Source of the DNA: Fistulifera solaris
Taxonomy: Eukaryota
DNA length: 64,000 bases
Assembly: GCA_030295235.1 (NCBI GenBank)
Contig: AP026150.1
Location: forward strand, 372,001-436,000
Direction: 5' to 3'
In this document: in pieces, positions 1-64,000 of the stretch
Position numbering within the stretch: position 1 is the first letter of the stretch
How the letters are laid out: every line of letters begins with the position of its first letter
Position numbers and translations under genes: made by a program
The notes under the pieces: generated by a model
Database searches by the model: none
Seen by the model: the letters and a program-made list of their open reading frames with translations, nothing else
Told to the model about the DNA's origin: nothing

Positions 1-1395
1 ATTCTGTTTCTCCAAAGCCCTTTTCATTTCATCGTACATTCGTCGAGCCTGTGAAAAGGTGAGCGTGCCACAACGAAAAGCAAGAATAAAATTTGAATAC
101 AATACAGTCCACAAACCTTCAAGTCATCTTCGACGCCAGCTCGCGTCTCTTCAAGCTGTAATTTCACCAATTGAAACTGATCCATCAAATCGTTTTCTAC
201 GCTGATACCATTGTGCAGAAGACTGAATGGAAGGGGGACAAAAGTTACAACAACAACAACAATGAGCAGCCAAGTATCAATGCGCAAGCCCAACTCTCTC
301 CTGTATTTTTGGAAACCTACCTGTATTCACTCTCCGCTTGAAGACGCTGGAAACCTTGTCGCTGCGCTTCATTCTTGGCAACAGCTTCGTGTGGATATGT
401 TGTACCATTGTTGTCTTGATAGACATTGCTATATAGACATTCCAAGAAATGGCATACGACTCCGTGCTCACTTTGTATTCCTTGGCTGGCATGTTGGTTC
501 AGGTGCGCCATGAAGTCTTTCGGGCGCATACGGGCATTGGAGCTACAAATTGATCGTCCCAGCTTTAATTTCTCTCCCATGGGACAGGCACACCACATAT
601 CGAAATCGTGTACCGCTAAACACTGAAAGCCGAAATGGACCGCTGGATGCTCAGCTACTTTTTGTAGAAGAATGCGCTGTGCCAACAACGGATCCGCGGT
701 TGTATTTGTTGGCCTCACATCCATGCGATCTCTATCCAAACTGTCATCGGTGTCGTCGTAACAAGAGTCGTCGTCGTCGTCGTCATCATCCGAAGGAGAC
801 GCAGCTGGCAGGTGCCGCGCAAGGTCCGCCTGTAATTTGTCAATGACGATGGAATAGCTTAGTTGTAAACGTTTTTTGAAATCTTGTTCGTATTTGTAGG
901 GAGGCAATGTTTGCAAGGCTTGCTGTTCCGATGGAAACTGTGTGTGTATATATATGTGACGACAAATTATATGAGGGTGCTTTTCAAAAAGAAAAGAGAG
1001 ATAGAGAGAGCTTTACAATCAATCAAAAAAGAATGACTTACTGTAGCAAGGAGTTGGTTTTGAAGAATTTCAGGATCATTCCAGTATCCCGTAGTAGCCT
1101 CACGGAAAGGAAGATAGGGGTCATGACTCTCATCGATATTCACGAGGGACTCTTCAGGGGCCATGCAAGCAGCCGGATTCACCGTGATGTCACCCTGCTT
1201 TTCAACCGTTAAATTCTGTTTTGTTGCGTTTGATAATGATGATGCAAACGCCGCATTTTTCGTAGTAGCATTCGGTTGGTTGTTCTTGTCATAGCCATGG
1301 CTCGGATCGTTCTGGTTGTGACCGGTTTTTTGTCGCTTATTATTGTGATCAAAGTCATGATCATTCCGCGAATTGGAGTTTTGATTATTATTCAT
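1..1395 (-). CDS. Multi-exon hypothetical protein (Asn-rich N-terminus, acidic tract, Cys/His cluster, coiled-coil-like C-part); runs off window start
   Basis: ORFs 967..1563, 317..916 and 24..293 join in frame through GT-AG introns at ~938-1041, ~202-320 and ~49-116; likely start MNNNQ at 1395. Confidence 0.6.
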
Positions 1396-1812
1396 ATTGT
1401 TGAAGATATTTCGCTCTTGGGTTGTGTTTCTCTTTCTTTCTTGTCCTTGTCCTTGATGAAACGGACACAAATCAAAAAAAAAAATGAAAGGTCGATGTTT
1501 GCGATCTTTTTGAAAACGGGTGTGACTGTGCCTCTCTATACAAAAATCCAAGGAGGCCTTCATTATTTTTCACCTTAAAAAGGACTGAGTACCGGTGCCC
1601 CGTACGTACCACGTACCGTACAATCCGCCAAGAAAGCGACGTTTCGAAACGGGGGTTATTATTATTCCATTTTCGTTTAGATCGTCCATATATATTCCAA
1701 TCAAACGCAACAAAGTTACAGCAAATCAAGAACATTCATCCCCCCCCAAAAAAAAACGTAGATGCATATATAGGAAATAGAAAGAGAAAAACAACCAGCA
1801 ACCAGCAACAAA

Positions 1813-2691
1813 ATGAACTCGTTCGAAGACACACCAACACAAGACCCGACTTTCACCAGCAATGACGATGCAGCCGAAGACGACGACGACGACGAAGAGG
1901 AAGATGACGAAGAGGAAGAAGACGAAGAAGATGATGATGCTACGGCTCCTCGCAATTACAACAATGCAGATGACAAACACTTACACATCAATGCGGTTCC
2001 GAATTTAGACAGTCTCACCGGTTTGCGTGATTTGAGTTCGGATGTCGTTTGCTGGCAATTGTCGAGTGCCAAGCCGGGGAATGGGGTCGAACAAATATTA
2101 GACGATTCAACCGAAACATACTGGCAGTCGGATGGACAGGCACAGCCGCATTGGATGCAAGTGCATTTTTCGCGGCGCGTAGCGATTAGTCACGTGTGTC
2201 TGTATCTCGATTTTCATTTGGACGAATCGTATACACCCAAAAAAGTATCCGTGCAAGCCGGAATGACGCAGCAGGATTTGTGGGACGCCATTCCTGTAGT
2301 GGAGTTGACCGAACCGTCGGGATGGTGTATATTGCGTTTACAGGCTCCACCGGATCCGTTGGATGATTTGGGCGGCGGGGACGAGGAGGATGGTTCACCT
2401 GCACAAGATAAGGAAAATGGAGACAATGATCACTTGCTGGGTGCTACTGCGTTTTCCCAATCGTACAAGAATGTCATTCGCGCACATTTAATAAGGATTT
2501 CGATACAATCGATGCATCAGAACGGTAGGGACACCCACGTTCGGAAGCTGCGGCTGTTTGGGCCTCGAATGAATCAGTGGTCATCGTCCGAGCCGATGCA
2601 GATTTCGTCGCCGAACAACTCCTTGCAACATCCAGTCGTCGAGCGTACACGAACTTTCGAAATGGGGCACTGGTTTCCTTCCATTCGGTAA
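1813..2691 (+). CDS. APC10: Anaphase-promoting complex subunit 10 (DOC domain)
   Basis: WQLSSAKPGNGVEQILDDSTETYWQSDG, DESYTP and HQNGRDTHVR motifs of APC10/DOC1. Confidence 0.93.
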   Translation: MNSFEDTPTQDPTFTSNDDAAEDDDDDEEEDDEEEEDEEDDDATAPRNYNNADDKHLHINAVPNLDSLTGLRDLSSDVVCWQLSSAKPGNGVEQILDDSTETYWQSDGQAQPHWMQVHFSRRVAISHVCLYLDFHLDESYTPKKVSVQAGMTQQDLWDAIPVVELTEPSGWCILRLQAPPDPLDDLGGGDEEDGSPAQDKENGDNDHLLGATAFSQSYKNVIRAHLIRISIQSMHQNGRDTHVRKLRLFGPRMNQWSSSEPMQISSPNNSLQHPVVERTRTFEMGHWFPSIR

Positions 2692-2710
2692 CTGTCCTTT
2701 TTTATTTTTT

Positions 2711-5499
2711 TTAAAGTAAGAAATAAGCATGATCGCGTTGTCTAGAGATTTGAGTCTTATTGTATTTGTTAAAAGAAATTTCGCATATACGACAGCCCCA
2801 ATCCATGGAGCTGCTCGCTAACAATAATTTGGTTTGTGCGGTATCTCGAAGTGGTTGCCATGCCAGCTTCGTTACTGTGTCAATGTGACACGCATCGGGT
2901 GGGAATGCCAACACCAGCCGGGGAGGAGTATCGTCTAAAGAGTCTGTCGGAACTTCAAACAGTTCGATTCGTCCGGATTCCAGACCCACGGCTATAACAC
3001 CTCTTCGTTGTCTGTCGTCGTGAACAGGAATGGGTGCAAAGGCCAGCGCCGTCACTGAATCTGGTTTTTGCTGGATCTTAAACGAAGGTGCGAATTGACA
3101 GAGTTCGGTAACTTGCGTGGTCAAGTCCTGTGTATCAATCTTCCATACCTTGATACAACCATCTCGAGAGCCAGAGGTTAATATAGTTTCATCGTAGGGG
3201 CAAAAATCAACCGACCAAATAATGCGTTTATGTGCCGTGTCCTTACTCCAGGATAGCTCAAATAGCTTGCCGGGTGATCCCGTCCTTTCCACAAGCACAA
3301 TCTTCTATCTTTTCCGGAAGACACTAAAAATTGACCATCCGGGGAAAAGGAAAGTGTAGCTACCGTCGATTTATGTCCACCGCTAAGCGTTTGGGCGCAT
3401 TTGCCGGCCTCGACATCCCAAAGACGTACACTAGCTGCTTCGGCATCACGTGCCTTGCACGATGAGGCAACCAAGACATCGCTGAAAAATGACTTCGTTT
3501 TCGGCTCGTACAGAGGACTTGCCGTTCTCGACATAAGTGTCGAGGTGAGACAGAACAGCTCCGTATTGTGCCCGAATAGTTTTCGTGTTTCCGGCCACAA
3601 CGATGCCACTCCTAAATCTCGTTCCAAAGGTAGCTTCACACTCGTCAGACTAAAGGCATCACTCCCCCCTTCACCCTCCATGGCATCGGCTTCTTCCGCC
3701 CGATCGGCGGCACTGGCTTTGTTGCTTAGACCGAGGGAAGGGATAAAAGCCCGATCGACACGTTCGATGTCATCGTCCACTGAGTTGGCCTCTCCGTGAA
3801 TGGTCTGTAGCATACAAAGGGTCGTTCGTGGTGCATCAAATACTCTCAGCTCTTTCTCTTCCGCCCCTGTCACCATCAAGTGCTTGTGTTTTACCGAAGA
3901 AATCGAGGCAATGGAGGTCAAGTTATAACCGTGTACTTGAGGGCGTGCCAACTCCACCCAAATGGAGTCCTTGTCAGATTCTTCGATGGGAGCCCATAAC
4001 CGACAGGTCTGATCGTTACTAACTGTCAATAAATATTCACCTTGCGACGTTTCCCAACAAAGATCCGTGATGCCACCAAAATGCCCAGTGATACAAGGTG
4101 TTGCTTTCCACCGGACAAAGGAGGCACGTTCTTCCAGCGGTAACGAATTCAATTCTTCTTCCTGTTGTTGTGAAATCAATTCGCTGGTCCAAATGTGAAG
4201 GCTTCCTCCATACGCTTGTCCCACCAAGTAGCGTCCATTGGAAGGATTAATCGTAGCACCACAATATCCGAGCAGTGATGAACCTACCGACCCACCTAAA
4301 ATTCCTCCGGCACTTCCCACTCGTGTCAAAGGCGTCCAAATACCTTCCAATGTGGGACCCCACAGCATAATCGCCCGATCCATACTACTGCTAATCAGTA
4401 GCTTATCGTAACCGTACATCGGTTGTGGATTTGTATGCCATTTGACACAAGTCACGCTTTCCTCGTGCCCGACTAACAGCGCCTCTAACGTGACTTTGGT
4501 CACATGTTGCACCAAGTTATTGCTATTCTGCGACGCATTCGGTACGGCGAATTCGATGCGCGATTCTCCTTCTTCATCCTCTTCCACGCCATCTTTATTT
4601 CCTTCACTCAGATCATCATCCGGATCCTCCATATCGTCAGGTACAGTATCGTCTAGCACGCTCGTCACCTTTTCCGTATACGTTCGAAACATCCATAATC
4701 GAATGCGAGCATCCTGACTCGCGGACGCCAGCAACGAATATTCGGTAGAGTGCCACCAATCCATACTCGTAATCCAGTCTTCATGTCCCGATAATGTACC
4801 CACTAAATGCGGAGTCGTCCCGTCTAGACGATACACCCATATTTTGTTGTGTCGAGGATTGGCGGTTCCGATCAAGGCCAAGAGGGATGAATGATGCTGC
4901 TGAAAGGAACACGAGCACACGGCCGAATCCAGCAAAGATACGGTGTCTTGGACCACAATTGTCAAAGAATTGGTGCTAATATGACAAGTGTAGAGGGTTG
5001 CACCCGCAGATGTTCCCGCTAGCACAAAGAGCGTTTCTGTGTTGTTGTTGCCCTCGGCAGTATTAGGATGAACCGTGGGACAAATGGAACCAATCGATCG
5101 ACTCGCCGTCGACAAAACGTGCTCCTTCCACAAAAGTGATTCCGATCGAATCCATACAGCGATCGTTCCGTTAGAGAATCCGCACGCAATTCCATTTCTA
5201 CCGAACACACTCATGGCCGATATCACCGGCCGTTGATCACCCGGAAGAACCGGATTCTGTTCGACAAAAGACGACCGTAATGTCTGCCGCACCGTCCATA
5301 CCGGCTCTTCCTTTTTCCACAAGCGTCGTTCCGCTAAATAAATGAGAGCATTTGATGCGTAAACGAGGGTATCGTTGCCATTGTCGTTTCCTCGAATCCA
5401 GTCAACGGCGTGACGAAAAGACGATGCGGCAGCTCCTTGATGAACGGTGTGAAAGGACGGTGAGTGCGTGCTATTTTCTGGCCCTGAAATTTCTGCCAT
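2711..5499 (-). CDS. ELP2: Elongator complex protein 2 (WD40), one apparent frameshift near 3280
   Basis: GHEDWI, LASASQD..IRLW, ELARPQVHGY, LWPE..KLFGH and AHKRIIWS motifs; ORFs 3178..5499 and 2711..3298 overlap in different frames. Confidence 0.92.
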
Positions 5500-5988
5500 G
5501 ATGTTGATTGATTATAAATCACGAAGAATAGTTGGAATAGGAGTATGATTGTCGTCAAAAAAGAGAGAAAAGAAAAAAGTCGGAAGAGTTTTTTTCTTGG
5601 ACCTCGGACGTTCATGCCGTCTAACCTGGATCCGTGTCAAGATTGACTCATTCAGTCGTCATGTGTAACGGTACAAGTTGACATACAGACGTCCTGTACA
5701 AATCGATCATGACCGAGTTTCAGTCATAAAATTTTTCGAGACAAACTGTACTACCTGGTATAGAGAAACGAAAGAGGAACCCGAATATTTTGTTCGAATA
5801 CCGGTCCAAGTAGAGAAGTCGTGCTAAAAATATGCTGATCACGTTTTCAAGTTCCGCCGCGTGCACCTCATATAGAACTTGGCGACTTTTTTGTGACTTT
5901 CCCTGACGAAAAGTCCAGTCTTCGATTTTGACAACAACATTGCAAGGACAGCACTCTCTACTCTATCCTCCGCAAACATACGACGAAT

Positions 5989-6780
5989 ATGAAACAACAT
6001 AAACGTTCTAAAAAGCAGAACAAGCGCGTCAAAGCAGCCAGCACGACGAGACTAGCTCCGGTTGTTGAAGAGGAAGTCACTGCTACTTTGTCGCTGTCAG
6101 ACGAGCAGCTTACATCGCCATTCCCTCTCTCGTCGTCTTCCACTCTTTCTAACATTGATACTCATCTTACAACTAGCACTATGAGCGAAGTACGGTCGGT
6201 AGAAGGCACGTCATCCGTGTCCGCACAACCATCTCGGCCGCCACTGCAAAACATCGCACCGAATCAGAACCATCGGACGACTGTTTCGAATGCGCACGCA
6301 ACATCTTCTGTAATTCAGAAGCGCTCCGTTCTTTCCCCAGTAAATACAAAAAATACCGCTCCTCCCACGGTGGCAGAGACAGCCACACCACCCGAAGATC
6401 CTCCGGCCGACAAAGTCATTACAACGACGCAGCCTACGCTCGAAATCGTCCTCGGCAAAGTCGTGGAAATTGTCACCGAAGCAGAAAGAAATCAGACCGA
6501 CTTGGAAATTGAACGATTGCAACAACTGGTGGACTTTCTGAACTCCTCGAAAAGTTCAGATACGACGGAATGGTCGTTGACGCATACGGAACTACAACAA
6601 ATGGTGTTGCGCGTCGTCCTGTTGGCGAAAGAATCGGTGCGTCGGGGGACACCGCCACCCACGGGCATGATGGTGTGGCAACAGCCAGACAAAACAACCG
6701 TGAATCTAGCGTGGGCTCCGCCGCACCATGTGCAAATTACCACCGATGGTGTTGTACTGGGAGAACGTCTTTGCATCTAG
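5989..6780 (+). CDS. Hypothetical protein (basic N-terminus, Ser/Thr-rich)
   Basis: 263-aa ATG-initiated ORF, no recognisable domain. Confidence 0.55.
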   Translation: MKQHKRSKKQNKRVKAASTTRLAPVVEEEVTATLSLSDEQLTSPFPLSSSSTLSNIDTHLTTSTMSEVRSVEGTSSVSAQPSRPPLQNIAPNQNHRTTVSNAHATSSVIQKRSVLSPVNTKNTAPPTVAETATPPEDPPADKVITTTQPTLEIVLGKVVEIVTEAERNQTDLEIERLQQLVDFLNSSKSSDTTEWSLTHTELQQMVLRVVLLAKESVRRGTPPPTGMMVWQQPDKTTVNLAWAPPHHVQITTDGVVLGERLCI

Positions 6781-7053
6781 AAACAAAAGCAAATTGCATA
6801 TGAACATTTCGGCGCTTTCCCTATCGAAAAAATATTAAGATTGCATTTAGCATATTAAAAAGGCACGTTCTATACCATTTATACGTTTTATAGTTCATTT
6901 TCTATTTCGCATTTGCGTTCGCTTGAGGTACACACTTTTGCGTATGGGCTATGTGGATATTTCACTTGTGCATTCACCACATTGACATCCTACGGACGTC
7001 ATTTTGCTTACCTCCTAATCTCCATTGCCTATATAAACTCCCAGGGACTAATA

Positions 7054-7701
7054 TTACAGGAACAAAAAGCGAGCCATGGCTCCTCCCGCACTTTGCAAAT
7101 ATGCCGGACTCGTGTCCGCTAAATGTTCCACGTGCAACAATTGTGCTCCATGTTTCAAATACAATTGCGATTCCATCGCGTGTGGCAAAAACAATTCCGC
7201 GAGTTGTTTCCACGCTTCCGCACCATCCCGAAACGTCCCTTGTCCTACCACCGAATGTCCCGGTCGAGGGATGCCCGTGGCAATGGCGTACGCGGCTTGT
7301 TTCGAAATATCGTCCACATCGAGAGACAGTGTCTCCCAATGTTGTGTCACCCAAGCCGATAATCCATACAAAGCACACACGGCTTGTACTTGTTCTCCTT
7401 GGGCCGAACAATCATCGAGAGCACGTTCGACCAAAGGTCCAGCGACATTTTGTAACGTCCATTCGTCGATCGCTGTGTCTTCCGGTGGTGGCGGCTGCTG
7501 CAATAATTTCGCACCAAACATGATATTCCGATGGGCCCGCAGTGATGCCAAAGCATATTGTCGATCTTTCGTACCGGTGGGTAATAGCAAATATTCACGC
7601 GATGTATATTCGTCTCCGATCCGGAGGACCTGCGTGGCGAACGAACGACGACGACGACAACAACACGAGCGAATGCTACGCCGCATCATAACGGCCCACA
7701 T
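7054..7701 (-). CDS. Hypothetical protein with Arg-rich mitochondrial-type presequence
   Basis: 215-aa ORF, N-terminus MWAVMMRRSIRS...RRRRSFAT followed by globular-looking sequence. Confidence 0.6.
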   Translation of the reverse strand: MWAVMMRRSIRSCCCRRRRSFATQVLRIGDEYTSREYLLLPTGTKDRQYALASLRAHRNIMFGAKLLQQPPPPEDTAIDEWTLQNVAGPLVERALDDCSAQGEQVQAVCALYGLSAWVTQHWETLSLDVDDISKQAAYAIATGIPRPGHSVVGQGTFRDGAEAWKQLAELFLPHAMESQLYLKHGAQLLHVEHLADTSPAYLQSAGGAMARFLFL

Positions 7702-8311
7702 CCTACCAATCCCGTAGTCAAGAAGACGAAAAAGGACGGAACTGTATTAAAGGGAAATAGATAGACAGACTTCCCTTGTAATGAAGAGTGAAAGGAGACT
7801 ACCTTTTGTTGATGACAAATGATAGATTTGTGAGGTTTTTATGACGGCACCTCAATTTTATACCGAGTACAAGTAGTAGTATACAGCAAAATGTAAGCGA
7901 CACATGGTCCGACTGCATTCCTTTCCAGTCCCGTGTCTTGTTCATTTTCTAAATTCTGTTCTTTTCGGACCTACGTGAAGTTTACCATAGATTGAAGGCC
8001 ACAATTTCAGTCGTTAATATTATTGTTTTAGCTGCAATAGTATTTGTAGCTCACACATCGATTCATGACGTCGAAAAACTTTTCCAAAACGTTGCCTTTC
8101 GTATTTACTATCAGCCAATGTGTTGGTTTAGGAGATCAAGAGAAAATTTTTCGAGCTCGAAGCTGCTTGTCTAGCTATTCATACTTTGTTCATTGTGCAT
8201 GCTTGTAACTGTAAACTTTCAAGTCTTTATTACAATAACACTAGCCACAATGGCATTTGCGATACACAATTGAGCACTCTTGTCTCTTATTACTGTTAGG
8301 TATGTCTAGAC

Positions 8312-11170
8312 TTAATACAAATCCACCCGGCCCGACGAGAACACACGTCGATGAGCGTGTTTCGCTTTGCCCGGGTGCGACGGCGAACGCAATTGTTCCA
8401 ACGCGGGTTCGTACTCAAACAATAAGTTGTTTTTCTCTAAATGTCGAATTTGCTCCACGTCAGCTTTGAGAATGGCTTCATCGTGATGCATCAGGATGAC
8501 GCTACCAATTCCGGTAAACAAATCAATGGTGTAATCCACTTTGGTGCCCGGCTTGACACCCGTCTCTAGGTACACAAAGGAGGGTAGTGTACGAATCGTG
8601 TCGAATCCGGGTGTGGATTTGACAATGCCGCGGGCATACGAAACCAGAATGACTTCTTGGCCGGCAGCCTTGAAAGGACTCGGCGGTATACTGGGCAAGG
8701 TCAAAAACGCTTGCTTGTCCAAATAGGCATCGACGGAGGAATCCACCTGAGAATGGCCTCCCGTTAATGCGCGACACAAAGGTCGCCAATTGCCATCGCC
8801 ACCATGTGCACGGCAGTTCATCTCCACCAGACACGGACCATCAGGGGTCATCATGACTTCACCATGCGATGGACCATTTTTGAATTCCAGAGCATCCAAC
8901 ACTTTCCGAACGTAAGGAATCAGAATCTTTGCTTCGGGAGAATCCGAGGGTACTGGGATCATTCCAAAGTAAACAAAAGCAGCTCCATTGGTCTCACGTT
9001 TGTCGTAAACCCACACCATGGATGTTTTGTGCACACCGTCGCGAGAAACGTGATCCACGACGTATTCTTTCCCTCGAAGAAATTCCTGGCAAAGAACAGC
9101 AGGACAATCGCCACCGTTCACCAGCTGTGATTTCATTAACACATCAAAATGCTCTTTTGCTTCGTTGAAATCGTGACATAGCTTGACACCATCTGAACCA
9201 GCACTCTCAGTAGGCTTCAATACTACTGGATAGCTCTCGGTGCGTAAAAAGTGTTCCACTTCAGCAAACGTTGTACCGGCCGCTTGACGAATCGATCGCA
9301 TGCCCTTGGCCGCAATCAGTTCTTGCTGAATCTTCTTGTCTCGGCGATTCGGGATACCGGTACCATTCGAACGCACATTCATCCGCTCCGACAACTGATC
9401 CGCCAAATCGACACCAGCCTCCCCACCAGCAATGCATGCGACAACGCGAAGAGTTCCCGCTGCCTTGATGACCAATTTTTCCGTATCGGCTAACCCTGTT
9501 TTCGGTTCCGTGACTTCGGCATGATACGTCAAGGATGTGCAGCTCAACGGAATGTGCTTCTTCATTTCTTCTGAAAAGCCATCGGTCCACAGTGCGATCA
9601 CTTTGTATCCCCGTTTGAAGATTTCTTCCGCCACCAAACAACCAGTGGAGTACGGGTCTACCACGACAACCACTTCCTTCGAGGCATCCACGGTCGTCAT
9701 ACGTCGTATCAGTCCACCACGAAGCTCCGGACGATCATTGGACATGTGGCGTACTAAATTCGGACCATCGGAAGAAAAGGGGTATTGAATGATCTTGGGT
9801 TCCAAGATACTTGGCATGACGTACGAGTCACCGCGAGGCCGTTTGAGCGCTTCGAGACGTGTTTCGTAGGTAAAGAAGCCATTAATTTCCTCCAAGTAAC
9901 GAATAAAATCCACATCTTTCTGTAATACCTGAGGGTCTTCATGCATCAGAATAGCACTACCGATTCCTGTCACTAGATCCGTCGTGTAGTCTACATACGA
10001 GCCTTCTTTGATACCCGTCTCCAGATATACAAAGGACGGCAAGCATCGAATCACATCGTATCCGGGAGTGCCTTTAACTTTTCCTTTCGAGTACGAGACC
10101 AGAATAATTTCTTGTCCAGCAGCTTTGAACGGACTCGGAGGTCGTTCCGGATACCGATGGAAAGCTTCTTCATCGAGAAGGGCGTCGACAGCCCCTTCGA
10201 CCTGCGAGAATCCTCCCGTCAAAGCACGACAGAGAGGCCGCCAGTTCCCATCCCCGCCATGCGCACGACAGTTCATTTCCACCAAGCATGGACCATCTGC
10301 TGTCATCATGACTTCTCCATGAGAAGCTCCATTTTTGAACTCGAGTGCGTCCAAAACAGTTCGAACATAGGGGATCAAAATTCTGGCTTCCTCGGATTCG
10401 CTATCCACGGGCAACATACCAAAATAGACAAAGGCGGATCCATTCGCTTGCCGTTTGTCGTACACCCACACCATGGTCGTCTTATGAACGCCATCACGTG
10501 AGACATGATCAACTACATACTCCTTTCCCCGCAAGAATTCTTGACACAGTACGGCTGGACACTCTCCTCCATTGACCAACTGCGATTGCATCAATGTATG
10601 AAAATGCTCCACCGCTTCTTCGTATGTATGGCACAGCTTGACTCCATCTGACCCAGCCGATTCGGTCGGTTTCAAAACAATCGGATATGGCTCGGTGCGC
10701 AAGAATTCTTCCACTTGACTCAATTCGTCTCCGGCCGCTTGACGCACCGATCGCAAACCCGCCGCCTTGGCCAATTCTTGTTGAATTTTCTTGTCACGAC
10801 GATTCGGAATGGCCGTCCCGTTGGTGCGAACACCGAGTGCTTCCGACAAAGCGTCCGCCAGGTCGACTCCGGCTTCTCCTCCCGCCAAGCATCCCACAAT
10901 GGGCAATCCAGTGTGCAAGACAGCTTCTTTGGTTTGTTCGTGTGTGGCTTTTTCTTCCAACACATAATCGTACGTCAATTTCCCACACGATATGGGAACA
11001 TGAGCTTTCATTTCTTCCGAGAATCCTTTCGTCCAGAGGCAAATAAGTCGATATCCTCGACGAAGGATTTCTTGGGCGACGAGACATCCTGTCGAATATG
11101 GATCGACAATTACGACGGCTTGTGGGTCCTCTAATTGCGTCATGCCGCTTTCCATTGACTGAGGAGGCAT
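8312..11170 (-). CDS. Double ATP-grasp domain protein (L-amino-acid ligase / NikS-DdaF-BacD-like), copy A
   Basis: Two internal repeats each with VIVDPYSTG, RRDK, VLKPTESAGSDGV, QEFLRGKEYVVD and HGEV...LVEMNCR ATP-grasp signatures; likely start MPPQS at 11170. Confidence 0.88.
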   Translation of the reverse strand: MPPQSMESGMTQLEDPQAVVIVDPYSTGCLVAQEILRRGYRLICLWTKGFSEEMKAHVPISCGKLTYDYVLEEKATHEQTKEAVLHTGLPIVGCLAGGEAGVDLADALSEALGVRTNGTAIPNRRDKKIQQELAKAAGLRSVRQAAGDELSQVEEFLRTEPYPIVLKPTESAGSDGVKLCHTYEEAVEHFHTLMQSQLVNGGECPAVLCQEFLRGKEYVVDHVSRDGVHKTTMVWVYDKRQANGSAFVYFGMLPVDSESEEARILIPYVRTVLDALEFKNGASHGEVMMTADGPCLVEMNCRAHGGDGNWRPLCRALTGGFSQVEGAVDALLDEEAFHRYPERPPSPFKAAGQEIILVSYSKGKVKGTPGYDVIRCLPSFVYLETGIKEGSYVDYTTDLVTGIGSAILMHEDPQVLQKDVDFIRYLEEINGFFTYETRLEALKRPRGDSYVMPSILEPKIIQYPFSSDGPNLVRHMSNDRPELRGGLIRRMTTVDASKEVVVVVDPYSTGCLVAEEIFKRGYKVIALWTDGFSEEMKKHIPLSCTSLTYHAEVTEPKTGLADTEKLVIKAAGTLRVVACIAGGEAGVDLADQLSERMNVRSNGTGIPNRRDKKIQQELIAAKGMRSIRQAAGTTFAEVEHFLRTESYPVVLKPTESAGSDGVKLCHDFNEAKEHFDVLMKSQLVNGGDCPAVLCQEFLRGKEYVVDHVSRDGVHKTSMVWVYDKRETNGAAFVYFGMIPVPSDSPEAKILIPYVRKVLDALEFKNGPSHGEVMMTPDGPCLVEMNCRAHGGDGNWRPLCRALTGGHSQVDSSVDAYLDKQAFLTLPSIPPSPFKAAGQEVILVSYARGIVKSTPGFDTIRTLPSFVYLETGVKPGTKVDYTIDLFTGIGSVILMHHDEAILKADVEQIRHLEKNNLLFEYEPALEQLRSPSHPGKAKHAHRRVFSSGRVDLY

Positions 11171-11767
11171 ATTAGTTGTTACTTTTCTAAGAAAATATTG
11201 ATTAGCTTCTAAAATAGACTTTTCCAGCGAGAAAGAAAGAAATGCATTAAAGCGAACAACCGACAGAGATGCCAAAAAAAAAAGATTTGCGGGTTTTCTT
11301 CTTATACGTGTGTATTTCGGGGAACATTTTCACTGGCCGACGTGTGACTCCGAATGTAAGATTCGGTACTGATCACTATGGATATTGGTGAGGACAACTT
11401 GTCGTACCGAACATGTCACCACCACTCATTAGCAGCTGGTGAAAGTTCAACGATTGCCGCAGACGGAACGGATGGCAGGCGATGGAAGAAAAAGTGACGG
11501 AAAAAGTTCGGCACTTGTGCCACAGGCCCAATCTGCAAGTGCAAGAATGATTTCGAAGGAAGGTGTGACGTGAAGAAGGCTCCCTCGCTACCAGTACGTA
11601 GAGATATGAATCGTGAACTAAACTGTTTGCTCGGTCTATTCGGAAATAGCTAAGGTTAGCTATAGGACACAAGCACACGTAGCTCGTCTAGTCTGCAAAA
11701 GATGAAGACTCACTTCAAAATTCTTCAGAAAAGCTATCTTAATATTACTGTCCCGGCAACCTTAGCT

Positions 11768-14582
11768 TCAATACAAATCGATACGGCTAGCGGAAAAGTA
11801 GCATTGGTGGTTATGTTCGTCCCTCTTTTTGTGACCCAAGCTTTCTAGGGGATCCTCGTATTCAAACAGCATATCATCCTTTTCCAATTGTCGAACTTTA
11901 TCGGCATCTTGTCTTAAGATAGCATCATCGCGATGCATTAAAATGACACTGCCAATACTGGTGACCAGATCGACCGTGTAATCCACCTTGGTGCCCGGCT
12001 TGACACCTGTTTCCAGATACACGAACGATGGTAGCTTACGAATGATATCAAATCCGGGTGTCGACTTGACCACGCCACGCGTGTATGAAACCAGAATAAC
12101 TTCTTCGCCCGAAGCTTTGAACGGACTGGGAGGAATATCCCGTAACGCAGAGAATGCGGCTCCGTCCAGATACGAATCCACGGCCACTTCCACTTGCGAG
12201 TATCCGCCCGTGAGCGCCCGTGCGAGAGGACGCCAGTTGCCGTCGCCCCCGCGAGCCCGGCAATTCATTTCAACCAAGCATGGGCCATCCGGCGTCATCA
12301 TTACCTCACCATGAGAGGGACCATTCTTCAGACCCAGTGCATCCAGAACTTTGCGAACATATGGGATCAATATCTTTGCTTCGGGAGATTCTGAGTCCAC
12401 AGCATAGCAGCCATAATAGACAAAGGCAGCACCATTCGCTGGTCGCTTGTCATAGACCCACACCATGGTTGTCTTGTGGACGCCATTACGCGAAACGTGG
12501 TCAATGACATACTCCTTTCCACGCAGAAACTCTTGGCACAAGACTGCTGGGCACTGACCACCGTTCACCATCTGTGAGCGCATCAATAAATCAAAATGAT
12601 CCTTGGCCTCGTTAAAATTGTGACAAAGTTTTACACCGTCCGACCCGGCACTTTCCGTAGGTTTCAAAACGACAGGATAGCTCTCGGTGCGCAAAAAGTG
12701 CTCCACTTCGGCGAATGTTGTACCCGCTGCTTGACGAACTGATCGTAAACCACTGGATGCAATCAATTCTTGCTGGATCTTCTTGTCTCGTCGGTTGGGA
12801 ATTTCGGTTCCGTTGGTTCGCAACTGCAAACGTTCAGAAAGTTTATCAGCGAGATCCACACCCGCCTCACCTCCAGCAAGACAGGCAACTACGCGAAGAG
12901 CTCCCGCTGCCATCAATACAAGTTTCTGTGTGTCTCCCAGTCCTGTTGTCGGCTCCGTTACCTCGGCATGATACACAAGAGACGTACAGCTCAAAGGAAT
13001 ATGTTTCTTCATCTCTTCAGAAAACCCATCGGTCCACAGTGCGATTACCTTGTATCCGCGTTTGTAGATTTCTTCCGCAATCAAGCACCCCGTGGAATAG
13101 GGGTCCACGACTATAACTGCTTCTCGAGAGGCGTCGATCGTAGTCATCCGACGAATCATGGAACCCATGAGTTCCGGGCGATCATTGGACATGAGACGAA
13201 CCAGATTAGGACCTGATGATGAGAACGGGTACTGCGCAACGCCGGACTCGGACAGAGTTGGTAGCGCGACTGACTCTGTCCGTGGGTGGCTGAGCTGTAC
13301 TGCCACCGACTCGAAAACGAAGATTCCTTTGATTTCTTCCATGTAACGAATAAAGTTGACATCTTTCTCTAAGACAGCTGGGTCTTCATGCATGAGAATA
13401 ACACTGCCGATCCCAGTGACTAAGTCAACCGTGTAATCCACTTCGGATCCAATTTTAATACCTGTCTCGAGATAGACAAATGAAGGCAAACAACGAATCA
13501 TGTCATATCCTGGTGTTGCTTTGACCTTTCCTTTTGCGTAGGAGACCAGGATCACTTCTTGACCGGCTGCTTTGAACGGACTCGGAGGCCGTTCCGGATA
13601 TCGATGAAAGGCTTCTTCATCCAACAATGCATCTGCTGCTCCTTCCACTTGGGAGAAGCCTCCTGTTAAAGCACGACACAGAGGACGCCAATTACCGTCT
13701 CCGCCCCGAGCACGACAATTCATTTCCACCAAACAAGGACCATCGCTAGTAATGATGACTTCACCATGAGATGCACCATTCTTGAGACCCAAAGCATCCA
13801 GCACTTTGCGCACATAAGGGATGAGAATCTTGGCCTCTTCTGACTCACTATCGACCGCATCACAGCCAAAGTAGACAAAGGCAGCCCCATTGGCGGGTCG
13901 TTTGTCGTACACCCACACCATGGTCGTCTTGTGCACACCTTCGCGTGATACATGATCTACCACATACTCGTTGCCTCGTAAGAATTCTTGACACAATACT
14001 GCTGGACATTCTCCACCATTAACCATTTGCGATCGCATCAACGTATGAAAGTGATCCACCGCTTCCTCGTACGTATGACACAATTTTACACCATCCGATC
14101 CGGCCGACTCGGTCGGTTTCACGACGATCGGATAAGGTTCTGTTTTCAAAAAATCATCGACTTCCGCTAGCGTCGTTCCACCCGCTTGACGAACCGATCG
14201 CAAACCGGCTGCCGCAATTAACTCTTGCTGCACTTTCTTGTCGCGTCGATTGGGAATAGCGGTACCATTCGTACGAAGACCGAGTGCTTCCGACAGCGCA
14301 TCCGCCAGGTCGACTCCGGCTTCGCCTCCGGCAATACAGCCAATAATGTTCATACTCGTGTCTAAAACGGCTTGCTTGGTTTTTTCCAAAAGTCTCTTGT
14401 TCGTCAAGGGTATAAGCATAAGTCATGTTCTCACACGACATGGGGACATGTTGTTTCATTTCTTCCGAAAAACCCTTCGTCCAGAGACAAATGATCTCGT
14501 TGCCTCGGCGACTGATTTCTTGTGCGATCAGACATCCTGTCGAGTACGGATCAACAATAATGACAGTCGTTGTACTGTTCAT
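11768..14582 (-). CDS. Double ATP-grasp domain protein, copy B (tandem paralog; apparent frameshift near 14390)
   Basis: ORF 14154..14582 supplies the N-terminus (VIIVDPYSTG) and ORF 11768..14419 the rest; collinear with copy A; break lies in a homopolymer. Confidence 0.87.
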
Positions 14583-15115
14583 TCCTAATTTATTAGACGA
14601 GAAAGAAGGAACGGATTTGAAGCTAGGATTAGATGATGCCCTATAGCTGTGAGATTTTGCAGAATAGCGTTAGGAACGCAATGCGTAATAAAACATCGGC
14701 ACATCATTCGAACTCGAACTTCCGAAAAGCGAAGAAAACGAAAACTCCTCCGTTGGTCTTTTTCAAGATTCGTACCACGTAGTACCCGAATCATCATAGT
14801 GAATGTAGTCGTAGCGGTTCCGGAATACAGCTAGTAGTAGTATAGCATAAGAAGTAGTCTGGAGCAGAAAGCAAAACAAAAAATCGTATCGGTATCCAAC
14901 GCTACTTCCCTTTTAAGTCCAAACCGTCGAAGCTGATTGGCTGAAGGGAGCATATCCAAGGGCGCCCAAAAAAGAAAAAATGAAACGGGAAACGAAGCAT
15001 GCGTGTGCTACCATCGCATTATTATCGTTGTCATTGATGATTATCATCATTTTCGGCTGAAAATAGTCCCCGCAAACTTCTCTTTTTTGTATCCTTTATC
15101 ATAGTAACGCATAAC

Positions 15116-15972
15116 ATGAGCCGTCGACAAGAAAAGGGCCCTCTTTTGAAGCCCATTCCCCAGAAACGCCTCTCCGCAGCTCAAAAGGCATTTCGGCCCA
15201 CGAAAGACGAAGAACCGTTTCCCGTTTACCAATTGTTGCGAGAGCCGTGTGACTTCGACGAGCTAAACTTGCAAGAAGATATCAAGCTTACTATCTGGCG
15301 GGAAAACGGCACAATGATTTGTATTGGTCGTTTTTCTTTTCGGAAATACAAGGAACGAAAACTGGAATTTTGGATCAACGGTATCCGCCGTGCGATTTAC
15401 GGCAAAAAGAATGCTTCCATTACGGAAACGGCAATTTTCTTCTAGTCGCTCAAGCGTCGAGGAGGAGGATTAGGGATCACAAAAACTAAAAAATTCAACA
15501 TCTCAGCAATCTCAGCCAAGCAACTCGCTCAAGCCTTGGATGCAAATCCCGAGCGGAGGAGCACAAAGCCTTAAAGACCTTTATCGTCGAATACCTGTAC
15601 CCAGATGACCCAACATATGAAGCGCTGGAGCGGCTGCTTTCACGCAATCGCAACATCATTGTCTACAACGAAAACCATAAGCGATGCTCGAATGGATCCA
15701 AAATGGACCAACTGTATGCGCTAAACGCCTTCTATAGCGGTTCAGCAGCACTGGTCAAGGAATCGATGGAAAATCGACCGCCGCTGGTGACTACGGCTTT
15801 GTTGGAAAGTGCTGCGGAGAACTTTCAGTACACAGCACTCTTGTTGTCGAACCATACCGACGTGCTCTGCGAGTTTGTGAGTGTTATCGATTTAAATTAC
15901 GTTGTCGCGTTGAAACGTTTAATGGAGCAGCCCCCACATGCTGCCAAGAAAGCCCTACGCACGGAAATGTGA
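15116..15972 (+). CDS. Fragmented hypothetical protein or pseudogene
   Basis: Same-strand ORFs 15116..15445 and 15703..15972 with coding-like but interrupted sequence between them. Confidence 0.35.
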
Positions 15973-16330
15973 TTCTTTTCGTACCGATAGCTTATATATT
16001 TTACTGAGTTTGCACAATATAATTTCATTGATACGACGAGTTGTCAAGCGTACGCTATCTATAATTTTCGGTACCATCTAAAATGACTAGTCAGGATTCA
16101 TCTATAAAAGATTTAGTTCCGATGTACTTGAACGCGTTTTTTTGGGGTGAAGCTTCGTCTTGTTCGAGCAATCCTAGCCTAGGTACCGTTACGATAACGA
16201 AGCTGCACCCCCGCTTATTATACGTTTGACAGAATCTTCGCATTTACAAAAGGATCGCTTGAGCATTATATAAAAGGGTATTGTCATTCATTATACGCAA
16301 GAAAGAAGCTACAACTAGTTATTGCATAAC

Positions 16331-17679
16331 ATGACAGGCGGCGGCGACTCGACGGCGCACAAATCGTGCAGTCTCACGGAAACCATTATCTTTTGCTGGC
16401 GATTGTCTCCGGAACGGCGTGCTCGATTTGCAGCAAAACGATGATGGAACAACACGCCATCGGCATCGATGGAGATTACGAAAAATTTGAAAAACCTTTA
16501 TTTCAGACATTGGGAATGTTCATTGGGATGATTGCGGGTTTGTTTATGCACGCGATTGTCATGTATTGGAAGATTCCGTTTCCGGGGTATGTCTTTCCGT
16601 CCAGCGCATCGCCGAATGGTGGTGCGGTTCCGACCGAGAAGGATCGTCTTTTGAAGCAGTTGCCGACTCTGGAGCAGCCTGAGACACAGGCGGTACCCGT
16701 CTGGATGTATTTCTTTCTCATCATTCCGGCCATCTTCGATTTAGGGGCCACGGCACTCTGTATGATGGGATTGCGATACTTGGATGTGAGCATCTATCAA
16801 ATGCTGCGCGGTAGTGGCATTATTTTTGTCGCACTCATGAAGCAGCATGTTTTGAAGGACCGACTGTACAATTTTCAATGGCTCGGTGTCTTTTGGAATG
16901 TCGTCAGTGTGCTGTTGGTGGGAGGAACGGCTTTGTTGAATTCTGCGGACGAATCAACATCCAATGTGGACCCCGGCAAAGCCATGCTGGGCCTGGGACT
17001 GGTACTCACGGGAGCATTCGTGCAAGCACTGCAATTTGTGTTTGAAGAAAAGGTAATGACGATGGATGTTCCTTCGCCTCCGTTATTGCTGATCGGAATG
17101 GAAGGTTTGTGGGGGACCCTTCTGTCGTTGTTCGTACTCTACCCGGTTGCCTACTACTTGCCGGGAGATGACCATGGCTCGTACGAAAACCCGTTCAATA
17201 CATGGTACATGCTGGTCAACTCGACAGACCTTCAGATCTGGTTCTTTGTTTACTTCTTCGCCATTTTTGGTTATAATCTCTTTGCTGTCCTAGTCACGTT
17301 CTTGCTCAACAGCGTGTGGCATGCCATTCTGGACAACTTTCGTCCCATTACAGTTTGGGGTACCGATATGTTTATCTTTTATTTCATTTCGGCTCAGTTT
17401 GGAGAGACCTGGACCCCGTATAGTTGGATTCAGTTGGTGGGGATGGCGGTCCTTTTGTACGGAACGGCGATTTACAACGCTCCCAATTCAGGGAGCTTGC
17501 GTTTGGAAGGCGGACCCGAGGGTTGTTGCCTCAATTTTCGTGACGAATACGAAGACATTGAACGGCGATTGGAAGACGAGCGGTTGCATGCCGAATGGCT
17601 CAATCGCAAAATGTCGTTTGCGGAGACACGTCTTACCGGATCGTTCGCTGGAGAGTGGTTGGGGAGCACGCGCTTATAA
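16331..17679 (+). CDS. SLC35F/drug-metabolite (EamA-like) transporter
   Basis: About 10 hydrophobic segments; FEKPLFQTLGMF, SIYQMLRG, QFVFEEK and GMEGLWG motifs; ATG at 16331 joins the ORF if one T is restored near 16392. Confidence 0.85.
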
Positions 17680-17983
17680 AAAAGAGGGCGGCTTTCTTGA
17701 AATCTTCTTACAAAAGGCTAAGTTAAGGTTACTTAGATGATGCTATTGCATGGCATTTACGGTTTGCGCGTCAATTCTACAGATTACTTCACAACGAAGC
17801 TATGACCTGAGCATTCAGGGCTTCGTTCGAAAATCTTACCATCGGACGCATTTGCCGATTATCGCTTGGACATTCGTCGTTTCAAAATGATAATGATAGG
17901 CTTAGACGGGCTTTTAGTGGATGTCTCTTTAGTCCACCGTATCAAATCAGACAAAGTAGCACCGCAATAAATTACAAAGGATA

Positions 17984-19151
17984 TCATGTTGCGTCCAAGA
18001 GCACCTTTTGAGCAACTTGTCTTCCAGACAAAATGGCACCATGCACAGACGCAAAGTGCGGTTCGTTTAAGTAAGCACCAGCGAAGTATATCTTGTCATC
18101 GACCGGCTGTAAGATCGTTCCCTGGTGAAATGGCGGAGTATAACCTGCTTCCCACGACTCTTCAATGAACGGTTCCTTTGACCAGTTTTGTACGCGGTGT
18201 TGAATATAATGCTCGCTGGCCTTCCCACGAAAAATGGTGTCGAGCTCATTCATGTGAAACTCAAACAACTCCTCGTCACTCAACTTGATCAGATCACTCG
18301 TTTCTGCGCCCCCAGCTGACAGCATAGTCAGAACGTTCCTTCCAGTTGGCTTTTCGAAAACACCGTCGAAATAGATTCGATAGGAATCAAGGATGGTATA
18401 GTCTTTGTAAAATTGCTCGTCGAATTCAAACCATATTTTGAAACCTTCGTACGGTACCACCTTGTCTATTTCTGTCGTTTTCGCAGTAGGAAGATCCGGC
18501 ACATATTCAATTCTTCCATTTTTTAACATGGTCGGGGGGAACGGCAAGTATTACTTTGTCTGCCTCCAAGGTATCTCCGGCAGCGGTTGTAACTTGTATC
18601 TTAGCGCCCGTGTAATCAATAGTTGTCACAGGTGTATTCAACTGCACACGGTCCTGAACATACGTATGCATATAGTCATTAAGGTAGGATTTCCATGTTG
18701 TGCTTTTGAATTTCCACTCTCGATAGAAAAGCCAGCGTAGCGGCAAAGGCACTTTGACGCGATCACCAAGAACCTGGCGGTATCTTTCGGGTCGATAAAC
18801 GATGGTTTCCTCGGTTACAGTATCATTAAACAATATCATATCTTGCAATATACGCGGGTGCGTATGAATCCACTCGGCCCCTAAATCAAGCGGTATATCG
18901 ATGAAATCATCCATTTCCTGGACTCGTCCACCAATCTCCTCCTTGGCCTCGAGAATTTGATAGTTGCGGAAGCCAAAATATTCCAGTGTGTAGGCAGCCG
19001 AGATTCCCGCTGGTCCTGCACCTATAATGATAATGCTGCCCTCGTAGTCTGTCGAGTCGAGCTCCAAAGGTGGAACCTCACTATATCGGCCATTTTTCCA
19101 GATGAACGCGTCGAAAGTGCACCACAGCACAAGAAGAAAAGGTAAGTACAT
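17984..19151 (-). CDS. Flavin-containing amine oxidase with signal peptide (apparent frameshift near 18540)
   Basis: IIIIGAGPAGISAA FAD motif, EA...IGGR, DLGAEWIH and C-terminal IYFAG...VHGAILSG; start MYLPFLL at 19151. Confidence 0.85.
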
Positions 19152-19761
19152 CAAACAGATGGGTGGCTTACTTAAATCAAGCGATGTCAAATGGATTACT
19201 CCCCAGTATTTTGTATCGTTTTTGTTTAAATCATGACGTTGCCGATCGGCTTGTCGGCATGAGAGTTGCGCTTGTGTTAGCATTGTTCGTTTACGGTCTT
19301 GTGGAAAGTTGGCGGTTGGCGCGCACTTCCTCAATGTCCCTTTTCGTGGTTTTTGAATTTTAAAAATAAGTACGGAGTACTGCGCAAATAGGGCCCGATC
19401 AGCAATGACCTGGTGAGCTTTATTCTCTATAGTAAATCGTCCATTGACAGATTTGCTTTGTCCATTCTGCACATAATTTCTCATTGTCTTTTTTTATGAC
19501 TTTTAGGATTTAAGGATAAAGACACTCCGAACTCCGAAGTATTTTTTTTCTTGTTTTCGTCGGAGAAAACATTCGGCGTCTCGACTGCAATGCATCACAT
19601 TGCAACACTTCTCTTCGAGCGACTTTCAACATTGCACATGCACAGCATTGCACGATAGGTAGGAAAACAAAGCAACGTATCCCCTATAACCGACTCAGAA
19701 CGAAGACGAAATCGGTTGAACTTTCTATTAAAGTTCGCACGAAAACGAAACAGAAGAGCCC

Positions 19762-20913
19762 ATGATATCCATACTCGTCCTTGCTCTCTTTCTCCAAACA
19801 TCCGATGCCCTCTTCTGGAGGCATGGCCGATAAAGTGAAGTTCCTCCGCTAAAGCTGAGTTCCACGGATTACACCGGAAAGATCATCATAATTGATGCAG
19901 GGCCGGCGGGGATCTCGGCTGCCTACACTCTTGAGTATCTGGGCTTTCAGAATTACCAGATACTCGAGGCAAATGCGAAAATCGGCGGACGAGTTCAGGA
20001 GATGGATGATTTTATAGACTTGCCTCTCAATGCAGGGGCCGAATGGATACACACACTCTCGAATCCTACAAGATATGATACTATTCGATGATGTCGTTAC
20101 CGATGAAACCATCGTCTATCGACCGAAACAATATCGCTGGGCTGTCTTTCGTGATCGCATCAAAGTTCCCTTACTTTTCCGTCAATTCTTCTATCGAGAA
20201 TGGAAGTTCAAGCGCACCACCCGGAAATCCTATCTCAATGATTACCTGTATTCGTTATGTCCAAGATCGATCGTGTGCAGGTTGGAGCACCTGTACAAAC
20301 AATTGACTATGCTGGCGCTAAAATCCAAATCACCACCACCAATGGGGATATATTCAAAGCGGACAAAGTGATCGTCGCCGTTCCTCCCACGATGTTACAA
20401 AATGGAGAACATTGATTTCATGCCGGGTCTTCCTAGCTCAAAAGCGGCAGAGATCAACAAAGTTGAGATGTCCGAAGGATTCAAGATCTGGTTTGAGTTC
20501 GACGACCGGTTTTACCAAGATTACACCATCATCAATTCATACCGAATCTACTTTGATAGTGTTCTGGGCAAGCCAACGCAGAGAAATTTATTGACGCTGC
20601 TGTCGGCCGGTGAAGAAGTTACTGGTGATCTGGTCAAGCTCAGCGACGAAAGCTTGTTTGAGTTTCACATGAAAGAGCTCGAGGCCACTACGTACAGCAT
20701 CGAATCCAGAACTGGTCGCAGGAACCATACATCAAGGAAACATGGGAGGTGGGTTACAATTCGCGCTTCGACAAGGGAAGGATATTACAGCCAATTGACG
20801 AAAAGATCTACTTTTGTGGGGGTTACTTAAGTGGTGACCATTATGCTACCGTGCATGGTGCCATTCTATCTGGGAGAGAAGTTGCACAGAAGGCCCTCAA
20901 AGTTGCTGCATAA
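19762..20913 (+). pseudogene. Inverted, decayed copy of the amine oxidase
   Basis: Collinear with 17984..19151, but has an in-frame TAA near 19830, GAG>DAG in the FAD motif, several frameshifts and a deletion near 20685. Confidence 0.8.
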
Positions 20914-21247
20914 CTTCTTGGGGTGTTTCATATCCCTCGCATAATCTTATCATAAACTATAGATGATTCAGATTGTTAGACCTATCAATTTTAAATTTTC
21001 TCGGTTGATAATATTGTTTAGGTAATTGACAGCTAGGCATGGCTTTAGTTTTAAAAAAATAGTGATGACGCCTTTGCACTTTATTCCCAATCTTCCTGAA
21101 GCGAATCACGACTTGTGAAGAACTCGCGTCCATTAATTTAGCTCACTAGGCAGAAACTGAAGTAAACCACGTTGTAGCAGTAAAGTTGTTCTTTCCTCTT
21201 TAAAGTTTGCTCAGCGAACTGGCGATTGCAGACTTGATCAGAGACGC

Positions 21248-22393
21248 TCATTGTGTTGATGGCACTGCATCCGATGCAGAAGTCGGCGTTTGTGTTGCGA
21301 TGCGCTGCAAAAATTGCAACAACAGCGGATGCACCAATTCTGGTGCTTCATCGTGAGGACAATGTCCGACTCCGTCGAACCCTTCGACCCGCTCGACCGT
21401 CGGCATGCGAGACAGTGCCTCCACACGCGGACCCGGTGTCCACGGATCATCTTTGCCGTAACAGATCCACACGGGTTTTTGGACTTGCTGTAACTGCTGT
21501 TCGGGCAAGGGACCTGCTGAATATGATAACGTATCAAAGACGACCCGACTGGATCCTTCCGTCAACAGCGGATCCAGTAGAACTTGTACCAACGTATCAT
21601 CTACGGCCTCGGTCCGCGCATACGGCTCTTTCAATATTTGTTTGACGGTATCGGGTTTGGCCAAGGCATCAAAGACTGTTTTCCCATACTGTCGCAACAG
21701 CGACTGCACCGTCCGTAAGATGGGCATCACGACACCAGCCAATGGCACTTCCGCGGAATGCAACTCCCGAAAATTAGGACTGACCACAAAGGCCCCGTCA
21801 TACAGTTCTTCGTCGTCGTCGTCAATGAGACACTGCAATGTACTAATGGTCCCAATGGAGTTGCACACTAACGTCACTTTTTCCTTGGGTTGGATCACTT
21901 GCTTCGTAAAGTCAGTCAACAGATCACTCCACGTGAAAAAGTTGTAACAACTTGACACTGGATGACGCAAATCCACATTCGCGATGCGTGTTTCGCCCCT
22001 TGCGGTCCCCAATTCGACATTTTTTATGACAGACGGTGCATCTTTAAAGCGAGCATATTCTCCGCACAAATGGGGTGAATAAGACGGCGGTTTATCCGAA
22101 TATCCCGATCCCAACAAATCAACGGCATACGTGCGATAGCCGCGTTCTCCCAATTCCTTCAATGTTTTGCGCCAGTGATCGCTATTGACAAATAAACCGT
22201 GCACCAGTAGTACAGGTTTTCCTTCCGGTGGACCGGAAACTTGGTACCGTATCTTCGTTTCGGCTTTCCAATCATAAAATTGATTGAGAAGACCCGTGGC
22301 TGGACTGATTTTAGGGGGAGCGGAGAGTCCTTGACTCGTCCAAAGGGGAAAGACGAAAAGTAAAAACACACAAGTGATCCTTTTTATCATCAT
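21248..22393 (-). CDS. Alpha/beta hydrolase, pheophytinase-like family, N-terminal targeting peptide
   Basis: LLVHG, DLLGSGYS, NSIG nucleophile elbow, D.DPW and GHCPHDEAPE motifs. Confidence 0.85.
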   Translation of the reverse strand: MMIKRITCVFLLFVFPLWTSQGLSAPPKISPATGLLNQFYDWKAETKIRYQVSGPPEGKPVLLVHGLFVNSDHWRKTLKELGERGYRTYAVDLLGSGYSDKPPSYSPHLCGEYARFKDAPSVIKNVELGTARGETRIANVDLRHPVSSCYNFFTWSDLLTDFTKQVIQPKEKVTLVCNSIGTISTLQCLIDDDDEELYDGAFVVSPNFRELHSAEVPLAGVVMPILRTVQSLLRQYGKTVFDALAKPDTVKQILKEPYARTEAVDDTLVQVLLDPLLTEGSSRVVFDTLSYSAGPLPEQQLQQVQKPVWICYGKDDPWTPGPRVEALSRMPTVERVEGFDGVGHCPHDEAPELVHPLLLQFLQRIATQTPTSASDAVPSTQ

Positions 22394-22611
22394 TACGGCA
22401 ATCCTTGTTTCGTTTTTTCTTTCTCCTCGAAATTATTCTATGCGGAATGCTGTCTTGCTTCTACGTAGCTCTCGGTTGATCTTGTTCAATTTTGACAGGA
22501 TGCTCGACAAAAAATAATGACACTGTAATATTGGCAGAAATGCGTACAGTATGTTTTGCTGTATGCAGTCCCCCAATTATCTGGGCGGGTGGTGAACGGG
22601 TGTTTTAAAGT

Positions 22612-22953
22612 GTCCCCAAATCTGGAGTCTGGAGGTGTGGTGTTTTTACGTCTCCACAAAATCTGGAGGTGTGGTGTTTTCACATACCCAGAAAATCTGG
22701 CATTGTGGTAATTTCAAGTCTCCAGAAAATCTGGGGTGTTTGTTTTCACCTCTCCAGAAAATCTGGGAGTGTGGTATTTTGACGTGTCCAGAAAATCTAG
22801 GATTCTGTTGTTTCACGTATCCAGAAAATCTGGCATGGTGGTAATTTCACGTGTCCAGAAAAACTGGGAGACTGTTAATTTCACGTCTCCATAAATCTGG
22901 GCGTGTGCTGTTTTCACGTATTCAGAAAATGTGGGAGTGTGTTTGTTTTCACG
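22612..22953. repeat. Tandem array of ~33.5-bp units with core CCAGAAAATCTGG
   Basis: Cores at 22654, 22688, 22722, 22754, 22788, 22821, 22855, 22889 and 22922, plus a degenerate unit near 22614. Confidence 0.92.
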
Positions 22954-23061
22954 CAGCAATGAACGCGACAACGACACACCGCAAAAGGCACCATAAAAGG
23001 TCAACAAGGCATCGCTATTATTGACATTCTTTGTTCGTTTTAATGACAAAGCACAAAGAGA

Positions 23062-24972
23062 ATGAGTTTTTGTAGAAATGCTGCGCTTCTGCTTCTCATC
23101 TTGACAATATGCGTCAACGGGGAACGACCATCATCATCTTTACCGCTGAGTCGGCGTTCCCTACAGCAATCTTCACCAAATGATGACTCTTCCTCGACAA
23201 ACGACAAAAGTATTGTATCGAGCTCTTTTTCGAGTGCTTGGCCTCCTTGGCCGTTCAATCTCTTGTCGCCAACGACGACGACGACGACGACACGTAGTAG
23301 CAGCAGTGGCTGGAAGAATCGAGCTTGGCAACAAACACGACAATCACTGAAAGTCGCCGCCCGTCATACCCAACAACTCACCTCTTCACTCTACATGCAC
23401 TTGCCCCCGGCCGCGCATCCTTTTCTGATGATAGCCTGCATTCCACGTCATCAGAAAATACCGCTATTCTCCAATCCGTTGGCGCGATCTATAGGACTGG
23501 CATCCATGGGCATGGCCATTGTCAGTTGGGCGCATTGTGATTGGTATCGACAAAAGTCGTTGGTTCCGTTGCCTTTGGTATATCCAGATGTGCATCGTGC
23601 TATATTGCCGCCGTTCTTGCCCGAAACACCACCACTCGAAGTAAACACGCGCAACAAGGATTCTTCCCCGGACCCGACAACCAATCGCGCTGGGATCGAA
23701 GAAAACCGCAACCAATGGTTACCATTCCGACACAAATGGAGCTCTATTTCCAAGATCCCGTGGCCCTTGAGTCGTCGTTGGCAAACAATGCGCCAAAAAC
23801 GGCACATGCAACGGCTTCAGGAGCGTCGGCGTGTCATCTACGATGAATTGGTCGCATTGCAGACACTCAAGCGACAGCAAACGATGAAACACGAGGATAC
23901 CAAGGAACCGTTGGGATATGCCCTTGTCACGGGAGCCTCCAAAGGCATAGGGCGAGCAATTGCGGTCGAACTGGCTCGATGGGAAATACCCTTGATACTG
24001 GTAGCTCGAAATATTGATCGCTTGATTTCACTGGCCAATGATCTGGAGAATTGTTACGGTGTGAAATGCTGTGTCTTGGAAGCCGACTTGTCCAAGCCAC
24101 ATGTCGCGGAGCGTGTGTACAAAACCACGCAAGAAGCGGGGCTTCGCGTGGATATTCTCGTCAACAATGCCGGTACGGCATCCCATGGAATTATCGTAGA
24201 TCAACCACTAAAGGAAGTCAATCAAATGCTGCAACTCAATGCGGACTCCAGTGCAGTCCTTTCGAACTTGTTTGGTCACGAAATGAAGAAGCGACGGAGA
24301 GGACGCATACTGTTCGTTTCCTCTGTGAGTGGAACTGTGGCCGGTATATCGACCCTGGCGCTCTACTCTGCCACGAAAGCGTTCCAAAACTCACTGGCAG
24401 TAGCTTTGGCAAAAGAGATGGAACCGTGGGGAGTGGGGGTGACATGTCTCATGCCCGGAGCTGTAGAAGATACCGACTTTTCCAAGAATACTGACAACGC
24501 TTTGTGCTGGAAAATACCGTTTTATCCGAAAAAGCCACAGATCATTGCCAAAGTGGGAGTACGTGCCATGCTGCTCGGTGAAACAGAGGTAGTTCCAGGT
24601 TGGCAAAATCGTTTCTTTGTAAAGGTTCTAAAGCCAGCACTTCCTCAAAGACTCCATAATGTCATTGCCGAAACTGCGTGGAATCCTATTCGACCACCTT
24701 TTCAAAACTCGCATCGGCCTGGATTGGATGCTGAAAATCAGAATCACAATAAGTCACCAACTCCGCCCGCGCCCGCACGACCAAGCAATTTAGGTCATTT
24801 CTTCTCTCAACCTGGCCCACAACGACTGCCACGACTATTGCTACTAGGTCCAGAACCCAATGAGATGAATGATGGCGCGAAGGTTGAAGTAGATCCAAGC
24901 GACTTATCACATGATCATTATGATGAGGACGATAGGTCTGAACCAGTCGAAGGAACAAGCGATTTTAAATAG
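23062..24972 (+). CDS. Short-chain dehydrogenase/reductase with signal peptide and long N-terminal extension
   Basis: ALVTGASKGIG, LVNNAG and YSATK catalytic motifs. Confidence 0.88.
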   Translation: MSFCRNAALLLLILTICVNGERPSSSLPLSRRSLQQSSPNDDSSSTNDKSIVSSSFSSAWPPWPFNLLSPTTTTTTTRSSSSGWKNRAWQQTRQSLKVAARHTQQLTSSLYMHLPPAAHPFLMIACIPRHQKIPLFSNPLARSIGLASMGMAIVSWAHCDWYRQKSLVPLPLVYPDVHRAILPPFLPETPPLEVNTRNKDSSPDPTTNRAGIEENRNQWLPFRHKWSSISKIPWPLSRRWQTMRQKRHMQRLQERRRVIYDELVALQTLKRQQTMKHEDTKEPLGYALVTGASKGIGRAIAVELARWEIPLILVARNIDRLISLANDLENCYGVKCCVLEADLSKPHVAERVYKTTQEAGLRVDILVNNAGTASHGIIVDQPLKEVNQMLQLNADSSAVLSNLFGHEMKKRRRGRILFVSSVSGTVAGISTLALYSATKAFQNSLAVALAKEMEPWGVGVTCLMPGAVEDTDFSKNTDNALCWKIPFYPKKPQIIAKVGVRAMLLGETEVVPGWQNRFFVKVLKPALPQRLHNVIAETAWNPIRPPFQNSHRPGLDAENQNHNKSPTPPAPARPSNLGHFFSQPGPQRLPRLLLLGPEPNEMNDGAKVEVDPSDLSHDHYDEDDRSEPVEGTSDFK

Positions 24973-25124
24973 AGCTAGCAAACGGCGTCACCACTTTATC
25001 TTCGAGCACCAGGTTCGAGAGTCATCCATGTAATGTTTTAACGCTAATACGACGAACCCAATTGACTGCAAATATGAACGAGTCTATGTTTTTGACATTT
25101 CGTCATAATTGTCCATCTTTTAGC

Positions 25125-26502
25125 TTAACTGATGCGCAATTCGTCTCTGCTGTTGTTGTCGGCTGAATGCGTACTGTGCTGGCTGTCGTTAAAGTCAGCA
25201 CCACCAACCGATGCCCCATCTTCGTAACTTTCAGGATCGGCGGCGACGGCCAGTAAGACGATTCCAATGAGCAGCAGTATCAATCCCACTGGATAAAGTA
25301 CATATTGTAACAAGCCGTGGAGGTTCGCAAAAGTATCGTAATGAACGGCGCTCATGATAGATGCGGAAACGACAAACGAGCCCACAAACATGGCGGAGGA
25401 GTAAGTGGCATCGTATCGTTTCATGCACTGTATCAAAATGAGCAAACCACCCACAGCGGCTGTAATAGCACCTGTCATCAAAACAAAAAAGAGTATTGGT
25501 GGTATGGAAATTCCGAGTACCTTAGTTGACGCTGCGCTGGATGCTTTCAGTACTGTCAAGGCGTCCTTCAAAAAGTTTTGAAAGCCCGTTACACTTCCAC
25601 CCGCCACGCCCCATGCAAACCGCTTTAACTTAGGCGACGAACGTCCATTTTGGATCACAAACATCAGCGCCACCATCCAAGCCACTAAACCGAAGCAGAA
25701 CATGAAGAACTTGGTTTTGTGATAGGATTGTACCTTTCATTTAACGTATCGTAGTAAGAAACAACGTTCCGGACAGGAAGATGTATAAATTCTCCCAAAA
25801 AAAACTCACCACATCATGGATAGTAACACCCCCATCGTTTTTATGATCCCCAAAAGCGGCGACGACCACTTCGCCAAGCAGAATGAAAGCACAGGCAATC
25901 ACTTGTCGAAAACTGGGTGTCTCTTCTAATATCAGCGGACTGAACAGTATAATCCACACCAGCGTTAATCCAGAGAAAGGTGCTAAGATAGAAGGGGACG
26001 CGTAGTTCATGGCGATGACAGTCGTCAAGGGATTCAAGGTTGTCATTCCCAGCGTTCCCATACCCCGCAGAAAGTACGCCTGGTAGAGTTTTTTGAGTGC
26101 CATTTGTTCACGCGTTTGAGCCAGAGGGGCATCCGCAACCGGAGGCGCGCATAGTAGACCCCGAAACGTGATTCTTGTCGATGGCTCATTCATTCTCAAG
26201 GCTGCAGATGTATGCAGGCTTTGTCGTTCATTGGTGACAGGCGCTTCATCCGAACGATCGCCATGATAGGATTTGTCTCGCTCCGGAGGAGTGCTACTGC
26301 TATCAACTTGTAGAGCAACGGAGGTATGCTGTGAAACGTCCACTAACAACATGAAATCGCCAGTTGTCAAATTGTGACATTGTTCTTCGACTTGCCACGA
26401 TTTTCGAATAGCAAGTTTCGATGCGCCGCCAATCATCGACGATAGAATCGAGAATCCTATGCCTTTCACCCAGTCGCTCTGTGTAATCGTTCCATTACTC
26501 AT
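25125..26502 (-). CDS. NIPA-like magnesium transporter (DMT superfamily), intron 25734-25809
   Basis: YASPSILAPFSGLTLVW and KRYDATY motifs, multiple TMs; the GT-AG intron joins the two ORFs in frame. Confidence 0.75.
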
Positions 26503-26807
26503 GATTTCACACTTTGTTTTGATAAGTAAAATGAACACCTTGGTTGTCTTTTTTAAAAATGTTGATCAGCAAGCTTTTGGTTTATTTACACGATCCCTCG
26601 GGCTCGCGTAACGGTACCAAAGAGGTGCAGTTTACTAAGTGCAAACCATGATCATGACGCATAACAATTTGTCGGTTTAGCCAATCAAACAAGCTAAGGA
26701 TCTCTAGAGACTCCTCCTCTCTCTAGAGGCAACCACTGCAGCCGTTGGATTCTCACTACCAACGACTAGTTTCGGAAAGAAAAAGTTAAATAGGCAGCTC
26801 TTGTTTA

Positions 26808-28878
26808 CTACACGCAAGACCTCATAACGTTGTGTTGCTCAATTCTGGATCGTCCAGATTTTTTTCCTTCGAGGGCCTTTTCTAAGGCTTCCATACCTCG
26901 TGTTGTTTGTGCCTCTTGGCTAGGATTCCTTACAACTGGCACCGAAGAGCCACCTTTGTACATTGTCAATCCCTGCGGATATTGAATGTATTTGCTGGGT
27001 TTCGTCTTTGGCGGTTCCTTATTCTTGGCCATTTCCCACAGAATACCGGCACGAAAGGATCCCTGCTTGTAGAGTTGTGGACCACTGCCATATTTCAAAT
27101 AGTTTTCATGCTTCTTGGCTTTCAGCAATGCCGATTTTTCTTCGTCATCTTCTTCACTGTCAACCGCCCCGCCCTTATGCCGAATCGGTCGACGTGGGGT
27201 CATAGGGGTGGGCATCGGCGTTTTCATGGCGGCGGCTGCCTCTTCTTCAATGGTAGTCACCCAGTCGCGCACCGATGGCAACAAATTCACAAACACACCA
27301 AAACAGGAAACCAAAAAAAGCAAAAAGAAATACTTGTACACTTTCGATTCGGCATATTCGTGTAAGTGCGAGAGACTGGATGTGCCATGCGCATTGTGGA
27401 ACCATGACGCACATATTTGGTACAGAATGATGCAGGCAATGTTTGGAAGTCCACCTATACAAAACAAGTTGGTAGCACTGGCCAAAGCTTTCGCTTCCGG
27501 AGGCGACGCCGTAAAGGCGACTTCGTAAGCCGCCGATACAGCGAATATTTCGCCGGCACCTATCAATACGTAACTCATGGCCTGCCACGCGACATTCACT
27601 TTTCCACCACTTTCTGCAAATCGAGAATGAATCTTGTACTCCACAAGGAGTGCCCAAGCAATGGCCAAAGCGCCGAGGGCACTGCCAATGGCAAATTTAT
27701 GAGTGGTCGCCAGCTTGATATTGCATTTCGCCAAGGTAGGATACAACATATTTCCAATCAAATAACCAAACACTAACACCGCGACAGAATCGGCATTATT
27801 CATCGTGGCAGCATCGATACAACCAAAAAGCTTTTCCATGACAATACCTTGCACAATGAAGGTGGTGGCCATTTGTGAGTAGGCGATATTGAAGGGGATG
27901 ACGAGTAGTGATATCTTCAAAACGGTCATCAACGAAAAGTCGGTGGACGGGGACGGCGTCAAAAATTCGTACGGACTCTTTTTTCTTTTCTGGTTTGGGA
28001 GTCCATAATTGAAATTGCCCCTGTGGTCGTGTTCTCACGTACTTGGGGGTGCCGAGCAAAAATAGAAAGACGCCTAGCGTCAAAACGAGGACCGGAATGA
28101 AGTATGCGGTCGTGATGTCGTATTGAGCCACCTGTGGAACGATCACTCCTCCCGCGAGAGCTCCAATATTGATGCACATGTAAAAATTGACGTAGTATGA
28201 TTCAATCAACGATGATTGCAAAATTGGATGAAATTGTTTCGCCCCAAAAACATTGACGACAGATTTGACACTGCCCGTACCGATCGGCCAGAGTGCCAGC
28301 AAACCCCATCGTAGTGCAGATTGATTGAATGTCGGACCTAAACACTCCGGAATAGTTGTAAGAGCAATCAACGTTAGGCCTGGTATATAAAACAACATTG
28401 CGCCCCCAGCAATGGTGTAATATTCACCCAGAAAGCAATCCGCCAGCAAGGCCCCCACAAAGGGCATTGTGTACGCAATGGCGGTCGATACGGAAACATA
28501 CGAAGATGCCTGCACGGCTTCCATATTCGCATTCCAGTTGCGATTGTAGGCACCGGTCAAATAGGCCGCCTGTGTATAATTGATGCCGTAAAACGCAAAT
28601 CGCTCCAGCAACTCCACAATTAAAATATAAATCACCGAATAACTCATCGGATTCAAATGATATTTGTAGTTATCACCGCGACTATCGGTAAAGAGCAAAG
28701 GATGGATCGGATCTCCGGTCAAACATTCGTCCGGTAGCGATTCCAGTTGTTCTTCGGTCGATACATTGGCCGGCAATTCGACTTCTAAAGGCATGGATGT
28801 CGAATAAAACATCGGTTTATCCGAACTGGTCGAAGGAGCATCCCCCGATGGATGCACGATGCGAGGTGATGTGCTCAT
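26808..28878 (-). CDS. Proton-dependent oligopeptide transporter (POT/PTR), apparent frameshift near 27980
   Basis: ELLERFAFYG (ExxER), LADCFLG, FGAKQF, FYMCINIGAL and GAGEIF motifs. Confidence 0.9.
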
Positions 28879-29506
28879 TCTCTGTATAATAAATAATATA
28901 GCAGCAACCCCGGAAAATTGTTGCTGAATGCCATTCGAAGGAACGCGACCGTCGTTACCAGCATTACCAGGTATCTAACTGCCAACGAAAACACGTCTGC
29001 ATTCTCGTTCGCGTCACAAAAGCTTCCGTTTTTGATTGTGGCACTTGTTCCGTCCACCCGGAAATTAAGGTGCGTGACGTCGATCACCGTGATTCACAAC
29101 AGTCACGGTTCAAGCAAGGGGAACAATGACGAAAGTGTTGAACCAAAACAACAACACAAAACACAGATTGATTACATACCGGAAATTTCTTATGGACAAC
29201 CACTACATCATTATTTTGAAACTCGTGACAGAATCGTACCAGGTACAGTCCAACAAAGAAAAAACAAGGGTGAAACGTGCAGCACAAGTTCATCGCGTAA
29301 AAAAACTTAGGTGCGAAATTTTTAACCAATCATTAATCCAGAAAATGAACAAAAGTGTTCCCCATTTGGTTTCACTTTTTCATTGGACCGCGAATCCCAA
29401 CCAAAATGTCAAAGACCTAAATGAGCTCATAAAAAAGATTTCGTCTCGGTTGATAACGCAATCTCCCTTTGTCTCTCTCTCTCACTCTCTTATCATCATC
29501 ATCACC

Positions 29507-30760
29507 ATGAAGCTCGCTCTCTCTCTTTCCGTCGTGGCCGGACTCGTCTCTATGACCCAGGCTCGTCTCAATGTCGCTACTACCGTGCAGCAACAGGAAG
29601 CCGAGATGGTGACCGAACTCGGCCGCAACAAGAAGAAGAAGAAACAAACGATCGGCTGGCACAAACTCATCCACGTGACGTTCAAGATGGAACACTTCAA
29701 GTCTTTCGACGAGCCGGGCGAGTTTAACAAGAAGGTGGCCATCGGCGCCTTCAATCGTGCCTTCGAAGAAGTCTTTGAGGGCATTACCATGGATTGGGAT
29801 TTCATTGACAGTCTCATCCAAGTCCCGGAACCGGAATATCTCAGCAACGGAGATCTGTTGTACCCCCGCCCTCACCCGGGACGCCCTGTTCCGAAGCGTG
29901 ATCCGAAGAAGCCGACGCACAACGGGAGTCATACGATTTACGGGTACATTCATGGAGATCCGACTTGTCGACTTTGCCCAAACGATTTTCTGGGAAGCGG
30001 AGCGAGCGGCGAGAGCTTCTCGAACTTTCTCAAAGATCAAGCCAAGTGGGATGAAGTTGGCAAGTTGTTTTGCATGGAGCTCAAAGGGACGGGTATTGAA
30101 AATTATGAAGATGTCAAGAACTGTGCTTTCACTGTCGGGTATGTTGGTGACAACGAGATTGAGTTGATGGAGTCCGCCGCCACTGTTGCTCTCGCGTCGG
30201 ACGTCTTGACAGATGTGTCAGGAAGCACCAACGCCATCGTCACCGCTTATCGCATTCATCCGTCTGCCGTCTTGGACATGGAGGTCCTGGAGAAGGCATT
30301 CACCGTCGCCTACAACAACGTCTTTGAGGATCGCGACTTTATGGTGGAGGGTGTTCAGCTTTTGCGTCAGGTTGTCGCGGACGAAATGGCGGTGGGTCAG
30401 AGTAGTGTGCGTGTTCACGACAATGAGATTGCTGTTTCGGTCCTTGACGAAGAGAACGAAGCTGACGACGACGACAGCGAAGATACCGATGAGGACACGG
30501 ATTCGGAAGACGCCGATGACGACGATAGTGACGAGGTCGAGTTTCTCACCGCCATGTACTGGTTGAAAGTTGACTGGACCTGCAAGGGATCGACGTGCAG
30601 CGCGGACAAAATGTTGCCTGGTGTTTTCTTGCAGAATACGCCAGGTATCAGCCGTCATACCATCTTGGAGTCGTATCTCTGCCACAACTTGCGAGAGTTC
30701 GGTGACGCGTCGTTTGCCGACGTCGACGGATGTGACATTATGTTCCTCGTCGGAGTGTAA
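29507..30760 (+). CDS. Secreted two-repeat Cys-containing acidic protein
   Basis: Signal peptide MKLALSLSVVAG; poly-Lys; CRLCPND; Asp/Glu tract; C-ending codon bias suggests high expression. Confidence 0.8.
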   Translation: MKLALSLSVVAGLVSMTQARLNVATTVQQQEAEMVTELGRNKKKKKQTIGWHKLIHVTFKMEHFKSFDEPGEFNKKVAIGAFNRAFEEVFEGITMDWDFIDSLIQVPEPEYLSNGDLLYPRPHPGRPVPKRDPKKPTHNGSHTIYGYIHGDPTCRLCPNDFLGSGASGESFSNFLKDQAKWDEVGKLFCMELKGTGIENYEDVKNCAFTVGYVGDNEIELMESAATVALASDVLTDVSGSTNAIVTAYRIHPSAVLDMEVLEKAFTVAYNNVFEDRDFMVEGVQLLRQVVADEMAVGQSSVRVHDNEIAVSVLDEENEADDDDSEDTDEDTDSEDADDDDSDEVEFLTAMYWLKVDWTCKGSTCSADKMLPGVFLQNTPGISRHTILESYLCHNLREFGDASFADVDGCDIMFLVGV

Positions 30761-31419
30761 GTCGGCTAATCGATCTTCGAAAGGGTGGTCTCGTAGACCT
30801 CAGCTGTCGAATGCTGAGCTCTTGTATGGCGAGACCTCAATACATATTACATGATGAAAAGGAGAGACGTAGTTTAAAGCTGTAACTGGTTAGAATGAAA
30901 CGAACATCTCTGCATTTTTGAAAAAACAAAAAGCATCATTTTGATTCATGACTGACTTACAGTCGTGGAAAAAGGTCGCCTACATTTGAAGTTATAGTAG
31001 CGATTGAAGACAAACATTCCCCCAGCCATAACCGACATCATCAAGCAAGAGAGGCATTGCTAGTACCACTGTGGTAAATGCATTGTCATGAAGACAGACA
31101 TAGATCAACAACCTTGCAGAACAAACAAAGTTTAGCTCGCGTATGTCGACGACTCGAAAGAATTTTTGAGTCATGACTCATGACTAGAATGCAATCTTGG
31201 CTTTAATCTGAAAAGGAAAAACCAAGATTGCGCATCGCGCCTTGCAATTCAAAGTAATCAATCGTTGAATGCAAATGCAAATGAAAATATGCAAGTGATG
31301 CTGACACTGTGAATCTAATAAATAGATTCAAGTATCGAGTCAACAATCCTTTGAACAATGAAGCAGCGGACGAATCGGCTGTTGGGCGACTTCGCTTGGA
31401 TAATATGTGTATCCGAGTT

Positions 31420-32384
31420 GATGTTCGCTTTTCAGGGAATGGAGGCGGCGATCGTTGGTAATATTTATCCGCAACCAAACGATGCACAAGACTTTTTGGC
31501 CCATATTCTTTGCTTTGATATCATTTCCAATCAAGACTGCTGTTGGGGTGCTCGTCGTGCTCTCGGACACTTGTCTTTAGCGATGAAAGAAGATTGCGAG
31601 AATCACCTTTCGTTGGTGCACACCGACGACAATCGATTACTACACTCGCTTTCTTTTCGTTAAAAACGTCATTACTGCTGGATGGATGACTCCAAAGGAA
31701 GAGATGATTTGGAGCAGCCCATTCAGCTTTCTGTGGGATGACAAAGAATCAAACATGATGTTGCACGATTTACCGTTGAAAGAAGTGATGCCACAACTCC
31801 CCAACTCAATTAATCACAACAACCAGACAGTCACAGTATGCATCGAACAGTCTCTGTCAGGCTCTGGAATGCATAGGGAGATTAACTACAAGCTGCACGC
31901 AGACCGCGACTTGAAATCCTTGGATATCCTCGTACATTTGCCGGCCGACGTATTCATCAACCGAGAGGATGCAGTCGCCAAAACCTTGCATACGCAACTC
32001 ATTGATATTGTTACAACAGACTCTATTGATTTAGAGGAACCTACCTTTGTAAGTCCAGCGCATGCTGTGGTACTGCGATTCGGTGACACTCGACTAGACG
32101 CATCGTTCTCCTTGAAACTGCATTTGCGATACCCACAGCCGCTGGAAGACGGAGATTTTCGTCGCATCGTTTTGCCACCATCACTTGGTGTCTTTGCCAC
32201 GGTAGGGAGCGACGAACCAGTGGCCATTGTAGCTGATAGCTCGTGTGCTCAGCCTATCATGATCTGGACTGCCTGTGGATACGCGGTAGATTCACTGTGG
32301 GTCCTTGTCGCTACAATGGGTTTTGCATTAGCCGGTGCTGCGGTCATGTTGTCGGATCTATCAAAAGTTGCCACTTGGATATAA
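31420..32384 (+). CDS. PIGX: PIG-X/PBN1-like GPI mannosyltransferase I subunit (N-terminal part in a separate frame)
   Basis: GMHR, LPADVFI, DLEEP and LHLRY motifs plus C-terminal TM in ORF 31686..32384; upstream ORF 31358..31663 is probably its N-terminus; start uncertain. Confidence 0.7.
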
Positions 32385-32485
32385 AAGAGTGCATTATTTG
32401 TTGAATAGTATAGTATATTTGACTACGTGTGAATGCTTTTATCATGTCTTAGATGCTTAGTGCCGTCTCTGCCAGATAGAGACTT

Positions 32486-34909
32486 TTAGACGACGAGACC
32501 AGGTCGAAGAGAGATGGCAAGCTTTTCAATATCGTTCCACTTTTCACTCAAAGCTACAAGTTTCTTGCGAGCCTCCTCTTCATCTTGCTGGTACGCAGCA
32601 GAGCACTTGTCATAGACCTCGAGGTCGTATTCCATGTACATTTTCAACACGTTCTGAGCCAAACCTTCCACAGTAGCATTCCAGTGTCCAGAAGAGTTTT
32701 TGTGAAGCGGGCCGTAGATGATTGGTAGAACCGTGGCGGCATTTAGTCGCGACAAGCAGCCAGAATTGACTAAATGCTCGTTGTTCCACAAAAGAGCGCA
32801 CGCTCGACCACTTGAAAATGGTCGGAGTCCAGACAGCGCGCCAAATTCGTAAAAAGCATAGTGCTGCATTGCGCTAGTTGGTCCGCACCGAGAAGCTCCA
32901 GAATTTCTTCGAGCTCATTCAAAAACATGACTTGCTTACCACTGTTACTCCATGGCCAGCATTTGAAGAATCCGTTCAGGATTGGAGTAGCCGTATCTGC
33001 GTCCTTCTCGACGTATTGAATGATGCAGTATGAGAGCTGCTGGTGATAAAGCGATACACATTTGGGCTTGTGCAATGGAATGAGGGCCCGGACCAAAAAT
33101 TGTAGATGCTCCTTTTTAAGAGGAATGGCGAAACCATTGATGATACTACCCAGAATCTCGAGCAGTTCACCAATCCCATTGTGTCGCTCCGTTTCGTAGA
33201 CAAAGCGATAGAAGACGTTGGAAATGGCACGTCGGATGAACGATCGGTGAGACATGAACTTTCCGTAAATTCGGTGCAAAATTGTCTTTAAATAGTCTCG
33301 TTCGCGGGGATCTTCACTGTCAAACAGTTCAACCAATTGTAGGCAAAACTTTTGGTCCACGTACTTCTTGGCGGCCTTGGCGTTAACTTCCGAACTGACG
33401 ATGAACCTCAAAAGAACTCGTAAGCAACCTGCAAATGAGGCCAAGCCGGCTCCAAAACAGGCTCGTCCTCTTCGGGGTCAAAGTCATCCGTCGCCGGTGG
33501 CAATGCACGGCAAACATTAGCCGATACCATCGCCATCAAATCTCCCATGATCGATTCCGTGAAAATCTTTTGTCCAGCTGGAGTGTTTACGTAATCCACT
33601 AACTCCAGAAGCGTCTGACGTTTCATATCTTTACCTCTCTTATCCGCAGTAGGATCATCGAAAGAAAAAATGACACTGCACAACTTTAACTTGAGCACAA
33701 AAAGCTCTTCTCGCTTGGCCGGCGGTGCATCGCGGAGAGCTGGCAGATCCTTCAGAGCACTGCGATCTGCACCTGGTACCTGGATCTGTATCTTCTCCAT
33801 ACCTGGGCGGGGTGATTCTTTTGCTACAGCGGCAGGAGCAGTGATCGTTGGAGGTTTACTGCCTGCGCTTCCTCGACGACGAGCTTCTTCGGTTTCCTGC
33901 AGCAAGTAAAAAAAACACATTGTAAGAAATCAAACGACATAATCAATCGAACAAAAGGTCGACCTGAGAAGTACAGACCGATACTAATTGCTGCGAATGC
34001 TGGACAAACTCCAGTGGATGTATGGATGTATTTCGCGCGCTAATATTTGAACTAGCACGACGCTTCTTGGAGTACAATTGTGGAATCGACTCGGGTGTCA
34101 AAGATCGGCGTTGCGTAGCAGAAAAGTAACGGCTTCCATCGCCCAGATACTGAACACGCATCTCCCGATAACGTGGCACCCGGTGTTCGGCCAGTAAATG
34201 ATATTCCTGGTCGTTTGTGTCGTCAATATCAAAGACACGAATCCACGGAGACATCAGCACTTGACAAGGATTTGGAAAACGATTGATAAACTCGTACACT
34301 GCCGATGAAGTATTGCGGCCATTGCCGCCGCTCGATCTAACATCATCCTCCGATTTCTCAATCGTTTCTTCAAATGTCGTGTCGAGCGGACTCAGTGGAG
34401 GCGACTCGGTCCAAGACGATGCCGACGACACAGGCGAACCCACAAGGTCGGGTAGAGGATGAATTTCCACTTTCATGAGCTTTTTTGTTGGAAGGCGGAG
34501 ACCACATGGTGTACCAAAGATCTATTCCGCCAGAAAATAACTCTTTTACCATCCATCCAGTGGATTCTTTCGGACGACAAACACCATCTTCGAACGATTC
34601 GTCCAGTCTCCTTGAAAAATTGTCTCAACGATAACAAAGAACTGCCTGGTTCGAACTATTTAGACGAGCAAAACGCGAGCCGGTCGGTCACTTACGCAAG
34701 GCGCGGTTCTTTTCGGCTATACACTCTAGTAACGAGAAATGTCTCACCGCCGACGAGACAAGGAGTTTGGAATCTTACGAGGCGGATGACTGCGACGTTC
34801 CGTACGACGGTCTTACCTGTGCGGGTTGTTGCTGCGATGGCTTGTTGGCTGGCTGTTGCTGTTGTTTACTGGTATTCTTTCTCCCTTTCCCCAAGCGCAT
34901 CATCATCAT
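32486..34909 (-). CDS. Protein phosphatase 2A regulatory subunit B' (B56); first exon 34817-34909, intron 33897-34816, two apparent frameshifts
   Basis: [42 protein letters not shown] and HFQVVERAL motifs; in-frame GTAAGA donor and TGCAG acceptor. Confidence 0.92.
33943..34476 (-). CDS. ORF inside the B56 intron; possible alternative first exon
   Basis: 177-aa ATG ORF on the same strand and in the same phase as the downstream B56 exon. Confidence 0.5.
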   Translation of the reverse strand: MKVEIHPLPDLVGSPVSSASSWTESPPLSPLDTTFEETIEKSEDDVRSSGGNGRNTSSAVYEFINRFPNPCQVLMSPWIRVFDIDDTNDQEYHLLAEHRVPRYREMRVQYLGDGSRYFSATQRRSLTPESIPQLYSKKRRASSNISARNTSIHPLEFVQHSQQLVSVCTSQVDLLFD

Positions 34910-35425
34910 CCGAGGGATATGTTGTTGTTTCGAAAGATATTCGAGAGAAGAAGACTCAAAAGTTGATAACAGGAAGAAGGGAAGAGCGAAGAGCGCACAA
35001 CAACGCGAGATGTGTCGTTTTGACGAAAGTCTGCGCGCGGCAACGGAATGATCCGCAAGTTTGAACGAGGGTCGTGGATTTGGGATTGTGACGTTTTCTA
35101 TTTAGTAGGATGTCTCCGTCTACTTTAATCGGTAGAGTGGGCCAAATTCTTTGATTTCCCCCGCTAAGGACATTGTCGTAGGAATTGTACGTCGATTTTT
35201 TGTTATTTGACTTGGATCATGTTGCGATACTTAGTTGGATTACAGATCAATACTCCGTAGTACGTAGTACTTTAACAAGTGAACCTTGACCCTTGACACC
35301 GAAAACGAAAAGCGCGGCAATTTCATTATTTTAGTTGTTCGGATGAAATGCGAAGGCAATAACAACGAAGGGACGCATTGTTTCTCGATACAAAAACACT
35401 TACAAAGTATAAGAAGGGTAAAAAC

Positions 35426-36429
35426 ATGTTGAGCGAAAGCGAATCAGATTCATCCAGCAATGACACAGAAATCCTAGCGATATTATGTTCTGTCGTTCCG
35501 GATCAAGAACTACCGATCATCGAGCGATGGAATCAGGATGCGCATCCTGCATGCTCTACAACAGAGGATCTTGAATTGTCGCTTCAAAATCAAATGGATG
35601 CAGAAAAGTGGTCGGCGGCCGCTCGTCTGATAGAACACTTTCCCTCGTTAGCCCATGCGAATCTCAACATCATCATTCAAGGCGAGCGAATCAGCTGTCG
35701 GCCCCTGCACGCTGTCTGCGCACGTCGACTCCCCTTCACTGGATCTTCTGGAACAACTGATTGCTTATTTTCCATCCGCATTGTGCGAACGTGATCCTCG
35801 TGGGCGATTGCCGATTCATCTTGCGCTACTACGGGGTTGCTGTTCCCCCAGTGTCGTTCGTTATCTATGCGAGCGCTCTTCTTTCGCCTTGTTGCAAAAG
35901 ATGAAGATGGGAATGTTCCACTACATTATGCTTGTCAATTTGCTTCCCACAGCATTCTTCAAATTGTGCTCAGGGCGTGTCCAGAAGCTGCCATGGTAGC
36001 AAACAACAAGAAACGATTGCCGCTCCATTTGGTGTGCGCTCGCAACTGGGATTTGGAAGGACCCAGCGTTTGTTCGGTACTCGAAGCATTTCCAGAAGCC
36101 ACACAAGCAAGTGATCGATCCAACCGATTGCCATTGCACTGGGCGTGCGATCAACCGCTTCTAAGATACGATTTGTTAGCGGCTCTGGTGCAGCAGTATC
36201 CGGGCGGGCTGTTGCATCGGGACCATACGGGTGCGACGCCCGTGCAACTGGCGAAGCGTATGCAAAAACAATATTATGGAGAAGAGCAAGGTGTTGTTTT
36301 GGCTTTTTAAACGAACGAACGGCCCGGGAACGTAGAAATAAGTGTGTTCTGCATAATTTATTTGCCATTCGAATGACGAGTGAAAAGAACAAGAACATTA
36401 TTCAATCGCCCCAATTTCCGTATGGATAA
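35426..36429 (+). CDS. Ankyrin-repeat-like protein (several frameshifts)
   Basis: Repeated PLH.AC / LPIHLA / LPLHWAC motifs spread over three overlapping ORFs. Confidence 0.75.
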
Positions 36430-36837
36430 GAGGAGAATACTTTTGGTTAATCTACGCTCTATAGACCATACACTATTTTACTCTCTTGGAAAGCACCTCC
36501 TTTTTGATATCAAAGAAGGCCGACTATCGCTTATAAAACAGGGAACAAAGATCCTTAAAAGATAAGGTGAACATTAACTTAGATCGTTGATTCCTTTCGA
36601 GTTCGCTAGTGAACCTCGGTATTTCTCACTTGAGTATTGTGTCGACGACATAGTAGAAACGGATTACTTTACCAGACCATGGATCTGGATAATTTCGTCG
36701 TCCAACTTGCATAGCTTCTGGCATGACTTGCTAAGACTGAATGAAAATGGACTACAAGATGGCTTTTAGAAATGATTTGCTTGAGGGGAAAGGGCCCCTG
36801 CTAAAGTTGTGATACGGCAAAATAGAAGAACCACGTT

Positions 36838-36859
36838 GACTCATGACTGAAAATCAGTC
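36838..36859. promoter_or_regulatory. Best copy of a dispersed intergenic motif, consensus GACTCATGACTG-N5-CAGTC
   Basis: Nine intergenic copies found by eye (see findings); function unknown. Confidence 0.55.
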
Positions 36860-37263
36860 CCCCCGAGTGACCAACAAGTTTATAGCTGTAGTTCAAATGC
36901 AAAATTGCTCCATACACGGCAGGATAATAATTGACATCCCAGATTGCATTGCTTTGTAGGTAAACATCAACTGTTACTTCAGCTTGCGATTAAGCTACTC
37001 ACAAGAAAAAGAACAACGACGAGCACGGTCGTTCGTGACTCGTCACTGAATTCCAGTCATGCTATAGAAATGGAAAAGCGAAAATTGATTAGGATGGGTT
37101 TTTTGCGTTTTCTTATGCAAATGTGATTATTACAAGTCATTATATAACAAAGCATTTTGAGTTTTTTTTTCAAATTGCTGTACGGTTATAGACTGTTACT
37201 GCCTCAATTGATTCTCAATCCACACAAACGCTCGACGCTACGGGTTGCCCTTACGTTTCAGTC

Positions 37264-38748
37264 ATGGTCGGCACAATCGTTCTTATTCTTTTCCTGCTGC
37301 TTAACATGGCACGGGCCGCCGATTTGAACTTTCATGATGCCGTTCATAAAACCAAAGAGTTTCAGAAGAAAGAGCGTGAGCGAAGGAGAAGGAAAGAGAC
37401 AACACCTGATATTTGGGACAAGCATTTCAATGAAAGTACGACCGGAGGAAAATATAGCTTCAATCGAACTGTACCAGCGACGGAATGGATCTTGACGGGG
37501 ACATCGCCCATTGTGGAAAAACCGATGGAAACACCGAAACGAGGCAGCCTGTTGGCAACGAAACAACCACCGTACGTTCACTGGGTGTGCTATCGAGGCA
37601 TTTCTGCAAATAGCAGTAGCACCACAGAACACACGGCCGAGAAATTAGCCTGTTGTTTGGAAATTTATCGTGCCATGTTACAAGATCCCGAAGGACTCTG
37701 CTGGAAGACGGATCTCGAAGCCTGTGGCTACAATCCCAATCAACTGGATCCACAAAATCTTAAAATTGATTTATTGGCGGACTTGAAAGAAGAGAAGCAA
37801 GCCATTGCGGCCGCACGGAAAACTGAATTCATGCAGCACTGTACGCATCTCTTGACTCCCATACCGACTGCCACATCGAATCATCATCAGTACACACTAG
37901 ATGGACGAGTCTCTCTACCACCGCGGTGGTCGTTACTGCAATCGCCATCGGTATTACAGCACAAACCAACGAAACAATGGCGTCAATTTGTACAAGATTC
38001 CGTCAGTGGTATATGGATCAAACGTTCGGATTTGTCACCGATACATGTAACACGGCCGATTCGATTGAACGCGACGACTCCTTACCAAGTTACCGATACC
38101 TTTCCGGTATTTTATACGACAAAAGTGGTAGCCAGTGATTCGAAAGATGAGTGGCGTATCATGGAACATACATTGCAATTGGGAGTCGTTGACGATCCGC
38201 CTTCCTCGTTGTCCGCCCAAGTGATTCTTTTGTTGTTTTTACCCAATGAATTGCGTCCCATTTCCCGACCAACACCACAGTGTACACCTTATTGTCACGT
38301 TTCTATCATTGCGGATACATGGTCGAGGGAAAAGACTTCGATATGGGGACAACCCTCGGTAGTGGCACTGCAAGTCGATATTCCTCATGTTACGACGAAG
38401 AAACATACGTGGACGACGACGTTGCGGCTCGAAGACGAAGAATCACTGATTGTTTCACCACCACTCCTCTATTCGGCGGTCATGACATCCTCTGAAGATG
38501 ATCGTGTTTGGGTATGGGATGGAAATGTCCGACCCAACTTGTCGTTACTGTTGACGGACTTCGAGGAAAAGAGCGACTGCAAGATTTATGGAAAGTTGAA
38601 CTGTAGTAGTAATTTTAGTTCATATTTAATTGACCACATTGATGTATTCGCTTTCCGATGTGGCTTGCACAAAGGCTTTCATATTCTCTGCCGTCATGTC
38701 AACCAGTCGTTGTCGTGTTTCCAGACGCCGCCATCCCGTATGAGGTGA
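37264..38748 (+). CDS. Secreted/ER hypothetical protein, possibly a distant PIG-X-like fold
   Basis: 494-aa ORF with signal peptide; 3' end overlaps the next gene. Confidence 0.65.
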   Translation: MVGTIVLILFLLLNMARAADLNFHDAVHKTKEFQKKERERRRRKETTPDIWDKHFNESTTGGKYSFNRTVPATEWILTGTSPIVEKPMETPKRGSLLATKQPPYVHWVCYRGISANSSSTTEHTAEKLACCLEIYRAMLQDPEGLCWKTDLEACGYNPNQLDPQNLKIDLLADLKEEKQAIAAARKTEFMQHCTHLLTPIPTATSNHHQYTLDGRVSLPPRWSLLQSPSVLQHKPTKQWRQFVQDSVSGIWIKRSDLSPIHVTRPIRLNATTPYQVTDTFPVFYTTKVVASDSKDEWRIMEHTLQLGVVDDPPSSLSAQVILLLFLPNELRPISRPTPQCTPYCHVSIIADTWSREKTSIWGQPSVVALQVDIPHVTTKKHTWTTTLRLEDEESLIVSPPLLYSAVMTSSEDDRVWVWDGNVRPNLSLLLTDFEEKSDCKIYGKLNCSSNFSSYLIDHIDVFAFRCGLHKGFHILCRHVNQSLSCFQTPPSRMR

Positions 38749-39796
38749 CATCCACACATTGGGCAGTTGCCACAATTTAGAATCAGGAGGCGGTGGCTCC
38801 GTCGTGGTGACATCCAATCCAGCCGCTTGAATGACCCGTTCTTCCAAACATTGAATAAGTTCCTCTTCATGACAGACACCCCCGCGACTCGTGTTAATGA
38901 GAAAGGCGGTGGGTTTCATCTGCTCAATTTGTTGACGACCAAACGATCTTCGTGTTTGGTCATTGAGAGGAGTGTGTAGACTGACGTAATCGGAATGTCG
39001 TAATAAATAATTGACATCGGTCGTACACTCCACATTCGGATGATTGTAGAGACTATGCCCCTCCGGTAAGGTTGGCTGACGACTACTGATAATGACTTTT
39101 TTCATCCCCAACGCCAAAGCAATTTCCGCGACTTTGGTTCCGATGCGACCCGCACCACCCACTAAACCCAGTGTTTGATGTCCCACTTCATGCAGTGGCA
39201 AAGTGAAGGGACCTGTAAAATTAGATCGATCGTTGTTTAGTAACATTCGCTGTTGATCAAACATACTGACGGCAAAATTCATCAAATACGTAATGGCCAT
39301 GTGCGCGACGGCGTCGGTCGAGTACGTTGGAACATTGCAAACTGGGATTCTTTTGGATCGAGCGACTGCAATCGGCCAATTGTTGTATCCGGTACCGGCT
39401 TCACAAATGAGTTGTACCGAGGACGGAAATTGTTCTACCACTGTGGTCGGAATGGTCATTTCTTTGGCCAACACAATGGTGGGTTGATGTTGATGCAGTA
39501 ATTGCAACATTTCATCCGAATCTCGTATAGCATCCACACGATTGAGAATGACATTTTGACAGATCGAATGCCAGGAAGAAAAAATCCAATTGTTGATCGT
39601 AATCCAAACGTGACGCATTCAAAAGAGAGCCGACGTTTCGTTTCGATGCTGGGTTCTCGTTGACGTAAAGGAGCGTCGCGCGAACGATATCGTCGGCCGA
39701 ATGGAGGCAATTATCATTAGCTAATGCCTTGTAGATGAATGCTGTCGAAGGAGAGTTACTTTGAGGGGAAAGGATCGACGAGGATGTTTTGAACAT
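38626..39796 (-). CDS. D-isomer-specific 2-hydroxyacid dehydrogenase (glycerate dehydrogenase/hydroxypyruvate reductase-like), apparent frameshift near 39580
   Basis: GTGYNN, GLVGGAGRIG, SLHTPL, LINTSRG, LDV...EP and SPHTGW motifs. Confidence 0.88.
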
Positions 39797-40591
39797 CCTG
39801 GCCGATCAATAACAACGAGAAACATTTCGCTTAAAGTGTCATGCATCTCATCGCGACAGTGACGTCGACATACGTCATATGACTCATGACTGAAACCAGT
39901 CATGTCGAAAAACGGTCAACACTTTGAACTATTGTAACTTTAATTAGTTCCGTTGTAGGGATTTTCGAAGCAAAGATCAAGGATTGCAATGAAAATACTG
40001 GTAATGTAGCAAACTTTAAGGACAGATCAAACTCAAAATTTGTCACACTGTCCACTTCTCTGGTCAGAACACCGCTGGCGTTGAAAAGGAAGAGTGCTAA
40101 ATTCACCCGGGACTGACAATATGTCGAGTCGTCGGACAAGCCCTCTTTACGAGCAAATAAAACTTGCAATGAATGGAAAAATGCAAAACATTGCGTCGAT
40201 CCATTCATTCAATTTTTATCTTCATGAACAACAACCTAGCATCGGGAGATAGAATCATAATCAAAGTCAGAGATTTAGGGCTATTATTGCTCAAAAAGAG
40301 CTTCAAGGGCGTTGTACTTTCTGTGGAAAGAAAGCAGCCGTTTGTCGCCGTGTAACACACGGAACAACATTCGGCTCTTCATGCAAGGTGTTGCTGTTTG
40401 AATGAGAAAAGGTTTTCATGTCGAAAATAATTAGAGAGTGACAGTAACTCCGTTGAAGGAACTCTATGAGAAGCGAGCAGTGCAACCATTGACGACTTAA
40501 CAAAGCGGAAGAAAATCAGCAACATTTGTCGTCCGAAGTAACTAAAACGGTAGAATGCATTTGATAAGCATCAACTCGCGAAATCGATAAT

Positions 40592-41712
40592 CTATAAAAA
40601 CAGACAGTGCTTTGGGAATGAAACTGGCCATAGAGTGTTACATTCAAGATTCATCTCTCGGTAGGAATAATCAAGTTGTAACCAACAACGGAACGGACGC
40701 GGGTGGACGGCGTTCTCGTCATTGATTTCGTTCCAGATCTCCCAGGTATACTCAGTGCGGTCTCCTGTCATAGCTGCACCGATGAGAATCGCCTTTGCTG
40801 CAAACTTGCGCGCTTGCATCAAGTTACCGAAGGCTTTGCATGCAAGCGCGGTCATCCTATACTCCTCAGGCTTCAACTTGCACTTTACCAAGAATTCTGC
40901 ATAGATTGGCACTGCTCCATTTGGTATTGAGCTGGTGCAGTGTTGTTTCATATGGTACGGAGAAGCGATCTTTGAGCATTTTATTAAGTGCGGCCGCATC
41001 CACCCATTTTCCGAGTTACGTGTGCATTTTGGCAATTTGCCGGTTAATTTGCAACCAAATTAGACTTGCGCATGGCACCGCCTTTCGGATTGAGGTTTTC
41101 CTTTCTTGCTTTGTCGAGGTTTGAGGCGTAGCACTTCGCTGCAACGTCCACAATCTTTGCAGAGTTTTCAGCCTCTGGAACTATCTCTTGTAAAACCGTT
41201 AATGCAGCATCGTGATCACCACGCATACTCAGAAGACCTGTTCGGTTATGCATGATCATGAACTTCGAGTGCTGGATCAGTTCAACATCTGCCAGAGCTT
41301 CAGACAGCAAAGCGTTTTGTTCTGTTGTCGACTAACCACCCTTTTGAATCCGCACAACATTGGAATCGACCTTCGCTTTGATCGACTGGACCAAGTCGGG
41401 CATCGGGCTACGGTAATGCGGGCACATTTTGGCGTATGCCATGTCATCCGAGAGTATGGTGGACGATTGAAACTGCAGTAGACACGACCAGCAGGTTGTT
41501 CCACGGCTTCTTCAAAGCAGATGACACAGGAACCAATCGCTTCCGAGCTTGCTGCAATTGTTCCCGTGACTACTTCTTTTCTTGGACTCGAATTCGCTAC
41601 AAAAGACCACAATTATACGTAGCCGGCTGCAAGCTGACAAATTGGCTGGTGAAACTTCCAGTGAGCTTTCTGACATTGACGAGTGCGTAAAACGCAGAGT
41701 TTTGATTGCCAA
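40592..41712 (-). pseudogene. Fragmented hypothetical gene with a degenerate RING-like CVICFEE start
   Basis: Chain of same-strand ORFs (41512..41712, 41277..41612, 41044..41310, 40592..41035) with frame breaks. Confidence 0.35.
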
Positions 41713-42261
41713 ACCGTTTGTTAGAAACTTTCCGGGACTGCAAATTTATTGATTCACAAAAGCCACCCGAACACTCCTGACTATGGTCAAAAATAGGTTG
41801 ACGGCGAGAGTTTATGTTGACTCTCTCTTATTTGCTAGATTAGCATCAGCGACAGTTTACGATGATGTCTAAGGAAGTGTTTACAGTCCCTAAATTTAAA
41901 AGTGCAGAAAGCATGCCCTCTAGTGAGGGCTTACGACAGGAATTGAGCTATCGGTAGGGTCGGGGTTAGAATAAAAGGGTTTTTACAGTAATGCCTTAAC
42001 CTTACGGTAATTTCGAAACAAAAGCTCTAACCTTGATGATGCCTGTGGCTTTTATCGCACGAGCTGGCGCATGCTCCGGACTGCAAACAGACGCTCCGAT
42101 GAGCACGGCGCAACGGCATGGCAAAAAAACGAAAAACAGTACTGTAACAAACCTTCATTCGTCGTCTTTCGCTTCTCGTCTTCACAACAATCCTTTCGGC
42201 TAATAAGATAGTAACATAACAACCTATTCGAAGTCGTTATTCGTGAAAGAATTATATCATC

Positions 42262-43075
42262 ATGTTTCAGTATACGAAATCGCTATTGTTTTCTTTCTTA
42301 CTTCTGACCTCCTCTATTCAGGCGTTTGTAGTTCAAACGCCATTGTTAACCTCAAAGAATGCACTTCAGGTAAGACAGGGGGGGTTGTTGAAGGGGAGAG
42401 AATATAGAATTGTAAAGTAGCAGCAAGAGAAGCCGCATTATTGCTGTATATCATCGGTTCTTTTCTGTGTCGATTTTCTTCTCATTCATTTTTGTTTTTC
42501 AGGCCGCCGACTCCGACGTTTCCTTTGACAATTTGGACGGTTCCCAAATGCGCATTGGCATCATCAAAACCCGCTGGAATGAAGAACATGTCAACAATTT
42601 GGTAGCAGGCATTAAAAAAGGATTGAAAGAATGCAAAGTAAGTGACACGAACATTTTCGAAACATCGGTACCCGGATCCTTCGAATTGCCCATGGCCGCC
42701 CGCTTTCTTGCCTTGACGGGGACCTGCGATGCCATTATCACGACCGGAGTTCTCATTAAGGGTGATACGATGCATTTTGAATTCATTGCCGATGCTGTCG
42801 CCAAGGGTATTATGAACATCGGATTGCAAACCTCGACGCCCGTTGTCTTTGGTGTGTTGACCTGCCAAAATGAACAGCAAGTCAAAGATCGTAGTACGGG
42901 TGACAACAACCACGGGTACGATTGGGGTAAAACAGCGGTCGAAATGGCGCTCCTTCGCACGGAGGCGTTGGGAGGTAAGAAGGGAGAAGAATCTAAGGAA
43001 ATGTTGGCGGCAATGGGTTTCGGGAAGGCGGATGAGGATAGTGCGAGCAAAGAGAAGAAGAGTGCGTTCTTTTAG
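42262..43075 (+). CDS. ribH: 6,7-dimethyl-8-ribityllumazine synthase, plastid-targeted; intron 42370-42502
   Basis: TRWN, VPGSFELP, GVLIKGDTMHFE and PVVFGVLT motifs; exon 1 encodes a signal peptide ending IQA-F. Confidence 0.95.
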
Positions 43076-43162
43076 ATCTTGACCACACTTGACGAGCAAT
43101 GACTTTCTTTTTACTCAAAGAGTGTGACTCTGCTAGTACTAGGCATGACTATTTTATTAGAA

Positions 43163-44638
<1,476 letters not shown>

Positions 44639-45252
44639 TTATTGATTAAATAAATAATAAAGTAAGAAGCTGGAATCGACGAGAAATACTAAAGATGAGA
44701 ACAGCAGCAGCACGAGGCAAAACAAAACGAGATAAGATTAAAGATATCCTCCTGTTTATTTTTTGCGGCACGCGGAATGGACACGGGTTTCTTGGTCTGT
44801 CGAGCATACGTTCTATTTCATTACTGGCTTAAGGATGGAAATAAGAAGTTGGTCGCCTTCTGCCTTTCTTGCACAAGTGGTTTGGGCTTTGGGCACACTA
44901 TGTGTGACGTGGCTCTTCCAAATGGGTCATTTAGGCCCTTGCTTCATTTCGCTTCACACTACTGAGTAATACTGATACAGAACGAACAAAAGTTGAAGTT
45001 AACAACAGAGAAGCAAAAGGAAAAAGGCCAACTCCACAGGTGTCGCGATCGGCGTTTCAAACGGAGGAAGGATGAAAAGCGTTGTTTACACGACAATAAT
45101 AGCACAATGCACAATGCAACAACAATAGATACTTGTAATAGCGATGCTTTCTATATTATGAGGCTTGACTACGATCATGCACGAAAAAAGCAAACGCATT
45201 CTCCGTGCGTGTCCGACAGGAAGGGCTTTATGCAGTTCTTTGCATACGCGCC

Positions 45253-46664
45253 TCAAGCAAACTGCTGAAGGATATCCGGTTGCATCAATGCACTCAAGTG
45301 ATGTCGATGATCAAAAGGAATCTCCTCCAAATGATCCAATCACCTGGACGGGCGTACTGAAAAGGGGTAAAACCTCGTTTGTCGGCAATGAGGAAGAGGG
45401 ACGGATCACGAGCAATGATCCAGGAGCAAATCTCGAGTTGAGGTTCGGGATTCCAACAGGCATCGTGCAAAGGCGTACGGCCATAATCGTCACGAACGCG
45501 GACGGAAAGTTCCACCTCGTTCATTAAAAATTGGGCCATGTCACGAAAGCCCCGCCGACAAGCCAAATTCAGTAGACCTTCACCAAATCGATTGTAACAA
45601 TCCAACGCGGCCTTGCCTTGTTGTTGAAAGAAGTCACGTAGCTTGACAACATCATTGCTGCGAGCAATCGTCGTAACTTCGACTGTGTAAGCTTTCATTT
45701 GATCCTCCGTGGTAACCGGGAAAAAGTCTTGCAGTTCAAGGCACGGCTTGACTTGCAGTTTCTGACAGAACATTGCTTCGATCAATTCGGCAAGGAATGC
45801 ATCGGGGTGCACGTTGGCAACGGAAGGATCAGGGAGCGATCGAGAGGAGATCGATACCTGACCGGAATTTCTCAGTGCGGGCGGCGAGGGCGATCGGGAC
45901 TTTTCGGCTTTCAGTGAAACCAAGTCGCTGTTGCTGCTACGTTTCTTCATGTTGGTACATGAAGTTATTGGTATTTTCGATACCTTGGAGTCGCGTCGCT
46001 CAATGAGATATTGCATGGTCTCTTGCGCCTTTTGCATCAGGTACTCTTTGTCGCCATCAGAGAGGCCTTCGGGCCGAGCTTTAATATCAGCAACAAAGAA
46101 TGCGCCAAGACGATGGCCCTCGGGAGAAACCAGCGGGACGCCTGCATACCATCGTACTTTGGGGAACGCTGTAACTAGAGGATTCTCTCGAAAGCGATTG
46201 TCTTCCAGAGTATCAAACACTTCGAATACTGGATCTAGATTCAGAATAGTGTGCGCACAAAAGGCATGATCTCGGGCAACCTCTTTGAAAAGAATTTCAC
46301 GCCCAGGTGCCGATGCTGTTGATTTGTACCACTGGCGACCGAGATCGATAAAGCTCACGTGAGCCCAGGATGCATCAAAGTGTTTCCGCACCTTCTCGGT
46401 TAGTGAATCGAATATTGATTCGTTATCGGTTTCTAAAATTTGGAAGCTACGAAGGTTCTCCAGTCGCGCTGCTTCACTCTCGATCGACTGCGGAAGCGAA
46501 TTGCGAATATCTGGGCATTGTAGTCGCCATGAGGGCTGCGATCGTTCCTTCGACTCAACTGCTTTTTGTATTGAACTCAAATCCATCTTTTGAATGGCTT
46601 CGGTAAGCTCTTCGGTCGAGTCGAAGTCCAATACAGAAGGATATTTTGTTTTGGGGACGCCCAT
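45253..46664 (-). CDS. GAF domain + ankyrin-repeat protein
   Basis: GAF: EAARL..L, AFCAHTIL, D.RFRENPLV...VRWYAGVPL; ankyrin: NRFGEGLL, DDYGRTPLHDACW, DKRGFTP; true stop probably 45253 after a homopolymer indel. Confidence 0.85.
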
Positions 46665-48263
46665 GGTGCTTCTGTTGTTTGAGCTGTTGCAAAGAACGCT
46701 TCGTAGTCCCTGATGCTTTCGTGAATTGTGACGGTAAATTGGCTCGATGAATCGGAATCGATTTGCAGAAAGGGGATGACGGTAAAGTGATAGTAAACCT
46801 GCTTTCTGCACGCTCTGATGCAATCGTTCGGCGAACCAACAGACCTTTTCTCCAAACTAGCCACGGCAGCAGGAAGCAACAACAGACTGTTCACAAAAAA
46901 AGGACGACGACATGCACCCCTAAGCTCATTCTCGTTAAAAACAAAAAGCGCCACCTCGTATACTTGCGGGGTCTCTCCCGCTCTGACTCAACATTCTTTT
47001 TCTGACATGGTAAAATCCTGGCGAAGGACAGATGGCCGCTACTTTATAGCTTAGAGTGCAAAAATGATTTGTCCTTCCTTCTCTGCTTTCTGTCCCTGTC
47101 AGACAAGGCGAAGGGCGCGTGCCGTGTGCGTGTGACGTCGCACTCTTCGGGGTTGACGAAGAAAACAGGCTGCCCTTCGAAGTGTCTTCCGATTTCATTG
47201 GCTGGAAGAACGAATGACTGACCAACCGGAGAAGCTGGGCAGTATCTATCCAATTGTACGTAGCATTTGCAGGCTTAGTCTTGTCCGCACACGACGCATG
47301 AATAAAAAATAATCTAAAACACGGACAATCCAATCCAAGCACGTGTTTTGATGATGGTTATTGGCGGGCAATAGACCGACAAGTCAAGTGCAAAACGACG
47401 AAGCCTAGCCTAGAGTTGGAACCTGATTTAGTACCGTCGTCCGTCCTTATCGAGCGAAATGAGCGCCTACGCCCAATCACTCAGGCATAACTAGGTTTAA
47501 AATCAAAGAGATGAGATGCAAGGCGTAGGATAACAACGTAGCCTTATCTATTGACAAAGCGGAGACGAAGCTGAGTAAAGTCAAGGTGTAAAGCAGAAAT
47601 CCACTGCAAAAAATTGGGTAGACGATAAAGGGATCTTACATCTTACAAGGTCGAGGATTGTGATGACTCTCAGCAATCAGCAATGAGGATTATGGATGAC
47701 CAACTCAGTTATTTTTCTTGTAACCTTAGGCTGCCCTTTATTACGAATTCTGGTAAGGTTATAGGTTAGCACCCTAAGAAAGTAAGAATCCCTTTTGCTT
47801 TGAAATAATACGGAGTACTATCTGATATTTAGTAATTTATGTCGACCGTCGAATTGAGGAGAGAACAAAAACTGACATTCGCAGCCAAGGAGGAACAGTA
47901 CACCTGATATCCATAATCCCTAAACCTTTTTCCTTTCCCCAATAGTTTTCAAGGATAGTTGTTTGACGTTTGACATTGACTTGTGACTTGTGACATTCTT
48001 ATTTTTCCTTTTTCCTTTTCCTTTTTCCCCATTGTTCACCGAAGTTGTGAGAGGAATGACCTAATGACTTTGACGTAATTTTTACATTTGCATACTCCGA
48101 TTTCTAACTCTTGTGTGACTTGTGGGCATTCGTGTCGCGGCAGTCGAGAGCTTTTGTTCGAGACCAAAAAGCAAAACACACACCATCCGCCATCATTATC
48201 GCTTGCGTGTATTATTGCTAGTGCTCTTTCAAATAGGGCAGTATATTCAGTTACTAACGTGAC

Positions 48264-49885
48264 ATGAAACTCCAGCGTATAACTTTTGTGACGGCTGGCT
48301 CACGCGGGGATGTGCAGCCTTATCTCGCCATCGCTCTTGCGTTAAAGGAACGAGGCTACGAGCTGCGCTTTGCGACAAGTTGTGAGTTCGAAAAAATGAT
48401 CCGGTCCTTTGGATTCGGATTTGCGGGTATTTTTCCAAACGTTGCGGTAGTTCTAGAAGAGAGTCCGAAGCTGATGCAAGCGATGCAAAACGGAGAAACC
48501 TTTACTTTGAGTGCCGGAATTTCTGCAGCCAACGCAAAGGTCGCACCCGAGGCATTCGCTAAATTCCAAATCGAGCTTGAACAGTATCCTCCGGATCTTA
48601 TTGTAAAGGGATCATTGACTGAATTTTTGGTATATCATGCAGCTCTTACGCGCAAAATTCCTTTTGCGATGTTTGTATCATGATGCCGATTCATCATCCC
48701 GACCGTCCTTTATTTGGATTTCCAAAATTACCGTTTGGTCTGCACAGTATCTTTCCATGGCTACTGCTGACGGCGTATTATAACGGACAGCGTGTGTATG
48801 ACTGCGAAAATGTCGTTGCTCGTCGATGGAGTAACGCAAGGTTTCGTCAGGCCATGACGAAGCCGGTGATCCCTCGCATTTGTCTTGCTCCGTCAATGGC
48901 ACGACCGATCCTCTACCCCTCCATAGGCGGTAACTTTAAATTTGTGGGATATGCAACGATTAAATCGGAATTTCAGATCAAAACGCGAAGCGGATCTTCA
49001 TTATTTGGTGATATGCGCGTGCAAACGCAAATTCAAGAGTTTCTAAATCAGTCTGCCAACCAGGACTGTATCTACATGGGGTGGGGGAGCATGGTGTCAC
49101 GTTCACCTGAACACATGACCGAGTTTGCAGTTCGGGCCCTTCAGCTAGTCCGAAAACGAGGAATAATATTATCCGGATATGCTAATCTGGGAATACAACA
49201 CATCAACGACGCTGACTTGTTGAACTATGCTCTCGACAACATCCTTTTCGTTTCTGAAGCCCCACACGAATGGCTCTTCCCGCGAGTTTCATTGACGATC
49301 CATCACGGTGGTAGCGGAACAACAGCTTCAGCTTTACGATCTGGAAAACCAACCATTATCACGCCAGTAATTTTCGATCAATGGGACAACGCACATCTGA
49401 TAAATCAACTGGGATGCGGTTATGGATTTGAAAAACAGCAGCTTCATAAAGTTACAAGCGAAGATCTTGCGAAAGCGATCGATATGGTTCTCGGTGATCG
49501 TCGCTTCTCTGTATATGCTGCGCAAGTTGCAGAACAGATGGAGAAGGAAAATGGAGCTCGCAGTGCTGCACAGGAGATTGAAGCCTTTTGGACCAGCTAT
49601 GTAGTATCCAGCAGAATATGGTCATTGCTTCCTGGTCGACAATCAGAAAACAAGCAAATGCCGTCCGTTGTTCGGTTCTCTTGGCGATCTCTATTCGGGT
49701 TAGTGGCGTTTCTGGTGAGCTTTATTATCCCAAGAGACGCTCTTAGTCACAATCTTGTCACTTCCCTTCCTTCAGCTCAAATAGAGAGAATGGATTACCA
49801 GATTGAAGAAGCGCCTGATGGTATTGAAAGGTATGAATCCTCGGAGGCTACAAGCTTATCCGCGCGTATCTTGGAATTTTTTTGA
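48264..49885 (+). CDS. GT1/GT28-like glycosyltransferase (sterol 3-beta-glucosyltransferase-like), frameshift near 48680
   Basis: GSRGDVQPY, YMGWGSM, PHEWLFP, HHGGSGTT and DQ motifs; C-terminal hydrophobic anchor. Confidence 0.88.
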
Positions 49886-50034
49886 AGCAAACGGAGCAAT
49901 CAAATCCGATAGGGATTGCAGCGTCAATTGACTTTTGTTTTGAAGTTACAAACTTATCCGCGCGTATTATTGAAATTCCCTTATGCAAACGGAGCAATCA
50001 AATCCGATAGGGATTGCAGCGCCAATTGACTTTT
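49856..50034 (+). repeat. Direct repeat, two copies of ~81 bp
   Basis: 49856-49936 and 49953-50034 share CTTATCCGCGCGTAT...GCAAACGGAGCAATCAAATCCGATAGGGATTGCAGCG.CAATTGACTTTT. Confidence 0.9.
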
Positions 50035-50237
50035 ATTTTATCTACCATGAAGCCGCCGAATGAGAGCTGAGGTCAGGAACTATGGTAGTACTACGTTGAA
50101 TCCATTGCAATAATGCGTTTGAAACACAGTTTTTCATTCGCTGCTAGGCCAACCACTACTGCTTCGCCATACGCTCAAGCTGATGACACAAAGCAACGTC
50201 ACAGATTCGACAACTCGAAAAGAATCTATAAAAACGT

Positions 50238-51013
50238 TTAGTCAATAAGAATAGCATCATCTTCGCTTTTCCCGCATTGTCGTTGTACTCGTTTTTGAGC
50301 TGGAGTCCGTTCGTCGAAGGCCATGACATCGTCGTGAGGAAGAAGAGACGTGGAGGCTAATCCGCTTATGATATTTGCAAATGACAGATTCGGAACGACA
50401 CCCTTGATTTTGTTGCGGCAATTGGGGCATTGAGAGACCTGTTTCGCACAAGCTTTACAAAAACTGTGACCACAGGGAATGATTGCAACTGGCTCTACCT
50501 GTAACTCGAGACAAAGAGAGCAGTATAGCTCTTCGGTAACGTCTCTTGGCAGCACTGTGCTCCCCGTGGGTGCTGGTAGAGTCGCGGCCACAGGCGTCTT
50601 TGCAGCTGCAGATTGAACTCGGTTCCGCTTTCGTGGAGACGGCTGCGCTTGTGGAACATGACTAGCTATGTTCTCGCTTCTATACCGAACCAAATATGAG
50701 TAACGATCATCATGAAGGGAAATTTTGTCCCTGTCTTTTTAAAAATCGTAGTGGAACCACTCGGCACATACTTGTCATTGATTAGAACGTTCTTCGTCTC
50801 CATTACAGCCATCAACCCACTTTCTAGAGTAGTCAAGATGCATTCTCTGCGACTCAGCCTCTGATCAGCTATTTTTGTCATGGAATTACGACCCAATGCG
50901 ATTCTCTCGTTGCGAGCCGAAACAATAATTTCGGGGAGATTAGCTACTCCTTGACTCAATACTGCTCCAGGAATCCCGGCCGCTGGAATCAGCCGTCCAA
51001 TTGGCAAATCCAT
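50238..51013 (-). CDS. FHA-like + RING finger protein (CHFR/RNF8-like architecture), frameshift near 50740
   Basis: IALGRN...LSRR FHA-like segment; C3HC4 RING CSLC...PCGHSFC..C...CPNCR. Confidence 0.75.
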
Positions 51014-51364
51014 TTTCGATACAGAGAAGAAAAAATCAAAAAAGGATAAGGTAAGCAGAACACGAACGGAATACTCGAAGAGAAGATAATAATGGTAGGA
51101 AACCAGCATCGCAACTCCTTTTTATGGCGCGCAAAGAAAGAAACATGCCGCAGCGTGTTGAGCACCCAAAGTATTCAAAAGATTGTCGCTCAGGTACCGG
51201 TTCCCGTTATTATTTCTGTTTTCGTTCTTAGCTATTTTACGGGACTAAAAACATGTTGAGTCGTCCTCACGCCTACACTTTAACAAAAAGCGTATTGTTC
51301 AACAAACGCTTAAAGTCCACAAATAGCCAATTACAATAAGTAAGGTGCTCTAGACATTTAAATT

Positions 51365-52194
51365 ACTTCTTCTTTGTAGGAAACCTGGCAAACCTAACTT
51401 GCGTGAAGCATTCACAATTTTGCTGCCAACGATGCCTTTACTCAGTGTTTGCAGCCGCGCTTGATGAACCTTTTGTTCACTCGAACGGCATCAATAATCT
51501 CATTGTCGGCGTATCCGAGACGCTTCAATAGTTTCACGCGATAGGTACGATCCATTAACATACCTCGTTTCGTTCGTCGGTTTCCTTCTCTTATGCTTTC
51601 AAAGTCGTTTACTAAAATCTCCGGGTACTCATCGTACTCCCATCCAATTGAGACGCTTGGTCCATTCCTACAAGCAGGATTGTCGCCAAGTATGATACCA
51701 TATTCGCGAACAGTGATCTTGTCGAACTGTACATTGAAATGGTTAGGATTGGCAGCGATGGGTTTTGCCTTGGGGGTTTCCTCTACTGGCTGGGGCTTTT
51801 CGCTCACGATGATTTGTTCTGAGGTGCTAATACGCTCGTGCTCCGACGCTTCACAGTCCACCTCAGATACATTTTCTTCACCTGTAATGATATCATCAAT
51901 CTCCAAGTCCCATATATTGCCATCGACGTCTCTGCTGAGCCACAGTAATGAACTTGCCGTTGCGTTAGCATCAAACCTGGTGTCTGACCATGATTCAGAG
52001 TCATCAGTATTAACGCTTTCGGTGAGCCCTTCAGCTACCTCTCTGCTGATCTGATCAATCATCTCGTCCAGATACTCGTCTTCCGATTCATCTTGATTGG
52101 CTAACCTTTCTGCTGCGTCCCAGCTCGCCGAAGACGACTCGTCCATCAAGGTCGCCAACGTCCCCGATGAATCGCTCTTCTTCAGCTTGTTCAT
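51365..52194 (-). CDS. Hypothetical protein of a diatom-type family (VQF...VREY..ILGDNP...GP..SIGW.Y motif)
   Basis: ORF 51442..52248 carries this motif; the 3' end is probably frameshifted and both ends are approximate. Confidence 0.7.
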
Positions 52195-53029
52195 GCTAGA
52201 CGTGTTGACTGTCCGTGTCAAGTTGCGTTGTGAGGCAAGGAAGTGCATCGTGGTGTGTTTCTTTTCAACTGTTTAATGATTGTGTTACTTCGTTGTTTGT
52301 AAAATGGAGTCGAGGAGGAAGAAGGCAAACTTGCTTGGCAACGTAAGAGACAAATTCTCCTCCAAAGCAAGTGTTTCTGTGAGAACTTTGAAGTAGTAGT
52401 GCAAAAGTTCCATCCAAATTTGGGAACTATAAGCATCAAAAACAGAATTTAATGTATTTACGATTAGAGGACTACAGGGAATGTCGTAGGATTTATTGTT
52501 TTTGTCGAACCAAGGATTAAAGGGCCTTCGTTAGTTTTGCCTTCATGTAAGTGACATTAGCAGACAACAATTTCTAACTTCAAGTCTTAACGTTAGACGT
52601 TTTGGGTTTAGCTTCAATGATGAATAATCTCTGGACAGTGAAAAGTCTTCGTTGTTTACGCTACTACGTACGTAGTAGTACGTTTCCAGTCAATGGTCGA
52701 TGTTATTGTTCAGCTTCCAATGGTAACTTGAAAACTAAGTTCGACTACATTCTATCTGATACTACGTATATTTTGTCACGAAAGCCTGAACGTGACCAAC
52801 TACTACTGCACTCCGGACACTCAACTTGAACAGACGAATAATCATCGACGATACGTTCACTTTTCACTTTCACCACATTCCACATTATTTTTAACACATA
52901 TATATTTTATTCCTAATTTTTTAATCGTCAGAATCTAATCTTGACATTCGACTGAATTTTCCACTTTTCATTCACATATATTTCAGTCTGACACTTCAAT
53001 GAGTAAGCTTTGGTTCTAACTCCCTAGCC

Positions 53030-53612
53030 TTAGTGCGCTAGTAGAGGGCCAGTCCCGAGCCCGTTTCCCAATGAGGGGGATTCCGTTTTGGCATTCCTTC
53101 TCTTGGATTTCGCGAGAAGCATACTAACTGACCTGACCAGGGAAAGACTCATGCGCGCCCGGATGAAGCCACAGATCTCGGAGTATGGCTTGTTCCACTT
53201 CCGCTGAAGTTTTCTTGCAAGCTGTCTCGATGCTGAAATAGCCTGTTGTCCCATCATTCCGTCAATGGAAAAGACCAGGGGAGTGAAGTCTCGTCTGCGT
53301 TCGTGGCAAGGGGGTCCGTACATGCTACGCTTTTCACGCTCTTGAGAAGCCAGAACCTTAATCGGGTCACGGTTTCTGTATGACGGTGCGTCGGTATCAG
53401 TAACTCAGACATCGAAAATGGTCGTTCGTCTCTCATTCCAAAAGCCATAGGCCGAAACATCTCCTCGAAGCTCTTGAACCTGTGTACTGTTGTTGCTGTT
53501 GCCAAATGTGTGAATGGTAGGCTCATCGCGAACAGATTTGGGTCCAAAGGCTTGCGTGCAAAGAGACATGAATTCAGCTTTCAGATCGTCGTGTCTCTCA
53601 TTCTCGTTTCCC
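53030..53612 (-). mobile_element. 5'-truncated, decayed non-LTR retrotransposon end (restriction-like endonuclease domain, CRE-clade-like)
   Basis: RHD...RGD...IFDV*VTD...EREK..Y...FTPLVFSIDG arrangement typical of RLE C-termini; in-frame stop and frameshift; no RT domain upstream. Confidence 0.72.
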
Positions 53613-53675
53613 AAGCGCCAAAGCACACAATTCTCATTCTCAATCCGTAATCCGTACGTGGTACTCTAGTAACGG

Positions 53676-53790
53676 TACCAGCTACCAGCTACCAGCTACC
53701 AGCTACGCGAGTACTAGGTAGTCTTCCTTACTTTGTACGGAGTATTGAGATTGGAGATCCTCGATGCTCGACTGAGCACTGAGCACTGAA
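53676..53790. repeat. Heptamer microsatellites (TACCAGC)x4 and (ACTGAGC)x~3
   Basis: Directly visible at ~53676-53706 and ~53771-53789. Confidence 0.8.
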
Positions 53791-54747
53791 AACGTTTCAT
53801 ACTTGGCGAAGGCTAAAGACGGTACTACGTGCTCAAACAAATTTATTGGGTATGTAGTATTGTTAGAAAGTAAGCAGTAGACCGTGTACAGTGTACACTC
53901 GATCGAAGCGGTAACTTATGCGATCTGCATACGCCTGGCTTTTGTCTCAATGCTTTAACTATAGCTCTTTGCCTGGTAACTGTAATCCCCTTTACTGCTC
54001 CTGTTACAAGGTAAATTCCAAAATGCTGCCCCTATGAATGCTAAGTGCTAAGTGTCGAGTGCATGCAGAATGCAGAGTAGGATAATGTTTGGCGTTGCAA
54101 GTGCATTATCGAGCTAATATTTCTTATTGCCGATACTGCCAATTAGCTCTAAAAGTCTCAAAATGAGCGATGAACATGGCGACCAGCGAGCAGCTAGATA
54201 GCGAGCAAAGAGCTGAGAATGAAGAGCCTTAAGAGAATCCAAGATTCAAGCATCTTCGTATAGGTTTGTTCGTCCTAGTTAGTCAGTTAATCCATTCTCC
54301 TTTTATTCCAAGACGGTACATTTGCGGCTCCGGTCTTCCACAATCTACCTTTTCCTTTTTAAGACAATGACTACAAAGCAACTAGTGCGATGCAAGTTAT
54401 TTTCTTGGTGCGATGTGCAATCCCCAGAAGCATTCACCGTGATCTCATTCTGTTGACAGAGATATGATTGAGTCGTTGGACACTCCCGCTCACAAATAAT
54501 GGCCACTAGTTTAATTCGTTTCAATGTTTTCATGTTTAATAACTCTATAACCGAATCTTCTAAGTTTCAGTGAAGCTGACTAGTCGTTGTTTGCAGCACA
54601 AAATATGCTGCTGTTTTTTGGTCTTATGTGTAATACGAGGGTTCCAAAAAAATATACTCGAGTCCCAAGGTTGGTCTCAAGCGTCATCCTGTGGACGTTC
54701 TAAGGTTAGTTACAGATAGATATCACTAACATAGATTTGGGCAGCTT

Positions 54748-56034
54748 TCATGTTAAAGCAAAATCGTCGCTGACAGAAAAAAGAGGCGCGTCGTTTTGTG
54801 GGTCATCCGTATACTTGCGAACAGCATAGTTCACTTCGGCATCGTTTGCAGTCGTCTGGCTTTTTGATGTCGAGATACTACTCGATCGAGCAACTAAATC
54901 GGCCGGCGTCGAAAGGCTACTGACGGTCGAATGGGACGACCGAGCATCATACGGGAGAGTCGTCTTTTCTGCGATTGTATCTTCGACGTTCGACGGCGAC
55001 TTGTTGGGCTGTCCCAGTGATTTCAGTTCAACAAAATAATCACCTGTGGGTGCACACTTCGAATGAACATCCCGAATGGTTTCCGTAATGGCGTTGTCTT
55101 CGCAAGCTCCTTGCGGATCCAGCATATCATCGATGTTGTCCCACAGACTTTGCATCGTGTTGGTGGCACCTCTTAAAATGATGCCGGCGTTTTCGGAGTG
55201 CATTTCCATCGTTCGATGCATCACCTGCAACGAACGATGCACAAAGAGACCTGTTGGCAATAAAATGGTAGCGCCGGTGCAAAGCAAAATCCACCCTTTC
55301 CATCGTTCTAGTGGGTCCAGATGTACTACCGCTTGCACACAGGCACCCAAACTAACTAATACGAGAATGAAGGAGAAGGTCATGGAAAGTCGCTTGCAGA
55401 ATGTCGGTCGAATCAAAGCCTCTTGTTCGTCTTCCTTCTGCTCTTCGACCTTTTGTTCAAACACTTCCTTGAGAACCGAGCTCGTTGGCTCTTGAGGTAT
55501 CACTAAAATTTCCACATTCGCAAAACCCTGCTCCAGTAGATGCTGCGTGGCAAAATGCTTTCGTACTTGAATTTTGTTGTCTCCTACCGGCGAATTGACC
55601 ATATAATCAATGACGGCTCGGTAGGTAGGAAGTCCCGACCCCATGGCATCTTCTTCTACCGATACTTGTAAAACATGTCCTCTCACAAGAATGGAGTCTT
55701 TCTGATATCGCGCCAGGTCGGATCGCACTAACGAACTGAGCATACACACTGTCCAGCCGAGCGCCATGGCCAAACACAACCAAACATCCGATAAGTGCGA
55801 ATAATAATCCGTCGGTCCCCGTCCTCTCTTCATCGGCTGTTCCATAGTGACAGTGTTGTCATAATAGCGTTGATTGGTGCGGTGCGGATCGTCACCGCGA
55901 CTGAGATGTTGCGGTTGTTGCATATTTTGATTGTTGTTCGTAGCAAACGCAACGTCGACCGACAAGAGAAGTACAGTCAGGATGCTGCGCTTCCAAGAAC
56001 CTTTGAAGCAATTGCGTCGTGATGTAGATTGCAT
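54748..56034 (-). CDS. Hypothetical membrane protein (signal peptide + ~3 TM)
   Basis: 428-aa ORF with hydrophobic segments and a Ser-rich tail. Confidence 0.7.
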   Translation of the reverse strand: MQSTSRRNCFKGSWKRSILTVLLLSVDVAFATNNNQNMQQPQHLSRGDDPHRTNQRYYDNTVTMEQPMKRGRGPTDYYSHLSDVWLCLAMALGWTVCMLSSLVRSDLARYQKDSILVRGHVLQVSVEEDAMGSGLPTYRAVIDYMVNSPVGDNKIQVRKHFATQHLLEQGFANVEILVIPQEPTSSVLKEVFEQKVEEQKEDEQEALIRPTFCKRLSMTFSFILVLVSLGACVQAVVHLDPLERWKGWILLCTGATILLPTGLFVHRSLQVMHRTMEMHSENAGIILRGATNTMQSLWDNIDDMLDPQGACEDNAITETIRDVHSKCAPTGDYFVELKSLGQPNKSPSNVEDTIAEKTTLPYDARSSHSTVSSLSTPADLVARSSSISTSKSQTTANDAEVNYAVRKYTDDPQNDAPLFSVSDDFALT

Positions 56035-56515
56035 TTCTTCTTATTAAGGTAAAGACTAAAGATGAGTGAATAAAGGCAATGATTTTGTTCATTCATTACG
56101 TTGCGTTTGTTGTTCGTTGTTCGTTGTTGGTACTGTACTAGAGCTACTACGTACTAGCTAGCTAGAGATAAACACGGCTAGACGTACCTCTCTTTTCGCG
56201 AGGACGAACTGTGCCTAATGCCTTGAATCAGGTTGCGACATGGTTGAGACGAGGGTGACTCAAGAGCACGTTCTCCTCATAACAGGTGATTGTGAGAATT
56301 GGCCGAGGGCGCAAGCAGGTCCACCTGTCGCACCGACTCTTTAGTACTACTACTCATTGACAGACTACGCACGAGGATCCATTTCGAGTTCGGAAGCTGC
56401 ATGATAACAATAAGCAATCGATATGCGCCGCAAGAATCACCAGATCAAAAAAGTTGCAACACCAAATAATCAAGATCGATATTAACAACTTATCATAGCA
56501 TAATCAAACTGAAAC

Positions 56516-57474
56516 ATGGAAGACTTTGGTCCTAGGGGAGGCAGTCAGTGCTGTTGTTTGGTCTGTGTTCGCACAAATGAAATCGCCGTGGTAAGATTAA
56601 AACGAATTGATGATTGTTGATGCGCTCTTCATTCTTGGATCGAATTCCCTATTTCTTATTCTTTTTTTCTTCTTTCAGGTCGAAGACCTAGGACAATTCA
56701 AGCAAATGCTTTCTCCGGGTCTGTCCTTTATTTGCTGTCCTATCCAACAAGTAGCGGGTCGTTTATCCTTGCGCATCATGCAACTGGATGTCAAGTGCGA
56801 AACCAAAACCAAAGACAACGTCTTTATTTCAGTATCGGTGGCGGTACAATATCGCGTGATTGCCGAAGGGGCGTACGATGCCTTTTATCGTCTCACCGAT
56901 CCGCACGGGCAAATTCAATCCTACGTGTTCGATGTCATCCGTAGTACCGTTCCCAAAATGGAACTCGATGAAGCATTTTCGTCCAAAGATGAAATCGCGA
57001 ATGCGGTGTTGCGACAGCTACAACATGTCATGAAAGAATACGGGTACGAAATCCTGAATACCTTGGTGACCGACCTCAGTCCCGACCCTCGCGTCAAAGC
57101 GAGTATGAATGAAATCAACGCGAATCGCCGTTTAAAGAAGCCGCTTCGCACAAGGCCGAAGCTAAGAAAATCGTACAAGTCAAAGCCGCCGAAGCGGAAG
57201 CGGAGGCACGTTACTGAGTGGACTCGGCGTCGCGCGGCAGCGCAAGGCTATTGTCAGTGGCTTGCAAAGCAGTGTTGCCGCATTTAGTGAAGAAGTGGAG
57301 GGTGCCACTCCGAAAGATGTGATGGATATTCTGTTGTTGAGTCAGTATTTTGATACGTTATCCAGTGTCGGAGCCAACTCGTTGTTTTTGGAGCATGATC
57401 CAGAAACAGTAGCGTCCATGCGAGTATCGGTGCGTCAGTCTTTCTTGACGAGTGATGCCATGATGAAGCGTTAA
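56516..57474 (+). CDS. Band 7/SPFH protein, hypersensitive-induced-response (HIR)-like; intron 56591-56678; two homopolymer frameshifts
   Basis: CETKTKDNVF, YVFDVIRSTVP, KASMNEIN, RQRKAIV.GL and LLSQYFDTL motifs. Confidence 0.92.
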
Positions 57475-58089
57475 ATTGTGAATTGTTTGTTTTATGTGAG
57501 GATGGTACGGCTATTTGAAAAGAGGGAGTGGTGATCCGCTGTAGCGAAGACATTCTTTACGAATGACACAGAGAATCATGAATGTCTTGCACCAATCATG
57601 CAACACCTACGATTGGCAACAATAGAAATTTTTTCTACAACGGATCTTCGTAAATATGTTGTGCCTCTAGCTACAGTAGTATATCCGGAAACGTGCATGT
57701 TAAGAACGCTGCAGTGTACCAAGGTATCACGTATTTGACCTATTTGCTCGTTATTCAGCAAAAATTGAGAGGATCATAGAACGAAGTTTGATCACAATGG
57801 AACCTTTCGTCCAGCATCAATTATGATCGCCATTTTTAGCCTTTCAACGACTTTTTGAAAAGTCTGCAGCGAGTACCAGGTGCCGGTATTACATAGTATA
57901 TAGTATCTTCGCCTCTGTAAAATGATTAGTAGACCTAGAGACACACTTTTCCCTTGTTTTTGCAACATTTCGACGAACACTACGCGTTTGTTTGATGCCT
58001 TATTCGTTGCAATAATAATTCCGAGCAGTTCGATTACTCTTAGAAGCGAAAACGCAGACACAATAATAGAAAAGCATCGCTCTTCAAAC

Positions 58090-59439
58090 ATGGGTGACAT
58101 TGGAAAGCCGTGGTATCCAGCCGATTACGGTGATTGGTTATCGTTCGATGAAGCTCAAAAGCAGTCGCACGGCGGCATCGAATGGTGGTGCTGGCCTGGT
58201 CGAGAAGACGAATGGCTGGCACCGGAACAACATCGTCCCGACAGTCCCGTCAACAAGCCGGTATTTGCCAAGGCCGGGCACATGTATTTTGGGAAATGGG
58301 AAAAACACGAAACCGAAGATTGGTACATGTGGCATGGGTTCGGTATCTATTATCGACACAATGGCGAAATCTTTATCGGTGACTGGTACAAGGGAAAGTT
58401 GTGTGGTCTGGGTCATCGTTTGTGGTCGCCATATGCGGAAAACTGGACGGAAAATGTCAAGCAGGGCTCCGTCATTCAAGAAAATGGAGTGGGGAAGCCC
58501 TTTTTGTACGTCGGTCGATTTGTAGACAACTGGAAGCATGATAAGGCGGCGACTGCCATATTAAAAGACGGCACAACACGAGTGGGTCCTTGGGAATATA
58601 ATCAACCCGTAGGGGATTGGTGGAAGGATCATCTGGTGTTGAAAAGGACGTATGAAGTGGATCGACTTCTCGCGTTTGCCACAAAGAAGATTGACACGGA
58701 GGAGTCAGATGAGGCAAATCTTGCGTCACCCTCACTCATGGCGAAATCAATTCTCTTGGGAAATATGGTGTCTAATAAAGCAGACGAGCATCCAATATCT
58801 GTCGAAGAAGCAATGGATTTTTCAGTGAAGGAATCAGATCAGCAACAAACGCCCAAGTTGCAACGATTAGGACGCTACGCTCGCTTACAAACTTCAGATT
58901 TCCCTCGGCCTTCCAGTCCCGAAATTGAAATTACATTTACAGATGAGTACGAAGTTCCCAATCCAGTATACGACAAAGCGCAGGTAGCCGCTCTTACGGA
59001 GTGGTTAACGAATTCCGTAATAGGCAACGGTGCCGATTTTTGCGAGATGGAGCGATACGCTCGCGAACTTCTGGTAATGGGACTGCACTCGGAAGCATTG
59101 ATCAAGGAAACCTGTAGCACATTCGATGTGATATGCTGGCGATGGATGAAACCATATCATCGAAAAGTGCTACTCCGATGGGTTCAAATGAATTGTGCTG
59201 ACAATCAATTTCAGTGTCAACTGAACTGGATCACGGAGTGGCTGGCCGACAGTGTGATCGGATACGATGCTGATCCGTTGGAAATGGGATACTATGCCCG
59301 CAAACTGTTTGTTCGAGGACACCACTCCATTGCTGCTATTCAAGACAAAATCAGGTCGGAAGATGTCGATTCGTTTGAATGGATGAAGCCCATGCACAAG
59401 CGGCTCTTCCTCTCACGTTACAAACATTCTCGTACATAG
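58090..59439 (+). CDS. MORN-like repeat protein with two C-terminal SAM-like repeats, copy A
   Basis: YFGKW...HGFGIYY...IFIGDWYKGK MORN-like segments; duplicated WL...MERYA..L...G.HS...WMKP.HR unit. Confidence 0.75.
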   Translation: MGDIGKPWYPADYGDWLSFDEAQKQSHGGIEWWCWPGREDEWLAPEQHRPDSPVNKPVFAKAGHMYFGKWEKHETEDWYMWHGFGIYYRHNGEIFIGDWYKGKLCGLGHRLWSPYAENWTENVKQGSVIQENGVGKPFLYVGRFVDNWKHDKAATAILKDGTTRVGPWEYNQPVGDWWKDHLVLKRTYEVDRLLAFATKKIDTEESDEANLASPSLMAKSILLGNMVSNKADEHPISVEEAMDFSVKESDQQQTPKLQRLGRYARLQTSDFPRPSSPEIEITFTDEYEVPNPVYDKAQVAALTEWLTNSVIGNGADFCEMERYARELLVMGLHSEALIKETCSTFDVICWRWMKPYHRKVLLRWVQMNCADNQFQCQLNWITEWLADSVIGYDADPLEMGYYARKLFVRGHHSIAAIQDKIRSEDVDSFEWMKPMHKRLFLSRYKHSRT

Positions 59440-60378
59440 TAGTATACACGGTGTACCGGCTACCCATTTGGAGCTCTGCATTGTGTCTTTTTAGCAACGT
59501 ACTGTAATGTTATGAGAGCACAAATTCTCGTTGTGACTTCACAATCTCTACCTATCATCCTTTCTGAAAGATTAATTAGTTCTAAGCACCGTATTTAAAC
59601 CATTGTTATAAGCAGCATTAATATTTCGCCTTAGTTGATTCTTTACGGCTATAAGCTGTGCGGTCGTGTTGATTGACGATCACTGTGCCTATGACTGCAT
59701 TTCAGTCATGAGTCGTTATGAATTCTAAAGATGCGTGAATGCCAATCCGTTTGGCGCGCTTCATCAACTCAAATCGTAACTAAAAATGAAATTATGATTT
59801 GCAGCGTTTGCATTTTGGACATTGGTTCTTTCAGAAACGAAAAGGGTGTGGATGGTTAGTAAAAAGTGTTTCCTCAACTTTTCCACGACTGGAATTCAGT
59901 CATGAATGATTTTTCGAATGGGACTCACACTCGCTACTACCTTTCGTCCGTTCTACATGATCATCAGCTCAATGTACAGTACCCTTTTAGGATTCGATTG
60001 CCTTAGCAGCATTTCTATCATTCTGTTTGGTGCGGATCGATTTTCTTGATTACAAAGTATTGTTATAGACACAAAATGTAGACGACCTTTTACAGCGAAG
60101 CACGACTGCGAGTCAGTCACGATGTCTTCGGTCATTATTTAATTTGTGGAGCGATCAAGTACAAAGTAGAGTATTGGATGGAATGTACTCTGTACTGAAA
60201 CCGAAAAGATCTTGTGCCTTTTTTGGGCTCTATTGTTCGCGGAATTTTTGAAACTTGCATGAAAAAATAACGTGAACAGAAAAGACCTGAAGCCTTTACA
60301 ACATCCTTGTCTAATAAGGAAACAGCTCTCGAACGATACCATGCAGCTCGTATGCTATTAAATAAGTGGATTGAAACC

Positions 60379-62222
60379 ATGTTGACGCCAAGAAAAAGCA
60401 CCACTTCGACAACCGAAACGCCGACACGCTGGACGCCGCAGAAACTTCTACTTAATGATACATGGATTTCACTAGTCGAAGCGCAGCAGCTAGCCCATGG
60501 GGAAGTTGAGTGGTGGAAATGTCCGAATGTGAATGGGGAACAAGTCGAATTTTTGCAAACACCCAATCCGGTGTGGAGTAATGGTAGCAAAATGTACGTC
60601 GGTGGATGGCAAAAACATCCCAAGAAAGCTTACTTTCAATGGCATGGTCCGGGCGTCTACTATCGTCAGGATGGTCGTATCTTGGTGGGAAGATGGGTCG
60701 ATGGCAAGCTAAAAGGATTGGCCAAGCGCTTGTGGTGTCCCAACGCTCCTTGTTGGCAGGCGAATCGAAAGGCGGATTCGGTCATTAAGAACAGCGACAA
60801 ACAGGGCGTACCCTTCATTTATATCGGTAAATACAAAGGTCACTGCAAGGAAGATCACCACGCAGTCGTTATACTAAAAGATGGAACCACGCGACGTGGG
60901 CCTTGGAAGAAAAAATGCCCCTGTCGGAGATTGGTGGAGAGACCACGAAAAGGGATACACATCACCCGAAGAGATTAGTAGAATCATTGGCTTTAGTCAG
61001 ATTGAATTTACAGCAAGTGATACGGAGCCCATCATTAATGCAGCAGCTGCTACTATTGACGATGACGAATCACAGGCTCCCACGCTGGTGATGAATAACA
61101 CAACGAAACTGCCTGACGTTGACAGTGAGCAGCCTGAAGAAGTCGAATCGCGTGTATTTGTTCCTGATTATTACAAAACGGTCAATAGCAGCAATCTCCC
61201 ACCGCAAAAAATATACTTGGAACCAGAAACCAGCGAATCAGGGGGAAGTAATGCCAGGCACGGAGCTGGCACATACCGTGGGAGATGACGAAGAAGAAAT
61301 TATATTTATGGCAGGCGACAGCATGGATGAATCTCATGTCCTAGAAACAACACAATACGACCATGATCTTCGCTCAACAAAAAATCTTCCCAAGGACGTG
61401 AGTATGAGCGACCCTCTCGTGTCACCTATCACCGTTCACGAGGAGCAACGGAGTGCGCCGCAAGATTTGCCTCAGAAGCTGCTATTTGGTCATACCGTGG
61501 ACGACATATGTGTGGATGAGGTAGAATGGGATGGCGAGCCAGGCGATATCAGGCCGGGAACAACAAGTTGCGGTCAAAATGACAATTCAGCAGAGCTTCA
61601 AAGCAATGAGTTGATGGGAGAGGAAGCGCCGAGCGAGTATAAGGAAATGTTGGCTATTGAAAGAAGCGGGAAGATAGGAAATGAACGATCGAGCCTTACG
61701 GTGCCAGCTCAGTCAACTCAGATGAAATCGAAGTCCACCTTGAGCAACAATATGGACCAGCTCTCTGCCCTGGTGAATTGGCTCATGGTTGACGTCATTG
61801 GCTCGAATCCAAGTCAATACGAAATGGAACGATATGCCCGACATCTTCTTGACTTGGGATTGCATTCCTCGTTGATGATAACGTCTACATGTACAACCGC
61901 CGACGCGGCAAACTTTTCGTGGATGAAACCCTTCCATCGCCGGTGCTTTGTGCTATGGGCTCACAAGAACTGCGAAAACTATTATCAAAGGCAACTCGTC
62001 TCAATAACAACATGGCTACAGTTTGAGGTGATCGGCAACGATGCAGACATCATGGAGATGGGGTATTACGCCAGAAAACTAGTTTCAGTCGGTTTTCATT
62101 CTGTCAAAATGATCTTAGCTGTCTGCACGTACGAGGACGTAGACGCATTCGATTGGATGAAACCCGTGCACAAACGTCTCTTCCTCATGAGAGCAGGAAT
62201 TGCAAGCTCATTGCTGGCATAG
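60379..62222 (+). CDS. MORN-like/SAM-like protein, copy B (tandem paralog; apparent frameshifts near 60915 and 61205)
   Basis: Collinear with copy A across ORFs 60307..60978, 60881..61288 and 61119..62222; longer acidic linker. Confidence 0.75.
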
Positions 62223-63249
62223 GTTTTTATATGGTAAAACGTTGCTAGTCCAAATGTTCATCCCAGAGTTCTTATTGCGTGGTGGCTTCGCATCCGGCAT
62301 CAAAAAAGCATCAAGAAGCTTGCGTGGTGGGCATGGTGACGGTTGCTGGAAAGGTCGTTAGGTGCTGGGTTCTTTATCGCATAAAGTCTACGATTATTGC
62401 TACGATTATTGGTGGTGATACATTATGGTGAATTGAGGTTGGTGTTGGTCAATGTTTAATGGAAAAAAGATAGAAGATGCATTTTCGATAATGCGAAATG
62501 ATTATTTCTAACAACTGATGATGCTTGATGCTAATAATGCCGGAAGTTCGGAGTTCGGAGAAAAAATCGAATATTAAAGAACAAGTAAGAAGCAATTTGG
62601 AACATTGCGCCATAGCCCCCTGAAATATTGAAAACAGTTCATCAGGAAGATCAGGAATCAGAATGGTCTTGTGTATTTTGTACATGATTACCCCAAGGCT
62701 ACTCTTTTCTCTTTTGGAAGTAAGAAGTTGGAAGTCATTGGCCACGGTCATTGGTCGGGCAACAAAAATGAACGCCTTAAGAGGGAAAGTCGTTTCTTCA
62801 ACTTGAACTTAGTCATTTTATTTATTTAAGTTACATATCTAATGTAAACGGTACTACGTAGAGGATAAAAGTTGCACTTTATTGTTGAATCTAATACCGT
62901 TTTGACATGCTTGGGACATTGAAATCGTTTAGTGCTATTTGCATGAAACACGAAACACGAAAACCTAAATCAGATTGCGGATTCAAGGAGTACAGATTCT
63001 CCGTTCTTTATTGTTTCTTGTTGAGGGGCATAGATCCAATCTCGTTTTTCCGTTACTGTTAGACAGCAACATCTCCGTGAGCGGAACACGTGTTTCTTTA
63101 CTATAGAAGCTGTTCGTTTCGCGTTCCTCGTAAACGTGTTTGATCATCCACCGCGGCGAAAATGAGAACTGAGAACAAAACCACAACAAAAACATCGAGT
63201 CCATAAACCAATTCGATTCTTAAAAACAACACGAACACAAATAATCAAA

Positions 63250-64000
63250 ATGGATCAATGCCAAGAGCCTTACTTATCACCAAAGCCGTGCACCACGATG
63301 GAAATGGAATCCGTAGTAACCCCTGGTGAACAGGAGCCGTGTTTCTCTCCCAATCTTGTCTCCGAATTGCAAGCACAAGGTATCCTCCGCCTGAGAAAGG
63401 GACAGGTCGTGGAATCGATCTCGTGCTTTCATAAAAGTTTGAAATTGTTATCAAGAAATGAAAAGGATCAATTTGTTGACAGTCGGCTGACCTCAATAAT
63501 GCCGATTGTGGAAAACTCCGAAAGCAACGTTGAAATGAATTTTTTTCAAGAGAGATTTCTTTTCACGGTGGACTTGTCTCAAGAAAAGAGTTCGCTGTCT
63601 CGAAACGACGACATACTTGTTCAATTTCGACGGGCGTTGTATTTGCCACCCGATTCGGAGTTTATTCTTCGAGAAAACGAACTGTTTCATCACATCATGT
63701 CGGGAGTTCTCATGTACAATATCGGACTTGCCCTTCACATTGAAGGTCTCGAATCATGTCGATCCGAATTGCTACCGAATGCTCTCCATTTCTACGCTAT
63801 GTCCCATCACACTTTCACCGAACTATGTCGAGGATACGTGCATGTGGCCGATCGTCTCAACTTGGCTCTGTTGGCCATTGTGAACAACATCGCTCATATC
63901 AATGCGCACCAACGGAACATCAACGATGCACTCATTTTCTGCAATGAACTCTCCTTACGATTTTCCTGCATGCTCAGCGCTATCGAGCGAGGCGCTCCGG
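63250..64000 (+). CDS. Helical (TPR-like) hypothetical protein of a diatom-type family; runs off window end
   Basis: Open frame from ATG 63250 to window end (absent from ORF track because it has no stop); LMYNIGLALH...AL.FY...LAIVNNIAHI motif. Confidence 0.7.
   Translation, partial: MDQCQEPYLSPKPCTTMEMESVVTPGEQEPCFSPNLVSELQAQGILRLRKGQVVESISCFHKSLKLLSRNEKDQFVDSRLTSIMPIVENSESNVEMNFFQERFLFTVDLSQEKSSLSRNDDILVQFRRALYLPPDSEFILRENELFHHIMSGVLMYNIGLALHIEGLESCRSELLPNALHFYAMSHHTFTELCRGYVHVADRLNLALLAIVNNIAHINAHQRNINDALIFCNELSLRFSCMLSAIERGAP

Follow-up and report, generated by a model that had tools for sequence, protein, structure and literature searches.

Neighbouring doubled ATP-grasp proteins of predicted L-amino-acid-ligase type in the diatom Fistulifera solaris

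Two neighbouring genes in a 64,000-nucleotide stretch of the genome of Fistulifera solaris (assembly GCA_030295235.1, contig AP026150.1, positions 372,001 to 436,000; hereafter the window) encode proteins that, in the reading which we favour with a probability of about 0.6, each carry on one chain two equivalent L-amino-acid-ligase (LAL)-type sites, performing one ATP-dependent carboxylate-amine ligation that yields a small amide in the cytosol. In bacteria, LALs are known from antibiotic and phytotoxin pathways as enzymes of one module, and there is interest in them as biocatalysts for making peptides; here, an enzyme of this kind exists as a conserved, doubled protein in major marine primary producers as well as in oomycetes and dinoflagellates, and the family would supply eukaryotic ligases for screening. 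The doubled protein is an old and conserved feature of diatoms, with doubled relatives in other marine protists. Each module would bind Mg-ATP and transfer a phosphate to a first substrate's carboxylate; the resulting acyl phosphate would then be attacked by the amine of a second substrate to give the amide, ADP and Pi. Both modules of a protein would catalyse one ligation, or two that hardly differ, and would thus represent two equivalent sites per chain and not successive steps. The product would be a small amide (a dipeptide or an acyl-amino-acid-like compound), probably transported across a membrane. The catalytic fold begins 7–17 residues past the start codon, which leaves no space for a targeting peptide and so suggests a cytosolic location.

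The preliminary description of this DNA had reported two adjacent genes, and both are indeed present in the list of open reading frames (ORFs), on the minus strand of the window between 8312 and 14582. It had also assigned them to a eukaryotic alga, in agreement with homologue matches that point to a diatom and with the eukaryotic nature of the flanking WD40 and APC10 genes. Gene A (8312–11170, minus strand, stop codon included) is one uninterrupted ORF of 952 amino acids starting from an ATG at 11170, and its residues 1–952 are colinear with P0001 at 98.7% identity; it is therefore intron-free. The two intronless genes of about 940–950 amino acids originally described are thus found for gene A but not for gene B (11768–14582, minus strand), a paralogue with about 80% amino acid identity to A that is colinear with the 937-aa protein P0005 but runs in two frames, owing to a one-base frameshift. 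In gene A, the N-module (residues 10–440, 9851–11143, minus strand) is delimited by an hmmsearch envelope covering profile positions 1–424 of 427, contains every motif and is modelled by AF2 with a pLDDT mostly above 90, and the C-module (envelope 491–925, 8396–9700, minus strand) lies in a C-half whose AF2 model has a pLDDT of 90.9 and a pTM of 0.89, with LALs as its Foldseek matches. The linker between them (residues 441–490, 9701–9850, minus strand) is predicted to be disordered, with pLDDT below 50 at residues 438–481 and 483–493, yet there is conservation in its second half, where 51 diatom-like sequences have the pattern S..GP.L.R.MS.DRPEL......RMTT.D.S.E at a level of at least 80%. According to the ORF list, the spacer from the stop of gene B to the start of gene A occupies 11171–11767, with 11376–11678 (minus strand) as its sole ORF of at least 100 amino acids; within this spacer, a contig of the public run X1 shows a one-base deletion at 11274. 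On the other side, an EamA/nucleotide-sugar-transporter-like gene adjoins gene B in divergent orientation.

That each protein joins two ATP-grasp modules, as first proposed, is confirmed by Pfam, in which ATP-grasp_4 (PF13535; 84.4 and 94.2 bits, cut-off 27) and ATP-grasp_3 (PF02655; 76.6 and 77.1 bits with a cut-off of 23.2) both match two stretches per protein and GARS_A also matches twice; by tblastn, the window contains these four modules and none beyond. The motifs quoted earlier (VDPYSTG, NRRDKK, V[LV]KP, SAGSDGV, CQEF, EYV[VI]D and E[MV]NCRA[HR]GG) occur once per module, and the ATP and metal residues that had been called intact, namely two Lys, the Glu of QEF, E-x-N and the catalytic Arg, are kept in all four. 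The same K, K, E, E and R are found without exception in 33 diverse family members, and the mutual identity of the four modules is 66–79%. When one AF2 module was compared with the PDB by Foldseek, ranks 1–6 were LALs, the top matches being BL00235 (3VOT), YwfE/BacD and RizA with E from 5e-26 to 2e-21, and GAR synthetases and carboxylases came afterwards; at least 500 PDB entries matched at E ≤ 0.001, and all among those listed are ATP-grasp enzymes, in keeping with a three-domain ATP-grasp fold of the module. The Pfam family LAL_C2 (PF18603, cut-off 29.4) matches the C-module of gene B with 37.7 bits and that of gene A with 29.0 bits, just under the cut-off, and the Pfam scan reported no LAL_C2 stretch on the N-modules. 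On sequence and modelled fold, the modules are classed as LAL-type enzymes, which may ligate L-amino acids to dipeptides. The resemblance to bacterial LALs noted at the outset stands as regards type, by both sequence and fold, but does not extend to equivalence with DdaF or BacD; for NikS, also named there, kinship is putative.

Grouping with an enzyme of primary metabolism, which had been named as one outcome that would contradict this assignment, was not observed: the modules reach 33–42 bits with the purD model TIGR00877 (cut-off 288) and 18–23 bits with the model TIGR01369 of the large subunit of carbamoyl phosphate synthase (CPS; cut-off 1027), a weak match to a different family. These scores below the cut-offs make the JGI label “biotin carboxylase” on homologues a misnomer; this label and “acetyl-CoA carboxylase biotin carboxylase” are cases of wrong genome annotation. 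The CPS large subunit nonetheless shows that an ATP-grasp protein can be internally duplicated, and its two units perform different steps. Kinship with MysC of mycosporine synthesis was considered and set aside, MysC being absent among the NCBIfam matches, a collection in which the presence of a MysC model is uncertain.

The best family for each module tested is NCBIfam NF005543 (PRK07206.1), a bacterial family of about 416 amino acids aligned over profile positions 2–412 of 416, with scores of 302.9 (A-C), 302.4 (B-C) and 282.2 (A-N) for the three modules scanned, against a cut-off of 302. By sequence, the two C-modules sit at the cut-off of this uncharacterised subfamily and A-N lies below it; the subfamily is annotated as “hypothetical protein” and has no member over the cut-off in 14 well-known control genomes, and its single-module layout is like that of each half of the diatom proteins, which differ from it in being eukaryotic two-module fusions. 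The closest solved sequence relative (E = 7e-43) is PDB 30vh_A/30vq, deposited as “L-amino acid ligase” (419 aa), in which chain residues 4–417 align with module residues 16–439, including the C-terminal LAL-type domain. Unlike the doubled diatom proteins, it is single-module; it is not in the PDB copy used by Foldseek, and a literature search by PDB code and for recent LAL structures found no paper on it. The second-best curated family is the dapdiamide A synthase DdaF (NF041595), with 156.3, 166.6 and 175.7 bits for three modules (E between 1e-46 and 1e-52); the equivalog cut-off is 840 bits, and these scores fall far short of it. The look-alikes include a protein-atlas cluster to which an automatic procedure gave the name “Dapdiamide A synthase”. 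DdaF is described as an ATP-grasp amide ligase of a pathway independent of non-ribosomal peptide synthetases (NRPS) (PMC12568646); it is a single-module bacterial enzyme in a biosynthetic gene cluster, whereas the diatom genes are without such a cluster.

BacD/YwfE, BL00235 and RizA/RhiM, all single-module enzymes of about 410–475 amino acids, have the fold of the window modules (TM up to 0.79), but the identity in the structural alignments is only 12–19%, and the modules reach 26.0–40.3 bits with the BacD equivalog NF053745 where the cut-off is 850. BacD and the window modules have in common the Mg/phosphate and catalytic Arg motif, the Arg of E-x-N-x-R aligning with that of “ESAARFAG” in BacD. 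In the phmmer alignment, a Gly of RAHGG stands opposite the Ala of the deposited “Trp332Ala” mutant chain of BacD; the pocket therefore likely differs from that of BacD, in which the residue at position 332 presumably limits the size of the first substrate. In a study of RhiM and RhiC, a conserved arginine is reported to position the first substrate and the carboxylate-recognition residues are found also in BacD; the BacD-type acyl-phosphate scheme is presumably common to the window modules (PMC13579937).

The preliminary description had interpreted the locus as an NRPS-independent, assembly-line-like system for a di- or oligopeptide or an amide metabolite; taken strictly, the four modules would perform four different amide-forming steps of oligopeptide synthesis, as in a secondary-metabolite cluster. 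Four catalytically complete modules do lie next to each other, two adjacent separate ATP-grasp genes are found on a bacterial metagenome contig (L035), and bacterial pathways with two successive LALs exist, namely RhiM/RhiC (PMC13579937) and MboC/MboD (PMC13725569). The comparison of N- and C-modules argues against this interpretation. They are 71–73% identical within A and within B, and of the 435 columns compared across 117 diatom proteins, 148 show one and the same residue in both module types at a conservation of 90% or more, whereas no column discriminates N from C at a conservation of at least 85% in both; at a threshold of 60%, two such columns appear, with the conservative swaps L/V and Y/F. 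In an unrooted tree of 60 of the 154 module rows, N and C are sisters within one protein in five of the seven non-diatom doubled proteins (supports of 98 for P0314, 98 for P0252 from Fugacium, 95 for P0241 from Aphanomyces, 94 for P0249 from a Euplotes transcriptome and 91 for P0247), i.e., in five other lineages, and they are also sisters or grouped in Attheya and in Skeletonema plus Thalassiosira sp. Such pairs could reflect gene conversion and not functional equivalence. Most diatom N-modules form one clade (FastTree, support 98), so that some divergence between N and C must be old, and the sequences leave room for subtle differences in specificity that the two modules may have. Together with the existence of single-module forms and with the origin of the second gene as a lineage-specific duplicate, these results leave the assembly line as described unsupported and make four distinct steps quite unlikely.

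Two equivalent sites on each chain, as we propose, would also suit modules that act iteratively, attaching one kind of residue over and over until a homo-oligomer or poly-amino acid, such as a nitrogen store, is formed, with doubling raising processivity. The equivalence of the two sites and the Gly opposite the Trp332Ala substitution, at the presumably size-limiting position of BacD, are consistent with this alternative; no such polymer is known, and characterised LALs mostly stop at dipeptides, and we regard it as unlikely. The successive addition of residues by RhiC at the N-terminus of a preformed peptide (PMC13579937) is a further point in its favour. It is very unlikely, in our view, that the target is a protein or another macromolecule, as for RimK-like or tubulin-ligase-like enzymes, or that one module is a non-catalytic regulatory copy. 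The conserved and predicted disordered linker, with its basic-x-x-Ser/Thr patterns, and a FYVE domain carried by the relative P0338 would fit a macromolecular target, but the RimK Pfam model scores 16.6–17.5 bits, below its cut-off of 21, and the best relatives by sequence and fold are ligases of free amino acids; as for a regulatory copy, every catalytic residue is kept by both modules. Concerning the reason for the doubling, the AF2 model of full-length gene A has a pTM of 0.53 and shows the modules without a fixed mutual arrangement, so it provides no structural rationale, and a fixed pseudo-dimer, which was considered, is not supported.

Genes A and B are sisters for both modules (supports of 99 and 100 in the 60-row tree, and 100 in a further tree), and their comparison over 872 codons gives an omega of 0.045 with a dN of 0.14 and a pS of 0.74, a value at which synonymous sites are saturated. 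Judged from these sequences, the pair is an old duplication specific to the Fistulifera lineage and under strong purifying selection. We discarded a recent gene conversion between the two genes, their sliding nucleotide identity being 0.57–0.82 without any near-identical tract. One residue of the active-site loop is His in both modules of A and Arg in both modules of B, a difference between the genes that speaks for distinct steps, and so for the assembly line; covariation of this position between modules was not significant in 117 proteins (6 independent pairs, sign test p ~0.25). Against the assembly line, two long diatom-like loci (L005 and L016) have one copy of the ligase gene each within 10 kb, gene B is broken in the window, and the conservation among diatoms at 54–79% identity, together with the low omega, resembles that of core metabolism. 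A lineage-restricted secondary-metabolite cluster is likewise not supported, given this diatom-wide conservation, the A/B dN/dS of about 0.05 and neighbours that are not conserved at these two loci. A conserved neighbourhood was in fact looked for and discarded, as L005, with GPCR-like, radical SAM and EDR2_C neighbours, and L016, with FIST, IGPS and fasciclin neighbours, have no neighbour in common with the window, the EamA-like transporter gene being absent at both of these loci.

The break in gene B lies at 14388–14391 (minus strand), where the coding strand has TTTT, one T above the P0005 reading: the first 64 codons (14582–14391) are in one frame and the remainder (14389–11768) in another. 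P0005, a Fistulifera solaris protein at NCBI, matches the main ORF at 99.4% identity and the upstream piece at 98.5%, and its sequence over the break point, ...DEQETLEKTKQ..., requires TTT instead of TTTT. The frameshift falls inside the N-terminal subdomain of the N-module (13301–14582, minus strand), of which the main ORF holds an envelope at residues 3–373 with profile coverage beginning only at position 60, VDPYSTG being on the upstream piece; the C-module (11843–13147, minus strand; envelope 425–859 of the main ORF) lies downstream. Contigs of X1 cover the break at a depth of 13–15 with no indel listed, but X1 may be the window's own source and is therefore not an independent check. The break is thus a lesion, very recent or confined to one haplotype, or else an error common to the window and the X1 data. 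That gene B is a genuine and very recent pseudogene or null allele of the sequenced strain or haplotype, and not a product of sequencing error, is a serious possibility, to which we give somewhat less than even odds: the X1 contigs, which contain 0.81 of the sampled words, show no indel at the break and yet list indels at 11274 and 14754, and four T in a row would be few for a homopolymer error. Opposed to this are the possible identity of X1 with the assembly's own data, the loss of minor variants in contigs, the uninterrupted sequence at the break of P0005 and of P0006, its 96.5% identical counterpart, which also reads through the site, and the A-versus-B omega, which is 0.17 upstream of the break and 0.045 downstream, a sign of long-term constraint.

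Beyond Fistulifera, the doubled protein is kept across diatoms at 54–79% identity. The best 120 of 368 matches are 54–99% identical, nearly all of about 900–1000 amino acids and several of them complete transcripts, and they include the genera Seminavis, Attheya, Thalassiosira, Chaetoceros, Nitzschia, Pseudo-nitzschia, Skeletonema and Cylindrotheca. Doubled forms are also found among oomycete, dinoflagellate and ciliate proteins, and single-module relatives in the haptophytes Emiliania and Chrysochromulina and in the dinoflagellate Durusdinium. As for the bacterial origin suggested as possible in the preliminary description, when 30 close representatives were looked up, nine had eukaryote labels and none a bacterial name; the distant representative P0293, compared with genome contigs, gave a single irrelevant match of 24 residues. 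A literature search on ATP-grasp enzymes or LALs in diatoms, on fused ATP-grasp proteins and on PRK07206 found no description of the doubled family. A role as the Pro-Pro ligase of the diproline pheromone of Seminavis was dropped, because the family is conserved far outside that species and nothing connects the two.

This distribution, with a level of conservation typical of core metabolism, allows a wider and more tentative proposal, which we hold to be possible but rather less probable than its opposite: diatoms, dinoflagellates, oomycetes, haptophytes and ciliates might have an unrecognised NRPS-independent cytosolic pathway for a small amide or dipeptide, in which the LAL module would have been repeatedly doubled, or kept doubled and homogenised, and in which the Fistulifera copy B, changed together from His to Arg in the catalytic loop of both sites, would make a second product. 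If so, the metabolite could be an osmolyte, a nitrogen- or phosphorus-status compound or an exported signal. With the product identified, plankton biochemistry would gain a metabolite and a pathway, and the recurrent doubling would be explained. Among the relatives of odd length, two of 15 (P0276 and P0300) are fusions of an MFS transporter with ATP-grasp, which could be merged gene models; these fusions and the EamA-like gene beside gene B are a hint of transport. Finally, the doubled protein of Fugacium (Skav221360, P0252) is reported as the notable down-regulated gene on glycerol-3-phosphate as sole phosphorus source (PMC6517890).

The two-gene locus, placed by ORF analysis on the minus strand at 8312-14582, consists of tandem paralogues, genes A and B, each carrying an N-terminal and a C-terminal ATP-grasp module (N- and C-module). 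Gene A extends from its ATG at 11170 to the stop at 8312 (minus strand) as one ORF of 952 aa and is colinear over its entire length with the database homologue P0001, at 98.7% identity; an intron is therefore absent, as the preliminary description had stated. The sequence observations of that description were right overall, but gene B, taken there as intact, is broken. In fact, from its ATG at 14582 to the stop at 11768, also on the minus strand, it is spread over two frames, with the initial 64 codons (14582-14391) in one and the rest (14389-11768) in the other. The 937-aa homologue P0005, named ‘hypothetical protein FisN_18Lh175 [Fistulifera solaris]’ at NCBI, is 99.4% identical to the main ORF and 98.5% to the upstream piece, and reads ...DEQETLEKTKQ... 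in the region of the break; for this reading the TTTT run at 14388-14391 would have to be one T shorter, and gene B is therefore frameshifted in the window. The near-identity to P0005 also places the window in that diatom or one very closely related to it.

Only one public run holds most of the stretch (0.81 of sampled words), and its contigs, with a depth of 13-15 at the site, contain no indel at the break; the same contigs do report indels at 11274 (a one-base deletion compared with the window) and at 14754 (a G inserted after this position). Since this run may be the window's own source, it provides no independent confirmation of the break, which is either recent or spurious. The contigs also show clusters of substitutions against the window at 9092-9128, 10253-10400, 12905-13046 and 13718-13865. 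These differences suggest a second allele or homeologue, in keeping with the existence of two near-identical named proteins, P0005 and P0006 (96.5% identity).

The window contains four modules and no more, as determined by tblastn with one module as query, and their pairwise identity is 66-79%. Pfam matches ATP-grasp_4, ATP-grasp_3 and GARS_A twice in each protein, and the L-amino acid ligase (LAL) C-terminal domain in the C-terminal halves, above its cut-off in gene B and just below it in gene A. The motifs quoted in the preliminary description are each present once per module. All four modules keep both Lys, the QEF Glu, the Glu and Asn of E-x-N and the Arg after it without variation. Across 33 diverse relatives, both Lys, the Glu of E-x-N and this Arg are likewise invariant and the QEF Glu is at least 90% conserved. 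A confident AlphaFold2 model of the gene A C-half (pLDDT 90.9, pTM 0.89) has its best Foldseek matches in the Bacillus licheniformis LAL (3VOT), YwfE/BacD and RizA, followed by GAR synthetases, PurK and biotin carboxylases. By sequence, the nearest solved chain is 30vh_A (deposited under the name ‘L-amino acid ligase’, 419 aa), aligned end to end with E = 7e-43, and BacD and BL00235 come next at about 1e-7. In the sequence alignment, E-S-A-A-R-F-A-G of BacD underlies E-M-N-C-R-A-H-G of the window; the Arg of the latter is the conserved one to which PMC13579937 assigns, in RhiM and RhiC, the positioning of the carboxylate of the first substrate.

Among NCBI curated families the best for the three modules scanned is NF005543 (PRK07206, ‘hypothetical protein’), with 282-303 bits, right at the cut-off of 302. 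DdaF comes second with 156-176 bits, far under its 840-bit cut-off, whereas the modules score only 26-40 bits against 850 for BacD and 33-42 bits against 288 for PurD. On these scores the modules are best placed as LAL-type ligases in a subfamily that is still uncharacterised, and both an equivalog of a characterised enzyme and an ATP-grasp enzyme of primary metabolism are ruled out. Taken together, the Pfam domains, the predicted fold, 30vh_A and the curated families give good support to the proposed ATP-dependent amide ligase of the LAL kind. Many homologues (P0006, P0014, P0019, P0028 and others) carry the source labels ‘biotin carboxylase’ or ‘acetyl-CoA carboxylase biotin carboxylase’, which the curated-model scores identify as mis-annotation.

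A word-indexed search with the full-length protein gave 368 matches. The best 120 of them are 54-99% identical and nearly all about 900-1000 aa long with the same double domain set; the names they bear include Fistulifera, Seminavis, Attheya, Thalassiosira, Chaetoceros, Nitzschia, Pseudo-nitzschia, Skeletonema and Cylindrotheca, and several are complete transcripts from culture transcriptomes. These transcripts and the breadth of the matches indicate that the doubled architecture truly exists in mRNA and is general among diatoms. Furthermore, an exhaustive search of 1.84 billion representatives with one module found 6317 proteins at E <= 1e-3, of which 1014 reach E <= 1e-30. Among 30 representatives looked up, nine had eukaryote labels and none a bacterial name; the nine comprise single-module proteins of Emiliania (454 aa), Chrysochromulina (523 aa) and Durusdinium (435 aa), double ones of Fugacium (888 aa), Aphanomyces (983 aa) and a Euplotes transcriptome (1023 aa), and three more protist transcripts. 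As leads rather than alignments, a protein atlas offers oomycete clusters in two sizes, about 455 aa and about 1015 aa, and, next, bacterial clusters, mostly actinomycete, of 412-426 aa, one of them auto-named dapdiamide A synthase. The best-supported range of the family thus spans diatoms, oomycetes, dinoflagellates, haptophytes and ciliates; in the literature searched, no description of it was found. Distant relatives occur at two further loci: a bacterial-looking metagenome contig (L035, 41-2770) has two adjacent, unfused ATP-grasp_4 genes (473 and 422 aa; 28% identity to the diatom modules), and a eukaryotic locus (L027, 9989-12360; 32% identity), adjoining CDC48, photolyase and EML-type WD40 genes, is apparently split over two overlapping ORFs, suggesting an intron or a frameshift in the record.

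The history of the doubling was followed in trees of single modules. With FastTree, run on 454 modules carved from all fetched proteins and reduced to 154 at 72% identity, the diatom modules fall into a single clade (support 99, 69 rows), within which most N-modules cluster (98, 32 rows), and haptophyte single-module forms sit just outside. The better-modelled IQ-TREE analysis of 60 chosen rows recovers the diatom clade (98; 11 N and 11 C) and pairs A with B (N-module 100, C-module 99), and the split between N and C within diatoms is weak (82). The N- and C-modules of Attheya are sisters (98), those of Skeletonema and Thalassiosira sp. cluster together (98), and N and C are sisters in five of seven non-diatom doubled proteins (P0314, P0252, P0241, P0249 and P0247), the placement of the remaining two, P0240 and P0255, being unresolved. 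Such topologies would reflect either many independent doublings or conversion that keeps the two copies alike; under both readings the halves have not been allowed to diverge. The alignment columns of 117 diatom proteins agree: in 148 of 435, N and C share one residue at a conservation of 90% or more, none of the 435 discriminates N from C at 85% conservation in each type, and only two do so at 60% (L/V, Y/F). The sister relationships and the lack of a discriminating column at 85% speak against the earlier suggestion of an assembly line of four amide-forming modules, and the best-supported picture is that of one conserved ligation, which would be performed by two equivalent active sites per chain.

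In this best-supported picture, the locus also holds a lineage-specific second copy of the ligase gene. A and B are about 80% identical, with saturated synonymous sites (pS 0.74), dN 0.14 and an omega of 0.045 for 872 codons (0.17 for the 58 codons that precede the gene B break), and a tree built from 117 full-length proteins unites A, accompanied by P0001, and B, accompanied by P0005 and P0006, in a single clade with support 100; the duplication is therefore old and lineage-specific, and both copies have been kept under selection. Recent conversion between the genes was rejected, no near-identical tract being present. Two places past the catalytic Arg, both A modules have His and both B modules Arg; of the 117 proteins, 90 show HH, nine RR, five RN and 13 other states, and at least three changes on the tree are required to account for RR. 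This co-variation between modules is a lead and not a finding (sign test, p about 0.25, six independent contrasts only).

The full-length AlphaFold2 model of gene A (57 aligned sequences; pLDDT 87, pTM 0.53) comprises two modules that are well folded but hold no fixed position relative to each other, and residues 438-493 have pLDDT below 50. Despite this, the second half of the linker (aa 463-500, FSSDGP.L.RHMSNDRPEL......RMTT.DAS.E; 9671-9784, minus strand) shows conservation of at least 80% among 51 diatom-like sequences and may serve for docking or phosphorylation. At their C-termini, both proteins repeat a shorter motif, FSS...L. In both, 7-17 residues precede the fold's first strand, which points to a probable cytosolic location.

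GC content is even across the window (0.42-0.50), and the genes around the pair are ordinary eukaryotic ones, beginning with APC10 (1813-2691) and a WD40 protein (3178-5499). Two ORFs without Pfam match adjoin the 3' end of gene A at lower coordinates, a Ser/Thr/Pro-rich one of 263 aa (5989-6780, plus strand) and one of 215 aa (7054-7701, minus strand). Divergent from gene B is a multi-pass membrane protein of 437 aa (16366-17679, plus strand), whose EamA and nucleotide-sugar-transporter matches are weak, below Pfam cut-offs. Beyond it, small-molecule enzymes stand in a row (17984-24972): a flavin amine-oxidase-like ORF (18507-19484, minus strand, perhaps continued in 17984-18547), an alpha/beta hydrolase (21248-22393, minus strand) and a short-chain dehydrogenase extended at its N-terminus by 280 aa (23062-24972, plus strand). 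Two long diatom-like metagenome loci encoding the doubled protein (L005 and L016, 61-62% identity) each have one copy within the 10 kb fetched on either side; their neighbours are GPCR-like, radical SAM and EDR2_C genes in L005, and FIST, IGPS and fasciclins in L016, and the EamA-like neighbour is absent from both. No conserved gene cluster was seen between the window and these loci, and the idea of a secondary-metabolite cluster finds no support in such differing neighbours.

Among 15 relatives of unusual length, two have an MFS transporter fused to a module (P0276 and P0300), a third has a 2OG-Fe(II) oxygenase domain and a fourth a FYVE finger. These fusions could be merged gene models; if real, they would fit membrane transport of a small molecule. 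Skav221360 is the doubled protein of Fugacium, and a study in which glycerol-3-phosphate replaced phosphate singles out ‘ATP-grasp fold (Skav221360)’ as the notable down-regulated gene (PMC6517890), so that, on this account, a homologue is expressed and nutrient-responsive.

What the first reader, a model, noticed from the sequence alone, without database searches (positions are those of the whole stretch)
8312..14582. Mosaic substitution pattern: both domains of each gene share gene-specific residues near the active site
Seen: both domains of copy A have EMNCRA-H-GG, FVYFG-M(L/I)P-V, L-EF-KNG and SQ-L-VN. Both domains of copy B have EMNCRA-R-GG, FVY(F/Y)G-C(D/Y)A-V, L-GL-KNG, SQ-M-VN and KRPANG. 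Other positions follow domain identity across the genes (TEPYPIV vs TESYPVV, HTYEEAV vs H.FNEAK, GASHGE vs GPSHGE). Simple fusion-then-duplication does not give this pattern. Inference: intragenic gene conversion, or parallel selection so each gene has one substrate specificity in both modules. The H/R and MxP/CxA sites are candidate specificity determinants.
Basis: partly seen in the sequence, partly recalled or inferred. Interest (0 to 1): 0.7.

Follow-up and report, generated by a model that had tools for sequence, protein, structure and literature searches.

The report
Matched active-site changes in twin ligase genes
Two neighbouring diatom genes each encode an enzyme built from two similar ligase modules, and after the genes duplicated, each gene made the same few amino-acid changes near the catalytic centre in both of its modules, most likely by parallel substitution and not by DNA copying between modules.

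Summary
Copy A (8312-11170, -) and copy B (11768-14582, -) are tandem paralogues. B is 100% identical to a Fistulifera solaris protein. Each fuses two L-amino-acid-ligase-type ATP-grasp modules.

In the four-module alignment, 10 columns are gene-specific (AN=AC, BN=BC), 1 shows the mirror cross pattern, and 31-33 are module-specific. The binomial p is 0.006. A rate-aware test gives 15 co-changed columns against 8.5 expected (p 0.03). Partial patterns show no excess (5 vs 9).

Gene conversion finds no support:
- Synonymous sites give G 14 against X 14.
- Codons at and beside the sites differ between modules.
- A GENECONV-like run test gives p 0.52 and 0.60.
- Module-specific residues lie within 1-3 codons of several sites.

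Synonymous sites are saturated, so old short tracts cannot be excluded.

Outgroups show that the fusion is old and the A/B duplication is lineage-specific. One gene keeps the ancestral state at each site. A changed M>L, C>M and G>E in both modules. B changed P>A and H>R, plus four conservative changes.

By homology to RhiC and BacD, H/R sits between two residues that hold the first substrate's carboxylate, and M/C and P/A follow the omega-loop. The best reading is parallel pocket remodelling. The evidence is modest and the substrates are unknown.

The parts
8312..11170 (-). Copy A: 952-aa protein of two LAL-type ATP-grasp modules. The ORF runs up to a TTG at 11275, but homologues start at MPPQS.
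   Evidence: ORF. Pfam PF13535 84 bits with 2 stretches. P0001 is 99% identical, 952 aa, and starts MPPQS.
9727..11119 (-). Copy A, N module (AN)
   Evidence: Alignment. Best solved relative is L-amino acid ligase 30vh_A, E 2.8e-40.
8315..9673 (-). Copy A, C module (AC)
   Evidence: Alignment. NCBIfam PRK07206 scores 301.3 bits against a cut-off of 302.
11768..14582 (-). Copy B: two-module paralogue, 937 aa when read through the frameshift
   Evidence: ORFs 14154-14582 and 11768-14419. 100% identity over 870 aa to P0005, FisN_18Lh175 of Fistulifera solaris.
14381..14390 (-). 1-base frameshift in copy B, in a T4/A6 homopolymer stretch. The window has one base more than the reading of P0005.
   Evidence: Sequence. 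The frames join at 14391/14380. P0005 reads ET-LEK-TKQ. All contigs that cover 14388 in 4 of 4 runs lack one letter there, but each carries 6-39 other differences.
13124..14567 (-). Copy B, N module (BN), including the frameshift
   Evidence: Alignment
11771..13123 (-). Copy B, C module (BC)
   Evidence: Alignment. PF18603 LAL_C2 scores 37.7 bits against a cut-off of 29.4.
10259..10261 (-). A H304 (CAT), the EMNCRA-H-GG site. C-module twin H789 is at 8804-8806 (CAT). B has R at 13706-13708 (CGG) and 12251-12253 (CGC).
   Evidence: The site lies between the equivalents of RhiC R275 and G278.
10409..10417 (-). A M252-L-P254 (ATG TTG CCC). C-module twin is at 8954-8962 (ATG ATC CCA). B has C-D-A at 13856-13864 and C-Y-A at 12401-12409.
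   Evidence: The sites lie at the end of strand 245-254, just after the predicted omega-loop hairpin.
10577..10579 (-). A L198 (TTG) in SQ-L-VNGG. C-module twin L683 is at 9122-9124 (CTG). B has M at 14024-14026 and 12569-12571.
10337..10342 (-). A E277-F278 in L-EF-KNG. C-module twin is at 8882-8887. B has G-L at 13784-13789 and 12329-12334.

Best explanation
Copy A and copy B arose by a tandem gene duplication specific to the Fistulifera lineage. The duplicated gene was already a much older fusion of two L-amino-acid-ligase-type ATP-grasp modules.

The nearest outgroups carry the same pocket residues in both modules (M, C, P, G, H at match columns 180, 234, 236, 259, 286). After the duplication each paralogue changed that pocket, and made the same replacements independently in its N and C modules:
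- A: M>L, C>M, G>E.
- B: P>A and H>R, plus V>I twice, V>L and E>D.

The inferred mechanism is selection that keeps the two catalytic pockets of one polypeptide matched, because both act on the same or a shared substrate moiety. When a paralogue shifted specificity, both pockets therefore had to be remodelled. Some of the conservative matches are probably chance.

Shown here: the pattern, its polarity, the lack of a nucleotide-level conversion signal, and the position of the sites by homology. Inferred: selection, and any effect on specificity.
For: Architecture and family:
- Two ATP-grasp stretches per protein.
- 125 of 132 family proteins split cleanly into N and C modules.
- N and C modules form separate groups in the all-module tree, except in 5 proteins.

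Duplication age, on a 48-row IQ-TREE with the G columns removed:
- FisA and FisB are sisters (SH-aLRT 99), inside a clade with P0009 and P0010 (99).
- Joining B to the other R-type clade is rejected: AU p 9e-5, delta lnL 246.

Excess of gene-specific sites:
- G 10 vs X 1, p 0.0059.
- Polarised with 5 outgroups, same-column changes are AN/AC 4 (3 to the same residue) and BN/BC 11 (7 the same). The cross pairs give AN/BC 1 (1) and BN/AC 4 (2).
- The rate-aware expectation is 8.5 within genes against 15 observed (p 0.027), and 6.7 across genes against 5 observed.

Nature of the changes:
- C>M needs two nucleotide changes in each module (TGT/TGC to ATG).
- Columns 236 and 286 are slow. Family-wide parsimony counts 6 changes in N and 1 in C at column 236, and 5 and 10 at column 286. 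The column means are 15.3 (N) and 13.9 (C).
- Among 124 C modules, L180+M234 occurs only in Fistulifera A and A236+R286 only in Fistulifera B. In each case the partner N module has the same pair.

Location:
- RhiC R275 and G278 bind the carboxylate of the first substrate, and E258 and E271 bind Mg. The window's E-M-N-C-R-A-[H/R]-G-G puts H/R between the equivalents of R275 and G278.
- The first-substrate pocket of RhiM and RhiC is formed by the omega-loop and the C-loop. RhiM Q232, just after the omega-loop, is needed for activity. M/C and P/A lie at the end of the hairpin strand 245-254, within about 2-4 residues of that position by spacing from the Mg-ligand Glu.
- In the BacD alignment, H/R falls two residues before W332 (3wo1 is titled as the Trp332Ala mutant).

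All four modules keep KP..ESAGSDG, QEFLRG, SHGE and EMNCR.

The second-subgenome copies keep the pattern at 39 of 40 positions.
Against: - The signal is small and depends on the test. Partial patterns go the other way (within-gene 5, cross-gene 9), and pooled the count is 15 vs 10, p 0.21.
- Four or five of the 10 sites are conservative toggles in fast columns. In 55 other pairs, the same 10 columns together give G 8 vs X 11.
- Matched pockets are not a family rule. Many lineages have N = L,M with C = M,C or L,T.
- The parsimony co-change of same-position N and C columns across the family is only 998 against 947 expected.
- The within-protein excess of N-C identity has a median of 0.002 and is positive in 67 of 125 proteins.
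- Independent-pair tests on single pocket columns are underpowered (median p 0.25 to 1).
- No coordinates were available, so distances to the substrate were not measured.
- Substrates and activity are unknown.
- Copy B carries a frameshift in this window.
Confidence: 0.55

Rival explanations
1. Chance parallelism. The gene-specific sites are ordinary homoplasy in a strongly constrained protein, with no selection for matching.
For: - Partial patterns show no within-gene excess (5 vs 9), and pooled the count is 15 vs 10, p 0.21.
- The rate-aware excess is only about 6.5 columns, p 0.027.
- The conservative sites (columns 2, 13, 170) toggle with G about equal to X in other pairs.
- The pattern was picked out after the sequence had been seen.
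Against: - G 10 vs X 1 is a symmetric test over all columns, p 0.006.
- The non-conservative changes sit in slow columns. The only C-module P>A in the whole family tree falls on the branch where the N module does the same.
- C>M needs two base changes in both modules.
- Five or six sites cluster in the catalytic core, and alone they pull the core tree into gene-wise groups with support 92 and 89.
Confidence: 0.2
2. Old short-tract intragenic gene conversion between the N and C modules of the same gene, most plausibly N to C. Its synonymous trace has since been erased.
For: - N-C exchange does occur in this family. The N and C modules of P0055, P0045 and P0011 form one group of 6 tips, and P0127_N and P0128_N sit inside the C group. 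Within-protein N-C identity reaches 0.84 against a median of 0.68, and G:X is 14:1, 19:4 and 5:0 in those pairs.
- The states gained by the Fistulifera C modules (L+M, A+R) are otherwise seen only in N modules.
- dS between A and B is 1.7 or saturated, so the power to see an old tract is low.
- Columns 174-241 hold no module-specific site, so one early tract covering A's columns 180 and 234 cannot be excluded.
- The gene-wise core clade is not rejected without the G sites: AU p 0.40 and 0.43.
Against: - Synonymous third positions give G 14, X 14, D 34, so the trace of the older A/B split survives while no within-gene trace does.
- Codons at and beside the sites differ: TTG/CTG, CCC/CCA, GCG/GCT, CGG/CGC, and the flanking codons too.
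- The run test gives p 0.52 and 0.60, and sliding windows show no within-gene excess.
- Module-specific residues lie 1-3 codons from the sites at columns 2, 13, 96 and 170, and between 236/259 and 260/286. B would therefore need about six separate tracts, several of 3 codons or fewer.
- Without the 6 core sites, the nearest neighbours return to module-wise.
Confidence: 0.13
3. Contact co-evolution. The two modules pack as a pseudo-dimer, and the matched residues touch each other, or a shared surface, across the pseudo-twofold axis. They therefore change together for structural reasons, not for substrate reasons.
For: - The full-length model has pTM 0.75 and mean pLDDT 83.7, which suggests a defined arrangement of the two modules.
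- This could account for the matched V/I sites in the first strand and first helix of the N-terminal subdomain (columns 2 and 13).
- A weak family-wide G excess exists: 132 vs 91 in 55 pairs, p 0.007 pooled. The pair-level sign test gives 28 vs 18, p 0.18.
Against: - By homology, the H/R site lies between two substrate-binding residues, and M/C and P/A lie at the pocket-forming loop. That is the catalytic cleft, not a dimer surface.
- No coordinates or contacts could be read, so the interface was not tested.
Confidence: 0.1

Closest known systems
Bacterial L-amino acid ligases of the ATP-grasp superfamily (solved: chain 30vh_A 'L-amino acid ligase', BL00235 3VOT, BacD/YwfE 3VMM/3WNZ, RizA 4WD3, RhiM/RhiC)
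   Same: - Each module spans a whole single-module ligase of about 420 aa.
- The profile of the four modules hits 30vh_A at E 6.5e-50 over positions 4-420, and BacD at 4e-10.
- Foldseek TM, normalised to the target, is 0.76 for 3VOT, 0.71 for 4WD3 and 0.66-0.67 for BacD/YwfE.
- The Mg ligands, the catalytic Arg and the Gly after it are conserved.
   Different: - Two modules are fused in one 940-950-aa chain.
- The genes are eukaryotic (diatom).
- No substrate is known.
- The equivalog models are far from met: DdaF 156-176 bits against 840, BacD 26-40 against 850.
NCBIfam NF005543 (PRK07206, 'hypothetical protein', about 416 aa)
   Same: It is the best family model for each of the three modules scanned, covering model positions 4-412 of 416, at E 1e-83 to 7e-90.
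   Different: Scores are 281.3, 301.3 and 301.7 bits against a cut-off of 302, so all are just below it. The family has no assigned function.
Carbamoyl-phosphate synthetase large subunit (two homologous ATP-grasp halves in one chain)
   Same: It shows the same logic of an internally duplicated ATP-grasp enzyme. It gives the top full-length Foldseek matches, at E 3.5e-30.
   Different: - The global fit is poor: TM 0.29, rmsd 31 Å, 13-14% identity.
- TIGR01369 scores 18-23 bits against 1027.
- That the CPS halves catalyse different steps is established knowledge, not tested here.

Membership tests
ATP-grasp superfamily | ATP-grasp domain models score above the curated cut-off | tested here: met
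   PF13535 scores 84.2 bits (A) and 94.2 bits (B) against a cut-off of 27, with 2 stretches each. PF02655 and PF01071 are also above their cut-offs.
ATP-grasp superfamily | Catalytic motifs: Lys and Gly-rich loop, hinge E-F-L, two Mg-binding acidic residues, Arg after the second | tested here: met
   All four modules have LKPTESAGSDGVKL, QEFLRG, SHGE and EMNCR.xGG. These match RhiC K147, the P-loop, E258, E271, R275 and G278 by motif spacing.
L-amino acid ligase (LAL) group | Sequence and fold similarity to solved LALs over the whole module | tested here: met
   30vh_A at E 6.5e-50 over profile positions 4-420. TM normalised to the target is 0.76 for 3VOT.
L-amino acid ligase (LAL) group | LAL C-terminal domain 2 (PF18603) | tested here: inconclusive
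   B scores 37.7 bits (cut-off 29.4), matched in the C module. A scores 28.8 bits, just under the cut-off. No stretch was reported in either N module.
L-amino acid ligase (LAL) group | ATP-dependent ligation of free amino acids | not testable with these tools
   This needs an enzyme assay.
NCBIfam PRK07206 subfamily | Score at or above the curated cut-off of 302 bits | tested here: not met
   281.3, 301.3 and 301.7 bits for AN, AC and BC. BN was not scanned.
Dapdiamide synthase DdaF / BacD equivalogs | Score at or above the equivalog cut-off | tested here: not met
   DdaF scores 156-176 bits against 840. BacD scores 26-40 bits against 850.
Intragenic gene conversion (process) | Within-gene concordance at synonymous sites, or tracts of raised nucleotide identity | tested here: not met
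   Synonymous G 14 vs X 14. Run test p 0.52 and 0.60, and sliding windows are flat. Codons differ at and beside the sites. Power is low because dS is saturated.
Parallel (convergent) substitution after duplication | One gene keeps the outgroup state while the other shows the same derived residue in both modules, in excess over the cross-gene control | tested here: met
   10 same-residue within-gene co-changes against 3 cross-gene. 15 co-changed columns against 8.5 expected, p 0.027, with the cross control at 5 against 6.7.

The most novel reading that the evidence does not exclude
Diatoms carry a widespread, undescribed two-module L-amino-acid-ligase enzyme. Its first-substrate pocket is set by a small residue code at match columns 180, 234, 236, 259 and 286, and the code recurs in a few configurations, for example M-C-P-G-H, L-M-P-E-H and M-C-A-G-R. 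In Fistulifera, a tandem duplication was followed by a switch of both pockets of each copy to a different configuration. That would be a natural two-site specificity swap, and the introduced Arg next to the catalytic Arg in copy B would point to an acidic or otherwise anionic substrate.
Probability: 0.3. Interest if true: 0.6.

Novelty: new variant of a known kind. Interest (0 to 1): 0.4.

Why it matters
If the reading is right, the locus is a compact natural experiment. The same polypeptide holds two catalytic pockets, and both were retuned in step after a gene duplication. That would give a short, testable list of specificity-determining positions for an uncharacterised ligase family found across diatoms.

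At least 125 full-length two-module members were recovered here. My searches found no paper describing them: searches returned 0, 1 unrelated and 4 unrelated listed papers.

It also illustrates a general point. Gene-specific residues shared by repeated domains need not mean gene conversion. The mirror cross pattern and the synonymous sites are simple controls.

The practical value is limited until a substrate is known.

Tried and rejected
- Whole-genome search of the window's own genome: none is held.
- A plain MAFFT alignment of full-length proteins put N modules against C modules in about 50 rows. I replaced it with HMM-based splitting.
- Family-wide parsimony co-change of same-position N and C columns: 998 against 947 expected. 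The Fistulifera sites are not among the top 30 columns, so this gave no strong general signal.
- Independent-pair sign tests on single pocket columns were underpowered, with median p 0.25 to 1.
- I tested whether B is an orthologue of the other R-type clade (P0014, 88, 74, 90, 120, 96, 111, 102, 95). It is rejected, AU p 9e-5. The shared M-C-A-G-R signature with P0014, P0088 and P0074 N modules is therefore convergent.
- The third homologue search, with one module as query, returned mostly truncated diatom gene models among the 120 listed. No named single-module relative appeared, so bacterial outgroup states were not obtained.
- Sequencing runs: no RNA holder is listed on record. No contig without differences spans the frameshift, so the window's own allele could not be checked.
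- Earlier notes of this scan held nothing for this place or sequence.
- The diatom HGT preprint 10.1101/2020.01.24.918219 does not mention ATP-grasp in its main text (find only). Its supplements were not seen.
- Structure tools returned no coordinates, so residue-to-ligand and module-module distances could not be measured.
Full report
**What is there.**
The region holds two head-to-tail genes on the minus strand. Copy A is the ORF 8312-11275. Its homologues start at MPPQS, so the gene is 8312-11170 and encodes 952 aa. Copy B is split into ORFs 14154-14582 and 11768-14419.

The two B frames overlap at a homopolymer stretch (ACTTTTGGAAAAAACC), and one extra base separates them. The protein P0005, named by NCBI as FisN_18Lh175 of Fistulifera solaris, is 100% identical to the 870 aa after the break. 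Its first 64 residues match the first frame, and it reads straight through as ET-LEK-TKQ. So the window is F. solaris or a very close strain.

P0006 is 97% identical to B and P0001 is 99% identical to A. They are the likely second-subgenome copies. F. solaris is described as allopolyploid in the abstract of PMC5935921, which I saw only in a search listing.

Each protein has two ATP-grasp stretches (PF13535, PF02655, PF01071) and an LAL_C2 hit in the C module. Each module is a complete ligase of about 420 aa:
- The best NCBIfam model is PRK07206, at 281-302 bits against a cut-off of 302.
- DdaF is next, at 156-176 bits against 840.
- The best solved relative is a chain that the tool names 30vh_A, 'L-amino acid ligase', at E 6.5e-50.
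- BacD follows at 4e-10.

A full-length AlphaFold2 model built on 50 aligned sequences has mean pLDDT 83.7 and pTM 0.75. In Foldseek, single modules match LALs (3VOT TMt 0.76, RizA 0.71, BacD/YwfE 0.66-0.67). The whole chain matches carbamoyl-phosphate synthetase only loosely (TM 0.29).

**Checking the observation.**
I split both proteins into N and C modules (AN, AC, BN, BC), with X at the B frameshift, and aligned them.

Over 444 gap-free codon columns:
- 10 are gene-specific (G: AN=AC, BN=BC, A differs from B);
- 1 shows the mirror cross pattern (X: AN=BC, BN=AC);
- 33 are module-specific (D).

In 441 HMM match columns the counts are G 10, X 1, D 31.

Under fusion first and duplication later, G and X both need homoplasy and should be equally common. 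Ten against one gives p 0.0059, one-sided. Partial patterns do not agree: within-gene 5 and cross-gene 9, so pooled 15 vs 10, p 0.21.

**Is it gene conversion?**
- At the nucleotide level, third positions give G 21, X 22, D 48. First and second positions together give G 15, X 7.
- In codons whose amino acid is the same in all four modules, third positions give G 14, X 14, D 34.
- dS is 1.7 (AN-BN) or saturated for every other pair.
- The codons of the shared residues often differ between the two modules of a gene: L TTG/CTG, P CCC/CCA, A GCG/GCT, R CGG/CGC, C TGT/TGC. The flanking codons differ too.
- A GENECONV-like permutation of the longest concordant run gives p 0.52 for AN-AC and 0.60 for BN-BC. 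Sliding windows show no within-gene excess.
- Module-specific residues lie 1-3 codons from several G sites, and between the core sites.
- In the catalytic core (columns 175-300), the tree groups AN with AC (support 92) and BN with BC (89). This holds only while the 6 G sites are included. Without them the nearest neighbours are module-wise again, although the gene-wise clades are not rejected (AU p 0.40 and 0.43).

So there is no positive evidence for conversion. Old short tracts remain possible, because synonymous sites are saturated and columns 174-241 hold no module-specific marker.

**History and polarity.**
Searches with A and with B each listed 120 proteins, 130 different ones in all, nearly all two-module diatom proteins. 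Named sources include Seminavis, Nitzschia, Pseudo-nitzschia, Cylindrotheca, Thalassiosira, Skeletonema, Chaetoceros and Attheya.

Of 132 rows, 125 split cleanly into two modules. Seven truncated rows were dropped: P0008, P0064, P0094, P0107, P0108, P0126 and P0129.

In the tree of all modules, N and C form separate groups except in five proteins. The N and C modules of P0055, P0045 and P0011 cluster together, and P0127_N and P0128_N sit among the C modules. So the fusion is old, and module homogenisation or replacement has happened elsewhere in the family.

On a 48-row IQ-TREE with the G columns removed, Fistulifera A and B are sisters (99), inside a clade with P0009 and P0010 (99) and P0013, P0016 and P0017 (99). 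Forcing B together with the other clade that has Arg at the H/R site is rejected (AU p 9e-5).

Polarising with the five outgroups gives 18, 27, 42 and 44 changes on the AN, AC, BN and BC branches. Another 45 column-module cases were unresolved. Same-column changes are:
- AN/AC: 4, of which 3 are to the same residue (M>L, C>M, G>E);
- BN/BC: 11, of which 7 are the same (V>I twice, V>L, E>D, P>A, H>R, and to V at column 379);
- AN/BC: 1 (1 the same);
- BN/AC: 4 (2 the same, both in the poorly aligned tail).

With column rates taken from the family, 8.5 within-gene co-changes are expected against 15 seen (p 0.027). Across genes, 6.7 are expected against 5 seen.

So at each G site one gene keeps the ancestral state in both modules, and the other carries the same derived residue in both. 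KRPANG, SQM and GC in B are retained ancestral states.

**Where the sites lie.**
I read sections 6 and 8 and found passages of the RhiM/RhiC paper, PMC13579937.
- In RhiC, E258 and E271 bind Mg, and R275 and G278 hold the carboxylate of the first substrate.
- The side-chain pocket is made by the omega-loop and the C-loop.
- RhiM Q232, just after the omega-loop, is needed for activity.

The window's E-M-N-C-R-A-[H/R]-G-G has the same E-x3-R-x2-G spacing, so H/R lies between the two carboxylate-binding residues. In the BacD alignment it is two residues before W332. That W332, E273 and H276 shape BacD specificity is recalled, not read here.

M/C and P/A lie at the end of strand 245-254, which follows the hairpin 228-254 containing KRxANG. 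That is within about 2-4 residues of the Q232-equivalent position, judged by spacing from the Mg-ligand Glu.

L/M lies just after helix 183-196 in the lid subdomain. In RhiM, the end of the equivalent helix moves toward the active site on ATP binding.

EF/GL is in the turn before the strand that carries the first Mg ligand.

The V/I, V/L and E/D sites are in the N-terminal subdomain or on helices. No coordinates were available, so these placements rest on homology and are not measured.

**Family context.**
Within one module, the pairs at columns 180/234 and 236/286 are coupled.
- M+C and L+M dominate: 65 and 27 of 124 N modules.
- A236 goes with R286 in 7 of 9 N modules.

The five-site signature of A (L-M-P-E-H) occurs in four other N modules. 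That of B (M-C-A-G-R) occurs in three other N modules. Among C modules, each occurs only in Fistulifera.

Columns 234, 180 and 286 rank 3rd, 7th and 11th of 441 for excess N-C identity within a protein. This ranking is not corrected for phylogeny.

Over 60 disjoint protein pairs, G totals 189 against X 99. Leaving out the Fistulifera pairs and the homogenised lineages, 55 pairs give 132 against 91 (p 0.007 pooled). The pair-level sign test gives 28 vs 18, p 0.18.

However, the Fistulifera G columns are not recurrent in those pairs (G 8 vs X 11). Many lineages have unmatched pockets. Matching is therefore not a family rule. It fits a clade whose ancestor already had matched pockets, as in P0013 and P0017, which have M-C-P-G-H in both modules.

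**Verdict.**
The pattern is real and not an assembly artefact. It is best explained by parallel amino-acid replacement in both modules of each paralogue after a lineage-specific duplication, centred on five or six positions at or near the first-substrate pocket. Some conservative matches are probably chance.

My confidences are: parallel replacement 0.55, chance 0.20, old micro-conversion 0.13, inter-module contact 0.10.

I found no paper on this two-module diatom ligase. Its function and substrates are unknown.

Noticed in passing
window 14381-14390 (copy B, minus strand): Copy B has a 1-base frameshift in a T4/A6 homopolymer stretch. The NCBI protein P0005 reads through it. Every contig that covers 14388 in 4 of 4 runs lacks one letter there, but those contigs carry 6-39 other differences, so they are the other subgenome or relatives. 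It may be an assembly indel or a real lesion.
   Followed up: partly
proteins P0055, P0045, P0011 (Attheya sp.) and P0127, P0128: The N and C modules of the same protein cluster together, unlike the rest of the family. Within-protein N-C identity reaches 0.84 against a median of 0.68. This points to whole-module homogenisation or replacement in other diatom lineages.
   Followed up: partly
proteins P0014, P0088, P0074 (N modules) compared with copy B: These share copy B's five-site signature M-C-A-G-R, although the tree rejects a common clade with B (AU p 9e-5). The pocket configuration looks convergent and recurrent.
   Followed up: partly
match columns 180/234 and 236/286 of all modules: There is strong within-module coupling: M+C or L+M at 180/234, and A236 with R286 in 7 of 9 N modules. 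This suggests the positions act together. It was not corrected for phylogeny.
   Followed up: partly
window 11171-11275: The mechanical ORF of copy A extends 35 codons upstream to a TTG. Homologues begin at the ATG of MPPQS (11170), so the extension is probably not translated.
   Followed up: partly
proteins P0012 and P0038: Both are listed with the same longest contig length (14135). They may be another tandem pair of two-module ligase genes in a different diatom. Their residues at the ten sites are nearly the same.
   Followed up: no
window 16366-17679 (+): This 437-aa ORF looks like a multi-pass membrane protein in its translation but has no Pfam hit at E 1e-5. Other neighbours are ordinary: WD40 at 3178-5499, amine oxidase at 18507-19484, alpha/beta hydrolase at 21248-22393, and short-chain dehydrogenase at 23062-24972. 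There is no sign of a biosynthetic cluster.
   Followed up: partly
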